The notes under the pieces: model-generated
Told to the model about the DNA's origin: nothing
Seen by the model: only the letters and a program-made list of their open reading frames with translations
Databases searched by the model: none
Shown: positions 1 through 64,000 of the stretch, in pieces
Numbering within the stretch: the stretch's first letter is position 1
How the letters are laid out: every line of letters begins with the position of its first letter
Assembly (NCBI GenBank): GCA_029260875.1
Contig: JAJDCL010000011.1
Coordinates: forward strand, 62,401 to 126,400
Length of the DNA stretch: 64,000 nt
Reading direction: 5' to 3'
Source: Candidatus Saccharimonadota bacterium
GTDB taxonomy: Bacteria > Patescibacteriota > Saccharimonadia > Saccharimonadales > OFTM59
Translations under genes and position numbers: made by a program

Positions 1-2
1 AA

Positions 3-338
3 CTGGAACATTACGAGCAACTTATAAAGGTCGCAAACCATAACATTCAAGCTAATACTAAGGAGTTAGAGCGTCTTAAAGTCAGCTTGCCAACCGAGCA
101 AGAGTTCTACGAACTTACTAATTCGTATCTGTCAGACCTACTAAACACGACTGATTTAATGGAACAGGACGCAATATGCAACGAGCTAGTGTTGAACCTA
201 CGAGCGAGCAACGATTCCGTATCTGTTATAAAACTAAATCCACCATACAATTTGCTGGTGGATTTAGCTGAAATATCTACTGGTCGGGGTGAAAGGACTC
301 GAACCTTCGACCTCCGCGTCCCAAACGCGGCGCGCTAG
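3..338 (+). CDS. 3'-terminal part of an ORF that enters from the left edge of the window; product unknown
   Basis: The frame starting at nt 3 is open to the stop at 336-338. The ORF track only shows the Met-initiated 87..338 fragment. The tail overlaps the tRNA-Pro on the opposite strand, so the true stop or extent is uncertain. Confidence 0.25.
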   Translation: MEHYEQLIKVANHNIQANTKELERLKVSLPTEQEFYELTNSYLSDLLNTTDLMEQDAICNELVLNLRASNDSVSVIKLNPPYNLLVDLAEISTGRGERTRTFDLRVPNAAR

Positions 339-357
339 CCAACTGCGCCACACCCCG
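281..357 (-). tRNA. tRNA-Pro (anticodon TGG)
   Basis: The reverse complement reads CGGGGTG-TG-GCGC-AGTTGGCTA-GCGC-G-CCGCG-TTTGGGA-CGCGG-AGGTC-GAAGG-TTCGAGT-CCTTT-CACCCCG-A-CCA. This is a full cloverleaf with a 7 bp acceptor stem, GTTCGAGT T-loop, anticodon loop TTTGGGA and an encoded CCA. Confidence 0.9.
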
Positions 358-416
358 ATAATCTAAGTTAAGTTACGAGGGGGATTATAGCGGATAACAG
401 AGAAGAATGCTAGAAG

Positions 417-1454
417 TTACGGAATCCAGCGCTGGTTAAGCCCACCATGGCAATCCCAGACAATAATTTGCGTTCCATTAGCCGTCCCTGGGCCAGCAGC
501 GTCAAGACAACGGCCACTAGCGTGTGAAGCTAAAAGCGTACCAGTACTACCATTGCTGCCTCCCCATTTCTGATTTGCCCCACCGTGGCAATCATAAATC
601 TCAACTGGCGACATATTACGCCCGCCAAATGCGGCGTCTACGTCTAAACACTTACCGCTATGAACGGATCGTAGTGTGCCATCGCTGGCTATCCATTGCT
701 GATTTGTTCCGCCGTGGCAATCCCATAAGATGACCTGGGTGCCGTTTGCGGTGCCCCAGCCCGAAACGTCAAGACAACGATTGCCCGCACCAGCTGTTCT
801 TATACGAAACCCCTGGGAAGATGAAGCGCTACTACCTGGGTTACTCGCCCCGTTGTTGCCATTATTTCCTGTGCCGTTGGCCCCGTTAGCTCCACTACAA
901 CCGCTGCCAGTGCAGCTGCCACTTCCACCTGCCCCACCAGCCCCACCGTTGCTAGCCTGTTGCCCCGCTTGGCCAGCACTACCACCAGGGTTGCTTGTTC
1001 CGCCAGTAGAATTATTACCGGTACTGCCTGTATTATTACTAGAAGATGCTTCGGACGCTTTTAGTGCTTTCAGTGCCACCTTGTGGCGATCTTTCATGGC
1101 GTCTTCTTCGGCCTCGTTGTTGTCTTTTAGCAATTTGAGCTCATCTTCACAAACATCCTCTTGCTTGCCTGACATAGCGTCACATTGGTCGTCCTTGAGG
1201 TCTTCAACTGCTTTATGTTTATCTTTGAGCGCCCTTAGCTCAAGCTTTTGAGCAGCTTTTAGACTGCTTACGCCCGGACTCTGAGCTAAAGAGGTTACGA
1301 TGAATAGGGCTGAGGCAACACTAAACGCAATGACAAATAGCCATTTCTGCTTGCGTCGCTGATTTGTAGCAATTTTCTTAGTGCGTAAAGAACCTGAGCG
1401 AGTGTTTGATCTGGTGTTTCGTTTTGCAGATGTTTTTTTAGCAGTTTTTGCCAT
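417..1454 (-). CDS. N-anchored surface protein with a basic tail, TM helix, cysteine-containing coiled coil, Gly/Ser/Asn-rich spacer and a C-terminal ricin-B (beta-trefoil, QxW) lectin domain
   Basis: The N-terminus is MAKTAKKTSAKRNTRSNTRS...KQKWLFVIAFSVASALFIV (basic tail plus one TM). The C-terminus has three repeats with a CxD...G..QxW pattern (TNQQWIASDGTL, ANQKWGG, LNQRWIP), typical of ricin-B lectins. Confidence 0.7.
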   Translation of the reverse strand: MAKTAKKTSAKRNTRSNTRSGSLRTKKIATNQRRKQKWLFVIAFSVASALFIVTSLAQSPGVSSLKAAQKLELRALKDKHKAVEDLKDDQCDAMSGKQEDVCEDELKLLKDNNEAEEDAMKDRHKVALKALKASEASSSNNTGSTGNNSTGGTSNPGGSAGQAGQQASNGGAGGAGGSGSCTGSGCSGANGANGTGNNGNNGASNPGSSASSSQGFRIRTAGAGNRCLDVSGWGTANGTQVILWDCHGGTNQQWIASDGTLRSVHSGKCLDVDAAFGGRNMSPVEIYDCHGGANQKWGGSNGSTGTLLASHASGRCLDAAGPGTANGTQIIVWDCHGGLNQRWIP

Positions 1455-1564
1455 AAGAGCACTTCCTTAGGTAATTGTTAATACTTATGGGGTAATAATA
1501 CCATAACAACACTTATGCCTATAGCCCAATCACAATAATTACTAGATAGTAACAAGGGTGTCTC

Positions 1565-2623
1565 CTAGTAACCAGTAGCTCTGAGCGCTAAAATTTGTAG
1601 GTCCCGCGCTTCATCTGCAAGTTGGCAAACTGTATCTGACCCACGGCTCACATGAACGCCTGTAGCCTGTTCAAACATAATCATACGATCAGCTTCATTA
1701 GGGTTGCCGCTGTCAAAGGCTGCCATTAGTGGCGCAACAACCACACCTTTAGGGCCAGCAATAAATTTGCCACTTTGATACGTGCCGCACACTTCAGCCT
1801 GAGCCGTGGGGATCTTAGCCAAAGCGCTTGGTTGGTTAGTATCAAAAAGGCTCAGGCCACCCCCCATCCACTCACCGTACACAGGGTTGCCGTCAGAACC
1901 GTTGCCCATAAATATATTATCTCCAGGCGACGGGGAATTAGAGGCTACAAAAACGGATTTGCTTTTTATAAACTCAGTATCTGATCCCTCTACTAGACTC
2001 AGCACGGCTAGGTCTGTATCTTCATTTTGACGTATGGACACAGCAATTTTGTTAATCATGATTGCGCGTGTACCAGGAGCTGACACTGCATATTCAAATT
2101 TGTCTGGTAGGTCTTGGGCAATGTCGGCTACATCATTATTGCCAGCTTGTCTTAAACGGTCACGTATAGGCTGTGTTACTCGATTAACTCCTGTTTGCTT
2201 ATCCGTATACGGTTCAGAATCAAATGTATGAGCTGAGGTACCAATAACATACATGTCACCAACCTTATCGTCACTAACTCGTAAGGCTGCACCCTTACCG
2301 ATGTTCTGCCAAACCTTTGCCCCTTTTGACCGAGCCAGCACATCCACTGTAGCACTGGTTAAGTTGTCTCTAATCTCTTGAGAGACCTCGACCGCTTCAG
2401 AAGCAGATTCATGCATATTCTCATGAATAGTCTCTTGCCGTGCTGGTACATCCGCCACAACACTAGGCTTTAAAGCAAAAGCCAAGACTCCTACAGCCGC
2501 CAGAGCAAGCACGTTACGACTAACCCTACTTGTTAAACGTCTGTACTCGGGCCTTTCTATTGAGTGCCTAGGTTTATGTTTTTTATCTTGGTTTTCATCG
2601 GAAATACCGATTCTTCCATCCAT
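1565..2623 (-). CDS. N-anchored hypothetical exported protein, possibly a degenerate trypsin-like fold
   Basis: The N-terminus has a basic tail and a TM (NVLALAAVGVLAFAL). GTSAHTF, DLAVLSL and GNGSDGNPVY loosely resemble the His, Asp and GDSGGP segments of chymotrypsin-family proteases, but with a non-canonical Ser region. Confidence 0.35.
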   Translation of the reverse strand: MDGRIGISDENQDKKHKPRHSIERPEYRRLTSRVSRNVLALAAVGVLAFALKPSVVADVPARQETIHENMHESASEAVEVSQEIRDNLTSATVDVLARSKGAKVWQNIGKGAALRVSDDKVGDMYVIGTSAHTFDSEPYTDKQTGVNRVTQPIRDRLRQAGNNDVADIAQDLPDKFEYAVSAPGTRAIMINKIAVSIRQNEDTDLAVLSLVEGSDTEFIKSKSVFVASNSPSPGDNIFMGNGSDGNPVYGEWMGGGLSLFDTNQPSALAKIPTAQAEVCGTYQSGKFIAGPKGVVVAPLMAAFDSGNPNEADRMIMFEQATGVHVSRGSDTVCQLADEARDLQILALRATGY

Positions 2624-2678
2624 ATAGATATATTAGCATAAGCTTTACTAAAAGTCAAGATTAGAATATGTAGTTGGT

Positions 2679-4412
2679 TTACCATGTGCCCCAGCGCTGG
2701 TTGCTGGCACCTTTGAAGCAGTCCCAGATCTGTAAGTCTGTCCCGTTTGCAGTGTCATTATCCTTTACATCCAGGCATTTACCTGTAGCGCTTGAACGGA
2801 TAGTGCCATCACTATTCCATTGCCAGCGTTGGTGAGAACCACCATTACACGTGTAGATTTGCACATCTGAGCCGTTCCTGGTTTTGCCCCCTTCCACTTC
2901 AAGACATAGTCCACTAGCAGCAAGTCGGATCGTGCCATCAGTTGCCAAGCCCCACTTTTGATTGGAGTTACCTGTGCAGTCCCAGATCTGAGTATCTTTA
3001 CCTCTAGTTGTTCCGTCGGCGTCCATACAGCGACCACTGGCGTGACTTCTTATTACATATTGTGCAACTGCGGGAGGTTTATCGGTAGACGAAGAGGCCT
3101 TGGTTGTCGTAGTTTTTCCGTCAGGAGTAGTTGTGGTGCAAGTGCCATTCTTGCAAGATGTTTTGGTAGAGCCACTGTAGCTGGTGCCTTGGGACTGGCC
3201 CCCTATAGAAACCCCGCCCTGTGAACCCTTAGAGCCTTGTGAGCCACTCGTGCCAGATGTGCCTGAAGCACCCTGTGAGCCAGGAGCCCCAGGTGAACCG
3301 GGCGAGCCTTGAGTAGCTTTACCGGGGTTGCTAGCACCAGGCTGGCCAGGATTGCTCGCGCCAGGCTGACCGGCCTGACAGCCACCAACACAATTACTAG
3401 ATCCAGACTGACCGGGAAGTCCAGGTTGAGGAGCAGGTATCGGACGGCCAGCACCGATTATATCTTCCAGGGCACCGCCACCGCCAGCTTCCTCTAGGTC
3501 TACAATCTTATTGAACTCTGCCCACGTTGCGGCGCCCACTTTACCGTCACAGGTCCACCATGTTGTGGGCGCTCCCAATACGCATTTAGACCCGGGAACG
3601 CTGCGGTTATACTGCATAAATCGCACAAGATCGGCAGTCCGGCCATCATATATGCCCGTTTGAGGGACATTTTCAAGACCCATAACATTCTTTAAGAAGC
3701 CTTGTAGCACCTTGACGCACGGGTGGCTTGATCTATGATCAAGCGTCACTCTGCTGCATGTAGTCATGTTCCAGCTAGTTGGAGCGCTACTTGAGAGGGT
3801 CTGTGAGGGAGCACCAGAACCACTGCCCCCGACCGGTGTACAGGATGAATAGGAGCGTCCGGGATTTATGGGTGCACCGTTTTTTCGTATCTCAAAATGT
3901 AAATGGGCAGGCCCAGCTCCAGTTTCACCAGAATATGCAATTAGTTCCCCTTCGGAAACAGACCCAGTTTTTGCAATGCTACTTAGGTGCGCAAAACGAA
4001 ATGTATAGTTTCCAGATGTCAGGTCTGCCGATATACCATAACCTCCGTCCGGGCCCCTGCTAACAGTACCACTCCTGGGGGCGAAAATAGGCGTGCCGAC
4101 TGTAACGCCCGCACTGTTCGCGCCAAAATCAACACCTGCATGTTTACGACCATTGGGTCGGCCAGCTCCAAAACCGCCACCGTTATAATCTGTATTATTG
4201 CTATGTGCGGGCTTACCTTTTAACGGACATGTCATTGCAACTGTTTCTGCACGGCTAACATAAACCGTGGCAACACCAATAACAGCAAACAAGGTTATAT
4301 AAGCCAGCTTACGGATTCCTAAGGGCAATCCTTTCAGCATCAATAGACCCATAATTGATTGTCTGCTAGTTGAACGACTAATGGTTGTTTTGCGCTTGAT
4401 TTTGGGAGACAT
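2679..4412 (-). CDS. N-anchored M23/LytM-family metallo-endopeptidase fused to a collagen-like Gly/Pro/Ser spacer and a C-terminal ricin-B lectin domain
   Basis: The M23 signature is HAGVDFGA...G.PI.A...G.V...............HLHFEI. The middle has GQPGASNPGQPGASNPG collagen-like repeats. The C-terminus has repeated QxW beta-trefoil motifs (NQKWGL, HQRWQW, NQRWGTW). Confidence 0.8.
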   Translation of the reverse strand: MSPKIKRKTTISRSTSRQSIMGLLMLKGLPLGIRKLAYITLFAVIGVATVYVSRAETVAMTCPLKGKPAHSNNTDYNGGGFGAGRPNGRKHAGVDFGANSAGVTVGTPIFAPRSGTVSRGPDGGYGISADLTSGNYTFRFAHLSSIAKTGSVSEGELIAYSGETGAGPAHLHFEIRKNGAPINPGRSYSSCTPVGGSGSGAPSQTLSSSAPTSWNMTTCSRVTLDHRSSHPCVKVLQGFLKNVMGLENVPQTGIYDGRTADLVRFMQYNRSVPGSKCVLGAPTTWWTCDGKVGAATWAEFNKIVDLEEAGGGGALEDIIGAGRPIPAPQPGLPGQSGSSNCVGGCQAGQPGASNPGQPGASNPGKATQGSPGSPGAPGSQGASGTSGTSGSQGSKGSQGGVSIGGQSQGTSYSGSTKTSCKNGTCTTTTPDGKTTTTKASSSTDKPPAVAQYVIRSHASGRCMDADGTTRGKDTQIWDCTGNSNQKWGLATDGTIRLAASGLCLEVEGGKTRNGSDVQIYTCNGGSHQRWQWNSDGTIRSSATGKCLDVKDNDTANGTDLQIWDCFKGASNQRWGTW

Positions 4413-4450
4413 CTGATTTATCCAGTTTATGTTAATACTTTATATATGTG

Positions 4451-5083
4451 TTATTCCGGGATGCTGACTGGAATGTCAGTAGACTGTTCGCCTGCGTCGC
4501 TTGGCACTGCATCCTCTTCGTTTGCTTCATTATTTTCTTCTGGAGCGTCGGTTGGACCCTGGTTGTCAGTATCATTCTGATTGGTTTCACTTTCAAACAC
4601 AGGAGTCTTAGGTACAGGTAAGCACGGGGCACCCCTTATGCTTCCTAGTGGTTTCCAGCAACTTTCTGAGTCTTTCCATGGTTTGCTGCCGACTTTTTGA
4701 TTATTCCAGTCTGCAATAAACTTATCGTCCTGTATATTACTTGGTGCTAGACGGGCTTCACTGAAACCTCCATAATTGTTCCAGTCTTTATCATTATAGT
4801 CATATGCTCCGCCTGGTCTTTCATAACTGTGCTCGCCCCAAACGCCGTCACCACTTTCACATGCTCTTACTCTTCCAATCCAGTAACCGGCATTCCCCCA
4901 GTAACCTGGCTTGGATGCGGCAAAGGTTGTGAAAACAAGGTAACTACCAAGCATTGCGAAACCAAGTACAAAGAATAATGTTAACTGCTGTTGACGCAAT
5001 TTCTTACCTGTTAGCCAGTTTTTTACAGCACCTTTTTGACTATTTGTATTACGCATCTGGCGAGATTTTTGTGTCTTTTTCAT
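4451..5083 (-). CDS. N-anchored protein with an Rpf/transglycosylase-like (CESG) motif
   Basis: The internal Met start MKKTQKSRQ at 5083 is preceded by aggaa and avoids overlap with the upstream gene. The protein has a basic tail plus TM. RACESGDGVWGEHSYERPGGAYDYNDKDWNNYGG resembles the CESGGNW...YGG core of resuscitation-promoting-factor lysozyme-like domains. Confidence 0.4.
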   Translation of the reverse strand: MKKTQKSRQMRNTNSQKGAVKNWLTGKKLRQQQLTLFFVLGFAMLGSYLVFTTFAASKPGYWGNAGYWIGRVRACESGDGVWGEHSYERPGGAYDYNDKDWNNYGGFSEARLAPSNIQDDKFIADWNNQKVGSKPWKDSESCWKPLGSIRGAPCLPVPKTPVFESETNQNDTDNQGPTDAPEENNEANEEDAVPSDAGEQSTDIPVSIPE

Positions 5084-5096
5084 AAATGTTCCTGTT

Positions 5097-5744
5097 CTAG
5101 GTATCTCTCTCGTAGATACAGGTTTTAAGAAGCTCGCTACTGTTGTTAATGTCGAAGTGCTCACCGTAAGTTTCTCCGAAATCTTCATCATCCATGACGG
5201 CGGGATCACGCGTAATCGGAGTAGTAGAAGCTGGTTGAGCAATTTCAGAATCCTGATCGTTATTGCTGGCGCCTGTATTATCTGGTGATAATGCAGTTTT
5301 GTTAGCTACAGCTTGCCGATCACCTTCTGGAAGACTGGCTATGAATTGCTCTTCTGCGCTTCCAAAAATTGTTGCGTCCGGTAACGACTTACGAGCATCT
5401 GAATCTGGAACGGGCAAAAGCACTGGTTGCACCCATTCAGGGCTGCTTTTTCCCCTGCCTACAATAAAATTTAGGCGGTTGAATGTATCGCTGGCCCTTA
5501 AGCCAAAACGCTCACGAAGGCTTTCTCCCCTTGAATCAAGCGCCGAGCGACTGTCCGAGTTGGCGCCATAGTTGCTGGGAGCAAAGAATGTCATGACCAT
5601 ATAAATCCCTACGAGGCCCACAACAACCACCAACACGGAAGATAGTTGATATTTGCGGGAATGCCTAAGACGTCTGATGAGGTTTTCAGAAACGCTATAC
5701 TGTTGTTTTGACATCTTTTTCCTGGTAGTTTTTTTCATATTCAC
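5097..5744 (-). CDS. N-anchored hypothetical protein (basic tail plus TM, acidic C-terminus)
   Basis: The N-terminus is MNMKKTTRKKMSKQQ...LSSVLVVVVGLVGIYMVMTFF. It has the same anchoring architecture as its neighbours. Confidence 0.5.
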   Translation of the reverse strand: MNMKKTTRKKMSKQQYSVSENLIRRLRHSRKYQLSSVLVVVVGLVGIYMVMTFFAPSNYGANSDSRSALDSRGESLRERFGLRASDTFNRLNFIVGRGKSSPEWVQPVLLPVPDSDARKSLPDATIFGSAEEQFIASLPEGDRQAVANKTALSPDNTGASNNDQDSEIAQPASTTPITRDPAVMDDEDFGETYGEHFDINNSSELLKTCIYERDT

Positions 5745-5834
5745 AAACTGTTCCTGTGTCAGCTTGTTATTTTGGCCTGGTTTCAGTTATAGGCGCTTAT
5801 GCTTCGGGTGTCAAGACCCAGAAGATATCAGACA

Positions 5835-6302
5835 TCAACGACTCACTGAGCCACTTGGCGCGCTTGGGGCGCTTGGGGCACTAGATTGGCCTGTAGTACC
5901 GGGAGAGCTTGGAGCCCCGGGAGAGCCCGGTGTCCCTGGCGAACTAGTACCCGGGGTGCCGCTACCAGGCGTACCGGGGGTGCCCGTGCCATTGCTACCA
6001 GAGGTGCCGTTACAACCGCTGCCCGTACAGCTACCACTACCACCCGCACCGCCTGAACCGCCGTTAGTGCCTGGTTGCCCAGGGGCACCATTACTACCGC
6101 CACTAGTAGGGGCAGGTGGGCACAAACTGGCTGCCAGTACGCTAACCACAAAATACAAACCGATTAATGCAAAAGCTGTTACAAAAAGAGCCTTTTTGGG
6201 CGATTTTTTAAGACTTGCAGTAAAACGCGACAGATTCTTGCTTGACCCTGCGGTGGTTTTACGACGATTTGACGTGGTCTTCTCTATGCTTTTTTTAGCC
6301 AT
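5835..6302 (-). CDS. N-anchored Gly/Ser/Thr/Pro-rich collagen-like low-complexity surface protein
   Basis: MAKKSIEKTTSNRRKTTAGSSKNLSRF...ALFVTAFALIGLYFVV, followed by GAPGQPGTNGGSGGAGGSGSCTGSGC and an SSAPSAPSAPS tail. It shares the GGAGGSGSCTGSGC block with 417..1454. Confidence 0.55.
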   Translation of the reverse strand: MAKKSIEKTTSNRRKTTAGSSKNLSRFTASLKKSPKKALFVTAFALIGLYFVVSVLAASLCPPAPTSGGSNGAPGQPGTNGGSGGAGGSGSCTGSGCNGTSGSNGTGTPGTPGSGTPGTSSPGTPGSPGAPSSPGTTGQSSAPSAPSAPSGSVSR

Positions 6303-6303
6303 T

Positions 6304-7017
6304 TTATAATCCTGCCCAGCCCGACACCCTAGTGTTTATTGTCTGAATAACAGCCATAATGCCGTTGGTTCGTGGGCATAGAGCATTACCGGAAAAACCG
6401 CTATCGCCACTAACACCACCCGTACCTGACTGACCGCTAGCACCACTTGTGCCACCATTACTTGAGCCCGGGTTACTAGCGCCTGTATTACCGTTAGTCC
6501 CTGTGCCACTGGCGCCGGGGCTACTACTGCAGTTGGCGCCTGAACATGTTCCACTGCTACTTGTACCGTTTGCGCCACTGTTTGATTGACTAGACTGGCC
6601 TGTGCCTGATGAGCCGGCTGAGCCGCTTGTACCGCTAGTGCTAGTGCCAGCATTACCACTACCTGCTTGTCCGTCGGTTCCTGTTCCTGGTTGACCAGGT
6701 TGCCCTGTGCTTGTACCCGTTCCGTCCTGACCATCCTGCCCGTCCTTTACGAGTTGGGTCTGACCAGTGGTTTTATTAATGCCAGCCAAGTTACTGAAAA
6801 AGCCACCAATACGCTCGCGGACGCTCAGACTTTGGTTGCCTTCCGAGCCAGAGGTTAGCGAGCTAACTTCGTTGGCCGATTGATAAGCAGCGACAGACGA
6901 GATGATCAAGTAAATGCCAAGTGCGGCAACAGCAAACATAATGAACGTCGCCTTATTGCTGTTAGAACCTCGACGGTTGACCGAAAGTTTAGGAGAATTC
7001 TTTGATGTTTTTTTCAT
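6304..7017 (-). CDS. N-anchored Gly/Ser/Thr-rich low-complexity surface protein
   Basis: MKKTSKNSPKLSVNRRGSNSNKATFIMFAVAALGIYLIISS, then DGQDGQDGTGTSTGQPGQPGTGTDGQAGSG collagen-like repeats. Confidence 0.55.
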   Translation of the reverse strand: MKKTSKNSPKLSVNRRGSNSNKATFIMFAVAALGIYLIISSVAAYQSANEVSSLTSGSEGNQSLSVRERIGGFFSNLAGINKTTGQTQLVKDGQDGQDGTGTSTGQPGQPGTGTDGQAGSGNAGTSTSGTSGSAGSSGTGQSSQSNSGANGTSSSGTCSGANCSSSPGASGTGTNGNTGASNPGSSNGGTSGASGQSGTGGVSGDSGFSGNALCPRTNGIMAVIQTINTRVSGWAGL

Positions 7018-7134
7018 GTATGACAGAACTATTGATCCCTAAGATTTGTGAGTTTTAATATCACTTGCATTAACTTATATGCGCTTATGTTTATGATGTC
7101 AACGCGATTTGTACTGGACTAATGATCTAAAACC

Positions 7135-7710
7135 TTAACGACAAGAGTTACTACTACCGCCACTGGCGCCGTTACTGCCACTTGCGCCATTGCCACTACT
7201 ACTCGCACCGCCCGCGCCGTTGGTGCCATTACCGCCATTGCCACTACTACCCGCGCTGCCATTAGAGCTGCCGGTTCCGGGTTGACCCGGGGAGCCGTTT
7301 GTAGCTGCAAACGTGCTAGCGCCACACACACCGCTATTTTGCTTGTTTTGCTGCTTAAAGGCATCTTTTGTTCGGTCGTATTCAGCATCGTTTCTGTCTT
7401 TTAATGCATCGGCTTCTGATTTGCAAAGCTTTTTTCGCGTCCTGTCATCTATAGTCTTGCATTGGGCTTTCTTTGCGTCTTCTGCTGCTTCATGACGATC
7501 TTCCATACGTTGAAGCTCGGCCTTTTGGGCACTTGTTAAAGAGGCTGCTTCTGAAGTCATAACCAAAATACTACCAAGCACAGCAAAAAGCAGTACCAAA
7601 ATTAACATGCGCTGCTTGCTGGATAAGGCGCGGATTCTATCCACTAGCCCTTTAGGTTTTTTATCTGATACTCTGTTTTTCCGTGCACTAGCAGATTTTG
7701 ATTTCGCCAT
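7135..7710 (-). CDS. N-anchored coiled-coil and Gly/Ser/Asn-rich surface protein, paralog of 417..1454 lacking the lectin
   Basis: The start MAKSKSASARKN at 7710 follows ttaaggaaaattacgta. The protein has a TM (MLILVLLFAVLGSILVM), a Cys-pair coiled coil (AQKAELQRMEDRHEAAEDAKKAQCKTIDDRTRKKLCKSEADALKDRNDAEYDRTKD) and a G/S/N tail. Confidence 0.55.
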   Translation of the reverse strand: MAKSKSASARKNRVSDKKPKGLVDRIRALSSKQRMLILVLLFAVLGSILVMTSEAASLTSAQKAELQRMEDRHEAAEDAKKAQCKTIDDRTRKKLCKSEADALKDRNDAEYDRTKDAFKQQNKQNSGVCGASTFAATNGSPGQPGTGSSNGSAGSSGNGGNGTNGAGGASSSGNGASGSNGASGGSSNSCR

Positions 7711-7831
7711 TACGTAATTTTCCTTAATTTTTGTTTGGTTCACTTATCGTGTAGACATAAGCTTATTCCGAGTGCACCTACCGTGTCAACCCAATGGCTT
7801 TCATTTTATAACCAGACTAAGTAGATTACTG

Positions 7832-8311
7832 CTAAATTGACTTACAAGTTTTAGTGCCATTTTTTGTCGTGCAAACTGTCCCTGTGGAGGGGGCGCTAGG
7901 GGCTGAGGGGGCGCTGGGGGCGCTGGATTGACCAGGCGCACCAGGAGCTGAATTGCTGCCGTTGCTGCCGTTACTACCAGGGGCCGTTTTCACATCTTCT
8001 CCTCGGCCGTCTGTGCCTGGCTGACCCGTTGAGTCTTTACCTGACGTACCGCTGCAATTATTGCTGCTGCTTACAACGCAAGTATTGTCCGTCCCTGTGG
8101 CACCATCCGCGCCTTTACCGTTTAGCCCTTCAGGTGGGGGGCATAGTGCAAGAGCGCCAATCACTAGTAACGTACCGGCCGCTGCAAAACCCAGAATGAA
8201 TAATGATTTTTTAGGTGAGCGCCTAGCCCATAATCCTACACGCTGCAAACGACTGGTAGGTTTAGTTGTTTTAGGTTTCTTGTAGCTTGTTTTTGTTGGT
8301 CTTTTTGCCAT
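7832..8311 (-). CDS. N-anchored Gly/Ser/Thr-rich surface protein
   Basis: MAKRPTKTSYKKPKTTKPTSRLQRVGLWARRSPKKSLFILGFAAAGTLLVIGALALCPPP. It shares the C-terminal SSAPSAPSAPSAPS block with 5835..6302. Confidence 0.5.
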   Translation of the reverse strand: MAKRPTKTSYKKPKTTKPTSRLQRVGLWARRSPKKSLFILGFAAAGTLLVIGALALCPPPEGLNGKGADGATGTDNTCVVSSSNNCSGTSGKDSTGQPGTDGRGEDVKTAPGSNGSNGSNSAPGAPGQSSAPSAPSAPSAPSTGTVCTTKNGTKTCKSI

Positions 8312-8313
8312 GA

Positions 8314-9543
8314 TTATCTACCTATAAAACCCATTAATCTTGTATACATAAATTCACCCAGTGCCGTAACCCCGGTTGTTTTAGGACACAGAGCTTTTTT
8401 TGCCTTACTATTGCTGTTACTCCTGGACCCCCCGCTTAACGTACTCGAACTAATAAGGCTGCGGGGAGGCCCACCCGAATCATACATCGGCTTATTATTA
8501 ACTAAGGGTCTGCCGCCTTTGCAGTCAGTGTTTAAACAGTCATTATAAAGTTGAAAAATTGTTTTTCCAGTTATACTTTTCAGAAGCTCGTCAGAATATG
8601 TGTCATTTCTGAGGGCAGTGTGTAGTTTCTTGACAATATTTTTATCGTGTTTTGTGAGATATTTTAGAAAGGCCGCCCCACAATCGTAACCAGAGCTATA
8701 GTCTACATCAAAGCAAGAGCTAGTACGATCTACACCCAATACTTGTGGCACATAATCCGCCATTCCTTCAACTAGCCACTTTGGATATTGAGGTGTTCCG
8801 TACGATTTATAGCTCTGCACCATGTGTGTTATTTCATGACTCAATAGACGCGTATTCGAGCTATCACTAAATGTGCGCACCGTGTCAATGTCAAGATAGG
8901 CCGCTGCTCGATCCCAGTAGAACACGCAGCCTATCGCCCCCTCGCAAAGTTTTTCGCCTGTTTTAAAATTTGGAGGCAGATAGCTAAAGCTGTAGTCATC
9001 AGCGAGTTTGCCTAGGATAATAATGTATGGTGATCGATAAATAGAAGAGCTGAGCTGTTGTTCTACTCTCGGAAATATATTCTTGCAGTTTGCAAGAAGC
9101 TTCTCCGCTTTAATCTTCATGCTAAGATCTTGGCTATAATCAACCCAGCACATTCCGTTATCAATGACTCCTGGTTTACCCGGCATAACAGGGTCATCTA
9201 CCACAACAGTGCCCGGTGTTTGTTTTGAGGCTGGGCTGGCATTGCCTGGAGCGCCACCTCCTTTATTTGAGCCACTGACGGTGAGCGTAGAATTGTTCTT
9301 GCTTGCCTCAGAAGTCTTCTTTTGCCAAGGCAAGGTTACCTTTTTGCCAAAAAACGTAAACCCGTATTGATTTGCGCCAGCAGTGCTAGACCACAAGGAA
9401 GAGACAATCATATAGCCACCTAAAAACATAAAAGCGAGAGCCACAAAAACAACACTACGCTGCCTAAAGCTAGTCCTTAGATTTCTAAGTTTCTGGGATT
9501 GTGAATAGCTGAATGGTTGGTTGGCGAATCTTTTGTTGGCCAT
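8314..9543 (-). CDS. N-anchored putative zinc metallopeptidase of the basic-secretory-protein (BSP, PF04450-like) type
   Basis: HEITHMVQ (HExxH) followed by WLVEGMADYV, then GYDCGAAFLKYL and LLKSITGKTIFQLYNDC match the BSP-family pattern HE.THV.Q...EG.ADYV...GY...A.FL.Y. The N-terminus has a basic tail plus TM. The start at 9543 is preceded by aaaaagggtcaaa; the alternative start is 9573. Confidence 0.55.
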   Translation of the reverse strand: MANKRFANQPFSYSQSQKLRNLRTSFRQRSVVFVALAFMFLGGYMIVSSLWSSTAGANQYGFTFFGKKVTLPWQKKTSEASKNNSTLTVSGSNKGGGAPGNASPASKQTPGTVVVDDPVMPGKPGVIDNGMCWVDYSQDLSMKIKAEKLLANCKNIFPRVEQQLSSSIYRSPYIIILGKLADDYSFSYLPPNFKTGEKLCEGAIGCVFYWDRAAAYLDIDTVRTFSDSSNTRLLSHEITHMVQSYKSYGTPQYPKWLVEGMADYVPQVLGVDRTSSCFDVDYSSGYDCGAAFLKYLTKHDKNIVKKLHTALRNDTYSDELLKSITGKTIFQLYNDCLNTDCKGGRPLVNNKPMYDSGGPPRSLISSSTLSGGSRSNSNSKAKKALCPKTTGVTALGEFMYTRLMGFIGR

Positions 9544-9618
9544 TTTGACCCTTTTTCTGTTTGTATTTATCACGCAGTGAGATAGTACCTCGTACGATAT
9601 ATGGCTATATTAAACGAG

Positions 9619-10437
9619 TCAACCCTGATTTATTAATACCTCTGGGATAATTCGGTTGATGCTCTGGATTGAAATTGCACTGCGAGAATTACTGGATGTG
9701 ATGATTGTCGCGTTGAATTGCAAGGGGCCGCCTGTTTCTAGTTCGTTTCGGCTTGGCTGGCTGTTTAGCCACCGTTTGGTTGTGATACTCAACTTAACGC
9801 CAAGGCTGGAGTGCAGGGTGCCACACATGCCTACGTCTGTAATGTGGGCGGTGCCCCTTGGCAAAATCATGGCATCGGCCGTTGGCACGTGCCAATGATC
9901 ACCTATAACGGCTGTCACCCTGCCGTCCAGGTAGTAGCCGATCATACGCTTTTCACTACTGAAATCGCCGTGAAAATTCACAATTGTTGCAGAACGTTCA
10001 TGATTTTTATTATCTACTAAAATTTGATCAATGACTTTCAGCGGGTTATCCATCGGATCATCTGCTTTTTTGCCAACAATACTGCCCCTTAAGCTAATCA
10101 CTAGTACGCTACCTGTAGCGGTGTCAACATACTTACACCCCAGCCCTGGTGTGCCTACTGGGTAATTGGCCGGGCGGATTACAGGCTGCTTGGGATCGTT
10201 AAGTGCAGAGTGAATTTCTGGTAAAAACGTAGTCCAGTCCCCTCCGCTACAAAAATCAATACCCATATCTTTCAGCCGCTGAAAGTCAGCTAGCGAAAGA
10301 CCCTTGCCACCCGTAGTGTTCTCTGCCTGTGCAATCACAAGATCAACGCTGTATTGTTTTTTAATTTCGGGCAAAACTCGCTTAACAACCTTTATGCCTG
10401 GTTCGCCCATTATGTCCCCGATATAGAGAATATTCAT
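9619..10437 (-). CDS. ymdB: YmdB-family metallophosphoesterase (2',3'-cyclic-nucleotide phosphodiesterase-like)
   Basis: The N-terminus MNILYIGDIMGEPG...VIAQAENTTGGKG and GDHWHVPT match the YmdB (TIGR00282) pattern. It lies directly downstream of rny, as in the Bacillus rny-ymdB operon. Confidence 0.7.
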   Translation of the reverse strand: MNILYIGDIMGEPGIKVVKRVLPEIKKQYSVDLVIAQAENTTGGKGLSLADFQRLKDMGIDFCSGGDWTTFLPEIHSALNDPKQPVIRPANYPVGTPGLGCKYVDTATGSVLVISLRGSIVGKKADDPMDNPLKVIDQILVDNKNHERSATIVNFHGDFSSEKRMIGYYLDGRVTAVIGDHWHVPTADAMILPRGTAHITDVGMCGTLHSSLGVKLSITTKRWLNSQPSRNELETGGPLQFNATIITSSNSRSAISIQSINRIIPEVLINQG

Positions 10438-10524
10438 AACTTAATTGTAACCGACTCTTCAGCCGTCAAAGAAATATTGGAGTATGTGATTAGTAATGGT
10501 GAGTGATTACCTATAACTTTAGGG

Positions 10525-10660
10525 GGTCTGCAAGCGCTTCCCCTTTAATCGGCTGCATTGTAAGAAAAGCGAGTAGTTTCAATCCGAATCCGGTCTGCAA
10601 GCGCTCACCAAGAAATCGGCTGCAAGCGATTTCTTGGCTGAAGAGCGCCGGTGAGGATGA
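10525..10660. repeat. Imperfect 67 bp tandem duplication with nested inverted repeats in the rny-ymdB intergenic spacer
   Basis: ggtctgcaagcgct occurs at 10525 and 10592. aatcggctgca occurs at 10547 and 10614. The second unit contains an 11 bp inverted repeat, ccaagaaatcg/cgatttcttgg, nested inside ctcacc/ggtgag. Confidence 0.6.
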
Positions 10661-10671
10661 AACTACGAGCG

Positions 10672-12186
10672 CTACTTGGCAAATTCTATGGCGCGGGTTT
10701 CGCGGATTACATTTACCTTAATAGTGCCTGGATACTGCATAGTAGATTCGATCTTGGTAGCTACATCGCGAGCCAGCTTGATGGCGCCGAGGTCATCAAT
10801 ATCTGTTGGTTTTACGAAGATACGAACCTCACGGCCAGCACTAATAGCATATGCCTTTTCGATACCATTAAAACCAAGCGCAACGTTTTCAAGATCTTTC
10901 ATGCGCTCGGCAAAGTTCTCGGCAGAAATATTGCGCGCGCCAGGACGAGCAGCACTCATAGCGTCTACCACACGAACAATGTGTGCCTCTGTAGTAGTTG
11001 CATCTACATCATCGTGGTGAGCTTCAACCGCGTGACAGATATCTTCGGGCACGCCGTACTTACGAAGAGTGTCAGCGCCAATATGATGATGCTTGCCCTC
11101 AACTTTATGTGTTAGGGCCTTGCCTATGTCATGCACTAATGTAGCGTACTTAACCGTCTTGACGTTAGCACCTAGCTCCTCAGCGATGATCCCCGCCATA
11201 TGGGCCATTTCTGTACTGTGCTTGAGCACGTTTTGGCCGTATGATGTGCGGAATTTAAGCTCACCAAGTAGCTGTAAAACTTCTTTGGGAATGCCGATAA
11301 TACCGACTTCGCGGGCAGCGTCTTCACCGGCTCGGACAACTTCTTTTTGGACTACGGCCTGGGCTTTTTCTACAACCTCTTCAATACGGCCGGGGTGAAC
11401 ACGGCCGTCTTTTAGGAGCATCTCAAGAGCTTGGCGGGCTACTTCGCGTCTCACTGGGTCAAACGAACTCAGGATAATCATGCCTGGGGTGTCGTCTACC
11501 ATAATGTCCACGCCGGTGGCGCGCTGTAAGGCCTGAATATTACGCCCCTCTTTGCCGATAATACGGCCTTTCATTTCTTCATCTTCCAGCTTTACAGCCG
11601 TGACCGTCCGTTCTGCCGTAACCTCGCTGGCCATGCGCTCCATTGCCTCAACTATAATAACCGCCCCTTTTTCTTCGGCGGTCTCCCGAGCTTCGTTCTC
11701 GAGCTTTGATATAAGCCCAAGCAAGTCTTGGCGTATGTCTCGCTCTGTCATTTGCATAAGCTTGCCGGCGGCATCTTCTTTGGTAAGCTTAGCGATTTTT
11801 TCTAACTTTTCTTGTTGTTTGACACGAATAGAGCGGATTTCGTCTTTGAGCTGTTCAGCCTCGGTTTCACTGGTACGTAATTTTTCTGCGCGTCTGTCTA
11901 TGTCGTCTAGTTTTTTATCCAAGGATACTTCGCGGTCCAGTAAGCGCTGCTCGATTTCTTTTATTTCTTTGCGACGCGTGGCTTCTTCTTGGCGCGCCTT
12001 TTCTGATACTTTGGTTGCTTCTTCTCGAGCTTCATCTAGGGCTTTCTCAGCCTCTTTTTTGGCCTTTTTTAATTCCTTCTCGGCCGCCTCTTCTGCGGAC
12101 CCTAGTTTGGTTTTGGTCATGACGTTGTTTGCGACAAAGCCCGCACCAACGCCGGCCAATGCCAGCACAATGGTAATTGGATCCAT
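10672..12186 (-). CDS. rny: Ribonuclease Y (N-terminal TM, coiled coil, KH and HD domains)
   Basis: The start MDPITIVLALAGVGAGF at 12186 follows gaaaggaacaaac. The protein has KH-like GKEGRNIQALQRATGVD and HD-domain VLKHSTEMAHMAG...LVHDIGKA. Confidence 0.9.
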   Translation of the reverse strand: MDPITIVLALAGVGAGFVANNVMTKTKLGSAEEAAEKELKKAKKEAEKALDEAREEATKVSEKARQEEATRRKEIKEIEQRLLDREVSLDKKLDDIDRRAEKLRTSETEAEQLKDEIRSIRVKQQEKLEKIAKLTKEDAAGKLMQMTERDIRQDLLGLISKLENEARETAEEKGAVIIVEAMERMASEVTAERTVTAVKLEDEEMKGRIIGKEGRNIQALQRATGVDIMVDDTPGMIILSSFDPVRREVARQALEMLLKDGRVHPGRIEEVVEKAQAVVQKEVVRAGEDAAREVGIIGIPKEVLQLLGELKFRTSYGQNVLKHSTEMAHMAGIIAEELGANVKTVKYATLVHDIGKALTHKVEGKHHHIGADTLRKYGVPEDICHAVEAHHDDVDATTTEAHIVRVVDAMSAARPGARNISAENFAERMKDLENVALGFNGIEKAYAISAGREVRIFVKPTDIDDLGAIKLARDVATKIESTMQYPGTIKVNVIRETRAIEFAK

Positions 12187-12386
12187 GTTTGTTCCTTTCA
12201 GCCTACGGTCAGCCGACATCACTATCACTTCTTTAGTCGCACTTTACCGTAGAAAATCAAAAATTAAATTGTAAGAATTGTGGCACTTCAGGTGCCGACG
12301 GATTTTGCTCCCAAAAAGCTGCATAATCCTACCCTTAACTATACGCGGAATTAGTCGCTCAGGTCAATCCATGCAAGAATATATTC

Positions 12387-13355
12387 CTAGTTGTCAGCAG
12401 GCATAGATGAATCTCTTTGAATGGCGTAGACTACCAGGCGCTGATTATAGGTGTTAGATGTAGCATCATACGAGCCAGCCTCAGTGATCAAATTAAGTCC
12501 CGGCAACCCCGGTACGGCTGTTGCTAGCATGGGCTCCAGCGGGTCAACATCCCTAAAGGCTTGGAGTTTTGCTACATAGTATGTGAAGATTTTACCATCG
12601 CCCGCCTCTAGCCTAAGTTCGTCCCCTGGCTTTAAACTTGTTATATCATGAAAAATACCGGGCTTGCTTGGGCCAGACATGTGGCCAGTCAAAACCACCG
12701 CACCAACCTCTCCAGGCTTGACACTACTTTCATACCAGCCGACATCATATATATTCGAAGGCAATCTGATTTCTGTTTCCGTACCAACGCCCACTCTGCG
12801 GACACGTGCGGAAAGCCCCATGTCATCTATGTGCATAATTCGCGGCAAATTACTGGCAACCTGATAACTCTGTATATTTGTGGGTCGACGTTCACTGATC
12901 TCGTTACTAGTATCTAGCATAGCTTCTACACTAACCCTGCTATGAGACCTATCGGCTTCTGCTTGCTTGCTGGAATGTGCACTGCTTAGTAATATGACTG
13001 AAACAAACAAAACCACAGCCAAACAGATCACTGGTAGGTACATCTTTAACTTGTTTAGACGGGGAAATGTTGGGCCCGGGAACCGCCTGAACTTAATATC
13101 AAATATGTTATCGGAACGCTTTAGCTGAACAGGCAGGCCTGAGAAGCGAGATAGTTTAGGAGGCGTACCGGACAATGATTCAAGGTATTCGCCCTGGTTT
13201 GCCGGCACGTATCTTGACGCACGCTCTCCTATACCGTCAATACTACGAGGCTGAACACGCTGAACAGAACGCCGGTAATAGGGCGAGGGTGAGCTGGTGC
13301 GCGGTTCTGGCGTGCCAACAAGTACTCTGTGCTGACGTGGCCGGTTTGATGCCAT
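12387..13355 (-). CDS. Sortase-fold membrane protein lacking the catalytic cysteine (TLxTC Cys replaced by Glu)
   Basis: The N-terminus has a long basic region plus a TM (MYLPVICLAVVLFVSVILL). The domain aligns with SrtA: IHIDDMGLSARVRRVG, VVLTGHMSGP (His), GLNLITEAGS in place of LTLITC, and NQRLVVYA (Arg). The DNA reads ATC ACT GAG GCT at the expected Cys codon. Confidence 0.55.
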   Translation of the reverse strand: MASNRPRQHRVLVGTPEPRTSSPSPYYRRSVQRVQPRSIDGIGERASRYVPANQGEYLESLSGTPPKLSRFSGLPVQLKRSDNIFDIKFRRFPGPTFPRLNKLKMYLPVICLAVVLFVSVILLSSAHSSKQAEADRSHSRVSVEAMLDTSNEISERRPTNIQSYQVASNLPRIMHIDDMGLSARVRRVGVGTETEIRLPSNIYDVGWYESSVKPGEVGAVVLTGHMSGPSKPGIFHDITSLKPGDELRLEAGDGKIFTYYVAKLQAFRDVDPLEPMLATAVPGLPGLNLITEAGSYDATSNTYNQRLVVYAIQRDSSMPADN

Positions 13356-13423
13356 AATTTTGTTAATTTTTGAGGTTAATGTTCCTGCCTATGACTATAA
13401 ACTTGCGTGATTTTATGTCAAGG

Positions 13424-13816
13424 CTAGCGCTTGGGCTGGGTGATATGGGCATCCGCTCCATAATCTGGGATAACTTGCTTGTCGTTTTTACCCGCAAGCA
13501 GCAGTTTGATTCCCGTAAGCCCCCAGTTCTCGCTTGATGTCCCAACAATCGGAACACCTAGGCTGTCCGCCATAGCGTTAGCCGTGGCAATGCCTATTCT
13601 TAGGCCAGTAAAGCTACCCGGACCCTTATAAACCACTATACCTTGCACGTTCGCAAAGGTTTTAGATTTTGCTTTTAAAATTGTGGCTATTTGCAAGTGA
13701 ATCGTCTCAGCAAGCTTGCGATGCGCCAGCCAATCAAACCCGTCCAGCAGCTCTTCGTCTTCGTATAGACCAAGTTCAGCTTCCGGCTTATCTGTCCGGA
13801 CAGCAAGTATTAGCAT
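13424..13816 (-). CDS. tsaB: tRNA threonylcarbamoyladenosine biosynthesis protein TsaB (short form)
   Basis: The GPGSFTGLRIGIATA motif and an N-terminal YeaZ-like domain. Confidence 0.75.
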   Translation of the reverse strand: MLILAVRTDKPEAELGLYEDEELLDGFDWLAHRKLAETIHLQIATILKAKSKTFANVQGIVVYKGPGSFTGLRIGIATANAMADSLGVPIVGTSSENWGLTGIKLLLAGKNDKQVIPDYGADAHITQPKR

Positions 13817-14274
13817 ATACCCTCCAGAAGATATGATATTTTGTCGGGAGACGATATTGTTAGTTTACGGGCTGTTTCCCCGCCAAGCTTGAAAGTGATA
13901 GTGATGCGTTCTTCTGGCAAAATGTCATGGACTATTTCGCCCCATTCTATAACTGCGACAACATTTGGCTGGCCGATGATTTCTGCCAGCTCATCAGCTA
14001 CGACGCCTGCTTCGTTTAACCTGTAAAAATCAAAGTGATCAAGTTCTAGTCTGTCGGCCTTGTATACATTGCTAATTTTAAAAGTAGGCGAAGAAACATG
14101 GTCAGGGCTGCCAATCCCCCTAGCCAAGCCACGGACAAATGTAGTCTTACCCCCGCCAAGGTCACTGATAAGCTCGATAACCTCACCGCCACGCAAACGC
14201 TTGCCAATTTGTTCAGCAATCTGCTCGGTTTGTTCGGCACTATTTGTAGTAATCTCTGCAGTGGTTAGATTCAT
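13810..14274 (-). CDS. tsaE: tRNA t6A biosynthesis ATPase TsaE
   Basis: P-loop GGGKTTFVRGL, SPTF and HFDFYRL motifs. It overlaps tsaB by 7 nt. Confidence 0.8.
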   Translation of the reverse strand: MNLTTAEITTNSAEQTEQIAEQIGKRLRGGEVIELISDLGGGKTTFVRGLARGIGSPDHVSSPTFKISNVYKADRLELDHFDFYRLNEAGVVADELAEIIGQPNVVAVIEWGEIVHDILPEERITITFKLGGETARKLTISSPDKISYLLEGIC

Positions 14275-14276
14275 GA

Positions 14277-14825
14277 TTGAAGTATACTAGAATTGCCATG
14301 CTACAACTCAGTGCGACATTTACTAACAAACCTATTATGAGCTTGCGGACCGGAGCACGGGTTGCAACGGTAGCCAGCCCTATCATTAATCCGAACAATC
14401 TTAAAATTGAGGGGTTTTACTGTCAAGACATCCGCACCCGCCAAAAGTTGGTTCTGCTCACTCAGGATATTCGCGACATTATAAGTCAAGGCTTGGTCGT
14501 TAATGATCATGATGTGCTCTCTGAACCTGAAGATCTTATACGCCTTAGAAAAATCATGGAGATTGACCTACAGATTATGGGGATGCCTGTTGTCACCGTA
14601 GACAAGCATAAAATAGGTAAAATTAACGACTACGCAACTGATACTCAGACCTTGTACATCCAAAAACTTTATGTAGCCCAACCATTGATCAAATCGTTGA
14701 GTGGCGGTCAGCTGAGCGTTGACCGAAGTCAAATCGTAGAGATCACCAACCGCAAGATCGTCATCCAGGAACCTCTACAGCCAACCAAGGCGGGCATCCG
14801 GGTAACGGCGCCCGTAGCTTCATAA
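14277..14825 (+). CDS. Hypothetical protein, possibly PRC-barrel-like; start uncertain (alternative Met at 14337)
   Basis: ORF only. The two Val/Ile-rich segments are weakly PRC-barrel-like. Confidence 0.3.
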   Translation: MKYTRIAMLQLSATFTNKPIMSLRTGARVATVASPIINPNNLKIEGFYCQDIRTRQKLVLLTQDIRDIISQGLVVNDHDVLSEPEDLIRLRKIMEIDLQIMGMPVVTVDKHKIGKINDYATDTQTLYIQKLYVAQPLIKSLSGGQLSVDRSQIVEITNRKIVIQEPLQPTKAGIRVTAPVAS

Positions 14826-14827
14826 TT

Positions 14828-15433
14828 TTATTGATCTGTTTCGTTTAATACTGTCTTAATATCGTCGTAGTTGAATCCTTGGCGAGCTAGGTACTGCATT
14901 AGTTTTAGGTTGTCCTGATATTTGGCTTGTTTGCGCTTTCGCTCAATCAGCTCGACTAGTACTTCCCGCTCGTCCGTATCATCTGCGCTTAAAGCTTGAT
15001 TAATAATTTCATCTGAAACGCGTTTTTGTCTAAGTTCCTGGGTGAGGCGTCGCTTGCTCGTGGGCTTAAGGAGCCTCCTGTTGTTGACCCAGCGTTGTGC
15101 GAAATCCAAATCATCAACATAGCCTAATTTACTTAACGCGTTAAGTGTTTGTTCAATAATCTCCGGTTCAAACTCTTTTCGCCTCAGATAATCTTCTAGC
15201 TCCCATCTACTGCGTGGTCGCCTAGCTATTTGGTCAAAGGCTTTGGCCCTGGCTTTGTCTACTACGGCATCATTTTTGAGTTTCGCTACTTCTTCTGGCG
15301 TTATTTCTTGATGTACACGCAACTCAAGTTTCAATAGTGTGGACTCTGAAAACGAGCAAATATATTTGTCGTCAATAAATATAGAGTAACGATCCGACCG
15401 CTTAACCTGCTGCTTAATCGCGGAGATTTTCAT
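14828..15433 (-). CDS. recX: Recombination regulator RecX
   Basis: Repeated helical LxxLGYVDDxxFA units (ALSKLGYVDDLDFAQRWV). It lies downstream of recA. Confidence 0.75.
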   Translation of the reverse strand: MKISAIKQQVKRSDRYSIFIDDKYICSFSESTLLKLELRVHQEITPEEVAKLKNDAVVDKARAKAFDQIARRPRSRWELEDYLRRKEFEPEIIEQTLNALSKLGYVDDLDFAQRWVNNRRLLKPTSKRRLTQELRQKRVSDEIINQALSADDTDEREVLVELIERKRKQAKYQDNLKLMQYLARQGFNYDDIKTVLNETDQ

Positions 15434-15436
15434 CCA

Positions 15437-15898
15437 TCACGGCCAAAGCTTTATTAAGACAATGCCCACTAAAATAAGATATACGGCTTCAATATAGATG
15501 CCTGAGGGCCGTTCACGGCTCTGAATTCGCTCATGAAATTCGTTAAAACGGCTATGTGGTTTGTCTTCGCTTAACTCTAATTGGCGGTTGACTATAAATT
15601 GGTATACCCAAGCTAGGTCAGGTGAAAAGGCTACAAAACCAGCGACATAGAACAAAGTCGGGGCGCCCTGGGACACAAACAAGATAAGCATCAAAACAAT
15701 AAGAGCCACGTCGATTGTTATGACCCCATTTATTAGCCGTTTCTGTTTCCGCCTGGCCTTGTCCCAATTTTTAAAACCAAAGTGCGGCATGGAATCAAGC
15801 ATAAAGTGCGAGGCAAACGCCAAAGGCAAAACCAGAACGGGCTGCTGCACGGCCCCCGCAATCACCGCCCCCGTAACCATATGGTTTATGCCTGTCAT
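15437..15898 (-). CDS. DUF457/YdjM-like membrane-bound metal-dependent hydrolase
   Basis: MTGINHMVTGAVIAG...SHFMLDSMPHFGF matches the YdjM/YbcI family, which is in the SOS regulon in other bacteria. It sits between recA and recX. Confidence 0.5.
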   Translation of the reverse strand: MTGINHMVTGAVIAGAVQQPVLVLPLAFASHFMLDSMPHFGFKNWDKARRKQKRLINGVITIDVALIVLMLILFVSQGAPTLFYVAGFVAFSPDLAWVYQFIVNRQLELSEDKPHSRFNEFHERIQSRERPSGIYIEAVYLILVGIVLIKLWP

Positions 15899-15901
15899 AT
15901 A

Positions 15902-16933
15902 CTAAAGATCCGCTACCTTGCTTGCTGAGTCCATTACTTTCTTAGCAAATTCGTCCATAAGTTTAGGATTTTTTTGTAAATACTCCTTGGCTGCCTCGCG
16001 GCCTTGGCCGATCTTCTCGCCTTTGTAGCTGAACCAAGCACCAGACTTTTCTACGATGTCATGCTTAGCCGCAAGGTCCAATATGTCACCAGCTTTACTT
16101 ATCCCTTCGTTATACATGATGTCGAATTCTGCTTCGCGGAATGGCGGGGCAATCTTATTTTTAACCACCTTTACGCGAGTTCTGTTGCCTATCACTTCGT
16201 CTCCCGCCTTGATCTGACCAATTCGGCGAATATCCATACGCAGGCTGGCGTAGAACTTCAGGGCGTTTCCACCTGTCGTGGTCTCGGGGTTACCAAACAT
16301 AACGCCAATCTTCATACGAATCTGATTAATAAATATAACGGTGGTGTTGCTTCTCGATATAACACCGGTCAGCTTTCGTAAAGCCTGGCTCATTAATCGT
16401 GCCTGAAGCCCCATATGGCTATCGCCCATCTCACCTTCAATCTCAGCCCTGGGCACTAAGGCGGCAACAGAGTCCACCACAATAAGGTCAACCGCGCTGC
16501 TGCGGACAAGTGTTTCGGTAATTTCTAGCGCTTGCTCGCCGTTATCCGGCTGACTGAGCAAAAGGTTGTCCACATCTACGCCAATACGTTTTGCATATGA
16601 GGGGTCTAGGGCGTGTTCTGCATCAATGAACGCCGCTGTACCGCCACGCTTTTGGACTTCTGCAATTGCATGCAATGTCAGCGTAGTCTTGCCCGAGCTC
16701 TCAGGACCGTAAACCTCAATAATGCGCCCTTTTGGGATACCGCCACCAAGGGCCAGGTCTAGCGATACACTGCCAGTAGGCGTGCATTCAACCGCACCTT
16801 GTTGACCTGTGCCAAGTTTCATTATTGAGCCTTTGCCGAACTGTTTTTCAATCTGTTCTAAAGCTAGGTTTAACGCCTTGCTTTTACCATCATTTACACC
16901 CACCGTGCTGTCACCACTGTCTTTTGCAGCCAT
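15902..16933 (-). CDS. recA: Recombinase RecA
   Basis: GPESSGKTT Walker [32 protein letters not shown], and the GNALKFYAS loop. Confidence 0.97.
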
Positions 16934-17046
16934 ATTACCCTCCTCAAGTTGTAGAGTTTAGTATAGCTTGTCGTTAGGGGCCATGACAATGGAGTATCTT
17001 GGTATAGTCTTTATGCTTGTAAGTAGTTATAATCGGTGTAAGTATT

Positions 17047-18801
17047 ATGCGAGTCTCTGATGCCTTTGTTGAGCAACTATTAAAAAAATCCGGCAAGGTC
17101 ACCGACCAACAGCTGGCAGATTTGCGTGAGCAAGAAAAAAACGAAAAAAAGCCACTACAAGATCTGGCTGTTTCATCTAGCCTGATCTCCGAAGCCGAAC
17201 TTACCAAGGCCTACGCAGAAGAGATTGATGTGCCCTTTGTTGAGATAGACACAAAAGCCTTATCTAAAGAACTCTTGCATTTAGTACCCGAACGCATAGC
17301 CAGACAGTACCGTGCGGTTTTATATGGGGTTGATAAGAATGGCAACAAACAGCTAGCAATGGCCGACCCTGACGACGTTCAGGCGATTAGTTTCTTGCAG
17401 AAACAGCTAGGTTCGGACTTAAGAATATATGTGGCAACACAGTCAAACATCTTGACTGCTCTTGATCAATACCGTGGCAATATTGGTACGGAGATCAGTA
17501 AAGTAGTCTCTGAAAGTGACGGCGACGGCGACGGCGACGAAGAGGTTAGTGAAGAGGATCTAGCTGAAGATTCGCCCATTGCTCAGACAGTAAACCTGAT
17601 AATTGAATATGCTGTAAACTCTGGCGCCAGTGATATTCACATTGAACCACGGGAAAAGTTTGTTCAGATTCGCTACCGTATTGACGGCGTTTTGCGAGAG
17701 GCAAACAAGCTGCCAAAGCGGACTTTGGCAGCTATGGTTTCACGTATCAAGATTTTGTCTGGACTTAAGATTGACGAGAGGCGTGTGCCACAGGACGGAC
17801 GCTTCAAGCTGAATATGAACGGCCGTATATTTGCCTTTCGGGTGTCAACCTTGCCTGTGTCCGATGGCGAGAAGGTTGTTATGCGTGTTTTGGATGAATC
17901 GAGCGACCCTTTAACGCTTGAAAAGCTTGGTTTTTGGGGCTTGGCACTTGAGCACATTCAGTCTGCAATCAAGCAGCCGCATGGAATGATTTTAGTTACT
18001 GGTCCGACTGGTTCGGGTAAATCCACAACCCTTCATAGTGTGCTTAACATTTTGAACCGGCCTGATATCAATATTTCTACGGTTGAAGACCCTGTTGAAT
18101 ATCGGCTGGAGGGCGTAAATCAGACACAGACCAACAACACCGCTGGCATGACTTTTGCAAACGGCCTGCGGGCGCTGCTTAGGCAGGACCCTAATGTCAT
18201 TATGGTTGGCGAGATTCGTGACGGCGAGACAGCTGGACTAGCTGTACAGGCGGCTTTGACCGGGCATCTCGTCTTTTCAACACTACACACCAACAATGCT
18301 GCTACGTGTTTGCCACGCCTTCTAGATATGAGTATAGAGCCGTTCCTAATCGCTTCAACTGTGCGCGTCGTAATCGGGCAACGTCTGGTGAGGCGGCTTG
18401 TTCCGGAGGAGTGTGAACAATACACACCAGACGACAAAGAGCGCAAAGAGATTGAGCGAGCTTTTTCCATCAAGACAAACGAGGATTGGAAACGGGTACT
18501 CGAGCTGGCCTCTGAGGCTCAGACCGCGTTTGATAGGCCTAAAACAAGCAAGCTGACCTTTTGGCGTCCGAAAAAGGATCTGGGCGAAGGCCATACAGGC
18601 TATAGGGGCCGAATGGGCATTTACGAGGTCCTCAGCGTATCTACCGAGATACAAAAGATGATTGTGGCAAACGCCACCAGCGAGCAGATCCAGAGCGAGG
18701 CAGTAAAAGAGGGTATGGCAACCATGCAGCTCGATGGACTAATCAAAGCAATGTTGGGCATGACTTCAATAGAAGAAATATTAAGAGTAACCAGGGAATA
18801 G
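17047..18801 (+). CDS. pilB: Type IV pilus assembly ATPase PilB (GspE family)
   Basis: N-terminal T2SSE_N-like domain, Walker A GPTGSGKSTTL, and GspE motifs (RQDPNVIMVGEIRD). It contains an in-frame (GACGGC) repeat that encodes DGDGDGDEE. Confidence 0.9.
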   Translation: MRVSDAFVEQLLKKSGKVTDQQLADLREQEKNEKKPLQDLAVSSSLISEAELTKAYAEEIDVPFVEIDTKALSKELLHLVPERIARQYRAVLYGVDKNGNKQLAMADPDDVQAISFLQKQLGSDLRIYVATQSNILTALDQYRGNIGTEISKVVSESDGDGDGDEEVSEEDLAEDSPIAQTVNLIIEYAVNSGASDIHIEPREKFVQIRYRIDGVLREANKLPKRTLAAMVSRIKILSGLKIDERRVPQDGRFKLNMNGRIFAFRVSTLPVSDGEKVVMRVLDESSDPLTLEKLGFWGLALEHIQSAIKQPHGMILVTGPTGSGKSTTLHSVLNILNRPDINISTVEDPVEYRLEGVNQTQTNNTAGMTFANGLRALLRQDPNVIMVGEIRDGETAGLAVQAALTGHLVFSTLHTNNAATCLPRLLDMSIEPFLIASTVRVVIGQRLVRRLVPEECEQYTPDDKERKEIERAFSIKTNEDWKRVLELASEAQTAFDRPKTSKLTFWRPKKDLGEGHTGYRGRMGIYEVLSVSTEIQKMIVANATSEQIQSEAVKEGMATMQLDGLIKAMLGMTSIEEILRVTRE

Positions 18802-18802
18802 T

Positions 18803-20026
18803 ATGCCAACATTTAAATACACAGCAATTGACAAAACAGGTAAGCGTGTAACAGGCACGACCGAAGCAGCAAGCGCTGCTGTTGCAACCGCCAATCTTAA
18901 GTTGCGTGAACTGCGCCCTATTGAGGTTGCGCTAGCAAAAAATGGAAGCCTGGTGAGCAAACTGCCCTTTGGGCCGGGCAAGAAAAAAGTTAAGTCTAAA
19001 GACCTGGTGGTTTTCACCAGACAGCTTGCGACTATGATAAATGCCGGCGTGCCACTTGTAAGGTCCTTAGCAACTTTGCAGGTTCAAACCGAAAACCCAA
19101 ACTTTAAACAGCATATAGTTGAGGTCACTAAGGAAGTAGAGGGTGGTGCAACTTTTGCAGATGCACTTGAAAGGCATTCGGTAGTATTTTCGCCGATTTA
19201 TATAAATATGGTCAGGGCCGGTGAAGCGGGCGGTATTTTAGACGCAATCCTGAAGAAGCTCGCCACTCAGCAAGAAAAAGACGAAAAGATCAAAGGTAAG
19301 TTTAAAAGCGCCATGACATATCCGATCATCCTGCTGACCATTACTACGCTGGTTTTTTTGGCATTGATGGTCTTTGTTATGCCAAAGATAGGTAAAATCA
19401 TTCAGGATCTGGCCGGGCCTAGTGCCGAGTTACCCCCCCTCACAATAGTTATGCTTGGCATCAGCAACTTCCTGGTTGCTAGGTGGTATGTACTCCTTGG
19501 CATTGGCGTAATTGCGGGCGCAGTACTATCACGATACATAAGCACGCCAGGGGGGCGACGAAAGAAGGATAAGATTCTTTTGAAATTGCCTGTTATCAAA
19601 ACTGTTATCAAAAAGGTCGCTATAGCCCGTTTTGCCCGTATTTTTGCATCGCTTATGAGTGCTGGAGTTACGGTTATTGATTCGATTGAGGTAACTGCTA
19701 AAGCTATTGGCAACAGTGTGATTGAAGAAGAACTAATGGCAGCCTCTAAAACAGTCGCAAATGGCCAGCAACTATCCGTACCAATTAGTGCAAGCAAGGT
19801 CTTCCCCCCTATTGTGGGGCAGATGCTATCTGTAGGCGAAGAAACCGGTAAGACAGATGAGATCCTGGTGAAAGTTGCTGATTTTTACGAGGATGAAGTG
19901 GATGTAGTTGTAGATAGTCTTAGCTCTATACTGGAGCCTATTATGATCGTAGTAATGGGTACATTGGTCGGTCTTATAGCTGCCAGCGTGATCGGGCCAA
20001 TCAGCAATCTTTCCAATCAGATATAG
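18803..20026 (+). CDS. pilC: Type IV pilus platform protein PilC (GspF family)
   Basis: Two GspF repeats, the N-terminus MPTFKYTAIDKTGK, and TM segments. It is adjacent to pilB. Confidence 0.9.
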   Translation: MPTFKYTAIDKTGKRVTGTTEAASAAVATANLKLRELRPIEVALAKNGSLVSKLPFGPGKKKVKSKDLVVFTRQLATMINAGVPLVRSLATLQVQTENPNFKQHIVEVTKEVEGGATFADALERHSVVFSPIYINMVRAGEAGGILDAILKKLATQQEKDEKIKGKFKSAMTYPIILLTITTLVFLALMVFVMPKIGKIIQDLAGPSAELPPLTIVMLGISNFLVARWYVLLGIGVIAGAVLSRYISTPGGRRKKDKILLKLPVIKTVIKKVAIARFARIFASLMSAGVTVIDSIEVTAKAIGNSVIEEELMAASKTVANGQQLSVPISASKVFPPIVGQMLSVGEETGKTDEILVKVADFYEDEVDVVVDSLSSILEPIMIVVMGTLVGLIAASVIGPISNLSNQI

Positions 20027-20192
20027 CACACCACCCGAAGACCTTACACATATAGACCTAATAAATAAACCACACCTAATGCACAGGGAAAAGTATTGCG
20101 CGATATGAAACATGTGATAGTGTATAACCATAAGCTGTAAAAAGCTTGAAATACTAATTACAATTTACAAATAAGAAGGGTGGGCATTATAA

Positions 20193-20681
20193 ATGTTCAA
20201 GACACTTAAAAAAGCACAAGACGGCTTCACGATTATCGAACTTTTGATCGTAATCGCGATTATTGCTGTTTTGGCAGGGCTCGTACTTAACAACTTCCAG
20301 GGTGCACAGGCAAAGGCTCGTGACACACAACGTTTAACCGACATAAACAACATACACAGTAAACTAGAAGAATTTTACAACGAGAAGGGTTTTTACCCTG
20401 ATACTTTTGAAGCAGATGATTTCCCTGGTATCGACGAGGATAGCCTAATAGACCCTGATGGTGCAGAGATAGTCAAAAGCGCACCAGTGGCTAACGAAGC
20501 TGGAGCTACAGTAGAACCGGACAGTATAGACGAGTACATTTACATACCATTCCCTACGAGCTGTACTACTGTAAACGAAGACTGTGAGGGTTATGTCCTA
20601 AAGTCTTATATCGAAAAGCCAACCGCTTCTACGACAAACCCATATGTCAAAAAGGGATTGAACAACCCTGCAACCCCTTAG
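20193..20681 (+). CDS. pilA: Type IV major pilin (prepilin with class III signal)
   Basis: KKAQDG|FTIIELLIVIAIIAVLAGLV is a prepilin cleavage and methylation motif with Glu5. Confidence 0.8.
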   Translation: MFKTLKKAQDGFTIIELLIVIAIIAVLAGLVLNNFQGAQAKARDTQRLTDINNIHSKLEEFYNEKGFYPDTFEADDFPGIDEDSLIDPDGAEIVKSAPVANEAGATVEPDSIDEYIYIPFPTSCTTVNEDCEGYVLKSYIEKPTASTTNPYVKKGLNNPATP

Positions 20682-20705
20682 TTTGAGCTTTTAAAAAGCT
20701 TTTCA

Positions 20706-20748
20706 GAGAACCCTGCCAAGTGCTGAAACGGCAGGGTTCTTTTGTTGT
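20706..20748 (+). terminator. Rho-independent terminator after the pilin gene
   Basis: agaaccctgcc / ggcagggttct is an 11 bp stem followed by tttgttgtt. Confidence 0.7.
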
Positions 20749-20787
20749 TGGTTATGCTATAATTTCTCTAAAGCAAAGTGGGCCTTA

Positions 20788-21849
20788 ATGAACAAAATCC
20801 TCTTTTATAAAGACAAAGCAGTATTTGGACTTGATATCGGCTTTAGCAGTATAAAAGTCATGCAGATTGAGCGTGTAGGCAAAAAACGTGTAGTCGGTGG
20901 CTACGGTGTGGTCAATTTTGACCCCAGCGCTGTCGTGGATGGTGTTATTAAGAACCCTGAACTGCTTGCAAAGTCAGCGTATGAGTTATTTAAGAAAAAT
21001 TTAGTTGGCGATATAACTACTCGTCGCGTTGCATTAGCTATCCCCGCTGTTCGCACATTTAACCGCACCGTGCAACTACCAAAGATGGGTCGTAAACAAC
21101 TGGATCAAGCTATCAGGCTAGAAGCAGAACAATACATTCCCCTCCCCCTAGATAGCCTGTACCTAGATTACGAGATAATAAGACAAACCGACGAAGCACT
21201 AGAGCTGCTGGTCGTCGCCACACCACGAACCATAATAGACTCTTACATATCATGGATTCGCCTAATAGGGCTAGAGGTGGCCGCCATTGAAACAACTATC
21301 GGTTCTGGCAGTCGGTTATTTGTCCAAGCAGAAGACAGTAGCGTACCTACTGTACTCATAGATTTTGGGTCAGTGTCTTCTGACATTACGGTCTACGATC
21401 AAACCCTCGTTGTAACCGGTACAGTGCCGGGCGGGGGTGATAGCTTTAGTAGCCTGATCGCTGACTCTTTAAACGTTACTAAGCAAGAGGCACACGTGAT
21501 CAAAACAAAATATGGCCTGGGGGTTAGCAAAAAACAGAAAGAAATATCCGACAGCCTTTCACCTCTCTTAGAGCAACACCTTAAAGAAATACGGCGCATG
21601 ATTCGTTACTATGAAGAACGGTCTGATACGGATCGCAAAATTGGCCAGGTAGTTACCATGGGCGGTGGGGCTAATATGCCAGGCCTGTCAGAGCACCTCA
21701 CAAATCAACTTCGCTTGCCGGTTCGGATGTGCAGCCCTTGGCAAAAGCTAAACTTTGGCGGGCTGCAGCCACCAAGCTCTGTGGAGAAGTCTATGTATAT
21801 AACGGTCGCTGGCCTGAGCCTAATAGAACCGGGCGAAATATACGCATGA
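20788..21849 (+). CDS. pilM: Type IV pilus assembly protein PilM (actin-like ATPase)
   Basis: FGLDIGFSSIKVMQIE and the actin/HSP70-fold pattern. It overlaps pilN with an ATGA junction. Confidence 0.85.
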   Translation: MNKILFYKDKAVFGLDIGFSSIKVMQIERVGKKRVVGGYGVVNFDPSAVVDGVIKNPELLAKSAYELFKKNLVGDITTRRVALAIPAVRTFNRTVQLPKMGRKQLDQAIRLEAEQYIPLPLDSLYLDYEIIRQTDEALELLVVATPRTIIDSYISWIRLIGLEVAAIETTIGSGSRLFVQAEDSSVPTVLIDFGSVSSDITVYDQTLVVTGTVPGGGDSFSSLIADSLNVTKQEAHVIKTKYGLGVSKKQKEISDSLSPLLEQHLKEIRRMIRYYEERSDTDRKIGQVVTMGGGANMPGLSEHLTNQLRLPVRMCSPWQKLNFGGLQPPSSVEKSMYITVAGLSLIEPGEIYA

Positions 21850-22448
21850 TAAATCTGTTACCGCCCGAACTCAAAGATACGTTATTATATGCGCGTCGCA
21901 ACCGCATGCTCGTTAAGTGGGTTGCTGCTTTCTTTATTGGTATGGTAGGTATAGGTGGCGTCATACTAGCTGGAGATATATACATAAATCAATCTGCGCA
22001 AGATTACAAGACGGGCGTAGAGCGTCAGAAAGCCCAACTAACCGAACAAAAGCTAGAAGAAACCAAACAACGAACCGAGGATATAAGCACAAGTACCAAG
22101 CTGGCCTTTCAGGTTTTATCGCGCCAGGTGTTGTTCTCGGAACTTTTACAGCAGACCGGTGCGGTAATGCCTTCAGGCGCAGCCTTGCAGTCACTCAGCA
22201 TAAGTAAGCTTGAGGGCGCTCTTGATCTTCAAGTGATAGCTGCAGATTACCAAACCGGCACACAAGTACAGGTCAACTTATCCGACCCACAGAACAAGAT
22301 TTTTGATAAAGCAGATATTGTCAGTATTACCTGTGCGGCCTCAGCGCCCGATAATCGCTACCCGTGCCAGGTGAGTATCCGCGCACTATTCTCTAAGGAC
22401 AGCACCTTCCTGTTTACCAACTTAGCAAAGGAGGGTAGTGCAAGATGA
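21846..22448 (+). CDS. pilN: Type IV pilus assembly protein PilN
   Basis: The internal start MINLLPPELKD (the INLLP motif) and a TM. The ATGA overlap with pilM is at 21846. Confidence 0.7.
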   Translation: MINLLPPELKDTLLYARRNRMLVKWVAAFFIGMVGIGGVILAGDIYINQSAQDYKTGVERQKAQLTEQKLEETKQRTEDISTSTKLAFQVLSRQVLFSELLQQTGAVMPSGAALQSLSISKLEGALDLQVIAADYQTGTQVQVNLSDPQNKIFDKADIVSITCAASAPDNRYPCQVSIRALFSKDSTFLFTNLAKEGSAR

Positions 22449-23071
22449 ACAGCAAGCGTCTCTTCTATACACTATGCATAATGCTGGTATTGTTGGGCGC
22501 CGCCAGTTTAGGTGTTGTTATTTTTGGCAATAGCTATATCAAGCAGCAGACACAGCACATTGTCGCCTTAAAAGCAGAGAGCTTGGCCTTGGATGAGCAA
22601 AGTCGCTCTCTCGTGCAAGCTAAAAAAGATATTGAAAAATACGAAGAGCTAGAGCGCATTTCAAAATCCATCGTTCCTCAGGAAAAAGATCAAGCCAGGA
22701 CGGTAAGAGAGATCATTGCGTTGGCCGAACAAAGCGGAGTGTCTATTTCCAGTGTCACCTTTCCTTCCTCAAATCTTGGGCAACCTACTGCCCGACCAGC
22801 AACCCCTGCGACAGGCAGTAGCACCCCTCCAGCATCCGCTACAACCCAAGTAAAGCCGGTGGAAGGAATCCCGAACGTGTACCAACTTGAGATCTCAATT
22901 CAATCGGATGCAGCCAAGCCGGTACCATATCAAAGTATGTTAATCTTCTTGTCAAAGCTAGAGCAAAATCGCAGAACAGCGCACATCACCAACCTATCGG
23001 TAACTCCGCACAACAACGATCGCAACCGTGTCACATTTAACCTAACCGTAAATGCATATATAAAACCATGA
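22445..23071 (+). CDS. pilO: Type IV pilus assembly protein PilO-like
   Basis: N-terminal TM and a coiled coil. It is translationally coupled to both neighbours. Confidence 0.55.
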   Translation: MNSKRLFYTLCIMLVLLGAASLGVVIFGNSYIKQQTQHIVALKAESLALDEQSRSLVQAKKDIEKYEELERISKSIVPQEKDQARTVREIIALAEQSGVSISSVTFPSSNLGQPTARPATPATGSSTPPASATTQVKPVEGIPNVYQLEISIQSDAAKPVPYQSMLIFLSKLEQNRRTAHITNLSVTPHNNDRNRVTFNLTVNAYIKP

Positions 23072-23367
23072 ATAAATACATCGGAATAATTACGACTAAA
23101 TTAGGCCCGCTCATAGAAATACTGCGACGCTATAGGGTGGCCGTTTTTATCATTTGTTTCTTGGGGATATATACGTTTTTAGTCATGCAGATTAATGTGC
23201 TGAGTAACAGAGAACCCGACCCGGCTACAATTAGCTCACAGCAGCAAACTACAAAAAGGCTGAGCATAGACCAAAGCTCCATTGACAGAATCCTTGAGCT
23301 AGAAGAACAAAATATTGATGTGAAGACACTGTTTGAACAAGCCCGTCAAAACCCCTTCAACGAATAG
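23068..23367 (+). CDS. Small membrane protein in the pilMNO operon (PilP-like?)
   Basis: ATGA overlap with the pilO stop and a single TM. Confidence 0.4.
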   Translation: MNKYIGIITTKLGPLIEILRRYRVAVFIICFLGIYTFLVMQINVLSNREPDPATISSQQQTTKRLSIDQSSIDRILELEEQNIDVKTLFEQARQNPFNE

Positions 23368-23378
23368 CTACTCCGGTA

Positions 23379-23993
23379 CTAATTGCCATAAAGTTTTAAG
23401 TTTTCTTCGTGTGCATGCACAATTGACTTAGAGGCAGCATATGGTTTTGGCACGTAACTAAAAGTATAGTTTTGTTGCTCGCCAGCTGTCTCCACCACCA
23501 AGGTCCCGTAATCGAATATGCGCGACAGGATACCAATCTGGCTAACGGTCACGTCCTGGACATCTCCAATGCTAAGTTGAGATATTTTTCTATCAAAGAT
23601 TGTTCTGTAGGTGACTTGGGTTAGTTTTTCGCTAGTCACAAGCACTACGTTGCTTTGGTATATGTACGCACCTAAAAAGGTGATTAGCAAGGTAAGTAGC
23701 GTAAGAAAGGTACCTAGTAAAATTAGTGGAGTGCGGAGTGGGGTTGTTGCCACACCGGTACTAAGTGGGTCGTTATCTAAAAAGAATGTAGCGCCAAAAA
23801 ACGCTATAACTAACATAGTAGCCACGAATAAGCCCGTAAGATAAATTAGGAACAACCCGAGCGGATGTTTACGAATCTCGCACACAAGCTTTTCGTCTTC
23901 GTCAAATTCAATAAGTTTAAACAGTTTTTGACCGACACCTGATAGATTAGCTGGCTGCATATGTACCATTATACCAGCCCTGATGGTATACAA
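23379..23993 (-). CDS. Membrane protein with a bacterial PH (bPH_2/DUF304-like) domain
   Basis: Two TM helices followed by a YdbT-like PH-domain pattern (VLVTSEKLTQVTYRTIFDRKISQLSIGDVQDVTVSQ). Confidence 0.45.
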   Translation of the reverse strand: MYTIRAGIMVHMQPANLSGVGQKLFKLIEFDEDEKLVCEIRKHPLGLFLIYLTGLFVATMLVIAFFGATFFLDNDPLSTGVATTPLRTPLILLGTFLTLLTLLITFLGAYIYQSNVVLVTSEKLTQVTYRTIFDRKISQLSIGDVQDVTVSQIGILSRIFDYGTLVVETAGEQQNYTFSYVPKPYAASKSIVHAHEENLKLYGN

Positions 23994-24004
23994 TAGACAA
24001 CAAC

Positions 24005-24415
24005 ATGCTTGTGTTTCGTAACAAACTCTTAAAAGAGTGGCAAGGTTTTACTATTATCGAACTATTAATAGTAATTGCGATATTTGCCATTGTTATGCCC
24101 ACGCTTGCAGCCGGGATAAATAACTTAACAGTATTAAATAATCGCTCTCGTGATTTAGCGCTTGCGAATTTGATCGCCGAAAGTAAGGCCGAGCAACTAC
24201 GCAATGCGGGCTATAATAGCCTTTCGCCAGGCACGGTGAGTTTTAGCGAGGACCTACCAGACGAATTGGCCCCGCCCAAAACTGGCACGTACACAGTTTC
24301 AACCCCAACCCCCGGTTTGGCAGAAATCTCTATTGAAATTAGCTACAGGGATTACAGCCAAACCAAGGTTGTAAAATACAAAACTGTAGTGAGCGAGCTG
24401 GGAGTTGGGCAATGA
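24005..24415 (+). CDS. Minor pilin or pseudopilin (prepilin-type N-terminal domain)
   Basis: KEWQG|FTIIELLIVIAIFAIV. Confidence 0.7.
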   Translation: MLVFRNKLLKEWQGFTIIELLIVIAIFAIVMPTLAAGINNLTVLNNRSRDLALANLIAESKAEQLRNAGYNSLSPGTVSFSEDLPDELAPPKTGTYTVSTPTPGLAEISIEISYRDYSQTKVVKYKTVVSELGVGQ

Positions 24416-25071
24416 AAAAACTCGGCCAAAACGGCGTAACAATCTTCGAACTTTTGATATCGGTTAGCATTGCAGCTATTCTCATCACTGTACTAGTGTC
24501 AGTTTCACTGGGTTTTTACGGCAGCACAATAAGAAGTCAAGTAACAGCAGAGATGGCTATTGACTCACATTTTATGTTACGAGCGATGGTAGAAGATTTG
24601 CGTTTAGGTCGCAACATAGGCGTAACTAGTGTCTTGGCTGACTCAAACGCTCCTAGCGGAGGCTGGGCGACCAGTGACGTTAATAATGTACTTATAATCA
24701 ATAGGCCCGCAACAACCGCAAGTAATGACATCATCTATGACAGCAGCACAGGATACCCCTACAATAATGAGCACATATACTTTATTACGGAGAATAAACT
24801 GCAGAAAAGATTGTTAAAAAATACCAGTGCCGCAGGCAATCACATCACTACTAGTTGCCCGTTATCAGCCTCAAGCAGCACCTGTCCATCTGATAGACTC
24901 TATTCATCATATGTTGATAACATGGCCTTCACATTCTATGATGACAATAATAATATTATAACTGATGTGGCCCTAGCACGGTCCGTAAACATAAACCTTG
25001 TAATGTCGCGCAAGATTTTTGGCAAAACAGTAACTTTTAATAACACAATTCTCACAAAGCTAAGGAACTAA
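24412..25071 (+). CDS. Minor pilin or pseudopilin
   Basis: QNG|VTIFELLISVSIAAILITVLV. It overlaps the upstream minor pilin gene by 4 nt. Confidence 0.6.
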   Translation: MKKLGQNGVTIFELLISVSIAAILITVLVSVSLGFYGSTIRSQVTAEMAIDSHFMLRAMVEDLRLGRNIGVTSVLADSNAPSGGWATSDVNNVLIINRPATTASNDIIYDSSTGYPYNNEHIYFITENKLQKRLLKNTSAAGNHITTSCPLSASSSTCPSDRLYSSYVDNMAFTFYDDNNNIITDVALARSVNINLVMSRKIFGKTVTFNNTILTKLRN

Positions 25072-25072
25072 G

Positions 25073-26518
25073 ATGAAGAACAAAAAACCAATACAGCACC
25101 AGCAACATGGCTTTATCATGCCCGTACTGTTATTTACTATAACGCTCATCGTAACAATGATGGCGTTTGTGGGCTCACTCTCACTCACCACCTATAACCT
25201 AGCCTCACGAGAAGCCTATAAGGTCAACGCCCAACTCGCTGCTGATGCCGGATTAGATGTAGGTATTCACGAGTTCAACCTGGATAATACATGGACGGGC
25301 ACAAGCAGCTCCGATCCGCACTGGTCAGGCGTGGGTGATGAAATAAACCTACTAGACACACCAAGCCTCCGCACTACTTATGAAACCGACATACTGCCAG
25401 GGGCAAGCGATGATCGTAGAATTATCGCGGTTATTGCACGGAGCTATTCGCCAAGTACTTCAGCTACGCCAAAAATCACCCGGCGTTACGAAGTTGATTT
25501 ACAATCTGTAACTAGTGGATATGGGCCTTCCTCTGTAGTGAGTGGTGTTGGCGGTCTAGTATTAAACAACAATGCCAAGATCACTGGAGGAGACGTTGTG
25601 GTAAATGGGACCATAGCCCTTGGGAACAATTCCCAAATCGGTTTGTCTTCTACACCTACAGATAACGCGGTTAATGTAAGAGTCTCGCACATCAACTGCC
25701 CAAACCCACCCGATAGCACATATCCTCGTACTTGTGCAGCAGGTGAAAACGGTGAGCCGATAACCATAGGAAGCAATGCAAAAATCTACGCTGATGTGCG
25801 GGCAACAAACCAAATCAGCGGATCAAGTATGTTTAACCCCGGCTTAGTTCCGAACCAGACCTTCCCTCCTGTTATTTTGCCAGATTATGATCGTCAAGCC
25901 CACAAGGATGCGGTGGCCGTCGAACGAGCCCCCAGCCACACCGATATATCGTGTGGCAGTAATGGCACGAAAACATGGCCCGAAAATGTCAAAATCACCG
26001 GGAACGTGAATCTTGGGAATAACTGCACCGTAACATTGTCGGGTAACGTATGGATAACTGGTAACCTAGGGTTTGGGAATAACGCAAAAATGAAGATCCC
26101 CAACTCCGTAGGCATCAACCCGCCCGTAATCATGGTTGACGGTTCTAATGGAGTTACATTTGGCAATAACGCCACGATACAAGCCAATAACGTCAAGACA
26201 GGGGCTTATATTATAAGCTATTGGAGCGCAGACAGTTCGTGTAGCCCGGAATGTATGAATGTAACAGGGGTAAACCTAGTCAACAGCCAGAATGTCGTAA
26301 AGATTAACTTAAGTAATAATGGCAGCGCCCCGGGAAGCATACTTTATGCTCGTTGGTCACGGGTTCGGGTTTCTAATAATGGCGCTGTTGGGGCACTAGC
26401 CGGTCAATCAATTGAGCTAGGCAATAATGCCGTTATTAACTTTACTTCATCTCTGCCCGGTAGCGATAACATGATCGTGACTTGGGTAAAACGCGGCTAT
26501 ATGCGTGTGTTTGAATAG
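25073..26518 (+). CDS. Large PilX-like minor pilin or pilus tip protein with a parallel beta-helix repeat region
   Basis: N-terminal prepilin-like hydrophobic segment (HG|FIMPVLLFTITLIVTMMAFVG). The C-terminal half has repeated GNN..I.G...V.G motifs (VKITGNVNLGNNCTVTLSGNVWITGNLGFGNNAKMKI). Confidence 0.55.
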   Translation: MKNKKPIQHQQHGFIMPVLLFTITLIVTMMAFVGSLSLTTYNLASREAYKVNAQLAADAGLDVGIHEFNLDNTWTGTSSSDPHWSGVGDEINLLDTPSLRTTYETDILPGASDDRRIIAVIARSYSPSTSATPKITRRYEVDLQSVTSGYGPSSVVSGVGGLVLNNNAKITGGDVVVNGTIALGNNSQIGLSSTPTDNAVNVRVSHINCPNPPDSTYPRTCAAGENGEPITIGSNAKIYADVRATNQISGSSMFNPGLVPNQTFPPVILPDYDRQAHKDAVAVERAPSHTDISCGSNGTKTWPENVKITGNVNLGNNCTVTLSGNVWITGNLGFGNNAKMKIPNSVGINPPVIMVDGSNGVTFGNNATIQANNVKTGAYIISYWSADSSCSPECMNVTGVNLVNSQNVVKINLSNNGSAPGSILYARWSRVRVSNNGAVGALAGQSIELGNNAVINFTSSLPGSDNMIVTWVKRGYMRVFE

Positions 26519-26521
26519 GGC

Positions 26522-27547
26522 CTATTCAAGGATTGTCTGCTGAGTATTAGTTTTAGATGTCTGCTTTAAATGCTGGTAAGCTTTGGCTGTAACTTTTCGG
26601 CCACGCGGGGTACGTTCTAGAAGCCCGATCTGCATAAGATACGGTTCGTAAAAATCTTCTATGGTCCCACGCTCATCACCCGTTAGCGCTGCTAAAGTTT
26701 CCACGCCAACAGGCCCGCCGTTATGACTTTCAATGATTGCCATCAATAGCATTCTATCGGCTGGGTCCAGGCCCAGCTCATCAATCTCTAGCAGCTCAAG
26801 CGCTTGTAGCCCAGTAGCGTGGTTAATAATCCCATCACCATTTACATCAGCGTAGTCACGCACTCTTTTAAGAAGACGATTGGCAATCCTTGGGGTTAAT
26901 CGAGCACGTACAGCTAGGACTTCAGCGGCTTTTTTGTCTATTTTTATGTTCAGAATCTTAGCAGCCCGTTCAATTATTTTTCTCACCTCATCGGGCTTAT
27001 AAAATTCCAAACGGTGCACGAGACCGAAGCGGTCACGCAAAGGCGCCGCCAATGATCCAGCCCTCGTCGTAGCACCTATCAAAGTAAACTTCGGTAAATC
27101 TAGCCGCAAGCTACGTGCTGAGGGCCCCTTACCGAGCATAATGTCTAGCTTAAAATCTTCCATGGCGCTATAAAGCACCTCTTCAACACTCCTATGTAGG
27201 CGATGAATTTCGTCAATAAACAATATGTCATTGTCTTGAAGATTAGTTAATATGCTAGCCAGATCACCGGCACGCTCAATGGCAGGCCCACTGGTCACAC
27301 GAATCGTTGTGCCCATTTCGTTCGCTATAACTGTTGCCATAGTAGTCTTGCCAAGTCCCGGTGGACCATATAACAAGACGTGGTCTAGTGGTTCGCCCCG
27401 TTTTTTTGCAGCCGATATCGCTAATTGCAGGTTCTGTTTGAGCCTGTCTTGACCAATATAATTAACAAAGTCACGAGGCCGAATAGTCTGCTCTAATTCT
27501 TGCTCGGGCACATCATCTGCAGACGGGTTAACGATTCGTTCAATCAT
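26522..27547 (-). CDS. ruvB: Holliday junction helicase RuvB
   Basis: [22 protein letters not shown], and sensor motifs. Confidence 0.95.
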
Positions 27548-28127
27548 AGCTCACCGCCTTTAGCGCTGCCCTGATTCGCTCTTCGGCAGGCAGCTGAACA
27601 TCGATATTGGTCAGCGCTTTGACTGCGTCAGGCAGAGCATAACCTAAAGCAAGTAACCCTTGTACGGCTTCGTCCTGCTCGGCTTGGGCGCTGCTAACAA
27701 AAAGTGCATCTGTGTCAGCGGTGCTAACAAGCCCAACTTTGTCTTTCAGTTCTACAACTATCCTCTCGGCCACCTTTTTGCCCACACCCGTAGCACTCTG
27801 GATCAACTTGGTGTCTCCTGACGCAATCGCCCGTCGTACAGCATCGGCAGAACCCACACCAAGTACATTCAGCGCCATCTTAGGTCCTACCCCATTCACG
27901 TCTAACAACAGCTCAAACAACTTCTTGGTGCCCAGTTTAGTAAAACCGTATAAATCATGGCTGCTTTCACGTATGTGTTCATATACATAAACCTTTATTG
28001 GATCGCTGACGGTAACCGTAGTAAGGTCTTCAAGTGGCACATAAACACCGTAGCCCACGCCACCAACATCAATTACCAAAATCTCAGCCAGTTTTTCGGC
28101 AACCCTACCACTCAATTTTGCAATCAT
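27540..28127 (-). CDS. ruvA: Holliday junction DNA helicase RuvA
   Basis: MIAKLSGRV...[10 protein letters not shown] and HhH motifs ([11 protein letters not shown]). It overlaps ruvB by 8 nt. Confidence 0.9.
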
Positions 28128-28152
28128 ACCCCATTATCCCACACATCCTGTT

Positions 28153-28173
28153 GCTCAGGGTCCGTCCTTGTGC
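28153..28173 (+). repeat. REP-like motif (left flank of the Y1 transposase)
   Basis: gctcagggtccgtccttgtgc. The core GGTCCGTCCTTG recurs at 28820 and, inverted, at 59457. Confidence 0.6.
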
Positions 28174-28800
28174 ATATACTTAGATATGCCTGGAAAGAAT
28201 ATTATTAAGCATTACGGTGCTGAGCAGTATTATCATATTTATTCTAGAGGGGTTGCTAAGCAGGCGATTTTTCTGGACGATGATGATTATTCCTATCTCT
28301 TGAGCATTTTGAAACGATATATTTCGCGTAAACCCGCACAACAGCCTGGCCACGGCGTTTATCCTCATTACGGAGAACGGCTAACGCTTTTGGCATATTG
28401 TCTTATGCCCAGCCACGTTCACCTACTCGTATACCAAAAAGACCGGCAGGCAATGGCCGAGTTCATGCGTAGCATGATGACAAGCTATAGTATGTATTTC
28501 AACCGAAAATATAAGCGTGTTGGCCCAGTATTTCAAAGCCGCTATAAGGCAAGTCGTATTACCCAAGATAGTTACCTGGAGCATATCTCTCGCTACATTC
28601 ATCTTAACCCAAATAATTGGGTTAATTATCCTTATTCAAGTCTTAAATACTATCTGGGTAATGCAAGGGCTGAATGGATTAGACCAAACAGTATAACCGA
28701 ACTGTTCCCCTCTCCCCAACAATACCTAGAGTTTGTGCAAGACTACGAAGGTCATAAGCAAATGCTGGATGAGATACACTGGGAATTAGCCGATCAATAA
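28168..28800 (+). CDS. IS200/IS605-family Y1 (HuH) tyrosine transposase, RAYT-like
   Basis: YCLMPSHVHLLVY is the HuH motif. YHIYSRGVAKQAIF is the N-terminal beta-strand pattern. RYIHLNPNNW is the catalytic Tyr helix (COG1943-like). Confidence 0.75.
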   Translation: MCIYLDMPGKNIIKHYGAEQYYHIYSRGVAKQAIFLDDDDYSYLLSILKRYISRKPAQQPGHGVYPHYGERLTLLAYCLMPSHVHLLVYQKDRQAMAEFMRSMMTSYSMYFNRKYKRVGPVFQSRYKASRITQDSYLEHISRYIHLNPNNWVNYPYSSLKYYLGNARAEWIRPNSITELFPSPQQYLEFVQDYEGHKQMLDEIHWELADQ

Positions 28801-28819
28801 ATTACGCTTGCTCAAGAAT

Positions 28820-28840
28820 GCTCAAGGTCCGTCCTTGAGC
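28820..28840 (+). repeat. REP-like hairpin motif (right flank of the Y1 transposase)
   Basis: GCTCAAGG-tccgt-CCTTGAGC has a perfect 8 bp stem and the same core as 28153..28173. Confidence 0.65.
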
Positions 28841-28881
28841 AACTTACTTTATGCTTTGTGTAGTCGGACATGGCTTTTTTA

Positions 28882-29364
28882 TTATGTGTTGGGTTGGCGT
28901 TGCATGCTGTGACAGATAGCTGTAGCAAGTGCGTCAGCACAATCATCTGGCGTTGGCACGGTTGTTAGGCCCAACACTACACGAACCATCTCTTGCATTT
29001 GCTTTTTGTCTGCTCGTCCATACCCTGTTAAAGCTTGCTTGATTTGCAATGGTGTATATTCAAAGATTTTCATATTATGCTTCATTCCCAGCAACAAAAC
29101 TACCCCACGAGCTTGCGCTACAGTCATTGCAGTCGTAACATTTTGCGCGAAGAAAAGCTTTTCCACCGCCATTACATCAGGTTTTAATTCTTGAATTACT
29201 TGCTTAAGTTCATCATAGATAATCAGCAGTCTTTCGGCGTCCGGATGTTTAACTGGTGTTCTTATGACCCCAGCGTCAAGCAGCGTCGCCTTGCTATTCG
29301 GTGCCACATCAATAACCCCAAACCCCAGAATCCCTGTCCCTGGATCAATTCCAAGTATATGCAT
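28882..29364 (-). CDS. ruvC: Crossover junction endodeoxyribonuclease RuvC
   Basis: MHILGIDPGTGILGFGVI and an RNase H-like fold with catalytic D/E positions. Confidence 0.9.
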   Translation of the reverse strand: MHILGIDPGTGILGFGVIDVAPNSKATLLDAGVIRTPVKHPDAERLLIIYDELKQVIQELKPDVMAVEKLFFAQNVTTAMTVAQARGVVLLLGMKHNMKIFEYTPLQIKQALTGYGRADKKQMQEMVRVVLGLTTVPTPDDCADALATAICHSMQRQPNT

Positions 29365-30095
29365 CAGTTTTCCAGTAATTCTTCAGGGATATCGAAGTTG
29401 GTGTGAGTGGCTGATACGTCGTCTATGAGTTCGAGCGCATTCATGAGGCGCATGATTTTACCGGCAGTTTCTTTGTCACTAACTTCTATGGTGTTATCTG
29501 GCACGAATGTCAGCTCGGCTTCTAAAACTTCTATACCAGCTTCCCGCAGAGCATCACGAACCTTGGCCAGGTCTTTTGGGCCAGTATAAATAACTGATTC
29601 TTCGCCTTCTTCTTCCATGTCTTCAGCGCCAGCGTCTATAGCCTGAAGCATTAGGTCATCGCCCTTGCCTTTGACGCGGATCATTCCTTTTTGATCGAAC
29701 TGAAATGCAACCGCCCCTTTTTCGGCCATATTGCCACCATGCTTAGAAAATGCCAGCTTAACCTCCGGATACGTACGGTTAACATTATCGGTAGCACACT
29801 CAACCATAATCGCCACACCCCCTGGACCATAGCCCTCATACATCACTTCCTGAATCTGTTCACCGCCCAGCTTGCCACTACCGCGGTCAACTGAACGCTG
29901 TATGTTGGCCATTGGCATATTGGCGGCTTTAGCCTTATCAATCGCCAGCCGCAGCGTAAAGTTCATTTCCGGGTCAGCACCGCCCCGAGCAGCAACTGCT
30001 ATGACATTACCAAGCTTCGTAAAAACCGCACCGCGCGCCGCGTCTTTGGCACCCTTCTGCCGCTTAATGGTTGACCACTTGCTGTGTCCAGACAA
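29364..30095 (-). CDS. yebC: YebC/PmpR-family transcriptional regulator
   Basis: MSGHSKWSTIKRQKGAKDAARG is the YebC signature. The yebC-ruvC linkage is conserved. Confidence 0.9.
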   Translation of the reverse strand: MSGHSKWSTIKRQKGAKDAARGAVFTKLGNVIAVAARGGADPEMNFTLRLAIDKAKAANMPMANIQRSVDRGSGKLGGEQIQEVMYEGYGPGGVAIMVECATDNVNRTYPEVKLAFSKHGGNMAEKGAVAFQFDQKGMIRVKGKGDDLMLQAIDAGAEDMEEEGEESVIYTGPKDLAKVRDALREAGIEVLEAELTFVPDNTIEVSDKETAGKIMRLMNALELIDDVSATHTNFDIPEELLEN

Positions 30096-30109
30096 CGCTT
30101 AAACTCCTA

Positions 30110-31573
30110 CTATTCAATAATATTCTTATCTGTAATGGTACCATATTTGGCCCTCACCTTGCGAGCAAGCACCAACATGCAGACAAGTATCAGGCCGTAT
30201 GCCAACAACATCCCGGTCAAGGACAAGTTAAGCTCAACCTTTGCGTATGGTATACGCGAAAACAGGTTCACCACATCAAGCATATAGGTCATAAGGATCA
30301 CTCCGGGCCAAGCAAAGATACCCGACAAAACGGGCGCCAACATACCACCTACCCCCGCGATCACTGAAAACATCATGGCAAACGGTACAAGGGGCACGAT
30401 CACAGCATTACTAGCCAGGGCTATTAAAGAAGTCTCGCTAAAGATGTAGAGAATCACAGGAGTAACCATAATTTGAGCTGATATGCTTTCTATCACAACT
30501 TGACCCAAGAATTTTTGTTCTTTCATACCAAACATGCGGATCTTTAAAAGAGGGGCTAGAATCAGGACGCCAAAAAACGCCAAAAACGAAAGGCGCCAAC
30601 CTATGTCAGACCATAGATAAACTGGGTTCCAGGCAGCAGTCATTGCTGCCGCTAGAGATATTAACAGCAACGGCTTAAACTTTCTGCCGTAATACCAAGC
30701 CGCCAAGCTTAAACTGGTGACTATTGAAGCCCTTACTATAGAGGCGCTAAAACCAGTCAGCAGCAAGAAGCCCGCCATAAGCACTAGCGAAAGTACAGTT
30801 GATTGATACTTAGAAAGTCGGTTCAACTTACGCCGCACACCCCTGATGATTATAGTCAAGTTGTAGCCAGAAACCGCTATGATATGTGTCAGCCCAACGA
30901 TAGACAATTGCTCGCTCAGATCATCGGGCAAGGTAGTTCTTTGACCTATAAGAATGCCTAGGCCGAACGACGCAAGCGGTTCTGGGAGCGCAGTCTGCAT
31001 ACCCGCTACAAACTTTCGTCGTATAGATTCAACTAATGAGCCACTTCTGCCTACTATCCGAATTTCCGCAAAGCTAATCCTGCCCTGCCGAGCGCCGCCA
31101 GTCGGGTACATCTTGCCACTCACCTCTACAATATCACCCCTGTATACTATCGGCACGCCGCGACCACGGATCTGGAGTTTTCCTGACAATTTTAGGTTTG
31201 TTGGCTTTAAGATTTCTACATGCGACGCATCAAACTCCAACTGTCCGCCATCTGCATAAACTGCATCCGAATCGGCTTGGACGCTGACCGTTAACTCTTC
31301 TCCGTACAGCGTTTCGTATGGCTGAAGTTTATTTAAATATGCCTGCCCCCGCAATATCCCACCGCTGACTCCAAGCAGTAAAGCTGAGGCTAGCAGTATC
31401 AGCGCTTTTCGTCTCCAACTAAAATCAAACATCATAGTTGCGAACAGTAACCAAACTACGTGTAAATCACTACCGCTGCGGGCTAAAGCTAGTCCGGCCA
31501 AAAAGCTCACAAACGTTATAGTAAATATCGTAGTACGTCTAAAACGTATTTTCAGCTTTACATTATTAACCAT
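30110..31573 (-). CDS. comEC: ComEC/Rec2-family competence membrane channel (no beta-lactamase domain)
   Basis: Polytopic membrane protein with the competence-domain motif GLTHIIAVSGYNLTII and an N-terminal DUF4131-like region. Confidence 0.6.
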   Translation of the reverse strand: MVNNVKLKIRFRRTTIFTITFVSFLAGLALARSGSDLHVVWLLFATMMFDFSWRRKALILLASALLLGVSGGILRGQAYLNKLQPYETLYGEELTVSVQADSDAVYADGGQLEFDASHVEILKPTNLKLSGKLQIRGRGVPIVYRGDIVEVSGKMYPTGGARQGRISFAEIRIVGRSGSLVESIRRKFVAGMQTALPEPLASFGLGILIGQRTTLPDDLSEQLSIVGLTHIIAVSGYNLTIIIRGVRRKLNRLSKYQSTVLSLVLMAGFLLLTGFSASIVRASIVTSLSLAAWYYGRKFKPLLLISLAAAMTAAWNPVYLWSDIGWRLSFLAFFGVLILAPLLKIRMFGMKEQKFLGQVVIESISAQIMVTPVILYIFSETSLIALASNAVIVPLVPFAMMFSVIAGVGGMLAPVLSGIFAWPGVILMTYMLDVVNLFSRIPYAKVELNLSLTGMLLAYGLILVCMLVLARKVRAKYGTITDKNIIE

Positions 31574-31782
31574 TAATTAATACAGTTTATCCTAAATTGA
31601 CTTTTCTCTGTAAATACGGATAATGTAAGGAGTTATTTTTGGTTATGCCAGAAGTGCGCTTTCCAAAATTTCAAACTAAGCCAAAGGTTGTTTGGAATTT
31701 TGAGAGGAGGAAGCGACTAGAAGGTGAAGTAAGACAAAAATATTGTTTTTGTCTTACGTAAGCTGACCGTCGATTCTGACGA

Positions 31783-31859
31783 GGGCCGTTAGCTCAGCTG
31801 GTTAGAGCACCTGCCTTTTAAGCAGGGTGTCCCGGGTTCAAGTCCCGGACGGCCCTCCA
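31783..31859 (+). tRNA. tRNA-Lys (anticodon TTT)
   Basis: GGGCCGT-TA-GCTC-AGCTGGTTA-GAGC-A-CCTGC-CTTTTAA-GCAGG-GTGTC-CCGGG-TTCAAGT-CCCGG-ACGGCCC-T-CCA. A complete cloverleaf. Confidence 0.92.
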
Positions 31860-31941
31860 ATTTGACCTTACAGATGACCCTAGTGGGAAAGTCTGAACTA
31901 AAGAGCCAGAAGTGGTTCTTTTTGTTTGCTATCATTAGGCT

Positions 31942-32349
31942 ATGAAACTATTTTGCTCAAATGCGTTCACTGGCGAAGATTTTGAAACGGTCAGTCGGCG
32001 GATGCAATTAGTGGTTGATGCTCTGAATAAATCAGGACATGCAGCCTATTGTCCCATATTTGACCCGCGTAAAATAGAATTGCAAGAACGGCAAGCTGCC
32101 AAAGAGATATTTGATTATGCCTTTCAGAACTTAGCTAAATGCGATGGTATGATAGCAATCGTTACTTCTGACAGAAAAAGCGAAGGTCAGCTAATGGAAA
32201 TTGGAGCAATCCTCGCTGCCAATAAGCCTTTGTATCTATTTGTTCACGATTCAGCAAGAAAGGCTCCTTCACATTTGCATAAACTAGCCGCAAAAGTTTA
32301 TATTTGGTCGTCAGACGAAGACTTAGCTAATAAGCTGGCTAATATATAG
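31942..32349 (+). CDS. Hypothetical protein, possibly with a nucleoside 2-deoxyribosyltransferase-like fold
   Basis: MKLFCSNAFTG...MEIGAILAANKPLYLF loosely fits the PF05014-like pattern. The stretch is visibly AT-rich. Confidence 0.3.
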   Translation: MKLFCSNAFTGEDFETVSRRMQLVVDALNKSGHAAYCPIFDPRKIELQERQAAKEIFDYAFQNLAKCDGMIAIVTSDRKSEGQLMEIGAILAANKPLYLFVHDSARKAPSHLHKLAAKVYIWSSDEDLANKLANI

Positions 32350-32367
32350 CGGCTTATTTAGAGCTAA

Positions 32368-32400
32368 TTTAGTTGCAATAGTTTGCACCTTGCTCCTCCA
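32368..32400 (+). repeat. 33 bp direct repeat, copy 1 (immediately 3' of the gene ending at 32349)
   Basis: tttagttgcaatagtttgcaccttgctcctcca is identical to 33009..33041. Confidence 0.8.
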
Positions 32401-32465
32401 CGGATGAACCTAGTTGAACTACTGCAACTAACCATTACAGTAGTTTTTCATTTATAATCAACGAT

Positions 32466-33005
32466 ATGAAACCACGCTTTGTATATATTCACGGAAATCA
32501 GTCAACTCATTGGTCATTCGCGTGGGCTACATGGTTAAAAAATGAACTCGAGAAACTAGGCTATGAGACTTTCTTTGAGACGATGCCTGATTCTATCATT
32601 GCTCGCTCCGAGTATTGGCTTCCTTTCTTAAAAGACCACGTTAAAGTCGGAGAGATTGACGTTATAGTCGGCTGGTCATCTGGAGCGGTAGCTGCCATGC
32701 GTTACGCAGAAGAAAATAAGCTTCTCGGCTCCATTTTAGTTTCGCCCTGTTATACGGACTTGGGCGACGACATGGAAAAACAAAGCGGCTACTATGATAA
32801 GCCCTGGAAATGGGATAGCATCAAATCAAACCAGAAGAAAATAGCTCTATTCTGGGGCGATGATGACCCTTATATTCCGCAGTCAGAGTTTAAGTTTATT
32901 GCAGAGCAATTAGCGCCAGAACAAATAAAAGTAGCTGTTGGAAAGCATTTTGTTGAACAATCGGAATTCCCCGAAGTTCTGCAATATATAAAGCAGAATT
33001 ATTAG
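32466..33005 (+). CDS. YdeN/RBBP9-family alpha/beta serine hydrolase
   Basis: YIHGNQSTHWSFAWATWL (HG...HW motif), nucleophile elbow VGWSSGA (GxSxG), and C-terminal Asp/His segments. Confidence 0.65.
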   Translation: MKPRFVYIHGNQSTHWSFAWATWLKNELEKLGYETFFETMPDSIIARSEYWLPFLKDHVKVGEIDVIVGWSSGAVAAMRYAEENKLLGSILVSPCYTDLGDDMEKQSGYYDKPWKWDSIKSNQKKIALFWGDDDPYIPQSEFKFIAEQLAPEQIKVAVGKHFVEQSEFPEVLQYIKQNY

Positions 33006-33008
33006 CTA

Positions 33009-33041
33009 GTTTAGTTGCAATAGTTTGCACCTTGCTCCTCC
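33009..33041 (+). repeat. 33 bp direct repeat, copy 2, followed by a 16 bp-stem hairpin at 33040..33078
   Basis: An identical 33-mer, then ccatataaaagatcta/taggtcttttatatgg. Confidence 0.8.
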
Positions 33042-33343
33042 ATATAAAAGATCTACCCTGCGTAGGTCTTTTATATGGTTGTCTTGGTCGACTTGAACCC
33101 TTGACAGAGATTTTTCTTTAGAAAAATATCGTAGTCGTGAATCGGCGGAGCGAAAGCACACGCAAGTACTTGCACCGAGCATGATTGAGCGGAGAAGGCC
33201 TAAAGCCGCTGTCCCACTGGCCTTACAGTGTAATGACCTCACTGCTAAGTGGGGTCTTTTCATTGGGCCAGAGGCTTGCCTGAAAGAGATAAAAGCCTTA
33301 AGCTTAGTGTGAAGATTTTAATTTAACAATAAAGGAATTCTAC

Positions 33344-33553
33344 ATGTCATTCTTTTCAAAGCTTTTTGGCAAAAAATCTAATAATTCTGCAGCCCCAAGT
33401 GCAGATGTTACACCAACACAAACATTTACTGAACCGCCTGCAACTCCGGTCACGCCACCACAACCCATACCAACACCGTTAGAGCAATCAGAACCGCAAA
33501 TTCCAGAGCAAGACGAAACTCCAGGCCAAACACCACTCGCGCCAAGTGCCTAG
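33344..33553 (+). CDS. Small Pro/Thr-rich hypothetical protein
   Basis: aaaggaattctacATG precedes the start. The composition is low-complexity (PPATPVTPPQPIPTP). Confidence 0.25.
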   Translation: MSFFSKLFGKKSNNSAAPSADVTPTQTFTEPPATPVTPPQPIPTPLEQSEPQIPEQDETPGQTPLAPSA

Positions 33554-34029
33554 TGATTCTTACTGTGTCCGCGTGAGCGATTCGTGGCCCAAAGGGTAAC
33601 GAGTTGAATAAATACTACTGCACCTACAATTGCCTCGCTACCCTCAAGCAAGCGCTGTCCAGCGTGTATACTACGCACTTCTTGCTGCAAACCTTCCGGT
33701 AGTAGGGGCAACGCAAATGCAGCCAGCACAAAACCAGTTATTAAAAACGGAATTATGTAAAGAAAGAGTCTCCCCTTACTCAATGTGTTGCGTAAAAAAA
33801 CAGCAGTCAAAATAACCGGCACCAATAAAAGCGCAAGTTCTGAATATGCCAGCACCGATTCTCGCCTAGTTACGAGCCTGGTTACTAGCTCTGTATCGTC
33901 ACTAAAGTAACGGGCCAATAACTCGCCAGCCAGCATACTGAAAAATAGGTATGAAGAATTAACCCTGAAAATAATGCCGAGCAACAGCGGCAACCCTAGG
34001 ACTATGCCCAGAATAATATAAGCAACCAT
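33550..34029 (-). CDS. Polytopic hypothetical membrane protein
   Basis: Internal start MVAYIILGIVLGL and about four TM segments. Confidence 0.4.
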   Translation of the reverse strand: MVAYIILGIVLGLPLLLGIIFRVNSSYLFFSMLAGELLARYFSDDTELVTRLVTRRESVLAYSELALLLVPVILTAVFLRNTLSKGRLFLYIIPFLITGFVLAAFALPLLPEGLQQEVRSIHAGQRLLEGSEAIVGAVVFIQLVTLWATNRSRGHSKNH

Positions 34030-34051
34030 ATGCCAATAATAGCATAAGGGT

Positions 34052-34531
34052 TTAGAGGGGCAGGTATTGTCCCGTGAACAAGCCAGCCTTATCGGCTGTT
34101 CCCGCCAAAACCTCCACAACAAACTTTCCGTCTGTGCAAAAAGTTTCAGGATAGGTTTCTGGACCTACGTTTTTCTTTATACTCACAATCTTTCCCCTTT
34201 CATTAAGCCAGATAATGTCTAAACTTAAATGCATATCTTTCATCCACATACACTGCTTAGCGGACTGGTCAAACACGAAAAGCATGCCTTGGGTCGGCGC
34301 CATGTTTTTCCGGTCAGAAAGACCCTGTACTCGTAAAGCCTCTGACTCAGCCTTTTCTAAAACAACACATGTGGTTTTGGGTGGCCTCATTGTGTCGGGG
34401 ATTTTAAAGGCACAGTTTTCGCCGTACCTGTGCGTAAAGTTCAAGTAAGCATACAGCCCGACAGTACCAACCGCCAAGCTAATAAGTATTATGGAAACAG
34501 CTGCGTTATTAGCTTTCTTCCACCCAAGCTT
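34052..34531 (-). CDS. DUF192 (COG1430) domain protein
   Basis: MLFVFDQSAKQCMWMKDMHLSLDIIWLNERGKIVSIKKNV...FVVEVLAG is the DUF192 signature. The start MKLGWKK at 34531 abuts the rimK stop. Confidence 0.6.
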   Translation of the reverse strand, partial: KLGWKKANNAAVSIILISLAVGTVGLYAYLNFTHRYGENCAFKIPDTMRPPKTTCVVLEKAESEALRVQGLSDRKNMAPTQGMLFVFDQSAKQCMWMKDMHLSLDIIWLNERGKIVSIKKNVGPETYPETFCTDGKFVVEVLAGTADKAGLFTGQYLPL

Positions 34532-34538
34532 CATGCCT

Positions 34539-35441
34539 TTAAGCCCCGACCCGATCCTTACGTCGTTTCCCGCGCGCGTTTTGTTCAATATAATCAACGA
34601 TCGCACTTGCAACGTTACGGCCGGTTACTTTTTCAATACCAAATCCTGGGCTAGAATTAACCTCTAACACCAAAGGCCCGCGATCACTTCGCATCATATC
34701 TACACCACAAATGGTTAGGCCCATGGCTTTTGCAGCCTTCTGAGCGGTTTTGCGCTCTTCATCAGTTAATTTTATGGACGTTCCTTCACCACCCTGATGC
34801 AAGTTAGACCTGAAATCATCGTCCAGACTTTGGCGCTTCATACTAGCTACTACCTTGCCACCTACTACAATTGCACGTATATCGGTGCCTGCACTCTCTG
34901 CTATATATTCTTGGACCAAAAAGCTTACACCCTCAACATAGAAAGCCTGCATTACTGCCTTTGCCGCCTTGTTAGTTTCCGCAAGCACAACGCCATTACC
35001 ATGAGTGCCACGCGCTACCTTAATAACCAAGGGGGCGCCGCCAGCTAGCTGGATAACGTCGTCAAGGTCGGCCGTCTCACGAGCAAATACAGTCTTAGGG
35101 ATGCCTACGCCTGCGCGAGCTAACAGTTGGGTACTTCGCAACTTATCGCGTGAGCGCACAATAGAGATCGAACTAGAAGTCGTAAATACACCCTGCATTT
35201 CAAATTGTCGCACAATAGAAGTACCGTACTTAGTAAGACTTGCGGCAATTCGCGGAATAATTACATCAACGCCACCGATTTCTTTTCCTTCGTAACGAAT
35301 TACAGGATTACCACTTTCGACGGTGACATAACATTTGGCATAGTTAATCACTCTTACGCTGTGGCCACGGAGCTTAGCTTCCTCTTTAAGCCTCTTTGTA
35401 GAGTAGTTGCCCGGACCCTTCGAAAGTATGGCTATATTCAT
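34539..35441 (-). CDS. rimK: RimK-family alpha-L-glutamate ligase (ATP-grasp)
   Basis: MNIAILSKGPGNYSTKRL...VIKVARGTHGNGVVLAE...LVLEVNSSPGF. Confidence 0.85.
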   Translation of the reverse strand: MNIAILSKGPGNYSTKRLKEEAKLRGHSVRVINYAKCYVTVESGNPVIRYEGKEIGGVDVIIPRIAASLTKYGTSIVRQFEMQGVFTTSSSISIVRSRDKLRSTQLLARAGVGIPKTVFARETADLDDVIQLAGGAPLVIKVARGTHGNGVVLAETNKAAKAVMQAFYVEGVSFLVQEYIAESAGTDIRAIVVGGKVVASMKRQSLDDDFRSNLHQGGEGTSIKLTDEERKTAQKAAKAMGLTICGVDMMRSDRGPLVLEVNSSPGFGIEKVTGRNVASAIVDYIEQNARGKRRKDRVGA

Positions 35442-36025
35442 GTCTCTAAATCCTCCTCGTCTTCTGGCGTCATGATACCTTTAAGGCTTTTTAGTGCCAT
35501 CCGGTTAATTGAGGTCTGGCTGACATCTACTAGAAAACGTTTTTTCAACGCATGTCGGCCGATTAATATCGGATAAATATTATTAGCCCGGTCGCTTAAA
35601 GTAAAAGATGTGCTAAAAATCTTCGGCCCGATTTTAATTTTCAGCTTAACTTCATAGCGCGTTTCTACGTCTCCCATAGAATTTTTAATGACCAGGCTTC
35701 TGAACTCATCTGTTTTAAGGGGGCGCATAACCGGTGAGCAAGGATGGCCAAGCAGATTGCATCTAAGCCACTCTTTACCTTCGGTTTTAACCAACTTAAT
35801 ATTTTGCGCATGTATGGATGATCTAAAGGCGCCAGTATCTATTTTTGCCGGCAGCTCAAGAGCAATGCCGACAATGTCAATCAGCTCAGCGCGTCCAATA
35901 ATAACTGGGTGGCTTTTAGTCATAGTTGTGTTTAACTTAAAATTACTGGTTAGTGGTATTGTAGCCATATATAATACCAAAGTAGTATATCCTATAATTA
36001 TAGCATTTATGTTTGAAGAAGTCAA
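35438..36025 (-). CDS. RimB-like retropepsin-type aspartic peptidase (PF05618), RimK-associated
   Basis: AKIDTGAFRSSIHA is the DTGA aspartyl-protease motif of the RimK-associated protease family. It overlaps the rimK start by 4 nt. The start may be the internal MTKSHPVIIG at 35923. Confidence 0.6.
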   Translation of the reverse strand: MTSSNINAIIIGYTTLVLYMATIPLTSNFKLNTTMTKSHPVIIGRAELIDIVGIALELPAKIDTGAFRSSIHAQNIKLVKTEGKEWLRCNLLGHPCSPVMRPLKTDEFRSLVIKNSMGDVETRYEVKLKIKIGPKIFSTSFTLSDRANNIYPILIGRHALKKRFLVDVSQTSINRMALKSLKGIMTPEDEEDLET

Positions 36026-36947
36026 TAACTATTACCTCTCCCGCATGGCCGATTTGCCTTTTGAAAAACAGTTTCATTTTGCTTCCAGGTTATGGCTGTG
36101 GACCGGCAAAAAGACATATGCTGATATTCTGTTACGCCTCAAACCTCAATTTTGCGACGATGGCAGCCCTGATGCTGTTAATAAAGTTCTGGGCGATTTA
36201 CTAGCCAGTCAAAACTCAGACTTTGGCTCCAAAAATGCCGCAGTGGAGAGAGCCCCATACTTTGCCCATTATCCGTTATTGCGCCAAGTCTTACCGCTGT
36301 TATTCCGTCTTCTCTTTATGAAGACAATTTATAATATTGATGCCCGCCGAGAGTTAAAGAATCATGTAGATCTTGATGCGGTGGATAAATTAGCACTAGA
36401 GCTCGCCAATGACCGCGAGGCAATTGCAATCCTATCCACTTACGCCTGTAATTTCTTTTATCTCTGGCATAGCTTTTTTAAGGAAAGCCCGAAGGATATA
36501 CCCGTTTTGCAAATGTATGAGATCGGGCTTACAGCGTATGACTTCAGTCTGACTCATCGGAAATTACAATTTTATTTGTACACGCATTGTATAATCGGTG
36601 ATTCGTACTTTTACAAACGCAACTTGCCATTAGAAAATTTGCAGGTTTATCGAAACATGTGTGAAAATCTGGAAAATTATTTATCCGCAAACTTTAGGGA
36701 TATCAACCTTGATAATAAATGTGAGTTTATAGTTGCTTGTTCGATAGCAGGCTTCAGTTCAAAATTGAAAAGCGCAGTGCATGATGAGGCTTCTAGGTCG
36801 ATGTCACCGAATGGTAATTTTATTATTGACCGGCATAACAATAATCCGCAGGCTGGTAAAATAACCCCAGAAGAATCAGAACACCGGAACGTCCTTCTGA
36901 TAATGTCTTCAACGGACTTTAAGCCTTTTGATCAAGTAGTCGGCTAA
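36009..36947 (+). CDS. Hypothetical protein (no recognisable motif); AT-rich
   Basis: Internal Met start MFEEVNNYY at 36009, a long ORF, and convergent 29 nt overlap with the ATP-grasp gene. Confidence 0.4.
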   Translation: MFEEVNNYYLSRMADLPFEKQFHFASRLWLWTGKKTYADILLRLKPQFCDDGSPDAVNKVLGDLLASQNSDFGSKNAAVERAPYFAHYPLLRQVLPLLFRLLFMKTIYNIDARRELKNHVDLDAVDKLALELANDREAIAILSTYACNFFYLWHSFFKESPKDIPVLQMYEIGLTAYDFSLTHRKLQFYLYTHCIIGDSYFYKRNLPLENLQVYRNMCENLENYLSANFRDINLDNKCEFIVACSIAGFSSKLKSAVHDEASRSMSPNGNFIIDRHNNNPQAGKITPEESEHRNVLLIMSSTDFKPFDQVVG

Positions 36948-37824
36948 AGTATTCATCGACCAACTTTCTCTTTTCTTCGAGCAGTGCACCTGTACGCAAT
37001 TGTGGCTGTGAATTAATCTCCAAGAAGTACAGTTGCTGGGTCTCCAGATTAGGCATTAAATCTATCCCACATATATTAAGTTGGAGCCTGTCACTAATCT
37101 TTCGCGCGTCTTCCAGGGTTTTTTGAGTCAGTATATTGTCTTTTTTTGTAGCCACCGCACCTTTGGAGGTGTTGTTTAGGTGGGTGTCGCTGCTACCTCG
37201 TCTTTCAAACATAAGTAGCGACTCACCAATCAACAGCAATCGGTAATCGCGATCATTCGGGCAGTACTCTTGTGCAAGAAAATCCACCGTATATTCATCT
37301 ACAGTATGATGTTTGGCTTCGTCTGGTGATTTAATCAGGTAGTTTGAGTCGCCATGTGAGCCTACATTAGTTTTTAAAATGTACGGTGTCCCAAAATGGT
37401 GCTCAGCCTGATAAATCAGTCGTTCTTTGTTGACACAATAGATGGTTTTTAGAAAGGTAACTTTTTCTTCCAGAAATATAATCGACTGCGCAAATTTGGT
37501 GCCCGGATAATATAAAGAGCAGTCATTTACGCAATCAATATTGTTCCACATGCAGTATCTACTCAAGTAATAAGCCTGCGCACTGTTAAGCCTCATTTTG
37601 GGGTCGCGTATGAATATACTGTCCATGTTCTTAGCGTCAATGTTATTTAGCATGTCAAACACATCAAAACGCCCGGGCATCACCATAAAAGCAAGTTGAT
37701 CGAGGTAGGTTTTATAAACTGTCGCCTTGTCACCAAGAGTCTCGGCTAAGTAAGCGGCAAAGTCCCGCAAGGATTGCTCGGCTTGCTCATCAATCTGCAT
37801 GCCACCAACTATCAGAATTTTCAT
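36919..37824 (-). CDS. ATP-grasp ligase of uncertain specificity
   Basis: The C-terminus ICGIDLMPNLETQQLYFLEINSQPQL is the ATP-grasp GxDxxxxxxxxxYxLEVNxxPG block. There is a central Lys/Gly ATP-binding region. Confidence 0.5.
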   Translation of the reverse strand: MKILIVGGMQIDEQAEQSLRDFAAYLAETLGDKATVYKTYLDQLAFMVMPGRFDVFDMLNNIDAKNMDSIFIRDPKMRLNSAQAYYLSRYCMWNNIDCVNDCSLYYPGTKFAQSIIFLEEKVTFLKTIYCVNKERLIYQAEHHFGTPYILKTNVGSHGDSNYLIKSPDEAKHHTVDEYTVDFLAQEYCPNDRDYRLLLIGESLLMFERRGSSDTHLNNTSKGAVATKKDNILTQKTLEDARKISDRLQLNICGIDLMPNLETQQLYFLEINSQPQLRTGALLEEKRKLVDEYFSRLLDQKA

Positions 37825-37999
37825 TGTTAATAGAGTACCATGGGCAGGTACTTATCGTGCGTTTTTGACCCGTAGATATGCAAAAGCTATTGCTGTGAAA
37901 AGAATCAGCATAAGCATGACTACCATGGCAATAAAGCCGTTTTGTTGGCCGTGTAAATCTTTCATCTTAAGCTTATTATATAGTAAGAAGCACTCGTTT

Positions 38000-39346
38000 T
38001 TATTTCTTAGCTGGCGGAAGTTTGCCGCCAGATTCTTCATTGTAGAGGGCTTGGCTGCCGAATGACTCGGGGTGTTGATTGGCTAGCTCAAACATATCAG
38101 GCGTGTTCTTATCATCAATGTTTTTGTCGCCATGAGCTATGCGCTCAGCCTGCTCTTTTCTAATATCGCCCCAAGTCTGTTTGATCGCCAAGCCAGATAT
38201 GGGCTGAGCAGCATGATGCGTTTTACTAGGCGCAGCGACCACGGGGGGCTGTGGAGCCATTACCGTTTTAGCCGTTAAGGTTGGGGGTGGCGGCAAAGGC
38301 ACGGGCTGCACCGGTGCTTGGGGCGCTGGTGTTTGTGACGTAATAGTGGCTACAGGTTCAAGGTCCGGATCATCTCTGGCTGGCAGTTTGTTAGAGTGGG
38401 GTCGGTTTTTGGTTTTGCGCCTTCGGTAATATAAAAAGAATATTCCATCCATCAGAAGAATCAAAGCACCCAGTATTGCCACGGTTGGTATGGAACCGTC
38501 TTTGTTGTGTACCTGTTCCTCAGAAGATTGTCCATTTAAAAGGTCACTTATCGTAGGCTCTTCGTCTGTTGGGGTGCTATCGGTAGCGGTGGCTTCATCG
38601 GATAATAAGCCCTGAGGAGCACTATCGCCTTCCGGCGAGCTTGGCAAAGCAGAGGGGGGCTGCCCTGAGTCTAACGGCGCACTAGGGCTAGAAGGGTTGG
38701 ATGGTCCTGAAGACGAAGAAGTGGGGGGAGAGGCGGGAGGCGCCGGAGACGAGGGAGGAGAGGGCGCGGGCGAGGGTGACGGCGAAGGGGCTGGTGCAGC
38801 TGGACCGGTAATTGTTATTGAGGCTGAAAGGTTTGATACTGGGTAATATTCGGGTCTGCTTCTCCCCTCGTATGCAAGTGCGCTACCAGTCAGGTTAGTT
38901 GTATGAGTCCCAAATACTGACTTGGCTGTGAGCCTGATGTTGGCGAGGTTAAAAAAACCGTCCGTGCCGCCGCTGTCAGTGCTTTCATATTCGAAAATAA
39001 CAGAACTAGGTGTCACCTGCTGCTGAACAATACGGAAGTCACTACCCCCATTACTGATGGATGTAAAGCTGAGCTTACTCGAATCAAAGTTGACTTGAAC
39101 AGACCCGCCGTTTACGTCTTTGGTTCCACTATTTAGTTGCACACTTACTGTTCTAGCTTGGTCAGGACTCGCACTTTGAGTACTGGGTGAGAGCGAAATA
39201 CCAATAAAAGGGGCAGCCAACAGCTGGACTAAGCCAACGGCCGTCATAATCACACCGAAGCATAAACCAAACACTAAACTGCGTCGCAAGTGTACGTGCA
39301 GTTTGCGGTGCTGCAACACCATTTTTGGCTTGTGGTTTTTACGCAT
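38000..39346 (-). CDS. Bitopic membrane protein with an N-terminal extracellular Ig/cohesin-like domain, Pro-rich linkers and a cytoplasmic tail
   Basis: Signal anchor, then TVSVQLNSGTKDVNGGSVQVNFDSSKLSFTSISNG, then a PAPSPSPSPAPSPPSSP linker, then a TM (TVAILGALILLMDGIFFLYY) followed by RRRKTK. Confidence 0.45.
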   Translation of the reverse strand: MRKNHKPKMVLQHRKLHVHLRRSLVFGLCFGVIMTAVGLVQLLAAPFIGISLSPSTQSASPDQARTVSVQLNSGTKDVNGGSVQVNFDSSKLSFTSISNGGSDFRIVQQQVTPSSVIFEYESTDSGGTDGFFNLANIRLTAKSVFGTHTTNLTGSALAYEGRSRPEYYPVSNLSASITITGPAAPAPSPSPSPAPSPPSSPAPPASPPTSSSSGPSNPSSPSAPLDSGQPPSALPSSPEGDSAPQGLLSDEATATDSTPTDEEPTISDLLNGQSSEEQVHNKDGSIPTVAILGALILLMDGIFFLYYRRRKTKNRPHSNKLPARDDPDLEPVATITSQTPAPQAPVQPVPLPPPPTLTAKTVMAPQPPVVAAPSKTHHAAQPISGLAIKQTWGDIRKEQAERIAHGDKNIDDKNTPDMFELANQHPESFGSQALYNEESGGKLPPAKK

Positions 39347-39396
39347 TATTTTATCTCAGCATAACCGATTATGGCGTGTCTTGCCATCCCTAGCAA

Positions 39397-40518
39397 TTAA
39401 GAGTGGCCAAAAAAGGGCTTCTTGCCATCAAACTCTTTTGCTAACTGTTCTAAAAGTTCCTTTTGACGTTTAGTAAGTTTTACTGGTGTTTCTACATGAA
39501 TTGTAACTATGTGAGCGCCACGAGTACTACTCTTAAGGTGCGGAACGCCGTGTTCAGAAAGCTTAAAATCAGTTCCACTTTGTGTCCCGGCCGGTATTTT
39601 CATTCGAACTGGCCCATCTACGGTATCTACATTTATTTCTGTTCCTAATGACGCATCAACCATACCAATTGTTTCTTCACTTAAAATAATGTCGCCTTCA
39701 CGTGTAAATTTCTTGTGCGGCTTTACACGAATGTTTACATATAGGTCGCCCTTCGGGCCGTTAGCAACCGCTTCTCCGTGCTCGCGCAAGCGGATTGTTG
39801 CTCCATCGTCAATACCGGCAGGGATTTTCAAACCTATGGTCTGCGCCCGTCGCTGCGTCCCCTTGCCGTTACAAACAGTACAAGCTTTCTCAGGCACTTT
39901 CCCCTTACCTCTGCACTTAGGACAAATACTTGCCTGCTGTATGTTGCCAAATATAGTGCGAGTCACACTTACGACCTGGCCCGAGCCTTTACATTCGTCA
40001 CAAGTTTTAAGCTCATACCCGGGTTCAACAGTTACCCCCTTACAATGCTCACAAGTATCCTCCAGGTTTAAGTTAAGGTCGGCTTCAGTCCCAAAGACCG
40101 CCTGTTCAAAGGTAATTTCTATAGTAGTTTCTACGTCGCGGCCACGAGCCTGGCGCTGGCTGCGCGTACCCCCTCCGCCACCGCCCCCGAAAAAACTGCC
40201 AAAAATATCACCCAGCCCCAGGTCGCCAAAATCAAAGTGCACTTCTTGCCCGTTACCAAAACCAGCAAATGGATTTCCACCGCCAGCTCCGTTACCTCCT
40301 ACTCCAGCATGACCAAATTGGTCATAGCGCTGGCGTTTGCTCGGGTCTTTTAAGACTTCGTAAGCTTCATTGAGCTCTTTGAACTTAGTCTCATCACCAC
40401 CCTCTTTGTCAGGATGATGCTGTACTGCCTGCCTACGGAATGCTTTTTTGATCTCATCCGCACTGGCATTCTTGCCAACCCCTAAAACTTCGTAATAGTC
40501 ACGTTTGCTCATAGTCAT
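39397..40518 (-). CDS. dnaJ: Chaperone DnaJ
   Basis: J domain with HPD (YYEVLGV...HHPDK), a G/F region, and four CxxCxGxG zinc-finger repeats. Confidence 0.95.
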   Translation of the reverse strand: MTMSKRDYYEVLGVGKNASADEIKKAFRRQAVQHHPDKEGGDETKFKELNEAYEVLKDPSKRQRYDQFGHAGVGGNGAGGGNPFAGFGNGQEVHFDFGDLGLGDIFGSFFGGGGGGGTRSQRQARGRDVETTIEITFEQAVFGTEADLNLNLEDTCEHCKGVTVEPGYELKTCDECKGSGQVVSVTRTIFGNIQQASICPKCRGKGKVPEKACTVCNGKGTQRRAQTIGLKIPAGIDDGATIRLREHGEAVANGPKGDLYVNIRVKPHKKFTREGDIILSEETIGMVDASLGTEINVDTVDGPVRMKIPAGTQSGTDFKLSEHGVPHLKSSTRGAHIVTIHVETPVKLTKRQKELLEQLAKEFDGKKPFFGHS

Positions 40519-40817
40519 TTCTTCATTCTATAAAGTAACCGATTCAGGGCTACAAGGATAACACTTAGGGTAAAAAGCACGAATATTATAGAAATTACAC
40601 TGGACACTACCGCTTCCCATCCACCTACGCAACCAAAATCTGCAAAACCAGGCCCACTGCACGGATACTTGTCCAGTTCCCGGTTACCAAATAGCCAGAT
40701 AAAGAGTGGAGTGAATAACCATGTACCGAACACTAATAAAACTACCACGTCTGGCCAGGGGTTTGTGTTAGCTGAAGGCCTCAATAGTGACCTAAATCCT
40801 GGGGCCATTTTAGACAT
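40515..40817 (-). CDS. Small membrane protein between dnaK and dnaJ
   Basis: Two TM segments. It overlaps the dnaJ start. Confidence 0.35.
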   Translation of the reverse strand: MSKMAPGFRSLLRPSANTNPWPDVVVLLVFGTWLFTPLFIWLFGNRELDKYPCSGPGFADFGCVGGWEAVVSSVISIIFVLFTLSVILVALNRLLYRMKK

Positions 40818-40822
40818 AAAGT

Positions 40823-42760
40823 TTATTTTTCCTCTTTGTCGTCGACGACTTCGCCTTCTACGGGGTTGTCTTTGTCTTTTTTGCCTGCCTTTGCGTCTGA
40901 TTTTTCTTCATTTTCTGCGCTTCCGTCTTCTGGTTTTGCGTCCTTGGCTGCCTGTTCGTACATCTTGGCACCGATTGGCATGAGTTTGTCGGTTAGCTCT
41001 TTGGCGGCTGTTTCCAGTGTGTCTTTGTCGGATTTTTCGTCAGCTAGAACCTTTTTGGCAGCTTCCATTGATTCATCAATAGATTTTGAGTCTTCTTCGC
41101 TGATTTTGTCCTTATTGTCGGACTTCATCTTTTCAGCTTGGTAAACCGCGCTGTCCAATTGGTTGCGGGCATCAATTGATTCGCGCTTTTTCTTGTCTTC
41201 GTCGGCGTGGGCCTCGGCCTCTTTGGCCATTTTCTCAACTTCTTCTTTGGATAGACCGCTACTGTTTTGGATTGTAATGCTTTGTTCTTTGCCAGAACCT
41301 TTGTCTTTGGCGCTAACATTTAATATACCGTTGGCGTCAAGATTAAACGTAACCTCAATCTGCGGTACACCGCGCGGTGCAGATGGGATGCCGTCCAGCA
41401 CAAAGCGTCCCAAAGACTTGTTGTCGGCTACCATTTCACGCTCACCTTGCACCACATGGATTTCCACTTGTGGCTGATTATCTGCAGCAGTTGAGAATAC
41501 CTCGCTCTTGCTGGTCGGAATTGTGGTGTTGCGTTCAATCAGTTTGGTAGCCACGCCACCCAGTGTTTCAATACCAAGTGAAAGTGGTGTTACGTCAAGA
41601 AGTAGAACGTCCTTAACGTCACCCTGCAGCACACCACCTTGGATAGCAGCGCCTACAGCAACAACCTCGTCAGGATTAACACCTTTCATTGGCTCTTTAC
41701 CGAAGATTTTCTTAACTTTTTCTTGTACGGCAGGCATACGGGTCATACCACCAACCAGCACGACAGCGTCAATATCGCTTGCTTTTATGCCTGCATCTTT
41801 TAGCGCTTTTTCGCAAGGTGCCGCAGTTTTGTCAATCAGATCACCTACCAAGCTTTCCAACTTAGCGCGTGTCAATTTAGTCTCAAAGTGCTTTGGCCCA
41901 TCTGCATCAGCCGTTAAGAATGGCAGGTTTATATCTACCTCAGTTGTGGTTGAAAGTTCGATCTTGGCCTTCTCGGCTTCGTCACGCAAGCGCTGCATTG
42001 CAGCTTTGTCTTCGGTAATGCTAATGCCGTGCTCTTTTTTGAACTCATCGGCAAAGTAATTTACTAATATGCGGTCAAAGTCGGCACCGCCAAGGTGTGT
42101 GTCACCGTTAGTAGCCTTCACCTCAAACACCCCATCACCAAGCTCTAAGATTGATACGTCAAATGTCCCTCCACCAAGGTCATACACAGCAATCTTTTCA
42201 TCTTTCTTAGATTCTTTGTCCAGACCGTAGGCTAAAGCAGCTGCCGTCGGCTCGTTGATAATACGCTTTACCTCAAGGCCGGCAATCTTACCAGCATCTT
42301 TAGTGGCCTGGCGCTGAGAGTCGTCAAAGTAGGCAGGCACCGTGATAACAGCTTCTGTTACAGGCTCGCCCAAGAAACTTTCGGCGTCTGATTTTAGTTT
42401 GCCTAGTATCATGGCGCTGATTTCTTCGGGGCTGTATTCTTTGTCGCCCATCTTGACCTTTACGCCATTACCGCTCTTGACCATTTCATAGCCCATCAGC
42501 TTTATATCGCGCTGGACTTCTTTGTCTTCCCAACGTCGGCCGATCAGGCGTTTGACTTCATAAATAGTGTTTTTAGAGTTAGTGACCTGCTGGCGCCGCG
42601 CTACCTGGCCAACTAAACGCTCGCCGTTCTTATTAACAGCTACTACGCTAGGGGTGGTGCGCGCGCCCTCAGAATTAGCAATAATCTCCGGCTTACCAGC
42701 CTGCATAACGGCCATCGCCGAGTTAGTAGTACCTAAATCTATTCCGATAATCTTACCCAT
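40823..42760 (-). CDS. dnaK: Chaperone DnaK (Hsp70)
   Basis: [18 protein letters not shown] and a full Hsp70 architecture. Confidence 0.97.
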
Positions 42761-42805
42761 TATTTTCCTCCTCTATTCTTAGGTATCCAATGTTGCTCCT
42801 CCTAA

Positions 42806-42879
42806 TTAGCAGCTAACATACAAGGGTGCTAGAACTATTCTAGCATAAAAAATTAGCACTCACATGTCAAGAGTGCTAG
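42806..42879. promoter_or_regulatory. Tandem CIRCE (HrcA operator) elements upstream of dnaK
   Basis: A perfect TTAGCACTC-acatgtcaa-GAGTGCTAg at 42853..42879. A degenerate copy TTAGCAgcT-aacatacaa-GgGTGCTAg at 42806..42832. Confidence 0.8.
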
Positions 42880-43184
42880 TTAGAATGTTGATTTTCTGCT
42901 TCTGAACGTCGTCGTATTTCCGCCAAGTTGAATAGTTGCATCAATGCAGTTTTCCCTATACCGTTCTTTAAAGCATCATTGCCTATACGTAAAAATTCTT
43001 GCTGAAGTTCAGCCGTATCAAGTCTGCCCGACGATCCAGCCAACAATCCGTAAAAGCTGTCCGCCACGCCATAGAACGGCTGGTCTTTGAGCGGGTATTT
43101 TCCAGATTTCCATACATCAATTTCATGGCTGATATCTAGATCAAGTTGTAGCTCGGGTAGGTCTTCCATGTTATTACTGTCCAT
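42876..43184 (-). CDS. Hypothetical protein between grpE and dnaK
   Basis: ORF only. Confidence 0.35.
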   Translation of the reverse strand: MDSNNMEDLPELQLDLDISHEIDVWKSGKYPLKDQPFYGVADSFYGLLAGSSGRLDTAELQQEFLRIGNDALKNGIGKTALMQLFNLAEIRRRSEAENQHSN

Positions 43185-43296
43185 TATCTCGTACTAGCAT
43201 CGCGCAGAGGCAAAAAATTTTCTATAAAATTTCTATCTTAGTGTAAGACTTATCACCCCTTTAGAGTTGCACGCTCATCTGTTTCGTTCAGTGAGT

Positions 43297-43761
43297 TTAC
43301 TTCAAGGTTACTTTTACCATGGCATGGCGCATGATTTCATCTCCTAGCTTGTAGCCAGATTGTAATTCTTCGGCTACTACCTCAGTAGTTCCTTCGCCCT
43401 CTTCCATAGTTACGGCTTCATGTAGCCGCGGATCAAAGACCTCACCTACGGTCTTTATGCGTTCAACGCCCATTTGTTCTAAAGTTTTCTCAAACTGCTT
43501 TACAACTCCTTGGACGCCTTTGACATAATCATTATCTTTAAGGTCTGCTGGCACATGCTTAAGCGCCCGCTCAAAGTTATCTATGACCGGCAAAAGCTCA
43601 CGCACAACATTGGCTTTGACAAGAGTTTTCAGCGACCCTATTTGTTCTTCGTGACGACGTCGGATATTTTCAGAATCCGCGCGCTCACGCTGCAATGCCT
43701 CGGTAAGCTCGACGACCTGTTGCTTCAGTGTATCAATAGTTGGGTGTTTTAATTTATTCAT
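43297..43761 (-). CDS. grpE: Nucleotide exchange factor GrpE
   Basis: The coiled-coil N-terminus and the C-terminal GrpE signature EVFDPRLHEAV...VKVTL. Confidence 0.9.
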   Translation of the reverse strand: MNKLKHPTIDTLKQQVVELTEALQRERADSENIRRRHEEQIGSLKTLVKANVVRELLPVIDNFERALKHVPADLKDNDYVKGVQGVVKQFEKTLEQMGVERIKTVGEVFDPRLHEAVTMEEGEGTTEVVAEELQSGYKLGDEIMRHAMVKVTLK

Positions 43762-44308
43762 CTGTAACTCCGTTCGGCGTTAAAGCATTACGGGGCTGAC
43801 CACGGAAAACAAAAAGCGCGCTCGTAACAACATCAAAACTCCGCACGCCACGACGTAAGCTATAAAGCCCCATCTCCTCATGTTCTAACCACAATCCTTT
43901 ATACGCCACAACTGTGGGTAAGCTATGATCGTACTGAGTTCCTTTAAAAGCATAATCTTCGTCTGTAGGTAATGGTTTATTGCCTCGCTGCATATGTTCT
44001 GTTGTAACAGCATATGTACGACGACGATCGCCAAAAGTTGCACGACGCAAGACATTTTTCCCGGGGAAACCACACCACATAGAACTCTTTAGCTGCGCAT
44101 CGCTAAAACAGTCTTCTGCGAACTCCAATATAAATCGTGATAGTCTAGTAACGTCTGGTTCTTGTTCAAGCATCCTATCAAGATTACCCTCATAAACAAG
44201 CCATGGGTACTGTAGACCATTATCATTAGACTTAACGGGCCTCCAGAGCTCTTCGGTTCTAGTAGCTGTATGTGAAGGGATAATCCTTTCACACTGATCA
44301 TTATTCAT
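43754..44308 (-). CDS. Hypothetical protein inserted between hrcA and grpE
   Basis: ORF with 8 nt overlaps on both sides. No recognisable motif. Confidence 0.4.
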   Translation of the reverse strand: MNNDQCERIIPSHTATRTEELWRPVKSNDNGLQYPWLVYEGNLDRMLEQEPDVTRLSRFILEFAEDCFSDAQLKSSMWCGFPGKNVLRRATFGDRRRTYAVTTEHMQRGNKPLPTDEDYAFKGTQYDHSLPTVVAYKGLWLEHEEMGLYSLRRGVRSFDVVTSALFVFRGQPRNALTPNGVTDE

Positions 44309-45005
44309 ATAGTGCCTCCTCAAGCGCATGCCCTGTACGCTTAACAAGATGCATCACGTCTCGGTATTGCTGACGAGTAGGACCAAGTACGCCCACATAA
44401 CTATTGTCAGAGTAAGGGCTACGGAAACGGCTGATAATTAGCGTAACTCCTGCGCTGCGTCCGATCGGATTCTCGTGACCTATATAAACACTTAGTGGCT
44501 CGTTGGGTGCGACCTCCTGAAGCCAGGGTTCGAGATTATCAAGTAAATGTGCGACCTGCTGAGCTTGGCCTGCTTGCACAAACTCTGGTTGGCCAAATAA
44601 ATTTGATAGCCCACTCATATAAAGCTGGTTGCCTATGGTGGCCAGCCCTAAATTGTGTGTTAGTTCAACTAGAGTATCTACCGCACTACGAATAGTGTGC
44701 TCTGGCAACCCGCCACCACTGACACGAGCAGCTAGCGCTCGCTCTGCGCGACGCTCGCCTTGAGTCTCGTCACTTGCCTGCAAATGATTTACATAATGCC
44801 TGTACCCTTTATCCGTAGGCACACGACCAGCACTAGTATGTGGCTGCATGATAAAACCCATTCTTTCAAGCTCAGCCATTTCTGCCCGGATAGTTGCTGA
44901 AGAAACGCCAAAGGCTTTTGCAAGCAAAGAAGAGCCTACAGGGCTTGCGACCTCTGCATATTGCTCCACAATAGCAGCCAAGATTTTCTGTTGCCTCGGA
45001 CTCAT
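44301..45005 (-). CDS. hrcA: Heat-inducible transcriptional repressor HrcA (short form)
   Basis: The start MSPRQQKILAAIVEQYAEVASPVGSSLLAKAFGVSSATIRAEMAELERMGF is a winged helix. Confidence 0.75.
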   Translation of the reverse strand: MSPRQQKILAAIVEQYAEVASPVGSSLLAKAFGVSSATIRAEMAELERMGFIMQPHTSAGRVPTDKGYRHYVNHLQASDETQGERRAERALAARVSGGGLPEHTIRSAVDTLVELTHNLGLATIGNQLYMSGLSNLFGQPEFVQAGQAQQVAHLLDNLEPWLQEVAPNEPLSVYIGHENPIGRSAGVTLIISRFRSPYSDNSYVGVLGPTRQQYRDVMHLVKRTGHALEEALYE

Positions 45006-45025
45006 AACGTTTATATAGTAGCATT

Positions 45026-45052
45026 TTGGCAGTCCTGTATCAAGAGTGCCAG
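45026..45052. promoter_or_regulatory. Degenerate CIRCE-like inverted repeat upstream of hrcA
   Basis: TTgGCAgTC-ctgtatcaa-GAGTGCcAg matches the CIRCE consensus at 7/9 plus 7/9 with an exact N9 spacer. Confidence 0.45.
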
Positions 45053-45099
45053 TGCATAGATACTTGCCATGAACGTACGCATGTCTATACAATACCGAG

Positions 45100-45726
45100 A
45101 TGGGGATACCCGGATACGAAACCAAAATTACGCAGATCAAAACGTGGCTTGGTAGTGGTGCGCTCAATATTTTTGGGCTACCTTTTGCCGGCAAAGACAC
45201 CCATGCCCGTGAATTAGCCAGCATTTTTGACGGAGTTGTCATTGGCGGTGGCGATATTTTACGATCAAAACACACTCCCTCACACGTGCAAGAACATATT
45301 AAAAGCGGGGCTTTAGCCCCTACTGATGAATATTTAAGAATAGTTCTACCCTATTTTTCGCGTAAAGAGCTTATTGGCAAGCCGCTAATTCTAAGCTCGG
45401 TCGGGCGTTGGCACGGCGAAGAAGCTGGGGTGCTAGAAGCCACGGCAGAATCAGGCCACCCATTACGCCAGGTAATATATCTAGAAATTTCAGATGACGA
45501 GATGCGCCGTAGATGGCAAGCCGCTCAAGAGCTAAAAGACAGAGGTGAGCGCAGAGACGATGCCGAACATGTTTTAGACACTCGGCTTGAAGAGTTTAGA
45601 AGCAAAACCATGCCTGTTCTGGATTTTTATAAGGATCAAGGCATGCTCATAGAGACTGATGGTATGCCTGGAAGGCAAGAAGTATTGCATGCAATTATTG
45701 ATCAACTTTACTTAAGAGCTGTTTAA
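45100..45726 (+). CDS. adk: Divergent adenylate kinase-like NMP kinase
   Basis: P-loop GLPFAGKDT and the LID/C-terminal pattern RRDDAEHVLDTRLEEFRSKTMPVLDFYKDQG, which matches Adk R.DD.E....RL..Y...T.P...YY. Confidence 0.5.
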   Translation: MGIPGYETKITQIKTWLGSGALNIFGLPFAGKDTHARELASIFDGVVIGGGDILRSKHTPSHVQEHIKSGALAPTDEYLRIVLPYFSRKELIGKPLILSSVGRWHGEEAGVLEATAESGHPLRQVIYLEISDDEMRRRWQAAQELKDRGERRDDAEHVLDTRLEEFRSKTMPVLDFYKDQGMLIETDGMPGRQEVLHAIIDQLYLRAV

Positions 45727-45727
45727 T

Positions 45728-46057
45728 TTAACTTTTGTAAGCGGTTCCGGTTCCAATCAATATGACGATCCCTATAAGCAAAAGAATCCAGGGGTTATTC
45801 ACAAGTAGATCTATTTTATCTATAAGCTTTTCAAAGCCATAAAGTACAGATACAAAGCCGAATGTGGTCATGAGACCAAATAAAAGCGGGTATTTTATTT
45901 CTGCCTTTGATCTTTTGCTGTTCATAACCTGAATTAGACGTTCTTCGGCTGACGTAAAAGGTACAAGATTGTTTTTCATGCATATTTCCTCTTTACCTAT
46001 AATAATACCGCAAAAAATATTGCGAACAGCGCACAGTAGGCGTATAGATATAGGCAT
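45728..46057 (-). CDS. Small hypothetical membrane protein
   Basis: ORF with two TM segments. Confidence 0.3.
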   Translation of the reverse strand: MPISIRLLCAVRNIFCGIIIGKEEICMKNNLVPFTSAEERLIQVMNSKRSKAEIKYPLLFGLMTTFGFVSVLYGFEKLIDKIDLLVNNPWILLLIGIVILIGTGTAYKS

Positions 46058-46105
46058 AAGTTAAATGCTGGCCAGAACTTTGCTGGCAGGTAAAGGAGAC
46101 AAGAA

Positions 46106-46513
46106 ATGCCCGTAGCAGAAATTAACTATATAGCAGTGTTGGTAGCGGCCTTGGTATTTATGGTCGTAGGCTCAGTGTGGTATTCGCTTGGAGTATTTGG
46201 CAAAAGCTGGATGCACGAGGTCGGCCTGAAAGAAAGCGACATCAAACAAGGTCCCGGCAAAGGATATGCTCTAGCGATAGGAGCGAGCCTACTACAAGCT
46301 TTTGTATTGGCGCACTTTGTCTACTACGTTTCAGCAGAAAGCGCTGTGGATGGTGCCGTAACCGGGCTTTGGATTGGTTTTGGATTCGTTGCTATGGCAA
46401 TCGGGCTTAACTACGTGTTTGCCAAGCGTTCCGCCATGCTCTGGATGATTGATGCAGGCTACTTCGTCGTGTCGCTGATGATTGCCGGCGCAATTCTTGC
46501 AGTAATGCAATAG
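46106..46513 (+). CDS. DUF1761-family membrane protein
   Basis: INYIAVLVAALVFMVVGSVWYSLGVFGKSWM. Confidence 0.5.
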   Translation: MPVAEINYIAVLVAALVFMVVGSVWYSLGVFGKSWMHEVGLKESDIKQGPGKGYALAIGASLLQAFVLAHFVYYVSAESAVDGAVTGLWIGFGFVAMAIGLNYVFAKRSAMLWMIDAGYFVVSLMIAGAILAVMQ

Positions 46514-46526
46514 TTCTTTGGGGGCT

Positions 46527-48308
46527 TTAGTCCCTTTTTAGCATCACAGTAAAGGCTTCGGCCGGGATATCTACTTTACCAAATCTCTTTAGGCGTTTCT
46601 TGCCTTTCGCCTGTTTGGCTAAAACTTTTTTCTTACGGCTAACATCACCGCCATATAGACCAGTTGTTACGTCTTTTCGGTAGGCACTAATATCTTCTCG
46701 GGCGATAAATTTACCGCCGATTGCCGCTTGCAGACTTACCTGGAAATTCTGCCTTGGTATAACATCTTTCAGCTTACCAACCGTCACACGACCCAAGCCA
46801 GGCGCCTCAGAACGGTGCACCATAATGGAAAGCGCTTCAACGATTTCGCCCGCCACATAGAAATCTAGCCGGACCAGATCTTCCGACCTATAGTCTGCTA
46901 ACTCATAATTAAACGATCCGTAGCCACTGGTAATGCTCTTGAGCTGGTCATAAAAGTCTGTCAGTAAGTTGGCGAGTGGCGCCTCAAAGGCAATGATAGA
47001 TAACTGAGCATCAACGTAAGAAATGTTTTTCTGAAGACCCCTTTTAGCAGTGATCAACTGGATAACCGGACCTATGTAATCTTTAGGCAGCACAACCTCG
47101 CCGTTGATCCATGGTTCACGGATCTCGCGGATCATTGCCGGATCAGGCAAATCGGCCGCAGATTTAATATCCAGCTCGTCACCGTTAATTAGAGATACCT
47201 GGTAATCCGTCGACGGGTTAGTCACAACCAGCTCTAGGTTATATTCACGCTCCAAGCGCTCCCGAACAATATCCATGTGTAAAAGGCCAAGGAACCCTAC
47301 GCGCACCCCAAAACCAAGCACTGATGAATTTTCCGTAGTAAATTGCAGGGCAGAATCGCTGAGCGATAGTTTTTCAATCGCATCTTTTAGTAATTGATAG
47401 TTTTCGTTACTGTCGGGAAAGAAGCCTGCATAAACAAACGGCTTTACATCTTTATACCCCGGCAGCCCTTGTTCGGCTGGCTGTTGCACCAAAGTGACGG
47501 TATCTCCTACTTTCGCCTCGCGCGTACTCCGCAAATTAGTAACAATATATCCAATCTCGCCAGCTTCAAGACCGGGGAGCGGTGACATATCCGGCTTCAG
47601 GGCGCCAACTTCTAAAGCCAGCCCTTCAGCACCTGTGGCTTTCATGAGTATTTGAGCGCTCTTCGCAATTTGGCCGTCTACCACACGAACATATAAAATA
47701 ACACCGCGGTAATCATCATAGTAACTGTCAAAAATAAGTGCTCTTGTAGGCAGATTTAAATCACCCCGAGGCGGAGGCACGGTGGCTACAATACGCTCTA
47801 GAACCGCTCCAATTCCCTGGCCGGTCTTGGCTGATATGTGCATGATGTCCTCAGCCTTACAACCAAGCAAACTGATAATTTCTTGGGATACACGCTCTAC
47901 ATTGGCTGCCGGCAGGTCAATCTTATTCAGCACAGGTATAATCACCAGGTCGGCAGCTAAAGCCAAATAAACATTAGCAAGTGTTTGTGCCTGAATCCCT
48001 TGGGACGCATCCACAACAAGCAGCGCGCCTTCACAGGCCTCTAAACTACGGGACACCTCATAACTAAAGTCCACATGACCAGGGGTGTCAATCAAGTTCA
48101 GTTCGTAGTTATTGTACTTCATACGAACGGGGGCTAATTTAATCGTAATACCCTTTTCGCGCTCCAGATCCATGCGGTCTAGCAGCTGCTCCTTCATTAG
48201 CCGTTTCTCTACAGTACCAGTCAGCTCAAGTAGACGATCCGCTAAGGTACTTTTGCCGTGATCAATATGAGCTATGATGCAAAAGTTTCTAATCTGTGCC
48301 TTATCCAT
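46527..48308 (-). CDS. lepA: Elongation factor 4 (LepA)
   Basis: IRNFCIIAHIDHGKSTLADRLL and the C-terminal LepA domain. Confidence 0.97.
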   Translation of the reverse strand: MDKAQIRNFCIIAHIDHGKSTLADRLLELTGTVEKRLMKEQLLDRMDLEREKGITIKLAPVRMKYNNYELNLIDTPGHVDFSYEVSRSLEACEGALLVVDASQGIQAQTLANVYLALAADLVIIPVLNKIDLPAANVERVSQEIISLLGCKAEDIMHISAKTGQGIGAVLERIVATVPPPRGDLNLPTRALIFDSYYDDYRGVILYVRVVDGQIAKSAQILMKATGAEGLALEVGALKPDMSPLPGLEAGEIGYIVTNLRSTREAKVGDTVTLVQQPAEQGLPGYKDVKPFVYAGFFPDSNENYQLLKDAIEKLSLSDSALQFTTENSSVLGFGVRVGFLGLLHMDIVRERLEREYNLELVVTNPSTDYQVSLINGDELDIKSAADLPDPAMIREIREPWINGEVVLPKDYIGPVIQLITAKRGLQKNISYVDAQLSIIAFEAPLANLLTDFYDQLKSITSGYGSFNYELADYRSEDLVRLDFYVAGEIVEALSIMVHRSEAPGLGRVTVGKLKDVIPRQNFQVSLQAAIGGKFIAREDISAYRKDVTTGLYGGDVSRKKKVLAKQAKGKKRLKRFGKVDIPAEAFTVMLKRD

Positions 48309-48316
48309 AGATATTA

Positions 48317-49912
48317 TTACCAGTTAATTCTTATGGGTTTAAGGATTATTTGTTTGGCCTTATTAATCACCGCCTTGGCTTCTTCCAGGTCAAATAGCCA
48401 AGAAGTGGATGTATGCACTAGTAGCGTTACTAAGCTGATGGCCGCTAATTTCCCGCCCAAAACCACAAGCCCCCTGTCGTTCGCCAGTAACGGCAGATAA
48501 GATATCATAATAAACGCCGCCAATAAGCTGAACCCTGTAACTGAGAATATTCGCAAAATACCACTAAAGAACCTACGGTCCAAGAGCAACCGGTCCCTGT
48601 ATACCATAATAATAGTCAGTACCGTCACCTCACTTGCGGCGACTATTGATTGGGCAAGCGCGAGTCCCGCAATACCGTATGAGCTTGGATGAGCGAGGCG
48701 AAATGCCAAAACTATGTTTAGAGCAATGGCAAATATAGACACTAGTAGCGGAGTTTTTGTGTCCTTGTACGCATAAAAATAGCGCGAGACCATGCTGTAG
48801 ATAATCCTAAACAGTATGGCTACTACCAGGAAGCCGAATATCAACGCCACCTCGCGCGATGCATCACCAAGAATTAGACGTACTAAATATGCCCGACAAA
48901 AGTAACATATAACCAGAACGGGCATAGTCATCCAGATGATTGTACGCATAATACGCAAGAAATCTTGCCTAAATAAGTCGGGTCGGTTCTGGCTCAGTCG
49001 CTCAGTCAAGCGTGGAAACGCGGCAATAGCGATAGAATTTCCTAGCAGCATTATTGGCACATTCATCAGCGTAAGAGCATATGTATAGCTGCTGATCGCG
49101 CCAACACCCAGCACTGAGGCACGGTTAACTTCCACGATGCTGTTGACCTGGTCAATACCCTGGTCGAGTGACCTCGGCGGCAGCTGCCGCAAAACCTTTC
49201 TAAACTCCAAACTCTGCCAAGCTATAACTGGCCGCCACGTAAATCCAGTTCCAAATAGCCCTAAAAATGCTATTAAAAGCTGTAAGACCCCCCCAGCCAG
49301 CGCGCCAATACCGAGACCAACTATACCTATGTTGTCCTTGAATAAATAAACGCTAAGTATAATCGCGAAGTTGTAAGCTAAAGGTGCAACAGCATAAAAG
49401 AAAAAGCGCCCAAACGTTTGCTGCACGCTGGTTAGAATTCCGGATAAAGAGAATAACAGGGGGTTGATTGCTATCAGACGCATAATAACTACTGCCTGAT
49501 TAAAATGTTCTGGCGAAGACCTCAACGCTGGTGCCAGCAAACCTATGAATTGAGGGGCAAGAACAAGCATAACAACTGCCACAAACCCCATTAATATTGC
49601 CAAAACATTAAGCAAACTGCTGGCTAATTCCCAAACACCTTGTTTATCGCCCGCTTCTAGCCGATCTGACAAAAACGGGATAAATGCCACACCTAGAGCC
49701 CCAGCTGCAATTGTATAAAAGAAGAAGTCCGGTATCAGAAATGCAGCAAAGAAAGCATCGGAAGAGCCTGGATCAATATACGTAAAGTTCGCGCTAATAA
49801 GACGGTTGCGCAAGAAACCAAGCAACTGGCCAGCTAACGCCACCGCCACTAACAGAGTAGCAGCGCCACCTAGAGATATCCTTTGGTTGGCACGGTTAAT
49901 AAATCGCTTCAT
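48317..49912 (-). CDS. murJ: Lipid II flippase MurJ (MviN)
   Basis: A 14-TM MOP-superfamily pattern and the N-terminus RISLGGAATLLVAVALAGQLLGFLRNRLIS. Confidence 0.85.
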   Translation of the reverse strand: MKRFINRANQRISLGGAATLLVAVALAGQLLGFLRNRLISANFTYIDPGSSDAFFAAFLIPDFFFYTIAAGALGVAFIPFLSDRLEAGDKQGVWELASSLLNVLAILMGFVAVVMLVLAPQFIGLLAPALRSSPEHFNQAVVIMRLIAINPLLFSLSGILTSVQQTFGRFFFYAVAPLAYNFAIILSVYLFKDNIGIVGLGIGALAGGVLQLLIAFLGLFGTGFTWRPVIAWQSLEFRKVLRQLPPRSLDQGIDQVNSIVEVNRASVLGVGAISSYTYALTLMNVPIMLLGNSIAIAAFPRLTERLSQNRPDLFRQDFLRIMRTIIWMTMPVLVICYFCRAYLVRLILGDASREVALIFGFLVVAILFRIIYSMVSRYFYAYKDTKTPLLVSIFAIALNIVLAFRLAHPSSYGIAGLALAQSIVAASEVTVLTIIMVYRDRLLLDRRFFSGILRIFSVTGFSLLAAFIMISYLPLLANDRGLVVLGGKLAAISLVTLLVHTSTSWLFDLEEAKAVINKAKQIILKPIRINW

Positions 49913-49985
49913 TCAGATGGATATTATAGGTTACACTCTGGCCAGGGGCTAGTATAAAGTGCTGCCGTCTCGACTAAAGAGAGTT

Positions 49986-51857
49986 TTAGTACAATGCTGC
50001 AGCTTGGGGCATTTTTGTGCCCTTAAAGACATCTAAGACCTCGTCAGCTTCGACTGTTTCCTTTTCCAAGAGACGATCCTTGAGTGCTTCTAGCTTATCT
50101 CTGTTGGCCTTTATAACTGCCTTGGCACGTTCGGCAGCCTCCGTGATTAACGCCTCTACTTCATCATCTATAAGCTTAGCGGTCTCATCTGAGTATTGGC
50201 GTTCGTGCATCATGCGCTCCATCATGATGCCTTCCTCAACATGAAACACTTGATTTCGTAGCTTTTTGCCCATTCCTTGCTTGATAACCATTTCACGCGC
50301 CAGCTCTGCCGCTGCGGGCAAGTCAGACCCGGCCCCCGTGGTTACTCGCTCTGCCCCGTAAACAACTTCTTCAGCAACACGTCCGCCAAGTGCGCGCGCT
50401 AAGACATCCTTGTATTCAATAATACTGTGGTAGCTTCTGTCTTCGGTTGGAATTGACCAGGTCACGCCACCCGTCCCGCCTCTAGGTATAATTGTAACTT
50501 TATGAATTGGGTCGCTATCAGGCAAAACGTGCCCCACCAAAGCGTGTCCAGCTTCATGATAAGCTGTCATCTCCTTCTCTTTTTCGCTCATCACCTTACT
50601 CTTACGCTCAGGCCCTATAGCTACTTTTTCAAAGGCTTCAGTAACATCACTCTGAATAATCTCTTTGCGATTTTTGCGTGCTGCGATAATAGCTGCCTCA
50701 TTAGTGATATTCGCCAAATCTGCGCCGGACGAACCTGCAGTTTTTGCAGCTAAAGCGTCAAGGTCTACATTTTTGGCCAGAGGTTTTTTGGCAAAATGAA
50801 CACGCAATATTGCTTCACGGTCTTTACGCTCTGGCAAGCCTATGTTGACCCGCCGGTCAAAGCGCCCAGGCCTAAGCAGAGCAGGATCTAGTACATCAGA
50901 ACGGTTCGTAGCTGCCAGGACAATAACATTTGTGCCCTGCTCAAAACCATCCATTTCAACGAGTATTTGGTTGAGGGTTTGCTCGCGCTCATCGTGTCCA
51001 CCACCCATACCCGAGCCTCTACGACGCCCGACCGCATCAATTTCGTCTATGAATATAATGCAAGGGGCATTTTTCTTGGCTTTAGCAAACAGATCGCGCA
51101 CACGTGAGGCGCCCACGCCAACAAACATTTCAACGAATTCAGAGCCAGAAATACTAAAGAAAGGCGCATTCGCCTCGCCCGCTACGGCGCGGGCCAACAT
51201 GGTTTTACCCGTACCTGGGGGACCAACTAATAGCACCCCCTTAGGGATGCGAGCTCCGACGCCTTCAAATTTTTTTGGAAACTTCAAGAACTCAACAACC
51301 TCTTCTAGGTCCTGCTTGGCTTCATCGCTTCCTGCAATGTTACTAAAAGTCACTTTGTCCTTTTCATTACCGTATAATCGTGCGCGACTCTTGCCAAAGC
51401 TCAATGCCTGGTTGCCTTGTCCTTGGGCGCTTCTGAGCATAAAGAATAAAACCAAACTAATGATCACTATGGGTAGTAAATTAGCGCCAATACTCAACCA
51501 TGTTGACCCAGCCGACGAAGGTTGCTGGGGGTTAACCGTCAGACCTTCAATACCCAGCTTAAGCCCCTGTTCATAAATGGTCGAGCCGCTTTCTTTGGTT
51601 GATTTTTCACTGGGTTCTTCTTCGCCTTTTTTGGTAATTTCAATAGCATTGTCACGGATAATAATTTCACTAATTTCGCCATTATTGGCTCGGGTAACTA
51701 CGTCAGATAAAGGTACTTCCTTAAGCTGGCTTGGCTGGCCGTATGCGGCAAATATAATCAAGCCGAACAGAATTATCAGCGCTATAAAGCCAACGTTTTT
51801 GGCCCCGCGTCGATTCTTCGGCCCCCCAGGGTTAGATTGGAATGGTTTCTTATCCAT
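49986..51857 (-). CDS. ftsH: ATP-dependent zinc metalloprotease FtsH
   Basis: [14 protein letters not shown], and HEAGHAL zinc-binding. Confidence 0.97.
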
Positions 51858-51890
51858 ACCGGGCTATTATACACAAGATTGAGCCTATGA

Positions 51891-52781
51891 TTAATAGCGC
51901 TCTCGCTGCGTGAGTGCCAAACTGTCTTTTGTTACCTTAATAAAATGCCTTGCGTTAACATCAATATGCTTGCCAGAGGCAAGAGTTTTAGCACTGGCCA
52001 CAAGTTTTTCTAATAGTTTTTTATCAAACTGACGGATATCGTGAATCCGGAGCCAAGTGGCCATCAATTCTAACGAAATAGCATGGGGTAGTGAAATAAA
52101 TAACCTCCTATTCATTCTCTTGCCCTGACCTACAACTTGCAAAAGATTCGCAATTTGTAGGTCAAGTGTCTTGTTGGTTTGTCTCGTTTTTGCCAGCAGT
52201 TTCAGTAAACGCTTACGCTCATTTGGGTTCATTTTTTTGACGATATTTTCTCGTACGTAATTGCGGCGATACTTTGTATCGGTATTTGTACTATCTTCTC
52301 GCCACCTTACCTGTTGGTGTTTGGCATATGCTGTTAGCTCTTTTTTGGATACATGCAGCAGAGGTCTGCGTATGTTTTTATCATCAGCAAGCGAACTCAG
52401 CCCTTTGCGATTCGTACCTCTTAACATGTTCATTATTGCAGTTTCTAGCAAATCATCTTGGTGATGTGCCGTAATAATTGCGTTTGCGCCTGTTGCTCGC
52501 TGAACTTTGCGCAAAAAGTCGTAACGGGCCTTGCGGGCTGTAGCCTCGCTTGCATCGGGGCCTAAGTTAGCTTGGTCGTAGACAAATACCAGCCCATGCT
52601 TATTAGCTATTTCTTGAACCAGAAGCCTGTCAATATCCGAATCCGGACGAATACCGTGGTCCAAATGTGCCACGACCAGTCTGATGTCGCTTCGCCGACG
52701 TAAGACATCCAGGAGAGCCATGGAGTCTACCCCGCCAGAAACCCCCAAAACATAAATCCCCGGCCCTAAGTCAACCTTCAT
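51891..52781 (-). CDS. tilS: tRNA(Ile)-lysidine synthetase TilS
   Basis: PP-loop VSGGVDSMALL. The tilS-ftsH linkage is conserved. Confidence 0.85.
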   Translation of the reverse strand: MKVDLGPGIYVLGVSGGVDSMALLDVLRRRSDIRLVVAHLDHGIRPDSDIDRLLVQEIANKHGLVFVYDQANLGPDASEATARKARYDFLRKVQRATGANAIITAHHQDDLLETAIMNMLRGTNRKGLSSLADDKNIRRPLLHVSKKELTAYAKHQQVRWREDSTNTDTKYRRNYVRENIVKKMNPNERKRLLKLLAKTRQTNKTLDLQIANLLQVVGQGKRMNRRLFISLPHAISLELMATWLRIHDIRQFDKKLLEKLVASAKTLASGKHIDVNARHFIKVTKDSLALTQRERY

Positions 52782-52860
52782 ACATATATATTAACCTACT
52801 AGGCTGCCTTTGAAGCAGGTCCATAAATCAAGCTGTTACATAGCCATTACCCGATAGCAC

Positions 52861-53991
52861 TTATAAGTGCATTCGCCTACTCAGTAGTGTGTCTAGAAGC
52901 GCCATGCGTATATAAAGACCGTTGCCTGCTTGTTCAAAATATTTTGCCCGTGGGTCGTTGTCAACTTCTGGTGTTATTTCCCAGACCCGCGGCAGGGGGT
53001 GCATTATTATCGTGTCTTTCTTCATCAATCGTGCCACTTTTAGATCAATCACAAAGCTTGAGACAGATGCCTGGGTAGACTTATGGTTGGGGCTAGATAG
53101 TTTAGTGTTTTGTGCAAATAAATCCTTCTCCGATTCAGCTAGTCTCTCTGTCTGTGTTCTTGTCCAATACACCACATCTGCGTCCCGTAAAGCAATACTA
53201 CGCGCATCTTCCATGCTAAAAAATTCTTTAAAAGTAGTGCCCTGCGCTCTAAGAATTTTCAAAACATCGTCTTGCATCTTTAAGCCAGGCATAGACACAA
53301 AGCTAATGTGATTTTTAGTATATTTGGACAATAGCTGTGCAAGTGAGCGCACTGTTCTGCCATGCCTTAAATCACCACCCATAACAACGTGCAACCTATC
53401 CAGCCTACCCTTTTCGCGCTTAATAGTATACGCATCAAGCAATGCCTGTGTAGGGTGTTCGCCCATGCCGTCTCCAGCGTTAATAATAGGAACATTACTT
53501 ACTGAAGCCGCTCGTAGAGCAGAGCCCGTTTCATGATGCCGCAAAACAATAATACTAAAGTCATATTCATTGATCACCCGCGTGCTGTCCTCAATGGTTT
53601 CACCCTTAGCAGCAGATGAGAACTCGCGCGCGTTTTCTGTACTCACTATGCCCACACCCAGCTTTGTAGCTGCTTGCTCAAAGCTTAATCTTGTCCTGGT
53701 GGAAGGTTCATAAAATAGGCTGCAGAGCTGATGTCCTTTGTAGCGGGAAGCTAGCGACCGCCTGGATGTAGGAATTGCGAGCATTTTTCTAAGCTCGTCA
53801 GCGCGCAGGAACAATCTTTCTAGTTGGTTAGGGGTAAATTGCTGTGCATTTAAAACATGAGGGATGTTAAGAAGCGGTCTGGACTCACGCGCAGGAGCAA
53901 CAAAAAAACGGCCACTGGCCGCTTCTGAAATTTTTAGTTGAGGAGTTTGCCCTCCAACTGCACCTAGTAATTGAGCTTTTTGTGCTGCCAT
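52861..53991 (-). CDS. pyrB: Aspartate carbamoyltransferase catalytic-chain-like protein with an N-terminal extension
   Basis: STRTRLSFE, HPTQALLD, GDLRHGRTVRS, and IMHPLPR with ...NGLYIRMALL. The N-terminus has about 40 extra residues. Confidence 0.65.
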   Translation of the reverse strand: MAAQKAQLLGAVGGQTPQLKISEAASGRFFVAPARESRPLLNIPHVLNAQQFTPNQLERLFLRADELRKMLAIPTSRRSLASRYKGHQLCSLFYEPSTRTRLSFEQAATKLGVGIVSTENAREFSSAAKGETIEDSTRVINEYDFSIIVLRHHETGSALRAASVSNVPIINAGDGMGEHPTQALLDAYTIKREKGRLDRLHVVMGGDLRHGRTVRSLAQLLSKYTKNHISFVSMPGLKMQDDVLKILRAQGTTFKEFFSMEDARSIALRDADVVYWTRTQTERLAESEKDLFAQNTKLSSPNHKSTQASVSSFVIDLKVARLMKKDTIIMHPLPRVWEITPEVDNDPRAKYFEQAGNGLYIRMALLDTLLSRRMHL

Positions 53992-54077
53992 ACTAGATTT
54001 ACAGTATAGTCCGTTGCGCTAAAGCTTGCAAACTTTTTGTGTTTACTAACAGCCAGCTTATGTGTTTTGATTGACTT

Positions 54078-54494
54078 ATGGCAGATAAAAAACCAGGCGT
54101 TGGTATTGGCGTATACATTTTTAAAGACGGCAAGTTACTCCTTGGGCAGAGACAAAGTGAAAGCACACATGGCGTGGGCGGATGGTGCCCACCTGGCGGC
54201 AAGCTGGATTTTGGTGAAAGTTTTGCAGAGTGCGCTAAGCGCGAAGTAGCAGAAGAGTGCGGCCTTAAGATATCTGATCCCGTTTATGTGGGCTGCACAA
54301 ACGACATATTTGAAAATGAAGACATGCATTTTGTCACGATCGCCATGCGCGCAGAATGGGTCAGCGGCAAACCGCAAGTACTCGAACCACATAAAATTGC
54401 CGAATGGCAGTGGTTTGACCTTAACAAGCTGCCTTCGTCACTTTTCTTGCCTGTAATCAATTTTATGCGTACTAATCTCAAAATACTTAGATAA
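54078..54494 (+). CDS. NUDIX hydrolase
   Basis: Nudix box GGKLDFGESFAECAKREVAEECGL. Confidence 0.8.
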   Translation: MADKKPGVGIGVYIFKDGKLLLGQRQSESTHGVGGWCPPGGKLDFGESFAECAKREVAEECGLKISDPVYVGCTNDIFENEDMHFVTIAMRAEWVSGKPQVLEPHKIAEWQWFDLNKLPSSLFLPVINFMRTNLKILR

Positions 54495-54546
54495 ATATTA
54501 AATTTTATTGTATAATAAGTAGACGCCTAGAAGGATTGCTATTACG

Positions 54547-55086
54547 TTGGTCGGACACCCGGGTTCAGGTAAAACTGAGTCCAGCAGATATTTGGCTGAA
54601 GAACACGACTTCAAACCTTTTACCAACAGTGCATACTTGCAAGCCGAAGCCGCTAAGCGCGGCTTAATACTTAAGGAACGATCTGATTATGAAGCACTGC
54701 AAAGAAGGTTGCGGCTAGAAGTCAGCGCTACATTTATAACCGACATGACATTCCAAATGCCGTATGATCGTATTTTAAATGACGGTTTACGAAATAGATT
54801 GGATGCGCTTAAGTTTCTTGAAAAACGCGGTATTCTGATTGCATTAAATTGTCCGTTAGAAATTCGTTTTGAACGCACTGCCGGTTCTTACCCTAGATAT
54901 CCAACTACGTTAGAGGAATTTAAGGCAGCGGAATTGCCAGAGTATAATCATACTGATCCGTTTGGCTTACACACTCAATGGGTAATGGATAACGCTACAT
55001 ATCACATTGACACCTCCGGATCCATAGCAGACAGCCAACTTGCTCTTGATAAAATTGTAGCCACCCAGACCGCACTTTTAATTTAA
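54547..55086 (+). CDS. P-loop NTPase, putative nucleotide kinase; TTG start
   Basis: GHPGSGKTE Walker A is immediately at the N-terminus. The ORF has no in-frame ATG, so it uses TTG at 54547 or ATT. Confidence 0.4.
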   Translation: MVGHPGSGKTESSRYLAEEHDFKPFTNSAYLQAEAAKRGLILKERSDYEALQRRLRLEVSATFITDMTFQMPYDRILNDGLRNRLDALKFLEKRGILIALNCPLEIRFERTAGSYPRYPTTLEEFKAAELPEYNHTDPFGLHTQWVMDNATYHIDTSGSIADSQLALDKIVATQTALLI

Positions 55087-55236
55087 AATAATGACTTGCA
55101 GAGGAATGTTACATAACATCATATGACTGTTCAGTATTTACTGAATACACAGTAAAATTTCTAGCTGTTAAGTGCTCATTAGAAGCAAATAATAATTATA
55201 TAAACTGGAGGTATTTATGAACAGTTCGGGCCTTTA

Positions 55237-55809
55237 TTACTTCTGGTTGTCGTCACTGCCTTTTAGAGCTGATTCAATTACGTCCCTAGGCAAGGCTGCA
55301 GCAGAAAGCAAAGCGCTCCGCACTGTTTGAACTGCATCGCCACCTATACTGGTTGCTGCATTCATTGCACCACCAACAGCCGACTTGGCCGCTTCTGCGG
55401 TATCGCCACCAACGTCACCGGCCGCTTTTATGGCACCCTGCACTGCAGAAACTGCAGCACCACCTATGTCACCCCCGGTTTCTGCGGTTGCCTTAACAAC
55501 ACCTTGAGCCCCACCGTATACGGCTGAGATTACGTCGCCGCCAATTTGGCTAACGCCTTTTACGACACCACTCATAGTGTTTGAAATTGTATCTGTCACA
55601 GAGGCACCTACTTGCCCCGCACCTTTTACGGCCCCGCTAGCTACAGAGGCAACTGCCTCTACAGCGCTTCCTGCTACTTCGCCCGTACCTTGCAAGACAT
55701 TTACAACCTGGTCCTTCACGGTACCCGTAATGGCATCTACAATATTATCAACACCCTGTACGGCCGCTACCACGGCATTGCTTGCTTCTTGTATTAATCT
55801 ATCGATCAT
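55237..55809 (-). CDS. Gly/Ala/Val-rich protein built from about fourteen 11-residue (seven 22-residue) repeats
   Basis: IGGDVISAVYG GAQGVVKATAE TGGDIGGAAVS AVQGAIKAAGD VGGDTAEAAKS AVGGAMNAATS IGGDAVQTVRS are periodic 11-mers. Confidence 0.5.
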   Translation of the reverse strand: MIDRLIQEASNAVVAAVQGVDNIVDAITGTVKDQVVNVLQGTGEVAGSAVEAVASVASGAVKGAGQVGASVTDTISNTMSGVVKGVSQIGGDVISAVYGGAQGVVKATAETGGDIGGAAVSAVQGAIKAAGDVGGDTAEAAKSAVGGAMNAATSIGGDAVQTVRSALLSAAALPRDVIESALKGSDDNQK

Positions 55810-55884
55810 TTTTTCTCCTTTTACCCATTAACAGTTCGTACTACTACCCTAACATATAATGTTTATATGGTCATGTAGAGGCTA

Positions 55885-56603
55885 TTGCTCTGCTGGGTTG
55901 ACAGAATATACGTACGGTACAAGTCAAAGTTGAAAGTCCTATATAATCAAAGCGTGAGCGAATTCCTGGTTCTGGGCGGGCTGGCGTTGGCCGATGCCAT
56001 CAACCCGACAACTCTCGGCATAAGCCTGTATTTGTTAATGCACCGTCATTACTTGCAACAGGTTTTGCTGTTTGTTTGTGGTGTTTTTGTGACTTACTTC
56101 TTTTTTGGTTTAGTACTCGAACTTGGGTTTGACAAGTTTTTACTAGGTTTATGGGGCGAACAGCATTCGGCGCTGACAGCCCTGAATCTTTTGATCGGTA
56201 CAGCTATAATATTGTATGGTTTTAGGCTCGGCAAAAGACCAAAAAAACGCCGTGCCTCACTGCAAAAACAAAGTGTTGTTACTGTACATTCCGCGTTTGT
56301 ACTAGGCGGCCTGGCTACTGTCATGGACCTGCCCACGGCTTTTCCTTACCTTGGGCTATCAGCCTTATCGGGACCTTAAGCGACAACTTCAGCGAAGCAA
56401 TAACTATATTGTTCGCCTACAATCTGATTGTAATATCGCCATTGTTACTTTTATTGCTTACCAGGCTGGTTTTTCATGATCATTCTGAAGCCGTGGTCAA
56501 AAAAGTACGCAGCAATATTTTCATATGGGAACCACCGGTACTGCGTCTTACATTAACCTTTATCGGCACAATGTTTCTTTATAACGCACTTGTTGCGTTA
56601 TAG
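55885..56603 (+). pseudogene. Membrane protein gene, apparently split by a frameshift (55885..56379 plus 56409..56603)
   Basis: Two consecutive hydrophobic ORFs in different frames separated by 30 nt. The second lacks an RBS context. Confidence 0.3.
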
Positions 56604-56841
56604 CCGCAGCTTTTTTGCTAAGCTTGGGCATAGTATGTAAGTGCTAAAATGCAATTATGGGATATTTGCTTGTTACTGGTTACATTTTGTTGGTGGGTGT
56701 TTAACGGTCATGGATTATTAGTAGATCATTTTGTATCAGAATATCAATGTAGTGATACGAGATTAAAGTTATGTACCACTGTTGATACATAATCGCTTAT
56801 GTGTAACATTCACTAGTTGAAGCTGATACCAGTCGCGATCA

Positions 56842-56861
56842 ATGTACCACTAGTGGTACAT
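56842..56861. repeat. Perfect 20 bp palindrome ATGTACCACT/AGTGGTACAT with a half-site copy at 56771..56790
   Basis: atgtaccactagtggtacat. Related gtatca/tgatac motifs occur at 56733-56760. Confidence 0.6.
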
Positions 56862-56932
56862 ACAAAATATAATCAGTGCCAACAATAGAGTGGTTGATTA
56901 TAATCTTTTTGCCGGTTTGCCAGGATACTCGC

Positions 56933-57268
56933 TTATGCTAGTGCCTCGTCTATCCAGTTGCGTAGTTCTTGATTCATATCGTCAGGTAATATAAATGTCA
57001 TCATAGGCACTTCTTCGGATGTGGTTTTGCGAACGTCATCCATCACCGCATTTTTATGCCTGTCGGTTGTGTAAGAAGTAATGGTTACGTAATCCATATC
57101 TTGGACCTTGCCCTTCCAAAGAAACCGTGCTGGTGCACTGATGAATTGTCCACCAGTGACTAGCTTTTTCTCAAGTAACGAGTTCAAAATTTTATCAGCC
57201 TGGTCCTGATTCTCCGCACTAATCTTAACTTCGTAATACAAGCTCATGATTTGTTGTTGCTGTTCCAT
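56933..57268 (-). CDS. CutA1-like divalent-ion tolerance protein
   Basis: FLWKGKV...H.YEVP...pattern (RFLWKGKVQDMDYVTITSYTTD...EEVPMMTFILP). Confidence 0.45.
   Translation of the reverse strand: MEQQQQIMSLYYEVKISAENQDQADKILNSLLEKKLVTGGQFISAPARFLWKGKVQDMDYVTITSYTTDRHKNAVMDDVRKTTSEEVPMMTFILPDDMNQELRNWIDEALA

Positions 57269-64000: not shown

What the first reader, a model, noticed from the sequence alone, without database searches (positions are those of the whole stretch)
31783..33078. Two-gene AT-rich islet next to tRNA-Lys with a 33 bp direct repeat after each gene
A putative deoxyribosyltransferase-fold gene and a YdeN/RBBP9 serine hydrolase gene lie immediately 3' of tRNA-Lys(TTT). Each ORF is followed within 3-20 nt by the identical 33-mer TTTAGTTGCAATAGTTTGCACCTTGCTCCTCCA. 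The second copy is followed by a 16 bp-stem hairpin. The complementary strand of the repeat carries GGAGGA-N5-GTG (an SD plus a start). The layout looks like a tRNA-associated integration hotspot or a cassette array with a recombination or termination element. I do not recognise it as a canonical attC.
Basis: seen in the sequence. Interest (0 to 1): 0.55.

Follow-up and report, generated by a model that had tools for sequence, protein, structure and literature searches.

The report
Serine-recombinase attachment sites flanking gene cassettes
The repeated 33-base sequence is most likely the docking site of a DNA-joining enzyme (a large serine recombinase) that stacks small single-gene cassettes behind the lysine tRNA gene of Saccharibacteria, a gene-capture spot I found no description of in these tiny bacteria.

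Summary
Two exact 33-mers (32368-32400, 33010-33042) follow a deoxyribosyltransferase-like gene and a serine-hydrolase gene, just 3' of tRNA-Lys(UUU).

The 31-nt core, TAGTTGCAATAGTTTGCACCTTGCTCCTCCA, is not a genome-wide repeat. It occurs once or twice per genome in several Candidatus Saccharibacteria species. It always lies downstream of tRNA-Lys on the same strand, with different small accessory genes in between.

A related genome has the same spot empty. Homology between genomes breaks exactly after ...CCTCCA, which is also the last six bases of the tRNA.

Autonomous elements that encode a large serine recombinase (LSR) sit at the same junction in four other genomes. In the one element whose far end is visible, that end is a variant of this site. 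Four LSR homologues have C-terminal tails that translate the antisense of such a site.

I conclude that the 33-mer is the element-side (P) half of an LSR attachment site. The two window genes would then be recombinase-less mini-cassettes in tandem, attL - cassette - attP-like junction - cassette - attR.

The recombinase link is inferred from other genomes; no recombinase is seen in this window. This is a new variant of a known kind: it resembles SCC arrays but sits at a tRNA gene and uses single-gene units.

The parts
31783..31859 (+). tRNA-Lys(UUU). Its last ~21 nt (31839-31859, ...GGCCCTCCA) are the proposed bacterial (B) half of the attachment site. The crossover would fall at or near the terminal CA.
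   Evidence: LSR elements in L024, L027, L028/L029 and L030 abut exactly this end.
31860..31941 (+). Left end of cassette 1 (the 'trailer'): ATTTGACCTTACAGATGACCCTAGTGGGAAAGTCTGAACTAAAG, a terminator hairpin at 31900-31921, then a -10-like TATCAT at 31930-31935, 6 nt before the ATG. This is the proposed P'-type arm.
   Evidence: The same sequence follows tRNA-Lys in L001 and L019, the tRNA-like end of U in L004, L009, L008 and L017, and the 31-mer in L012 and L019; a 12-nt-shorter version follows window copy 1. Terminator.
31942..32349 (+). Cassette 1 cargo: nucleoside 2-deoxyribosyltransferase-like protein (135 aa).
   Evidence: PF05014, E 8e-13.
32368..32400 (+). Site copy 1 (31-nt core at 32370-32400): proposed P half-site plus the common core CCTCCA.
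32369..32431 (.). attP-like dyad formed by copy 1 and the left end of cassette 2. The arms TTAGTTGCAATAGTT (32369-32383) and AACTACTGCAACTAA (32417-32431) match 14/15. The dyad centre is at 32400, the A of CCA.
   Evidence: (I6). This is the junction expected between two elements integrated in tandem.
32401..32465 (+). Left end of cassette 2. It is collinear with the trailer minus its first 12 nt. It has a hairpin AACTACTG...CAGTAGTT plus a T-run (32417-32449) and a TATAAT at 32453-32458, 7 nt before the ATG.
   Evidence: Sequence; fold.
32466..33005 (+). Cassette 2 cargo: YdeN/RBBP9-type serine hydrolase (179 aa).
   Evidence: PF06821, E 2e-6. A distant relative (27% identity) is cargo of the LSR element in L027.
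33010..33042 (+). Site copy 2: proposed P half-site at the distal end of the array (attR-like).
33040..33078 (+). 17-pair terminator hairpin whose base pairs CCA with TGG. Proposed to be the displaced native flank of the tRNA (B' side).
   Evidence: The same CCA...TGG hairpin type directly follows tRNA-Lys in L005, L006, L009, L014 and L020, and follows the last site in most arrays.
33079..33262 (+). tRNA-Lys-derived relic (the 'U2' type). It contains an inverted T-arm fragment (33090-33106) and a degenerate tRNA 3' end fused to a trailer remnant (GTCCCACTGGCC|TTACAG, 33211-33228) with about 13 nt deleted across the junction. A terminator lies at 33235-33256.
   Evidence: (I5), and comparison with L001 and L020.

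Best explanation
The 33-mer is the element-side (P) half-site plus common core of an attachment site used by a family of large serine recombinases (LSRs). In Saccharibacteria these LSRs integrate DNA at the 3' terminal CA of the tRNA-Lys gene.

Each window gene is a small cassette without a recombinase. A cassette consists of a left arm (the 'trailer', with its own terminator and a promoter placed for a leaderless mRNA), one ORF, and the 31-nt site.

In circular form, the site and the trailer would abut to give an attP. Recombination with attB (the tRNA-Lys 3' end plus its native terminator) inserts the cassette immediately after ...CCTCCA. A second insertion gives the layout seen in the window: tRNA|trailer-ORF1-site|trailer'-ORF2-site|native terminator. 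That reads as attL, cassette, attP-like junction, cassette, attR. The cassettes would be moved in trans by an LSR encoded on a larger element of the same family.

Shown: the repeat, its tRNA-Lys linkage, the variable cargo, the empty site, the position of the junction, and LSR elements at the same junction in other genomes.

Inferred: that the LSR acts on this site, that the cassettes circularise, and that they are still mobile.
For: 1. Copy number and linkage. A 22-mer from the site finds 7 loci in 6 other Saccharibacteria species genomes. It occurs once in a 730 kb contig and twice in one genome, after tRNA-Lys(ttt) and after tRNA-Lys(ctt). The 5' 20-mer finds 11 metagenome loci; the unselected 3' 11 nt are exact in 8 of them and differ by 1 nt in the other 3. 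In 15 of 18 loci a tRNA-Lys lies upstream on the same strand, 195-2239 nt away. The other 3 loci are truncated.

2. Variable cargo, either orientation. Cargo includes NDT-like, Ser_hydrolase, MazG-like, SET, DUF1653, YHYH, AAA_33 kinase, PNPOx, GNAT, cytidine deaminases, NUDIX, HAD and GGACT proteins.

3. Exchangeable junction. The same trailer follows tRNA-Lys CCA (window, L001, L019), a 21-nt tRNA 3' fragment (L004, L009, L008, L017) or the site (L012, L019).

4. Empty versus occupied. In L020 the sequence runs U1-end|hairpin. In L009 it runs U1-end|[456 nt: trailer-ORF-site]|hairpin. The flanks are 73% and 59% identical, against 44% for a control.

5. LSR elements at the same spot. LSR genes (Resolvase + Recombinase + Zn_ribbon_recom) converge on tRNA-Lys in L024, L027, L028/L029 and L030, and their ORFs run into the tRNA 3' end. 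Of 120 homologues, 98 end in an antisense-tRNA tail and 14 stop just after WRA.

6. Far end of a live element. In L027 the 9.7 kb element ends at TGGTTGCAACAGCGATACAAACAGCCCTCCA followed by a trailer. This is the only such site in the element.

7. Antisense tails. Four LSR homologues continue past WRA into the antisense of a site-like sequence, for example P0046 WRAVCKTIATKL against site antisense WRSKVQTIATKL. This is what an unintegrated attP or a tandem junction would give.

8. Dyad. Window copy 1 plus its flank forms a 14/15 dyad centred on the A of CCA.
Against: No recombinase gene lies in the 64 kb window or in any locus that carries the canonical 31-mer; each such locus spans only 1-15 kb.

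Only one LSR element (L027) shows both ends. Its distal site is a variant, with 26/31 identity to the L023 variant. It shares the left 12 nt (2 mismatches) and the terminal CCTCCA with the window site, but not the middle.

The attP reconstructed for L027 has only weak dyad symmetry: GTTGC/GCAAC at about +/-23-28.

From my own knowledge, classical LSRs recombine attP x attB only. Insertion into an already occupied site therefore needs relaxed specificity, a regenerated attB or pseudo-attB copies.

The outer trailer motif CTGAACTAAAG lies at a variable distance from the junction, 22 to 34 nt.

No relatives of the LSR or of the sites were found in viral contigs, phage records or plasmid records, so no free form has been seen.
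Confidence: 0.68

Rival explanations
1. The sites are LSR att half-sites, but they are only scars. The two genes are what remains of larger LSR elements after internal deletions. The small units never moved on their own, and the arrays grew by decay plus occasional homologous exchange.
For: Terminal sites in L019 and L023 are decayed. The window itself carries a deleted tRNA-end/trailer relic at 33211-33228. No LSR lies near any canonical site. The locus is full of tRNA-Lys fragments.
Against: The 31-mer is identical in at least 8 species whose neighbouring proteins are only 40-80% identical, which is unexpected for an unconstrained scar. Every unit has the same trailer-ORF-site anatomy with its own promoter. 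The same kinase cassette sits next to different right flanks in L008 and L017. The insert in L009 is precise relative to L020.
Confidence: 0.2
2. The hotspot is served by a tyrosine integrase. The layout would then be accretion of integrase-less elements at a tRNA 3' end, as for ICE/CIME elements. The 31-mer would be an attR-type junction made of an arm site plus a displaced tRNA-like 3' end.
For: tRNA 3' ends are classical tyrosine-integrase targets. A 21-nt tRNA 3' fragment (T-loop to CCA) is duplicated at the end of element U. The site contains AGTTGCA-ATAGTT-TGCACCT, a 7-bp inverted repeat with a 6-bp spacer.
Against: A motif scan for tyrosine recombinases found none in the window or in the 18 loci held at that point (this is a crude test). 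The only recombinases seen at this junction, in four genomes, are LSRs. Homology breaks fall at CCA, not at the ATAGTT spacer.
Confidence: 0.07
3. The 33-mer works at the RNA level: a 3'-UTR stability or termination element, or the conserved core of a small RNA with an anti-Shine-Dalgarno CCUCC. Gene turnover next to it would be incidental.
For: The site usually sits just after a stop codon and just before a strong terminator. It contains CUCCUCC. It has a small hairpin of -5 kcal/mol.
Against: The adjacent gene is on the opposite strand in L005 and L006. No terminator follows the site in L002 or L007. The hairpin is weak, with z = -1.46. No promoter motif lies at a fixed distance upstream. 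No Rfam family matches. An RNA role does not explain the strict tRNA-Lys linkage, the empty site or the LSR data.
Confidence: 0.05
4. It is an integron-like array, and the 33-mer is an unusual attC.
For: Units are single genes, each followed by a recombination site, mostly in one orientation.
Against: No intI-type integrase or attI/Pc platform is present. The site is conserved in sequence rather than in structure. The cassettes carry their own promoter-like -10. Some cargo is inverted.
Confidence: 0.02

Closest known systems
SCCmec, pseudo-SCC and Enterococcus cassette chromosome arrays at rlmH (orfX), moved by CcrAB large serine recombinases
   Same: Elements are inserted at the 3' end of a conserved housekeeping gene. 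They form tandem arrays in which recombinase-less units are separated by direct repeats of the integration-site sequence. The enzymes are LSRs. (Own knowledge; the ECC paper PMC6222049 was seen but not read.)
   Different: Here the target is a tRNA-Lys gene, not rlmH. The units are 0.45-0.7 kb single genes, not 20-60 kb islands. The hosts are Saccharibacteria. Orthology of these LSRs to Ccr proteins was not tested.
Phage and ICE large serine integrases (A118/LI, phiC31, Bxb1, TP901-1) with attP/attB
   Same: The domain architecture is Resolvase + Recombinase + zinc ribbon, and the best solved relative is A118 integrase. The sites are sharply bounded and about 25-30 bp per half. attB and attP share a short common core. 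The window junction shows a dyad around the crossover.
   Different: The integrase ORF here reads into the tRNA gene. The attB half is a tRNA 3' end. Non-autonomous single-gene passengers carry the site. No phage or free form was found.
ICE/CIME accretion at the tRNA-Lys 3' end in streptococci, and tycheposon islands at tRNA genes in Prochlorococcus
   Same: Both are tRNA-linked hotspots with tandem, integrase-less elements flanked by att repeats and partial tRNA copies. (Own knowledge; bioRxiv 10.1101/2020.12.28.424599 was listed.)
   Different: Those systems use tyrosine recombinases, and their repeats are copies of the tRNA 3' end. Here the repeat shares only CCTCCA with the tRNA, and the recombinase seen at the locus is a serine recombinase.
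Integron gene cassettes with attC
   Same: Both have single-gene units, each ending in a recombination site, stacked at one platform.
   Different: Here there is no IntI, the site is conserved in sequence rather than in structure, the cassettes bring their own promoter, and the platform is a tRNA gene end.

Membership tests
Large-serine-recombinase attachment site (attP half-site) | The site lies at the end of an element that encodes an LSR, with the other end at the target | tested here: met
   In L027 the order is tRNA-Lys|LSR...9.7 kb...site variant|trailer. It is the only such site inside the element. This is one element only, and the site is a variant, not the canonical 31-mer.
Large-serine-recombinase attachment site (attP half-site) | A short common core is shared by attB and attP at the crossover | tested here: met
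   CCTCCA ends the tRNA-Lys, the 31-mer and all variants. All homology breaks fall right after it.
Large-serine-recombinase attachment site (attP half-site) | Imperfect dyad symmetry of the full site around the crossover, with about 25-bp half-sites | tested here: inconclusive
   The dyad is strong at window copy 1: 14/15 arms at +/-17-31 around the A of CCA. It is weak in the attP reconstructed for L027. The trailer motif lies at a variable distance.
Large-serine-recombinase attachment site (attP half-site) | A cognate LSR is present in the same genome | not testable with these tools
   Only 64 kb of this genome is held, and no LSR lies in it.
Large-serine-recombinase attachment site (attP half-site) | Recombination activity of the LSR on the site | not testable with these tools
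   This needs an experiment.
Large serine recombinase (the protein family at the locus in relatives) | Resolvase catalytic domain plus Recombinase domain plus zinc-ribbon domain, about 450-700 aa | tested here: met
   P0032 scores 3e-16, 9e-8 and 8e-7, all above the Pfam cut-offs. R13 and S15 are invariant in the N-terminal YxRxS motif. A118 integrase is the best PDB match.
Integron attC / gene cassette | An IntI tyrosine integrase with attI and Pc next to the array | tested here: not met
   The motif scan and neighbour annotation found none. The neighbours are ComEC, YebC or a membrane protein.
Integron attC / gene cassette | Sites are conserved in secondary structure but variable in sequence and length | tested here: not met
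   The 31-mer is identical in 17 of 21 copies across species. It has only a 5-bp hairpin of -5 kcal/mol.
Genome-wide intergenic repeat (REP, terminator-like element) | Many copies dispersed over the genome | tested here: not met
   There are two copies in 64 kb, both at this locus. The site occurs once in a 730 kb contig and 1-2 times per species genome.
tRNA-targeting tyrosine-integrase island | A tyrosine integrase, and direct repeats that copy the tRNA 3' end | tested here: not met
   No tyrosine integrase was seen. The 31-mer shares only 6 terminal bases with the tRNA. A true 21-nt tRNA copy does exist, but it sits at the end of element U, not at the cassettes.

The most novel reading that the evidence does not exclude
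Saccharibacteria have a gene-capture platform that is functionally like an integron but built on a large serine recombinase. Sub-kilobase circular cassettes, each with one accessory gene, its own leaderless-type promoter and a split attP, would be inserted serially at the terminal CA of tRNA-Lys (and at pseudo-tRNA decoy sites). They would be shuffled between species in trans by LSR-encoding elements that use the same site.
Probability: 0.4. Interest if true: 0.75.

Novelty: new variant of a known kind. Interest (0 to 1): 0.6.

Why it matters
Saccharibacteria and other candidate-phyla-radiation (CPR) bacteria have tiny genomes and few recognised mobile elements, so how they gain accessory genes is poorly understood. 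A single conserved landing site at tRNA-Lys, with interchangeable one-gene cassettes, would be a defined route of gene flow. The cargo includes nucleotide-salvage and house-cleaning enzymes, kinases and acetyltransferases, and a defence island sits on one of the larger elements.

There is also practical value. An LSR with a natural attB in every genome of the clade is the kind of tool used to integrate DNA site-specifically, and genetic tools for these organisms are scarce.

Finally, the site gives annotators a simple marker for the boundaries of strain-variable genes.

Tried and rejected
- Known RNA families: Rfam at gathering and at E<=10 on the window region and on loci found only tRNAs.
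- tRNA remnant: the 31-mer cannot be folded or aligned as a tRNA 3' end, and only CCTCCA is shared. However, the distance from hairpin centre to CCA (~19 nt) equals that of the T-arm.
- Small antisense ORF (SD-N5-GTG): the peptides diverge right after MQTIAT, so this was rejected.
- Small RNA with its own promoter: there is no fixed-distance -10/-35 upstream.
- dif/Xer site: there is no resemblance to dif as I recall it, no GC-skew switch at the locus, and two copies lie far apart in one genome.
- IS200/IS605-type single-strand transposition: the hairpin-plus-tail geometry fits, and a Y1 transposase gene lies 3 kb away. Its own flanking hairpins are unrelated, and it is absent from the other loci.
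- Viral, phage and plasmid searches for the site, the trailer, element U and the LSR all came back empty apart from the tRNA.
- Exact-protein look-ups of the two window proteins found nothing on record.
- A last protein search with the P0046 tail failed because the query was too short.
- Literature searches found no description of this locus.
Full report
**Observation**

The window carries tRNA-Lys(UUU) at 31783-31859. Two ORFs follow. The first matches Nuc_deoxyrib_tr (31942-32349, E 8e-13) and the second matches Ser_hydrolase (32466-33005, E 2e-6).

The 33-mer TTTAGTTGCAATAGTTTGCACCTTGCTCCTCCA occurs exactly twice, at 32368-32400 and 33010-33042. No other copy exists in 64 kb with up to 3 mismatches, and none appeared in shuffles. 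Similarity between the two copies extends 5' to 60 nt at 83% and stops abruptly at CCA. A 17-pair hairpin (33040-33078) follows copy 2. The islet is only mildly AT-rich: GC 0.410 against 0.458, the 5.7th percentile. No Rfam family other than tRNA matches here.

**Distribution**

A 22-mer from the 3' part of the repeat was scanned against one genome per prokaryotic species. It matched 7 loci in 6 other Candidatus Saccharibacteria MAGs. Flanks on both sides are unrelated between loci, yet a 31-nt core, TAGTTGCAATAGTTTGCACCTTGCTCCTCCA, is identical.

The 5' 20-mer found 11 metagenome loci. Their unselected 3' 11 nt are exact in 8 and differ at one base in the other 3.

The element is therefore present once or twice per genome: one hit in a 730 kb contig, and two in one genome. 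It is not a dispersed repeat.

In 15 of 18 loci a tRNA-Lys lies upstream on the same strand at 195-2239 nt. The remaining three loci are cut off. In the genome with two copies, one follows tRNA-Lys(UUU) and the other tRNA-Lys(CUU). This ties the element to tRNA-Lys itself rather than to the neighbourhood.

**Variable content**

The genes between the tRNA and the element differ from genome to genome and can lie on either strand. They include MazG-like, SET, DUF1653, YHYH, AAA_33 kinase, PNPOx, GNAT, two cytidine deaminases, NUDIX, HAD hydrolase, GGACT, NDT-like proteins and several orphans. None is a recombinase.

The units share one anatomy:
- a conserved left arm, which I call the trailer (ATTTGACCTTACAGATGACCCTAGTGGGAAAGTCTGAACTAAAG plus a terminator);
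- a TATAAT-like box 6-10 nt before the ATG, which suggests leaderless mRNAs (inference);
- one ORF (in most units);
- the 31-mer.

**Junctions**

All tRNA-Lys genes here end in ...CCCTCCA, and the element ends in ...CTCCTCCA. The trailer follows the CCA of the tRNA in the window, L001 and L019. It follows the CCA of a 21-nt tRNA-Lys 3' fragment in L004, L009, L008 and L017. It follows the CCA of the 31-mer in L012 and L019, and in a version 12 nt shorter at window copy 1.

The last element of an array is followed by a terminator hairpin that pairs CCA with TGG. This is the same type of hairpin that directly follows tRNA-Lys where no cassette is present.

L020 shows the empty state: tRNA-Lys, then a tRNA-derived non-coding block U1 ending in the 21-nt tRNA fragment, then the hairpin and block U2, with no cargo and no 31-mer. 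L009 has the same flanks (73% and 59% identity; control 44%). Exactly after the CCA it also has a 456-nt insert made of trailer, ORF and 31-mer.

L008 and L017 share one kinase cassette but differ in the cassette before it and in the sequence after it.

Variants of the site keep TTAGTTGCAA at the left and CCCTCCA at the right (L004, L008, L017, L023).

**The recombinase**

I anchored on the membrane-protein gene beside the locus and fetched more genomes. In L024 a 558-aa protein with Resolvase and zinc-ribbon recombinase domains lies convergent with tRNA-Lys. Its ORF has no stop until it has read through the antisense of the tRNA 3' end.

The family is large, with more than 2000 homologues. 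It has the full LSR architecture, and A118 integrase is its closest solved relative.

Three further members that I fetched (L027, L028/L029, L030) sit at the same junction. Of the 120 listed homologues, 98 end in a tail that is the antisense translation of a tRNA 3' end (WRAxxDSNPRHPA) and 14 stop just after WRA. Targeting of this tRNA end is therefore a property of the family.

In L027 both ends of the element are visible. It runs 9.7 kb from the tRNA CCA to TGGTTGCAACAGCGATACAAACAGCCCTCCA, a variant of the site, followed by a trailer and more small genes. No other such site lies inside the element.

Four homologues do not read into a tRNA. They read into the antisense of a site-like sequence instead: P0046 gives WRAVCKTIATKL, and the antisense of the window site gives WRSKVQTIATKL. 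This is expected if the site is the P arm next to the integrase gene in an unintegrated attP or at a tandem junction.

**Reading of the window**

With B for the tRNA end, B' for its native terminator, P for the 31-mer and P' for the trailer, the window reads B.P' - ORF1 - P.P' - ORF2 - P.B'. This is the product of two insertions into one attB.

The internal P.P' junction is a good dyad. TTAGTTGCAATAGTT (32369-32383) and AACTACTGCAACTAA (32417-32431) match 14/15 and are centred on base 32400, the A of CCA.

Downstream, 33079-33262 is a decayed tRNA-Lys-derived block. Its tRNA-end/trailer junction has lost about 13 nt.

**Limits**

- No recombinase lies in the window or next to any canonical 31-mer.
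- The link to the LSR rests on one element with both ends, on the tails of four proteins, and on the shared junction.
- The attP reconstructed for L027 is only weakly symmetric.
- From my own knowledge, classical LSRs do not integrate into occupied sites. Array growth therefore needs relaxed specificity, or the pseudo-attB copies that the locus does contain.
- Nothing related was found in viral, phage or plasmid collections.
- I found no paper describing this locus.

**Verdict**

The 33-mer is most likely an LSR attachment half-site marking the ends of recombinase-less single-gene cassettes stacked at tRNA-Lys. In kind it is closest to SCC/pseudo-SCC arrays. The target, the scale and the host differ, so I rate it a new variant of a known kind.

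Noticed in passing
L004 2357-2446(-), L005 1912-2002(-), L006 3756-3846(-) and 5413-5502(+), L009 648-737, L014 1673-1763, L020 10711-10801(-), L028 11775-11864(-): An ~87-nt module of constant length (starts GTGAG, ends GTGACC) replaces 4 nt in tRNA-like sequence. In some loci it sits in the T-loop of a tRNA-Lys 3' fragment; in others it follows the D arm of a tRNA-like 5' half. It folds into three hairpins: 19 of 35 pairs show compensatory changes in only 8 sequences, and one G-U pair is invariant on the tRNA-sense strand. No Rfam family matches. It may be an undescribed structured RNA or a miniature insertion element.
   Followed up: partly
window 28153-28840: An IS200-like Y1 transposase gene (28168-28800, PF01797, E 6e-11) lies between ruvA and ruvC. 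It is flanked by direct copies of the hairpin GCTCAAGG-TCCGT-CCTTGAGC (28153-28173 and 28820-28840). It has no match in the related loci, so it is probably a recent IS200-type insertion.
   Followed up: partly
window 29364-34122 versus L001, L002, L011, L008, L017: The block of tRNA-Lys plus its cassette array is inverted relative to the flanking genes in some genomes. In the window, L006, L007 and L017 it runs ComEC|tRNA->array|membrane gene. In L001, L002, L011 and L008 it runs membrane gene|tRNA->array|YebC/ComEC. This holds even between L008 and L017, which share a near-identical cassette.
   Followed up: no
LSR proteins P0026-P0145; L024 6898-8580(-): The last ~13 residues of most of these recombinases (WRAQWDSNPRHPA and variants) are encoded by the antisense strand of the tRNA-Lys gene they are integrated next to. 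The annotated C-terminus therefore changes with integration state.
   Followed up: yes
L028/L029 1-7677: The LSR element at tRNA-Lys in this genome carries DISARM-like defence genes (DrmE_C, a NERD/helicase and a large DEAD-box helicase) as cargo.
   Followed up: no
window 31930-31941 and 32453-32465; the same position in L001, L004, L009, L012, L017, L019 and L023: Cassette genes have a TATAAT-like box only 6-10 nt upstream of the ATG and no Shine-Dalgarno sequence, which suggests leaderless transcripts. The terminator of the preceding unit overlaps the promoter region.
   Followed up: no
window 31597-31640; L019, L023 and L024 upstream of tRNA-Lys: A conserved promoter-like TTGAC(T/A)-N16-17-GATAAT, followed by GTAAGGAGTTA, precedes tRNA-Lys in several species and moves with the tRNA block.
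   Followed up: no

What the first reader, a model, noticed from the sequence alone, without database searches (positions are those of the whole stretch)
34052..37824. rimK / rimB-like aspartic protease / DUF192 module beside a second ATP-grasp ligase and an unknown 313 aa protein
On the minus strand, a RimK glutamate ligase, a PF05618-type retropepsin (AKIDTGA; equivalent to RimB of the Pseudomonas rimABK system) and a DUF192 protein are tightly packed with 4-8 nt overlaps. This suggests a ribosomal-protein or peptide C-terminal glutamylation and trimming system. An AT-rich divergent unit follows. It encodes an unknown protein and a second ATP-grasp enzyme with a ~110 aa N-terminal extension, convergent and overlapping by 29 nt. 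Two ATP-grasp ligases and a protease in 3.8 kb could point to an uncharacterised peptide-modification pathway.
Basis: partly seen in the sequence, partly recalled or inferred. Interest (0 to 1): 0.55.

Follow-up and report, generated by a model that had tools for sequence, protein, structure and literature searches.

The report
Ligase–protease cluster with unknown partner enzyme
A tiny-genome Saccharibacteria bacterium carries a conserved cluster of two amino-acid-adding ligases, a retrovirus-type protease and an uncharacterised helical protein; in related bacteria these are fused into one polypeptide, which points to an unstudied protein- or peptide-tailing system.

Summary
On the minus strand, retropepsin (PF05618, AKIDTGA), RimK, DUF192 and a 4-TM protein form one tight operon. 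Divergent from it lies a 312-aa unknown protein (UNK312), whose 3' end overlaps a second RimK-type ATP-grasp (AG2) by 29 nt. One detail is wrong: AG2 has no N-terminal extension and is colinear with RimK.

The new result concerns UNK312. It defines a small Patescibacteria family (545 clusters among 1.84 billion representatives). It has a very confident all-alpha model with no solved structural relative and about 20 conserved polar residues. It is almost always adjacent to an AG2-type ATP-grasp. In other candidate phyla the two are one ~590-aa fusion protein. In one Saccharibacteria subclade AG2, UNK312 and the retropepsin form one ~760-aa protein followed by RimK. So both halves of the region belong to one system.

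My best reading is an ATP-dependent amino-acid (probably glutamate) tailing and trimming system for a protein or peptide, with UNK312 as a new catalytic partner of AG2. The substrate is unknown, and the S6 gene could not be examined. RimK and the retropepsin are non-essential in Southlakia Tn-seq.

This is a new variant of the RimK/RimB and Rlo kinds. Interest is moderate to high.

The parts
33550..34032 (-). 160-aa membrane protein with about 4 TM segments and a His/Lys-rich C-terminus; last gene of the retropepsin-RimK operon
   Evidence: Hydropathy finds 4 hydrophobic segments. Homologues (clusters c5/c17, hhalign 97.5%) lie downstream of RimK/DUF192 in 33+8 related loci. No Pfam hit. Not detectably related to 7TM_transglut (hhalign probability 9%).
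34052..34534 (-). DUF192 protein with an N-terminal TM anchor, so probably outside the cytoplasm
   Evidence: PF02643 E=6.5e-26. PDB relatives 3pjy and 3m7a are of unknown function. One hydrophobic segment at residues 8-34. Present in the same position in 28 related loci.
34539..35441 (-). RimK-type alpha-L-glutamate ligase (ATP-grasp plus pre-ATP-grasp domains)
   Evidence: PF08443 1.2e-57 and PF18030 6.4e-35. TIGR00768 247 bits (cut-off 143); NF007764 325 bits (cut-off 331). 55-82% identical across Saccharibacteria loci.
35438..35923 (-). Retropepsin-like aspartic peptidase (PF05618, DTG active-site motif), cytoplasmic; alternative start at 35968
   Evidence: PF05618 E=2.4e-25. Closest PDB chains are 9g58, 9g59 and 2pma. 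No hydrophobic N-terminal segment. ATGA overlap with the RimK start.
35997..36025 (-). Sigma-70-like promoter of the retropepsin-RimK-DUF192-membrane operon (TTGACT, 17 nt, TG-n-TATAAT); it overlaps the first codons of UNK312
   Evidence: 11/12 consensus match with an extended -10, the best of the 10 promoter-like sites found in 33400-38100. This is a consensus match only; no transcription data.
36009..36947 (+). UNK312: conserved all-alpha protein, a distant relative of DUF3541 and the obligate partner of the AG2 ATP-grasp
   Evidence: 303 homologues. 545 clusters in the 1.84-billion representative library. AF2 pLDDT 96, pTM 0.93, 16 helices. No PDB or BFVD fold match at E<=0.001. About 20 polar residues conserved in 233 representatives below 60% identity. 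Fused to AG2 and to the retropepsin in other lineages.
36919..37824 (-). AG2: second, divergent RimK/LysX-type ATP-grasp ligase; convergent with UNK312 and overlapping it by 29 nt
   Evidence: PF08443 6e-16. Family profile versus PDB: RimK 5zct/4iwx/7qys at E~1e-15, with the nucleotide and Mg motifs kept. Model pLDDT 95.3; top folds are ArgX, LysX, RimK and synapsin.
37852..37965 (-). Conserved 37-aa single-TM ORF (MKDLHGQQNGFIAMVVMLMLILFTAIAFAYLRVKNAR); first gene of the operon that ends in AG2
   Evidence: Homologues in 25 related loci, always at the head of the AG2 operon with a 2-202 nt gap to the next gene. Called as a 37-aa gene by an independent gene caller on contig L082.

Best explanation
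The region is one conserved Patescibacterial system for ATP-dependent addition and proteolytic trimming of amino-acid tails, most likely alpha-linked glutamate, on a protein or peptide acceptor. It is built from two divergently transcribed modules.

Module 1 is retropepsin -> RimK -> DUF192 -> 4-TM protein. It is a RimB/RimK-like pair: RimK polymerises L-glutamate onto a C-terminal carboxylate (ribosomal protein S6 or free poly-alpha-glutamate), and the dimeric aspartic peptidase cuts such tails back and may modulate RimK.

Module 2 is UNK312, with the convergent operon tiny TM ORF -> AG2. AG2 is a second ATP-grasp ligase of the clade that acts on protein or peptide substrates. It works as a fixed pair with UNK312. 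I take UNK312 to be an enzyme, probably metal-dependent and binding anionic groups, that prepares, caps or removes what AG2 ligates. A known parallel is the bifunctional glutathionylspermidine synthetase/amidase.

Shown: domain identities, intact ATP-grasp motifs, conserved synteny, the gene fusions, and the conserved polar residues of UNK312.

Inferred: glutamate as the added residue, the identity of the acceptor, a catalytic (not adaptor) role for UNK312, and any role of DUF192 and the membrane proteins.
For: AG2 family versus solved structures: the best hits are RimK, LysX and ArgX, with the Lys, Asp, Glu and Asn nucleotide/Mg motifs invariant.

Synteny: retropepsin-RimK <> UNK312 >< AG2 recurs in about 45 Saccharibacteria species genomes.

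Counts for the 56 loci with at least 3 kb of flank:
- 14 have AG2 fused to UNK312.
- 29 have an adjacent non-RimK ATP-grasp.
- 3 more have a non-RimK ATP-grasp within 4 kb.
- 46 have a retropepsin within 4 kb or fused.

Fusions:
- L041 carries RimK-type ATP-grasp + DUF3541-like in 590 aa. L063 carries ATP-grasp + DUF3541-like + PF05618 in 758 aa, followed by RimK.
- Independent gene calls among 144 library representatives give 34 double and 8 triple fusions.
- More than 100 fusion proteins of ~590 aa are listed.
- All 59 fused ATP-grasp domains score higher on the AG2 profile than on the RimK profile.

UNK312 has about 20 polar positions conserved at 93% or more across 233 representatives whose median identity to the window protein is 35%, and a pLDDT-96 model.

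The variable accessory genes fit a theme of amino-acid tail metabolism: a MATCAP-like carboxypeptidase, GATase/Peptidase C26, an L-amino-acid-ligase-type ATP-grasp, and 7TM_transglut plus an ATPgrasp_ST::retropepsin fusion.

RimB biochemistry (cleavage of poly-Glu tails, stimulation of RimK) is taken from PMC11957791.
Against: No substrate has been identified. rpsF is not in the window or in any fetched locus, so it is unknown whether this organism's S6 ends in Glu.

RimK scores just below the NCBIfam equivalog cut-off. The protease is far below the RimB and RloA cut-offs.

UNK312 has no recognisable catalytic motif and no structural relative, so an enzymatic role is inferred from conservation alone.

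The two modules can exist apart. Southlakia epibionticum has membrane protein-hypothetical-RimK-retropepsin next to DnaJ with no UNK312/AG2 at that site. A few loci show UNK312 without a recognised neighbour, such as L019. L070 and L073 also do, but the Gracilibacteria loci L070 and L076 were translated with the wrong genetic code.

Tn-seq calls RimK and the retropepsin non-essential in co-culture, so the system is conditional and not core.
Confidence: 0.55

Rival explanations
1. These are two unrelated systems that are merely syntenic. RimK/retropepsin modify S6 as in Pseudomonas. AG2/UNK312 make or modify a small molecule, for example cofactor or metabolite glutamylation as by MptN/CofF, or a dipeptide as by L-amino-acid ligases. 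There is no functional link to the protease.
For: AG2 gives weak NCBIfam hits to MptN, CofF and LysX. The modules occur separately: Southlakia has RimK/retropepsin without UNK312/AG2 at that locus. In Moranbacteria-type loci AG2::UNK312 occurs without an orthologous RimK. Extra ATP-grasp_4/LAL_C2-type ligases sit nearby in some genomes.
Against: The triple fusion AG2::UNK312::retropepsin lies directly upstream of RimK in 7 species genomes and in 8 library representatives. A retropepsin is within 4 kb or fused in 46 of 56 loci, even where RimK is replaced by another ATP-grasp. AG2's nearest structural relatives all act on protein or peptide substrates.
Confidence: 0.2
2. This is a cell-envelope polymer system. 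The cytoplasmic ATP-grasp ligases build a poly-amino-acid (poly-alpha-glutamate-like) chain. The membrane proteins (the 4-TM protein, or 7TM_transglut in sister phyla) and the extracytoplasmic DUF192 export or anchor it. The retropepsin and UNK312 control chain length. This parallels the Pseudomonas RloABC system that affects osmotic tolerance.
For: A membrane protein and a TM-anchored DUF192 are co-operonic with RimK. Moranbacteria-type clusters carry PF14402 7TM_transglut plus ATPgrasp_ST::retropepsin and sit next to a gene I read by eye as PBP1A-like; its 840-aa translation was printed but never scanned against a domain library. RimK makes free poly-alpha-glutamate when stimulated by RimB (PMC11957791). 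The Rlo genetics are described in PMC12239564.
Against: The retropepsin here has no signal peptide, unlike RloA. The 4-TM protein is not detectably related to RloB's 7TM domain. No transglutaminase domain was found. DUF192 is missing from many loci. No transporter signature was identified.
Confidence: 0.15
3. This is a RiPP-like pathway. The conserved 37-aa ORF upstream of AG2 is a precursor or scaffold peptide that the ATP-grasp ligases modify and the retropepsin matures.
For: A conserved tiny ORF always heads the AG2 operon (25 loci plus the window). AG2's fold also resembles the graspetide macrocyclases MdnC and PsnB.
Against: The peptide is essentially one TM helix. It has no conserved Asp/Glu for activation and no conserved C-terminal residue; its ends vary (…KNAR, …KANQ, …AQAQH). 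It is not found in the fusion-type phyla, which keep AG2::UNK312. Graspetide ligases lack RimK's acceptor chemistry.
Confidence: 0.05

Closest known systems
RimK-RimB of the Pseudomonas rimABK operon (S6 poly-alpha-glutamylation and its retropepsin antagonist/activator; PMC11957791, PMC7343187)
   Same: [quoted passage not shown] Both are predicted cytoplasmic.
   Different: There is no RimA (EAL) gene. The protease is below the RimB equivalog score. The operon continues into DUF192 and a 4-TM protein. A second ATP-grasp plus a novel all-alpha protein are bound to it by synteny and by fusion. The S6 target is untested.
RimBK hybrid proteins (retropepsin fused to RimK, e.g. Desulfotalea psychrophila DP2392; PMC11957791)
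   Same: A retropepsin is covalently fused to an ATP-grasp ligase, showing that the two activities act on one substrate.
   Different: In the CPR fusions the order is ATP-grasp, then UNK312, then retropepsin at the C-terminus. The ATP-grasp is the AG2 type, not RimK, and a ~310-aa unknown domain sits between the two. The window organism itself has unfused genes.
RloABC of Pseudomonas aeruginosa (secreted retropepsins, 7TM inactive-transglutaminase, ATP-grasp; PMC12239564)
   Same: It combines a retropepsin, an ATP-grasp and a membrane protein. Sister CPR phyla carry PF14402 7TM_transglut and an ATPgrasp_ST enzyme in the same cluster as AG2::UNK312.
   Different: In the window the protease lacks a signal peptide, the membrane protein is unrelated to RloB, there is no transglutaminase domain, and the ATP-grasps are RimK-type and not ATPgrasp_ST.
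LysX/ArgX-LysW amino-group carrier system
   Same: These are AG2's best structural matches. They are ATP-grasps that ligate an amino acid to a protein C-terminal glutamate.
   Different: There is no LysW-like small acidic carrier and no lysine or arginine biosynthesis genes nearby. AG2 is far below the LysX equivalog score (38.6 bits against a cut-off of 275.6).
Eukaryotic tubulin tail enzymes (TTL/TTLL ATP-grasp ligases against MATCAP/CCP peptidases); comparison from general knowledge
   Same: The logic is the same: ATP-grasp ligases add Glu or Tyr to a protein tail and dedicated peptidases remove it. Some family members hit PF03133 TTL weakly. In L077 and L079 a PF08014 MATCAP-like peptidase sits beside UNK312.
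   Different: The context is bacterial, the substrate is unknown, and the similarity is at the level of domain families only.
PF12060 DUF3541 (uncharacterised bacterial family)
   Same: 34 of 52 UNK312 family members match its C-terminal half, best E=4.5e-9.
   Different: The window protein is below the gathering score (15.6 bits against 28.2). Nothing is known about DUF3541: no papers were found.

Membership tests
[quoted passage not shown] | ATP-grasp plus RimK pre-ATP-grasp domains scoring above the curated cut-offs | tested here: met
   PF08443 195 bits (cut-off 21), PF18030 119.8 bits (26.4), TIGR00768 247 bits (143.4).
30S ribosomal protein S6--L-glutamate ligase (NF007764 equivalog), gene 34539-35441 | Score above the equivalog cut-off | tested here: not met
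   325 bits against a cut-off of 331, a near miss.
30S ribosomal protein S6--L-glutamate ligase (NF007764 equivalog), gene 34539-35441 | Host S6 (RpsF) ends in Glu-Glu and is extended post-translationally | not testable with these tools
   rpsF is absent from the window and from all 82 fetched loci. No proteomic data.
RimB (NF052261) / rimABK system | PF05618 retropepsin with a catalytic DTG, encoded directly upstream of rimK | tested here: met
   PF05618 E=2.4e-25, 'AKIDTGA' present, ATGA overlap with the RimK start.
RimB (NF052261) / rimABK system | Score above the RimB equivalog cut-off | tested here: not met
   59.1 bits against a cut-off of 200. RloA3 scores higher (80.9 bits) but is also below its cut-off of 210.
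RimB (NF052261) / rimABK system | RimA, a c-di-GMP phosphodiesterase (EAL), in the operon | tested here: not met
   Pfam was run on ORFs from 31942 to 39346, and the flanking YebC, ComEC, DnaJ and DnaK genes were identified by tblastn conservation. None is an EAL protein. RimA is absent from some Pseudomonas rim loci too (PMC12239564).
RimB (NF052261) / rimABK system | Cleaves poly-alpha-glutamate tails and stimulates RimK | not testable with these tools
   This is a biochemical property (PMC11957791).
RloABC system | Retropepsin carries an N-terminal signal peptide (secreted) | tested here: not met
   No hydrophobic segment in the 161-aa protein. The upstream TTG extension coincides with the promoter -35 box.
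RloABC system | RloB: 7TM domain (PF14402) fused to an inactive transglutaminase | tested here: not met
   The window membrane protein has no Pfam hit, and hhalign against the CPR PF14402 proteins gives 9% probability. PF14402 does occur in the homologous cluster of sister phyla.
RloABC system | RloC-type ATP-grasp (ATPgrasp_ST / TIGR02291-like) | tested here: not met
   AG2 has no PF14397 hit (PF08443 and PF02655 only). RimK matches PF14397 only secondarily (6.2e-11 against 1.2e-57 for PF08443). TIGR02291 is far below its cut-off.
RimK-like ATP-grasp domain (PF08443), gene AG2 36919-37824 | Domain score above gathering; nucleotide and Mg-binding residues present | tested here: met
   59 bits (cut-off 21). 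Invariant K110, K151, Q185, D193, R195, D255, E269 and N271 align with the RimK motifs. Full-length fold match to ArgX, LysX and RimK.
RimK family subfamily model (TIGR00768), gene AG2 | Score above the subfamily cut-off | tested here: not met
   64.6 bits against a cut-off of 143.4. AG2 is a distinct paralogous family.
DUF3541 (PF12060), gene UNK312 | Score above the gathering cut-off | tested here: not met
   15.6 bits against 28.2 for the window protein. 34 of 52 relatives match at E<=0.01, best 4.5e-9, so this is a distant relationship only.
DUF192 (PF02643), gene 34052-34534 | Score above the gathering cut-off | tested here: met
   90.7 bits against 27. PDB 3pjy at E=7.7e-12.
Graspetide / RiPP ATP-grasp pathway | Adjacent precursor peptide with conserved Asp/Glu and Ser/Thr/Lys core residues | tested here: not met
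   The only conserved small ORF is a TM helix without acidic residues or a conserved core.

The most novel reading that the evidence does not exclude
AG2 plus UNK312 is a previously undescribed two-part enzyme: a RimK/LysX-clade ATP-grasp ligase coupled to a new all-alpha, probably metal-dependent catalytic fold with no solved relative. Together with RimK and a retropepsin, it forms a Patescibacteria-wide 'protein tail code' or poly-amino-acid system. Its chemistry would differ from RimK/RimB alone, for example a second residue type, a capping step or a branching step. It has been retained in ~1-Mb genomes since before the candidate phyla diverged.
Probability: 0.4. Interest if true: 0.75.

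Novelty: new variant of a known kind. Interest (0 to 1): 0.62.

Why it matters
Patescibacteria have drastically reduced genomes, yet many lineages keep 5-8 genes here, including up to four ATP-grasp ligases. The system is therefore likely to matter for their episymbiotic physiology, whether through ribosome tuning, stress tolerance or the cell envelope.

The fusions give a clean and testable handle on a domain family of unknown function (UNK312/DUF3541-like). Current annotation ignores this domain: the fusion proteins are simply labelled 'RimK family ligase' or 'ATP-grasp domain-containing protein'.

The finding also extends the recently characterised RimB and Rlo retropepsin biology beyond Proteobacteria. 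It supplies natural chimeras that suggest which proteins act together. If UNK312 is a new hydrolase or transferase acting on glutamyl tails, it would add a missing 'eraser' or 'editor' to bacterial protein polyglutamylation.

Tried and rejected
1. Structural identification of UNK312. Foldseek against PDB and BFVD gave no hit at E<=0.001. The best was the complement C5 thioester domain (TMq ~0.4, E 0.6), too weak to use. A profile search of PDB sequences gave only chance-level hits. NCBIfam, PADLOC and PHROGs found nothing.

2. Literature on DUF3541: none. The Iyer et al. 2009 amidoligase survey (PMC3268129) is not held, so I could not check whether this domain or association was noted there.

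3. S6 as substrate. tblastn with E. coli S6 (sequence recalled from memory) found no rpsF in the window or loci, so this stayed untested.

4. Anti-phage defence system: no PADLOC hits. The cluster is syntenic between YebC/RuvC and DnaJ/DnaK and shows no island-like composition. Rejected.

5. The window 4-TM protein as a homologue of RloB's 7TM domain: hhalign probability 9%. Rejected.

6. An acidic C-terminal tail on the retropepsin as a RimK substrate. The window protein ends in …PEDEEDLET, but the tails of 40 homologues are mostly mixed-charge, so this feature is not conserved.

7. The tiny ORF as a C-terminally tailed substrate: its C-termini are variable and non-acidic. Kept only as a low-probability rival.

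8. Reaching bona fide DUF3541 proteins. The weak tail of the library search (E between 1e-30 and 1e-3) is not listed by the tool, so their genomic context could not be examined.

9. Gracilibacteria loci (L070, L076) were translated with table 11. Those organisms recode UGA, so their gene maps are unreliable and were not used.

Full report
**Observation**

On the minus strand there are four genes.
- A PF05618 retropepsin at 35438-35923, with 'AKIDTGA'.
- RimK at 34539-35441. PF08443 and PF18030 both match. TIGR00768 scores 247 bits (cut-off 143). The S6-ligase equivalog NF007764 scores 325 bits (cut-off 331).
- DUF192 at 34052-34534 (PF02643, 6.5e-26).
- A 160-aa protein with four hydrophobic segments at 33550-34032.

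The retropepsin stop and the RimK start share ATGA. The other junctions are gaps of 4 and 19 nt.

An 11/12 sigma-70-like promoter with an extended -10 lies at 36025..35997. The TTG at 36025 is therefore the -35 box and not the protease start codon. The protease has no signal peptide.

Divergently, a 312-aa ORF (UNK312, 36009-36947) runs into the 3' end of a second ATP-grasp gene (AG2, 36919-37824) with a 29-nt overlap.

AG2 is not N-terminally extended. Its family profile aligns with RimK over residues 33-278 versus 26-269 (hhalign 99.4%). Its pLDDT-95 model superposes full-length on ArgX, LysX, RimK and synapsin.

The organism is a Saccharibacterium, judged from the names of near-identical and related proteins. 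The exact contig is known only from Logan assemblies of SRR15505512/3.

**UNK312 is a real, conserved and unusual protein**

A word-indexed search found 303 relatives, nearly all ~312 aa and full-length. An exhaustive profile search of 1.84 billion representatives found only 545 at E<=1e-3, so this is a small family.

The AlphaFold model is all-alpha with 16 helices, pLDDT 96 and pTM 0.93. It has no match at E<=0.001 in the PDB or BFVD and no sequence-profile match in the PDB.

The only family link is a distant one to the uncharacterised DUF3541. It covers the C-terminal half, 34 of 52 members match, and the best E is 4.5e-9. I found no literature on DUF3541.

I compared 233 representatives that are below 60% identical to one another, with median identity to the window protein of 35%. 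About 20 polar residues stay at least 93% conserved: H23, R27, R81, D135, S143, N148, Y151, Y189, T192, H193, Y202, D235, K237, E239, E260, S264 and E291-H292-R293-N294. These residues recur at i/i+3-4 spacing on helices, or at helix N-termini. That pattern is what one expects of a ligand- or metal-binding pocket. This is an inference; I could not inspect the coordinates.

**Context across genomes**

A pattern scan of one genome per GTDB species returned 80 loci. I compared them by tblastn and by ORF clustering.

In Saccharibacteria the whole block is syntenic: YebC-ComEC … 4-TM protein-DUF192-RimK-retropepsin <> UNK312 >< AG2 … DnaJ-DnaK.

Counts for the 56 loci with at least 3 kb on both sides:
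- 14 have an ATP-grasp fused to UNK312.
- 29 have an adjacent non-RimK ATP-grasp.
- 3 more have a non-RimK ATP-grasp within 4 kb.
- 40 have an orthologous RimK within 4 kb.
- 46 have a retropepsin within 4 kb or fused.

Several of the 10 apparent exceptions carry other ATP-grasp types next to UNK312: ATP-grasp_3, ATP-grasp_4/LAL_C2, or a weak RimK-like protein.

The convergent 3' overlap of UNK312 and AG2 is itself conserved: 36 of 39 loci, median 11 nt.

**Gene fusions**

In Moranbacteria, Parcubacteria/Paceibacteria, Minisyncoccota and related phyla, UNK312 is the C-terminal half of a ~590-aa protein. Its N-terminal half is a RimK-type ATP-grasp (L041: PF08443 1.6e-27 plus DUF3541-like).

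In a Saccharibacteria subclade (L050, L059, L063, L067-L069, L074) a ~760-aa protein contains ATP-grasp, UNK312 and a PF05618 retropepsin. RimK follows directly.

These are not artefacts of my ORF calling. Among 144 library representatives there are 34 double and 8 triple fusions. A search with the L041 protein lists more than 100 proteins of ~590 aa from many sources. They are annotated only as 'RimK family ligase' or 'ATP-grasp domain-containing protein'.

All 59 fused ATP-grasp domains score higher on the AG2 profile (median 100-108 bits) than on the Saccharibacterial RimK profile (55-61 bits). The fusion partner is therefore the AG2 lineage.

Fusion of AG2, UNK312 and the protease, in an operon with RimK, is the strongest available evidence that the two divergent halves of the window region act on a common substrate.

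**Accessory genes**

The variable genes in the cluster point the same way.
- Moranbacteria-type loci read (YebC)-RuvC-like gene-[PF14402 7TM_transglut]-[ATPgrasp_ST fused to a retropepsin]-[RimK-like ATP-grasp]-[AG2::UNK312]-PBP1A-like gene, with a RuvA-like gene after the PBP1A-like gene in L056 and L080. This contains a Rlo-like module (PMC12239564). The RuvC-, RuvA- and PBP1A-like labels are by eye, not from a domain scan.
- Elsewhere a PF08014 MATCAP-like carboxypeptidase sits upstream of UNK312 (L077, L079).
- A GATase/Peptidase-C26 gene, or extra ATP-grasps, precede AG2 in other loci.

A 37-aa single-TM ORF heads the AG2 operon in 25 loci and in the window (37852-37965). An independent gene caller also called it.

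**Mechanism**

AG2 keeps the ATP-grasp nucleotide and Mg residues. Its closest solved relatives all ligate to protein or peptide carboxylates: RimK on S6, LysX/ArgX on LysW, and MdnC/PsnB on RiPP precursors.

RimB is known to cut poly-alpha-glutamate tails and to stimulate RimK (PMC11957791).

I therefore read the locus as an amino-acid tailing and trimming system. RimK and AG2 are the writers, the retropepsin is an endoproteolytic eraser, and UNK312 is a catalytic partner of AG2. UNK312 could be a hydrolase, an editor or a substrate-preparing enzyme. The bifunctional glutathionylspermidine synthetase/amidase, known from general knowledge, is a precedent for a ligase fused to an opposing hydrolase.

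The acceptor is unknown. It could be S6, free poly-Glu, or an envelope-directed polymer given DUF192 and the membrane proteins. rpsF was not available.

In Southlakia epibionticum Tn-seq, the homologous membrane protein, hypothetical protein, RimK and retropepsin genes (SEML1_0779-0782) are all called non-essential. That locus lacks UNK312/AG2 (PMC10633639 Table S1). The system is therefore conditional, and the second module is dispensable in some lineages.

**Comparison and novelty**

The RimK/retropepsin half is a new member of a known kind. It fails the RimB and S6-ligase equivalog thresholds (the latter narrowly) and lacks RimA. The Rlo definition is not met in the window: there is no signal peptide, no RloB and no ATPgrasp_ST.

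The AG2-UNK312 pairing and its fusions appear undescribed in the literature I could search. I rate the whole as a new variant of the ATP-grasp/peptidase tail-modification systems, with a real chance that UNK312 is a new enzyme fold and activity.

**Limits**

- No coordinates could be inspected.
- No AlphaFold DB search was available.
- The genome scan is pattern-limited, so prevalence figures are lower bounds.
- Some MAG labels (Bdellovibrionales, Pseudomonadales) are probably mis-binned CPR contigs.
- Gracilibacteria loci were mistranslated with table 11.

Noticed in passing
window 37852-37965 (-); also L001 4571-4684, L016 9795-9905, L082 2233-2346 and 22 other loci: A conserved 37-aa single-TM ORF (…QxGFI[PT][ML]…hydrophobic…[YF]x[RK]Vxx[AV]…) always heads the operon that ends in AG2. 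Its 'QNG-F' resembles the prepilin leader of this genome's own pilin (…AQDGFTIIELLIV, ORF 20193-20681), but it lacks Glu5 and any globular domain.
   Followed up: partly
window 35997-36025 (-): A near-consensus extended -10 promoter (TTGACT, 17 nt, TG-n-TATAAT) for the retropepsin-RimK operon lies inside the first codons of the divergent UNK312 gene. The two units therefore share overlapping control DNA.
   Followed up: partly
window 36919-36947; 39 related loci: The convergent UNK312 and AG2 genes overlap at their 3' ends in 36 of 39 Saccharibacteria loci (up to 62 nt, median 11). This leaves no room for a terminator and implies overlapping antisense transcripts. It may be a relic of the inversion of a once co-directional or fused gene pair.
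   Followed up: partly
L041 4045-6135; also L027, L042-L044, L053, L056, L064, L066: Non-Saccharibacteria CPR clusters contain a PF14402 7TM_transglut protein without a transglutaminase domain, and a 467-aa ATPgrasp_ST enzyme fused C-terminally to a retropepsin. This is a compact Rlo-like module, next to a gene read by eye as PBP1A-like.
   Followed up: partly
L079 6239-7207; L077: A PF08014 MATCAP-like metallocarboxypeptidase (E=3e-27) sits upstream of UNK312 where other lineages have a retropepsin. This suggests the trimming peptidase can be swapped.
   Followed up: no
L016 9902-10510; L040, L058, L065: A class-I glutamine amidotransferase / Peptidase C26 (gamma-glutamyl-hydrolase-like) gene is inserted in the AG2 operon of some Saccharibacteria.
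   Followed up: no
window 33550-34032 and cluster c5 homologues: The 4-TM protein downstream of DUF192 ends in a conserved His/Lys-rich tail (…KHHK, …HGKHK). This could be a metal- or polyanion-binding tail.
   Followed up: no
PMC10633639 Table S1, SEML1_0779-0784: In the genetically tractable Southlakia epibionticum, the membrane protein, hypothetical protein, RimK and retropepsin genes are all non-essential in Tn-seq. UNK312/AG2 are replaced at that site by a 1053-aa hypothetical protein before DnaJ.
   Followed up: partly
L027, L056, L060, L066, L075, L077, L080: MAGs labelled 'Bdellovibrionales' or 'Pseudomonadales' carry the CPR-type cluster (RuvC-like gene, 7TM, AG2::UNK312), preceded by YebC in L056 and L080. 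These are probably taxonomic mislabels or mis-binned contigs.
   Followed up: no
window 38000-39346 (-): A 448-aa protein with an N-terminal TM segment, a weak cohesin-like domain (E=0.0016), a long Pro/Ser-rich linker and a second TM segment lies between the cluster and DnaJ. It is not conserved in related loci.
   Followed up: no
window 17047-26518 (+): This looks like a type IV pilus gene block: PilB- and PilC-like ORFs and several ORFs with the GFT(I/L)IELL prepilin motif. Identified by eye from N-terminal sequences only.
   Followed up: no
window 35438-35500: The window retropepsin ends in an acidic tail (…TPEDEEDLET). Only a minority of homologues share this, so it is not a conserved feature.
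   Followed up: yes
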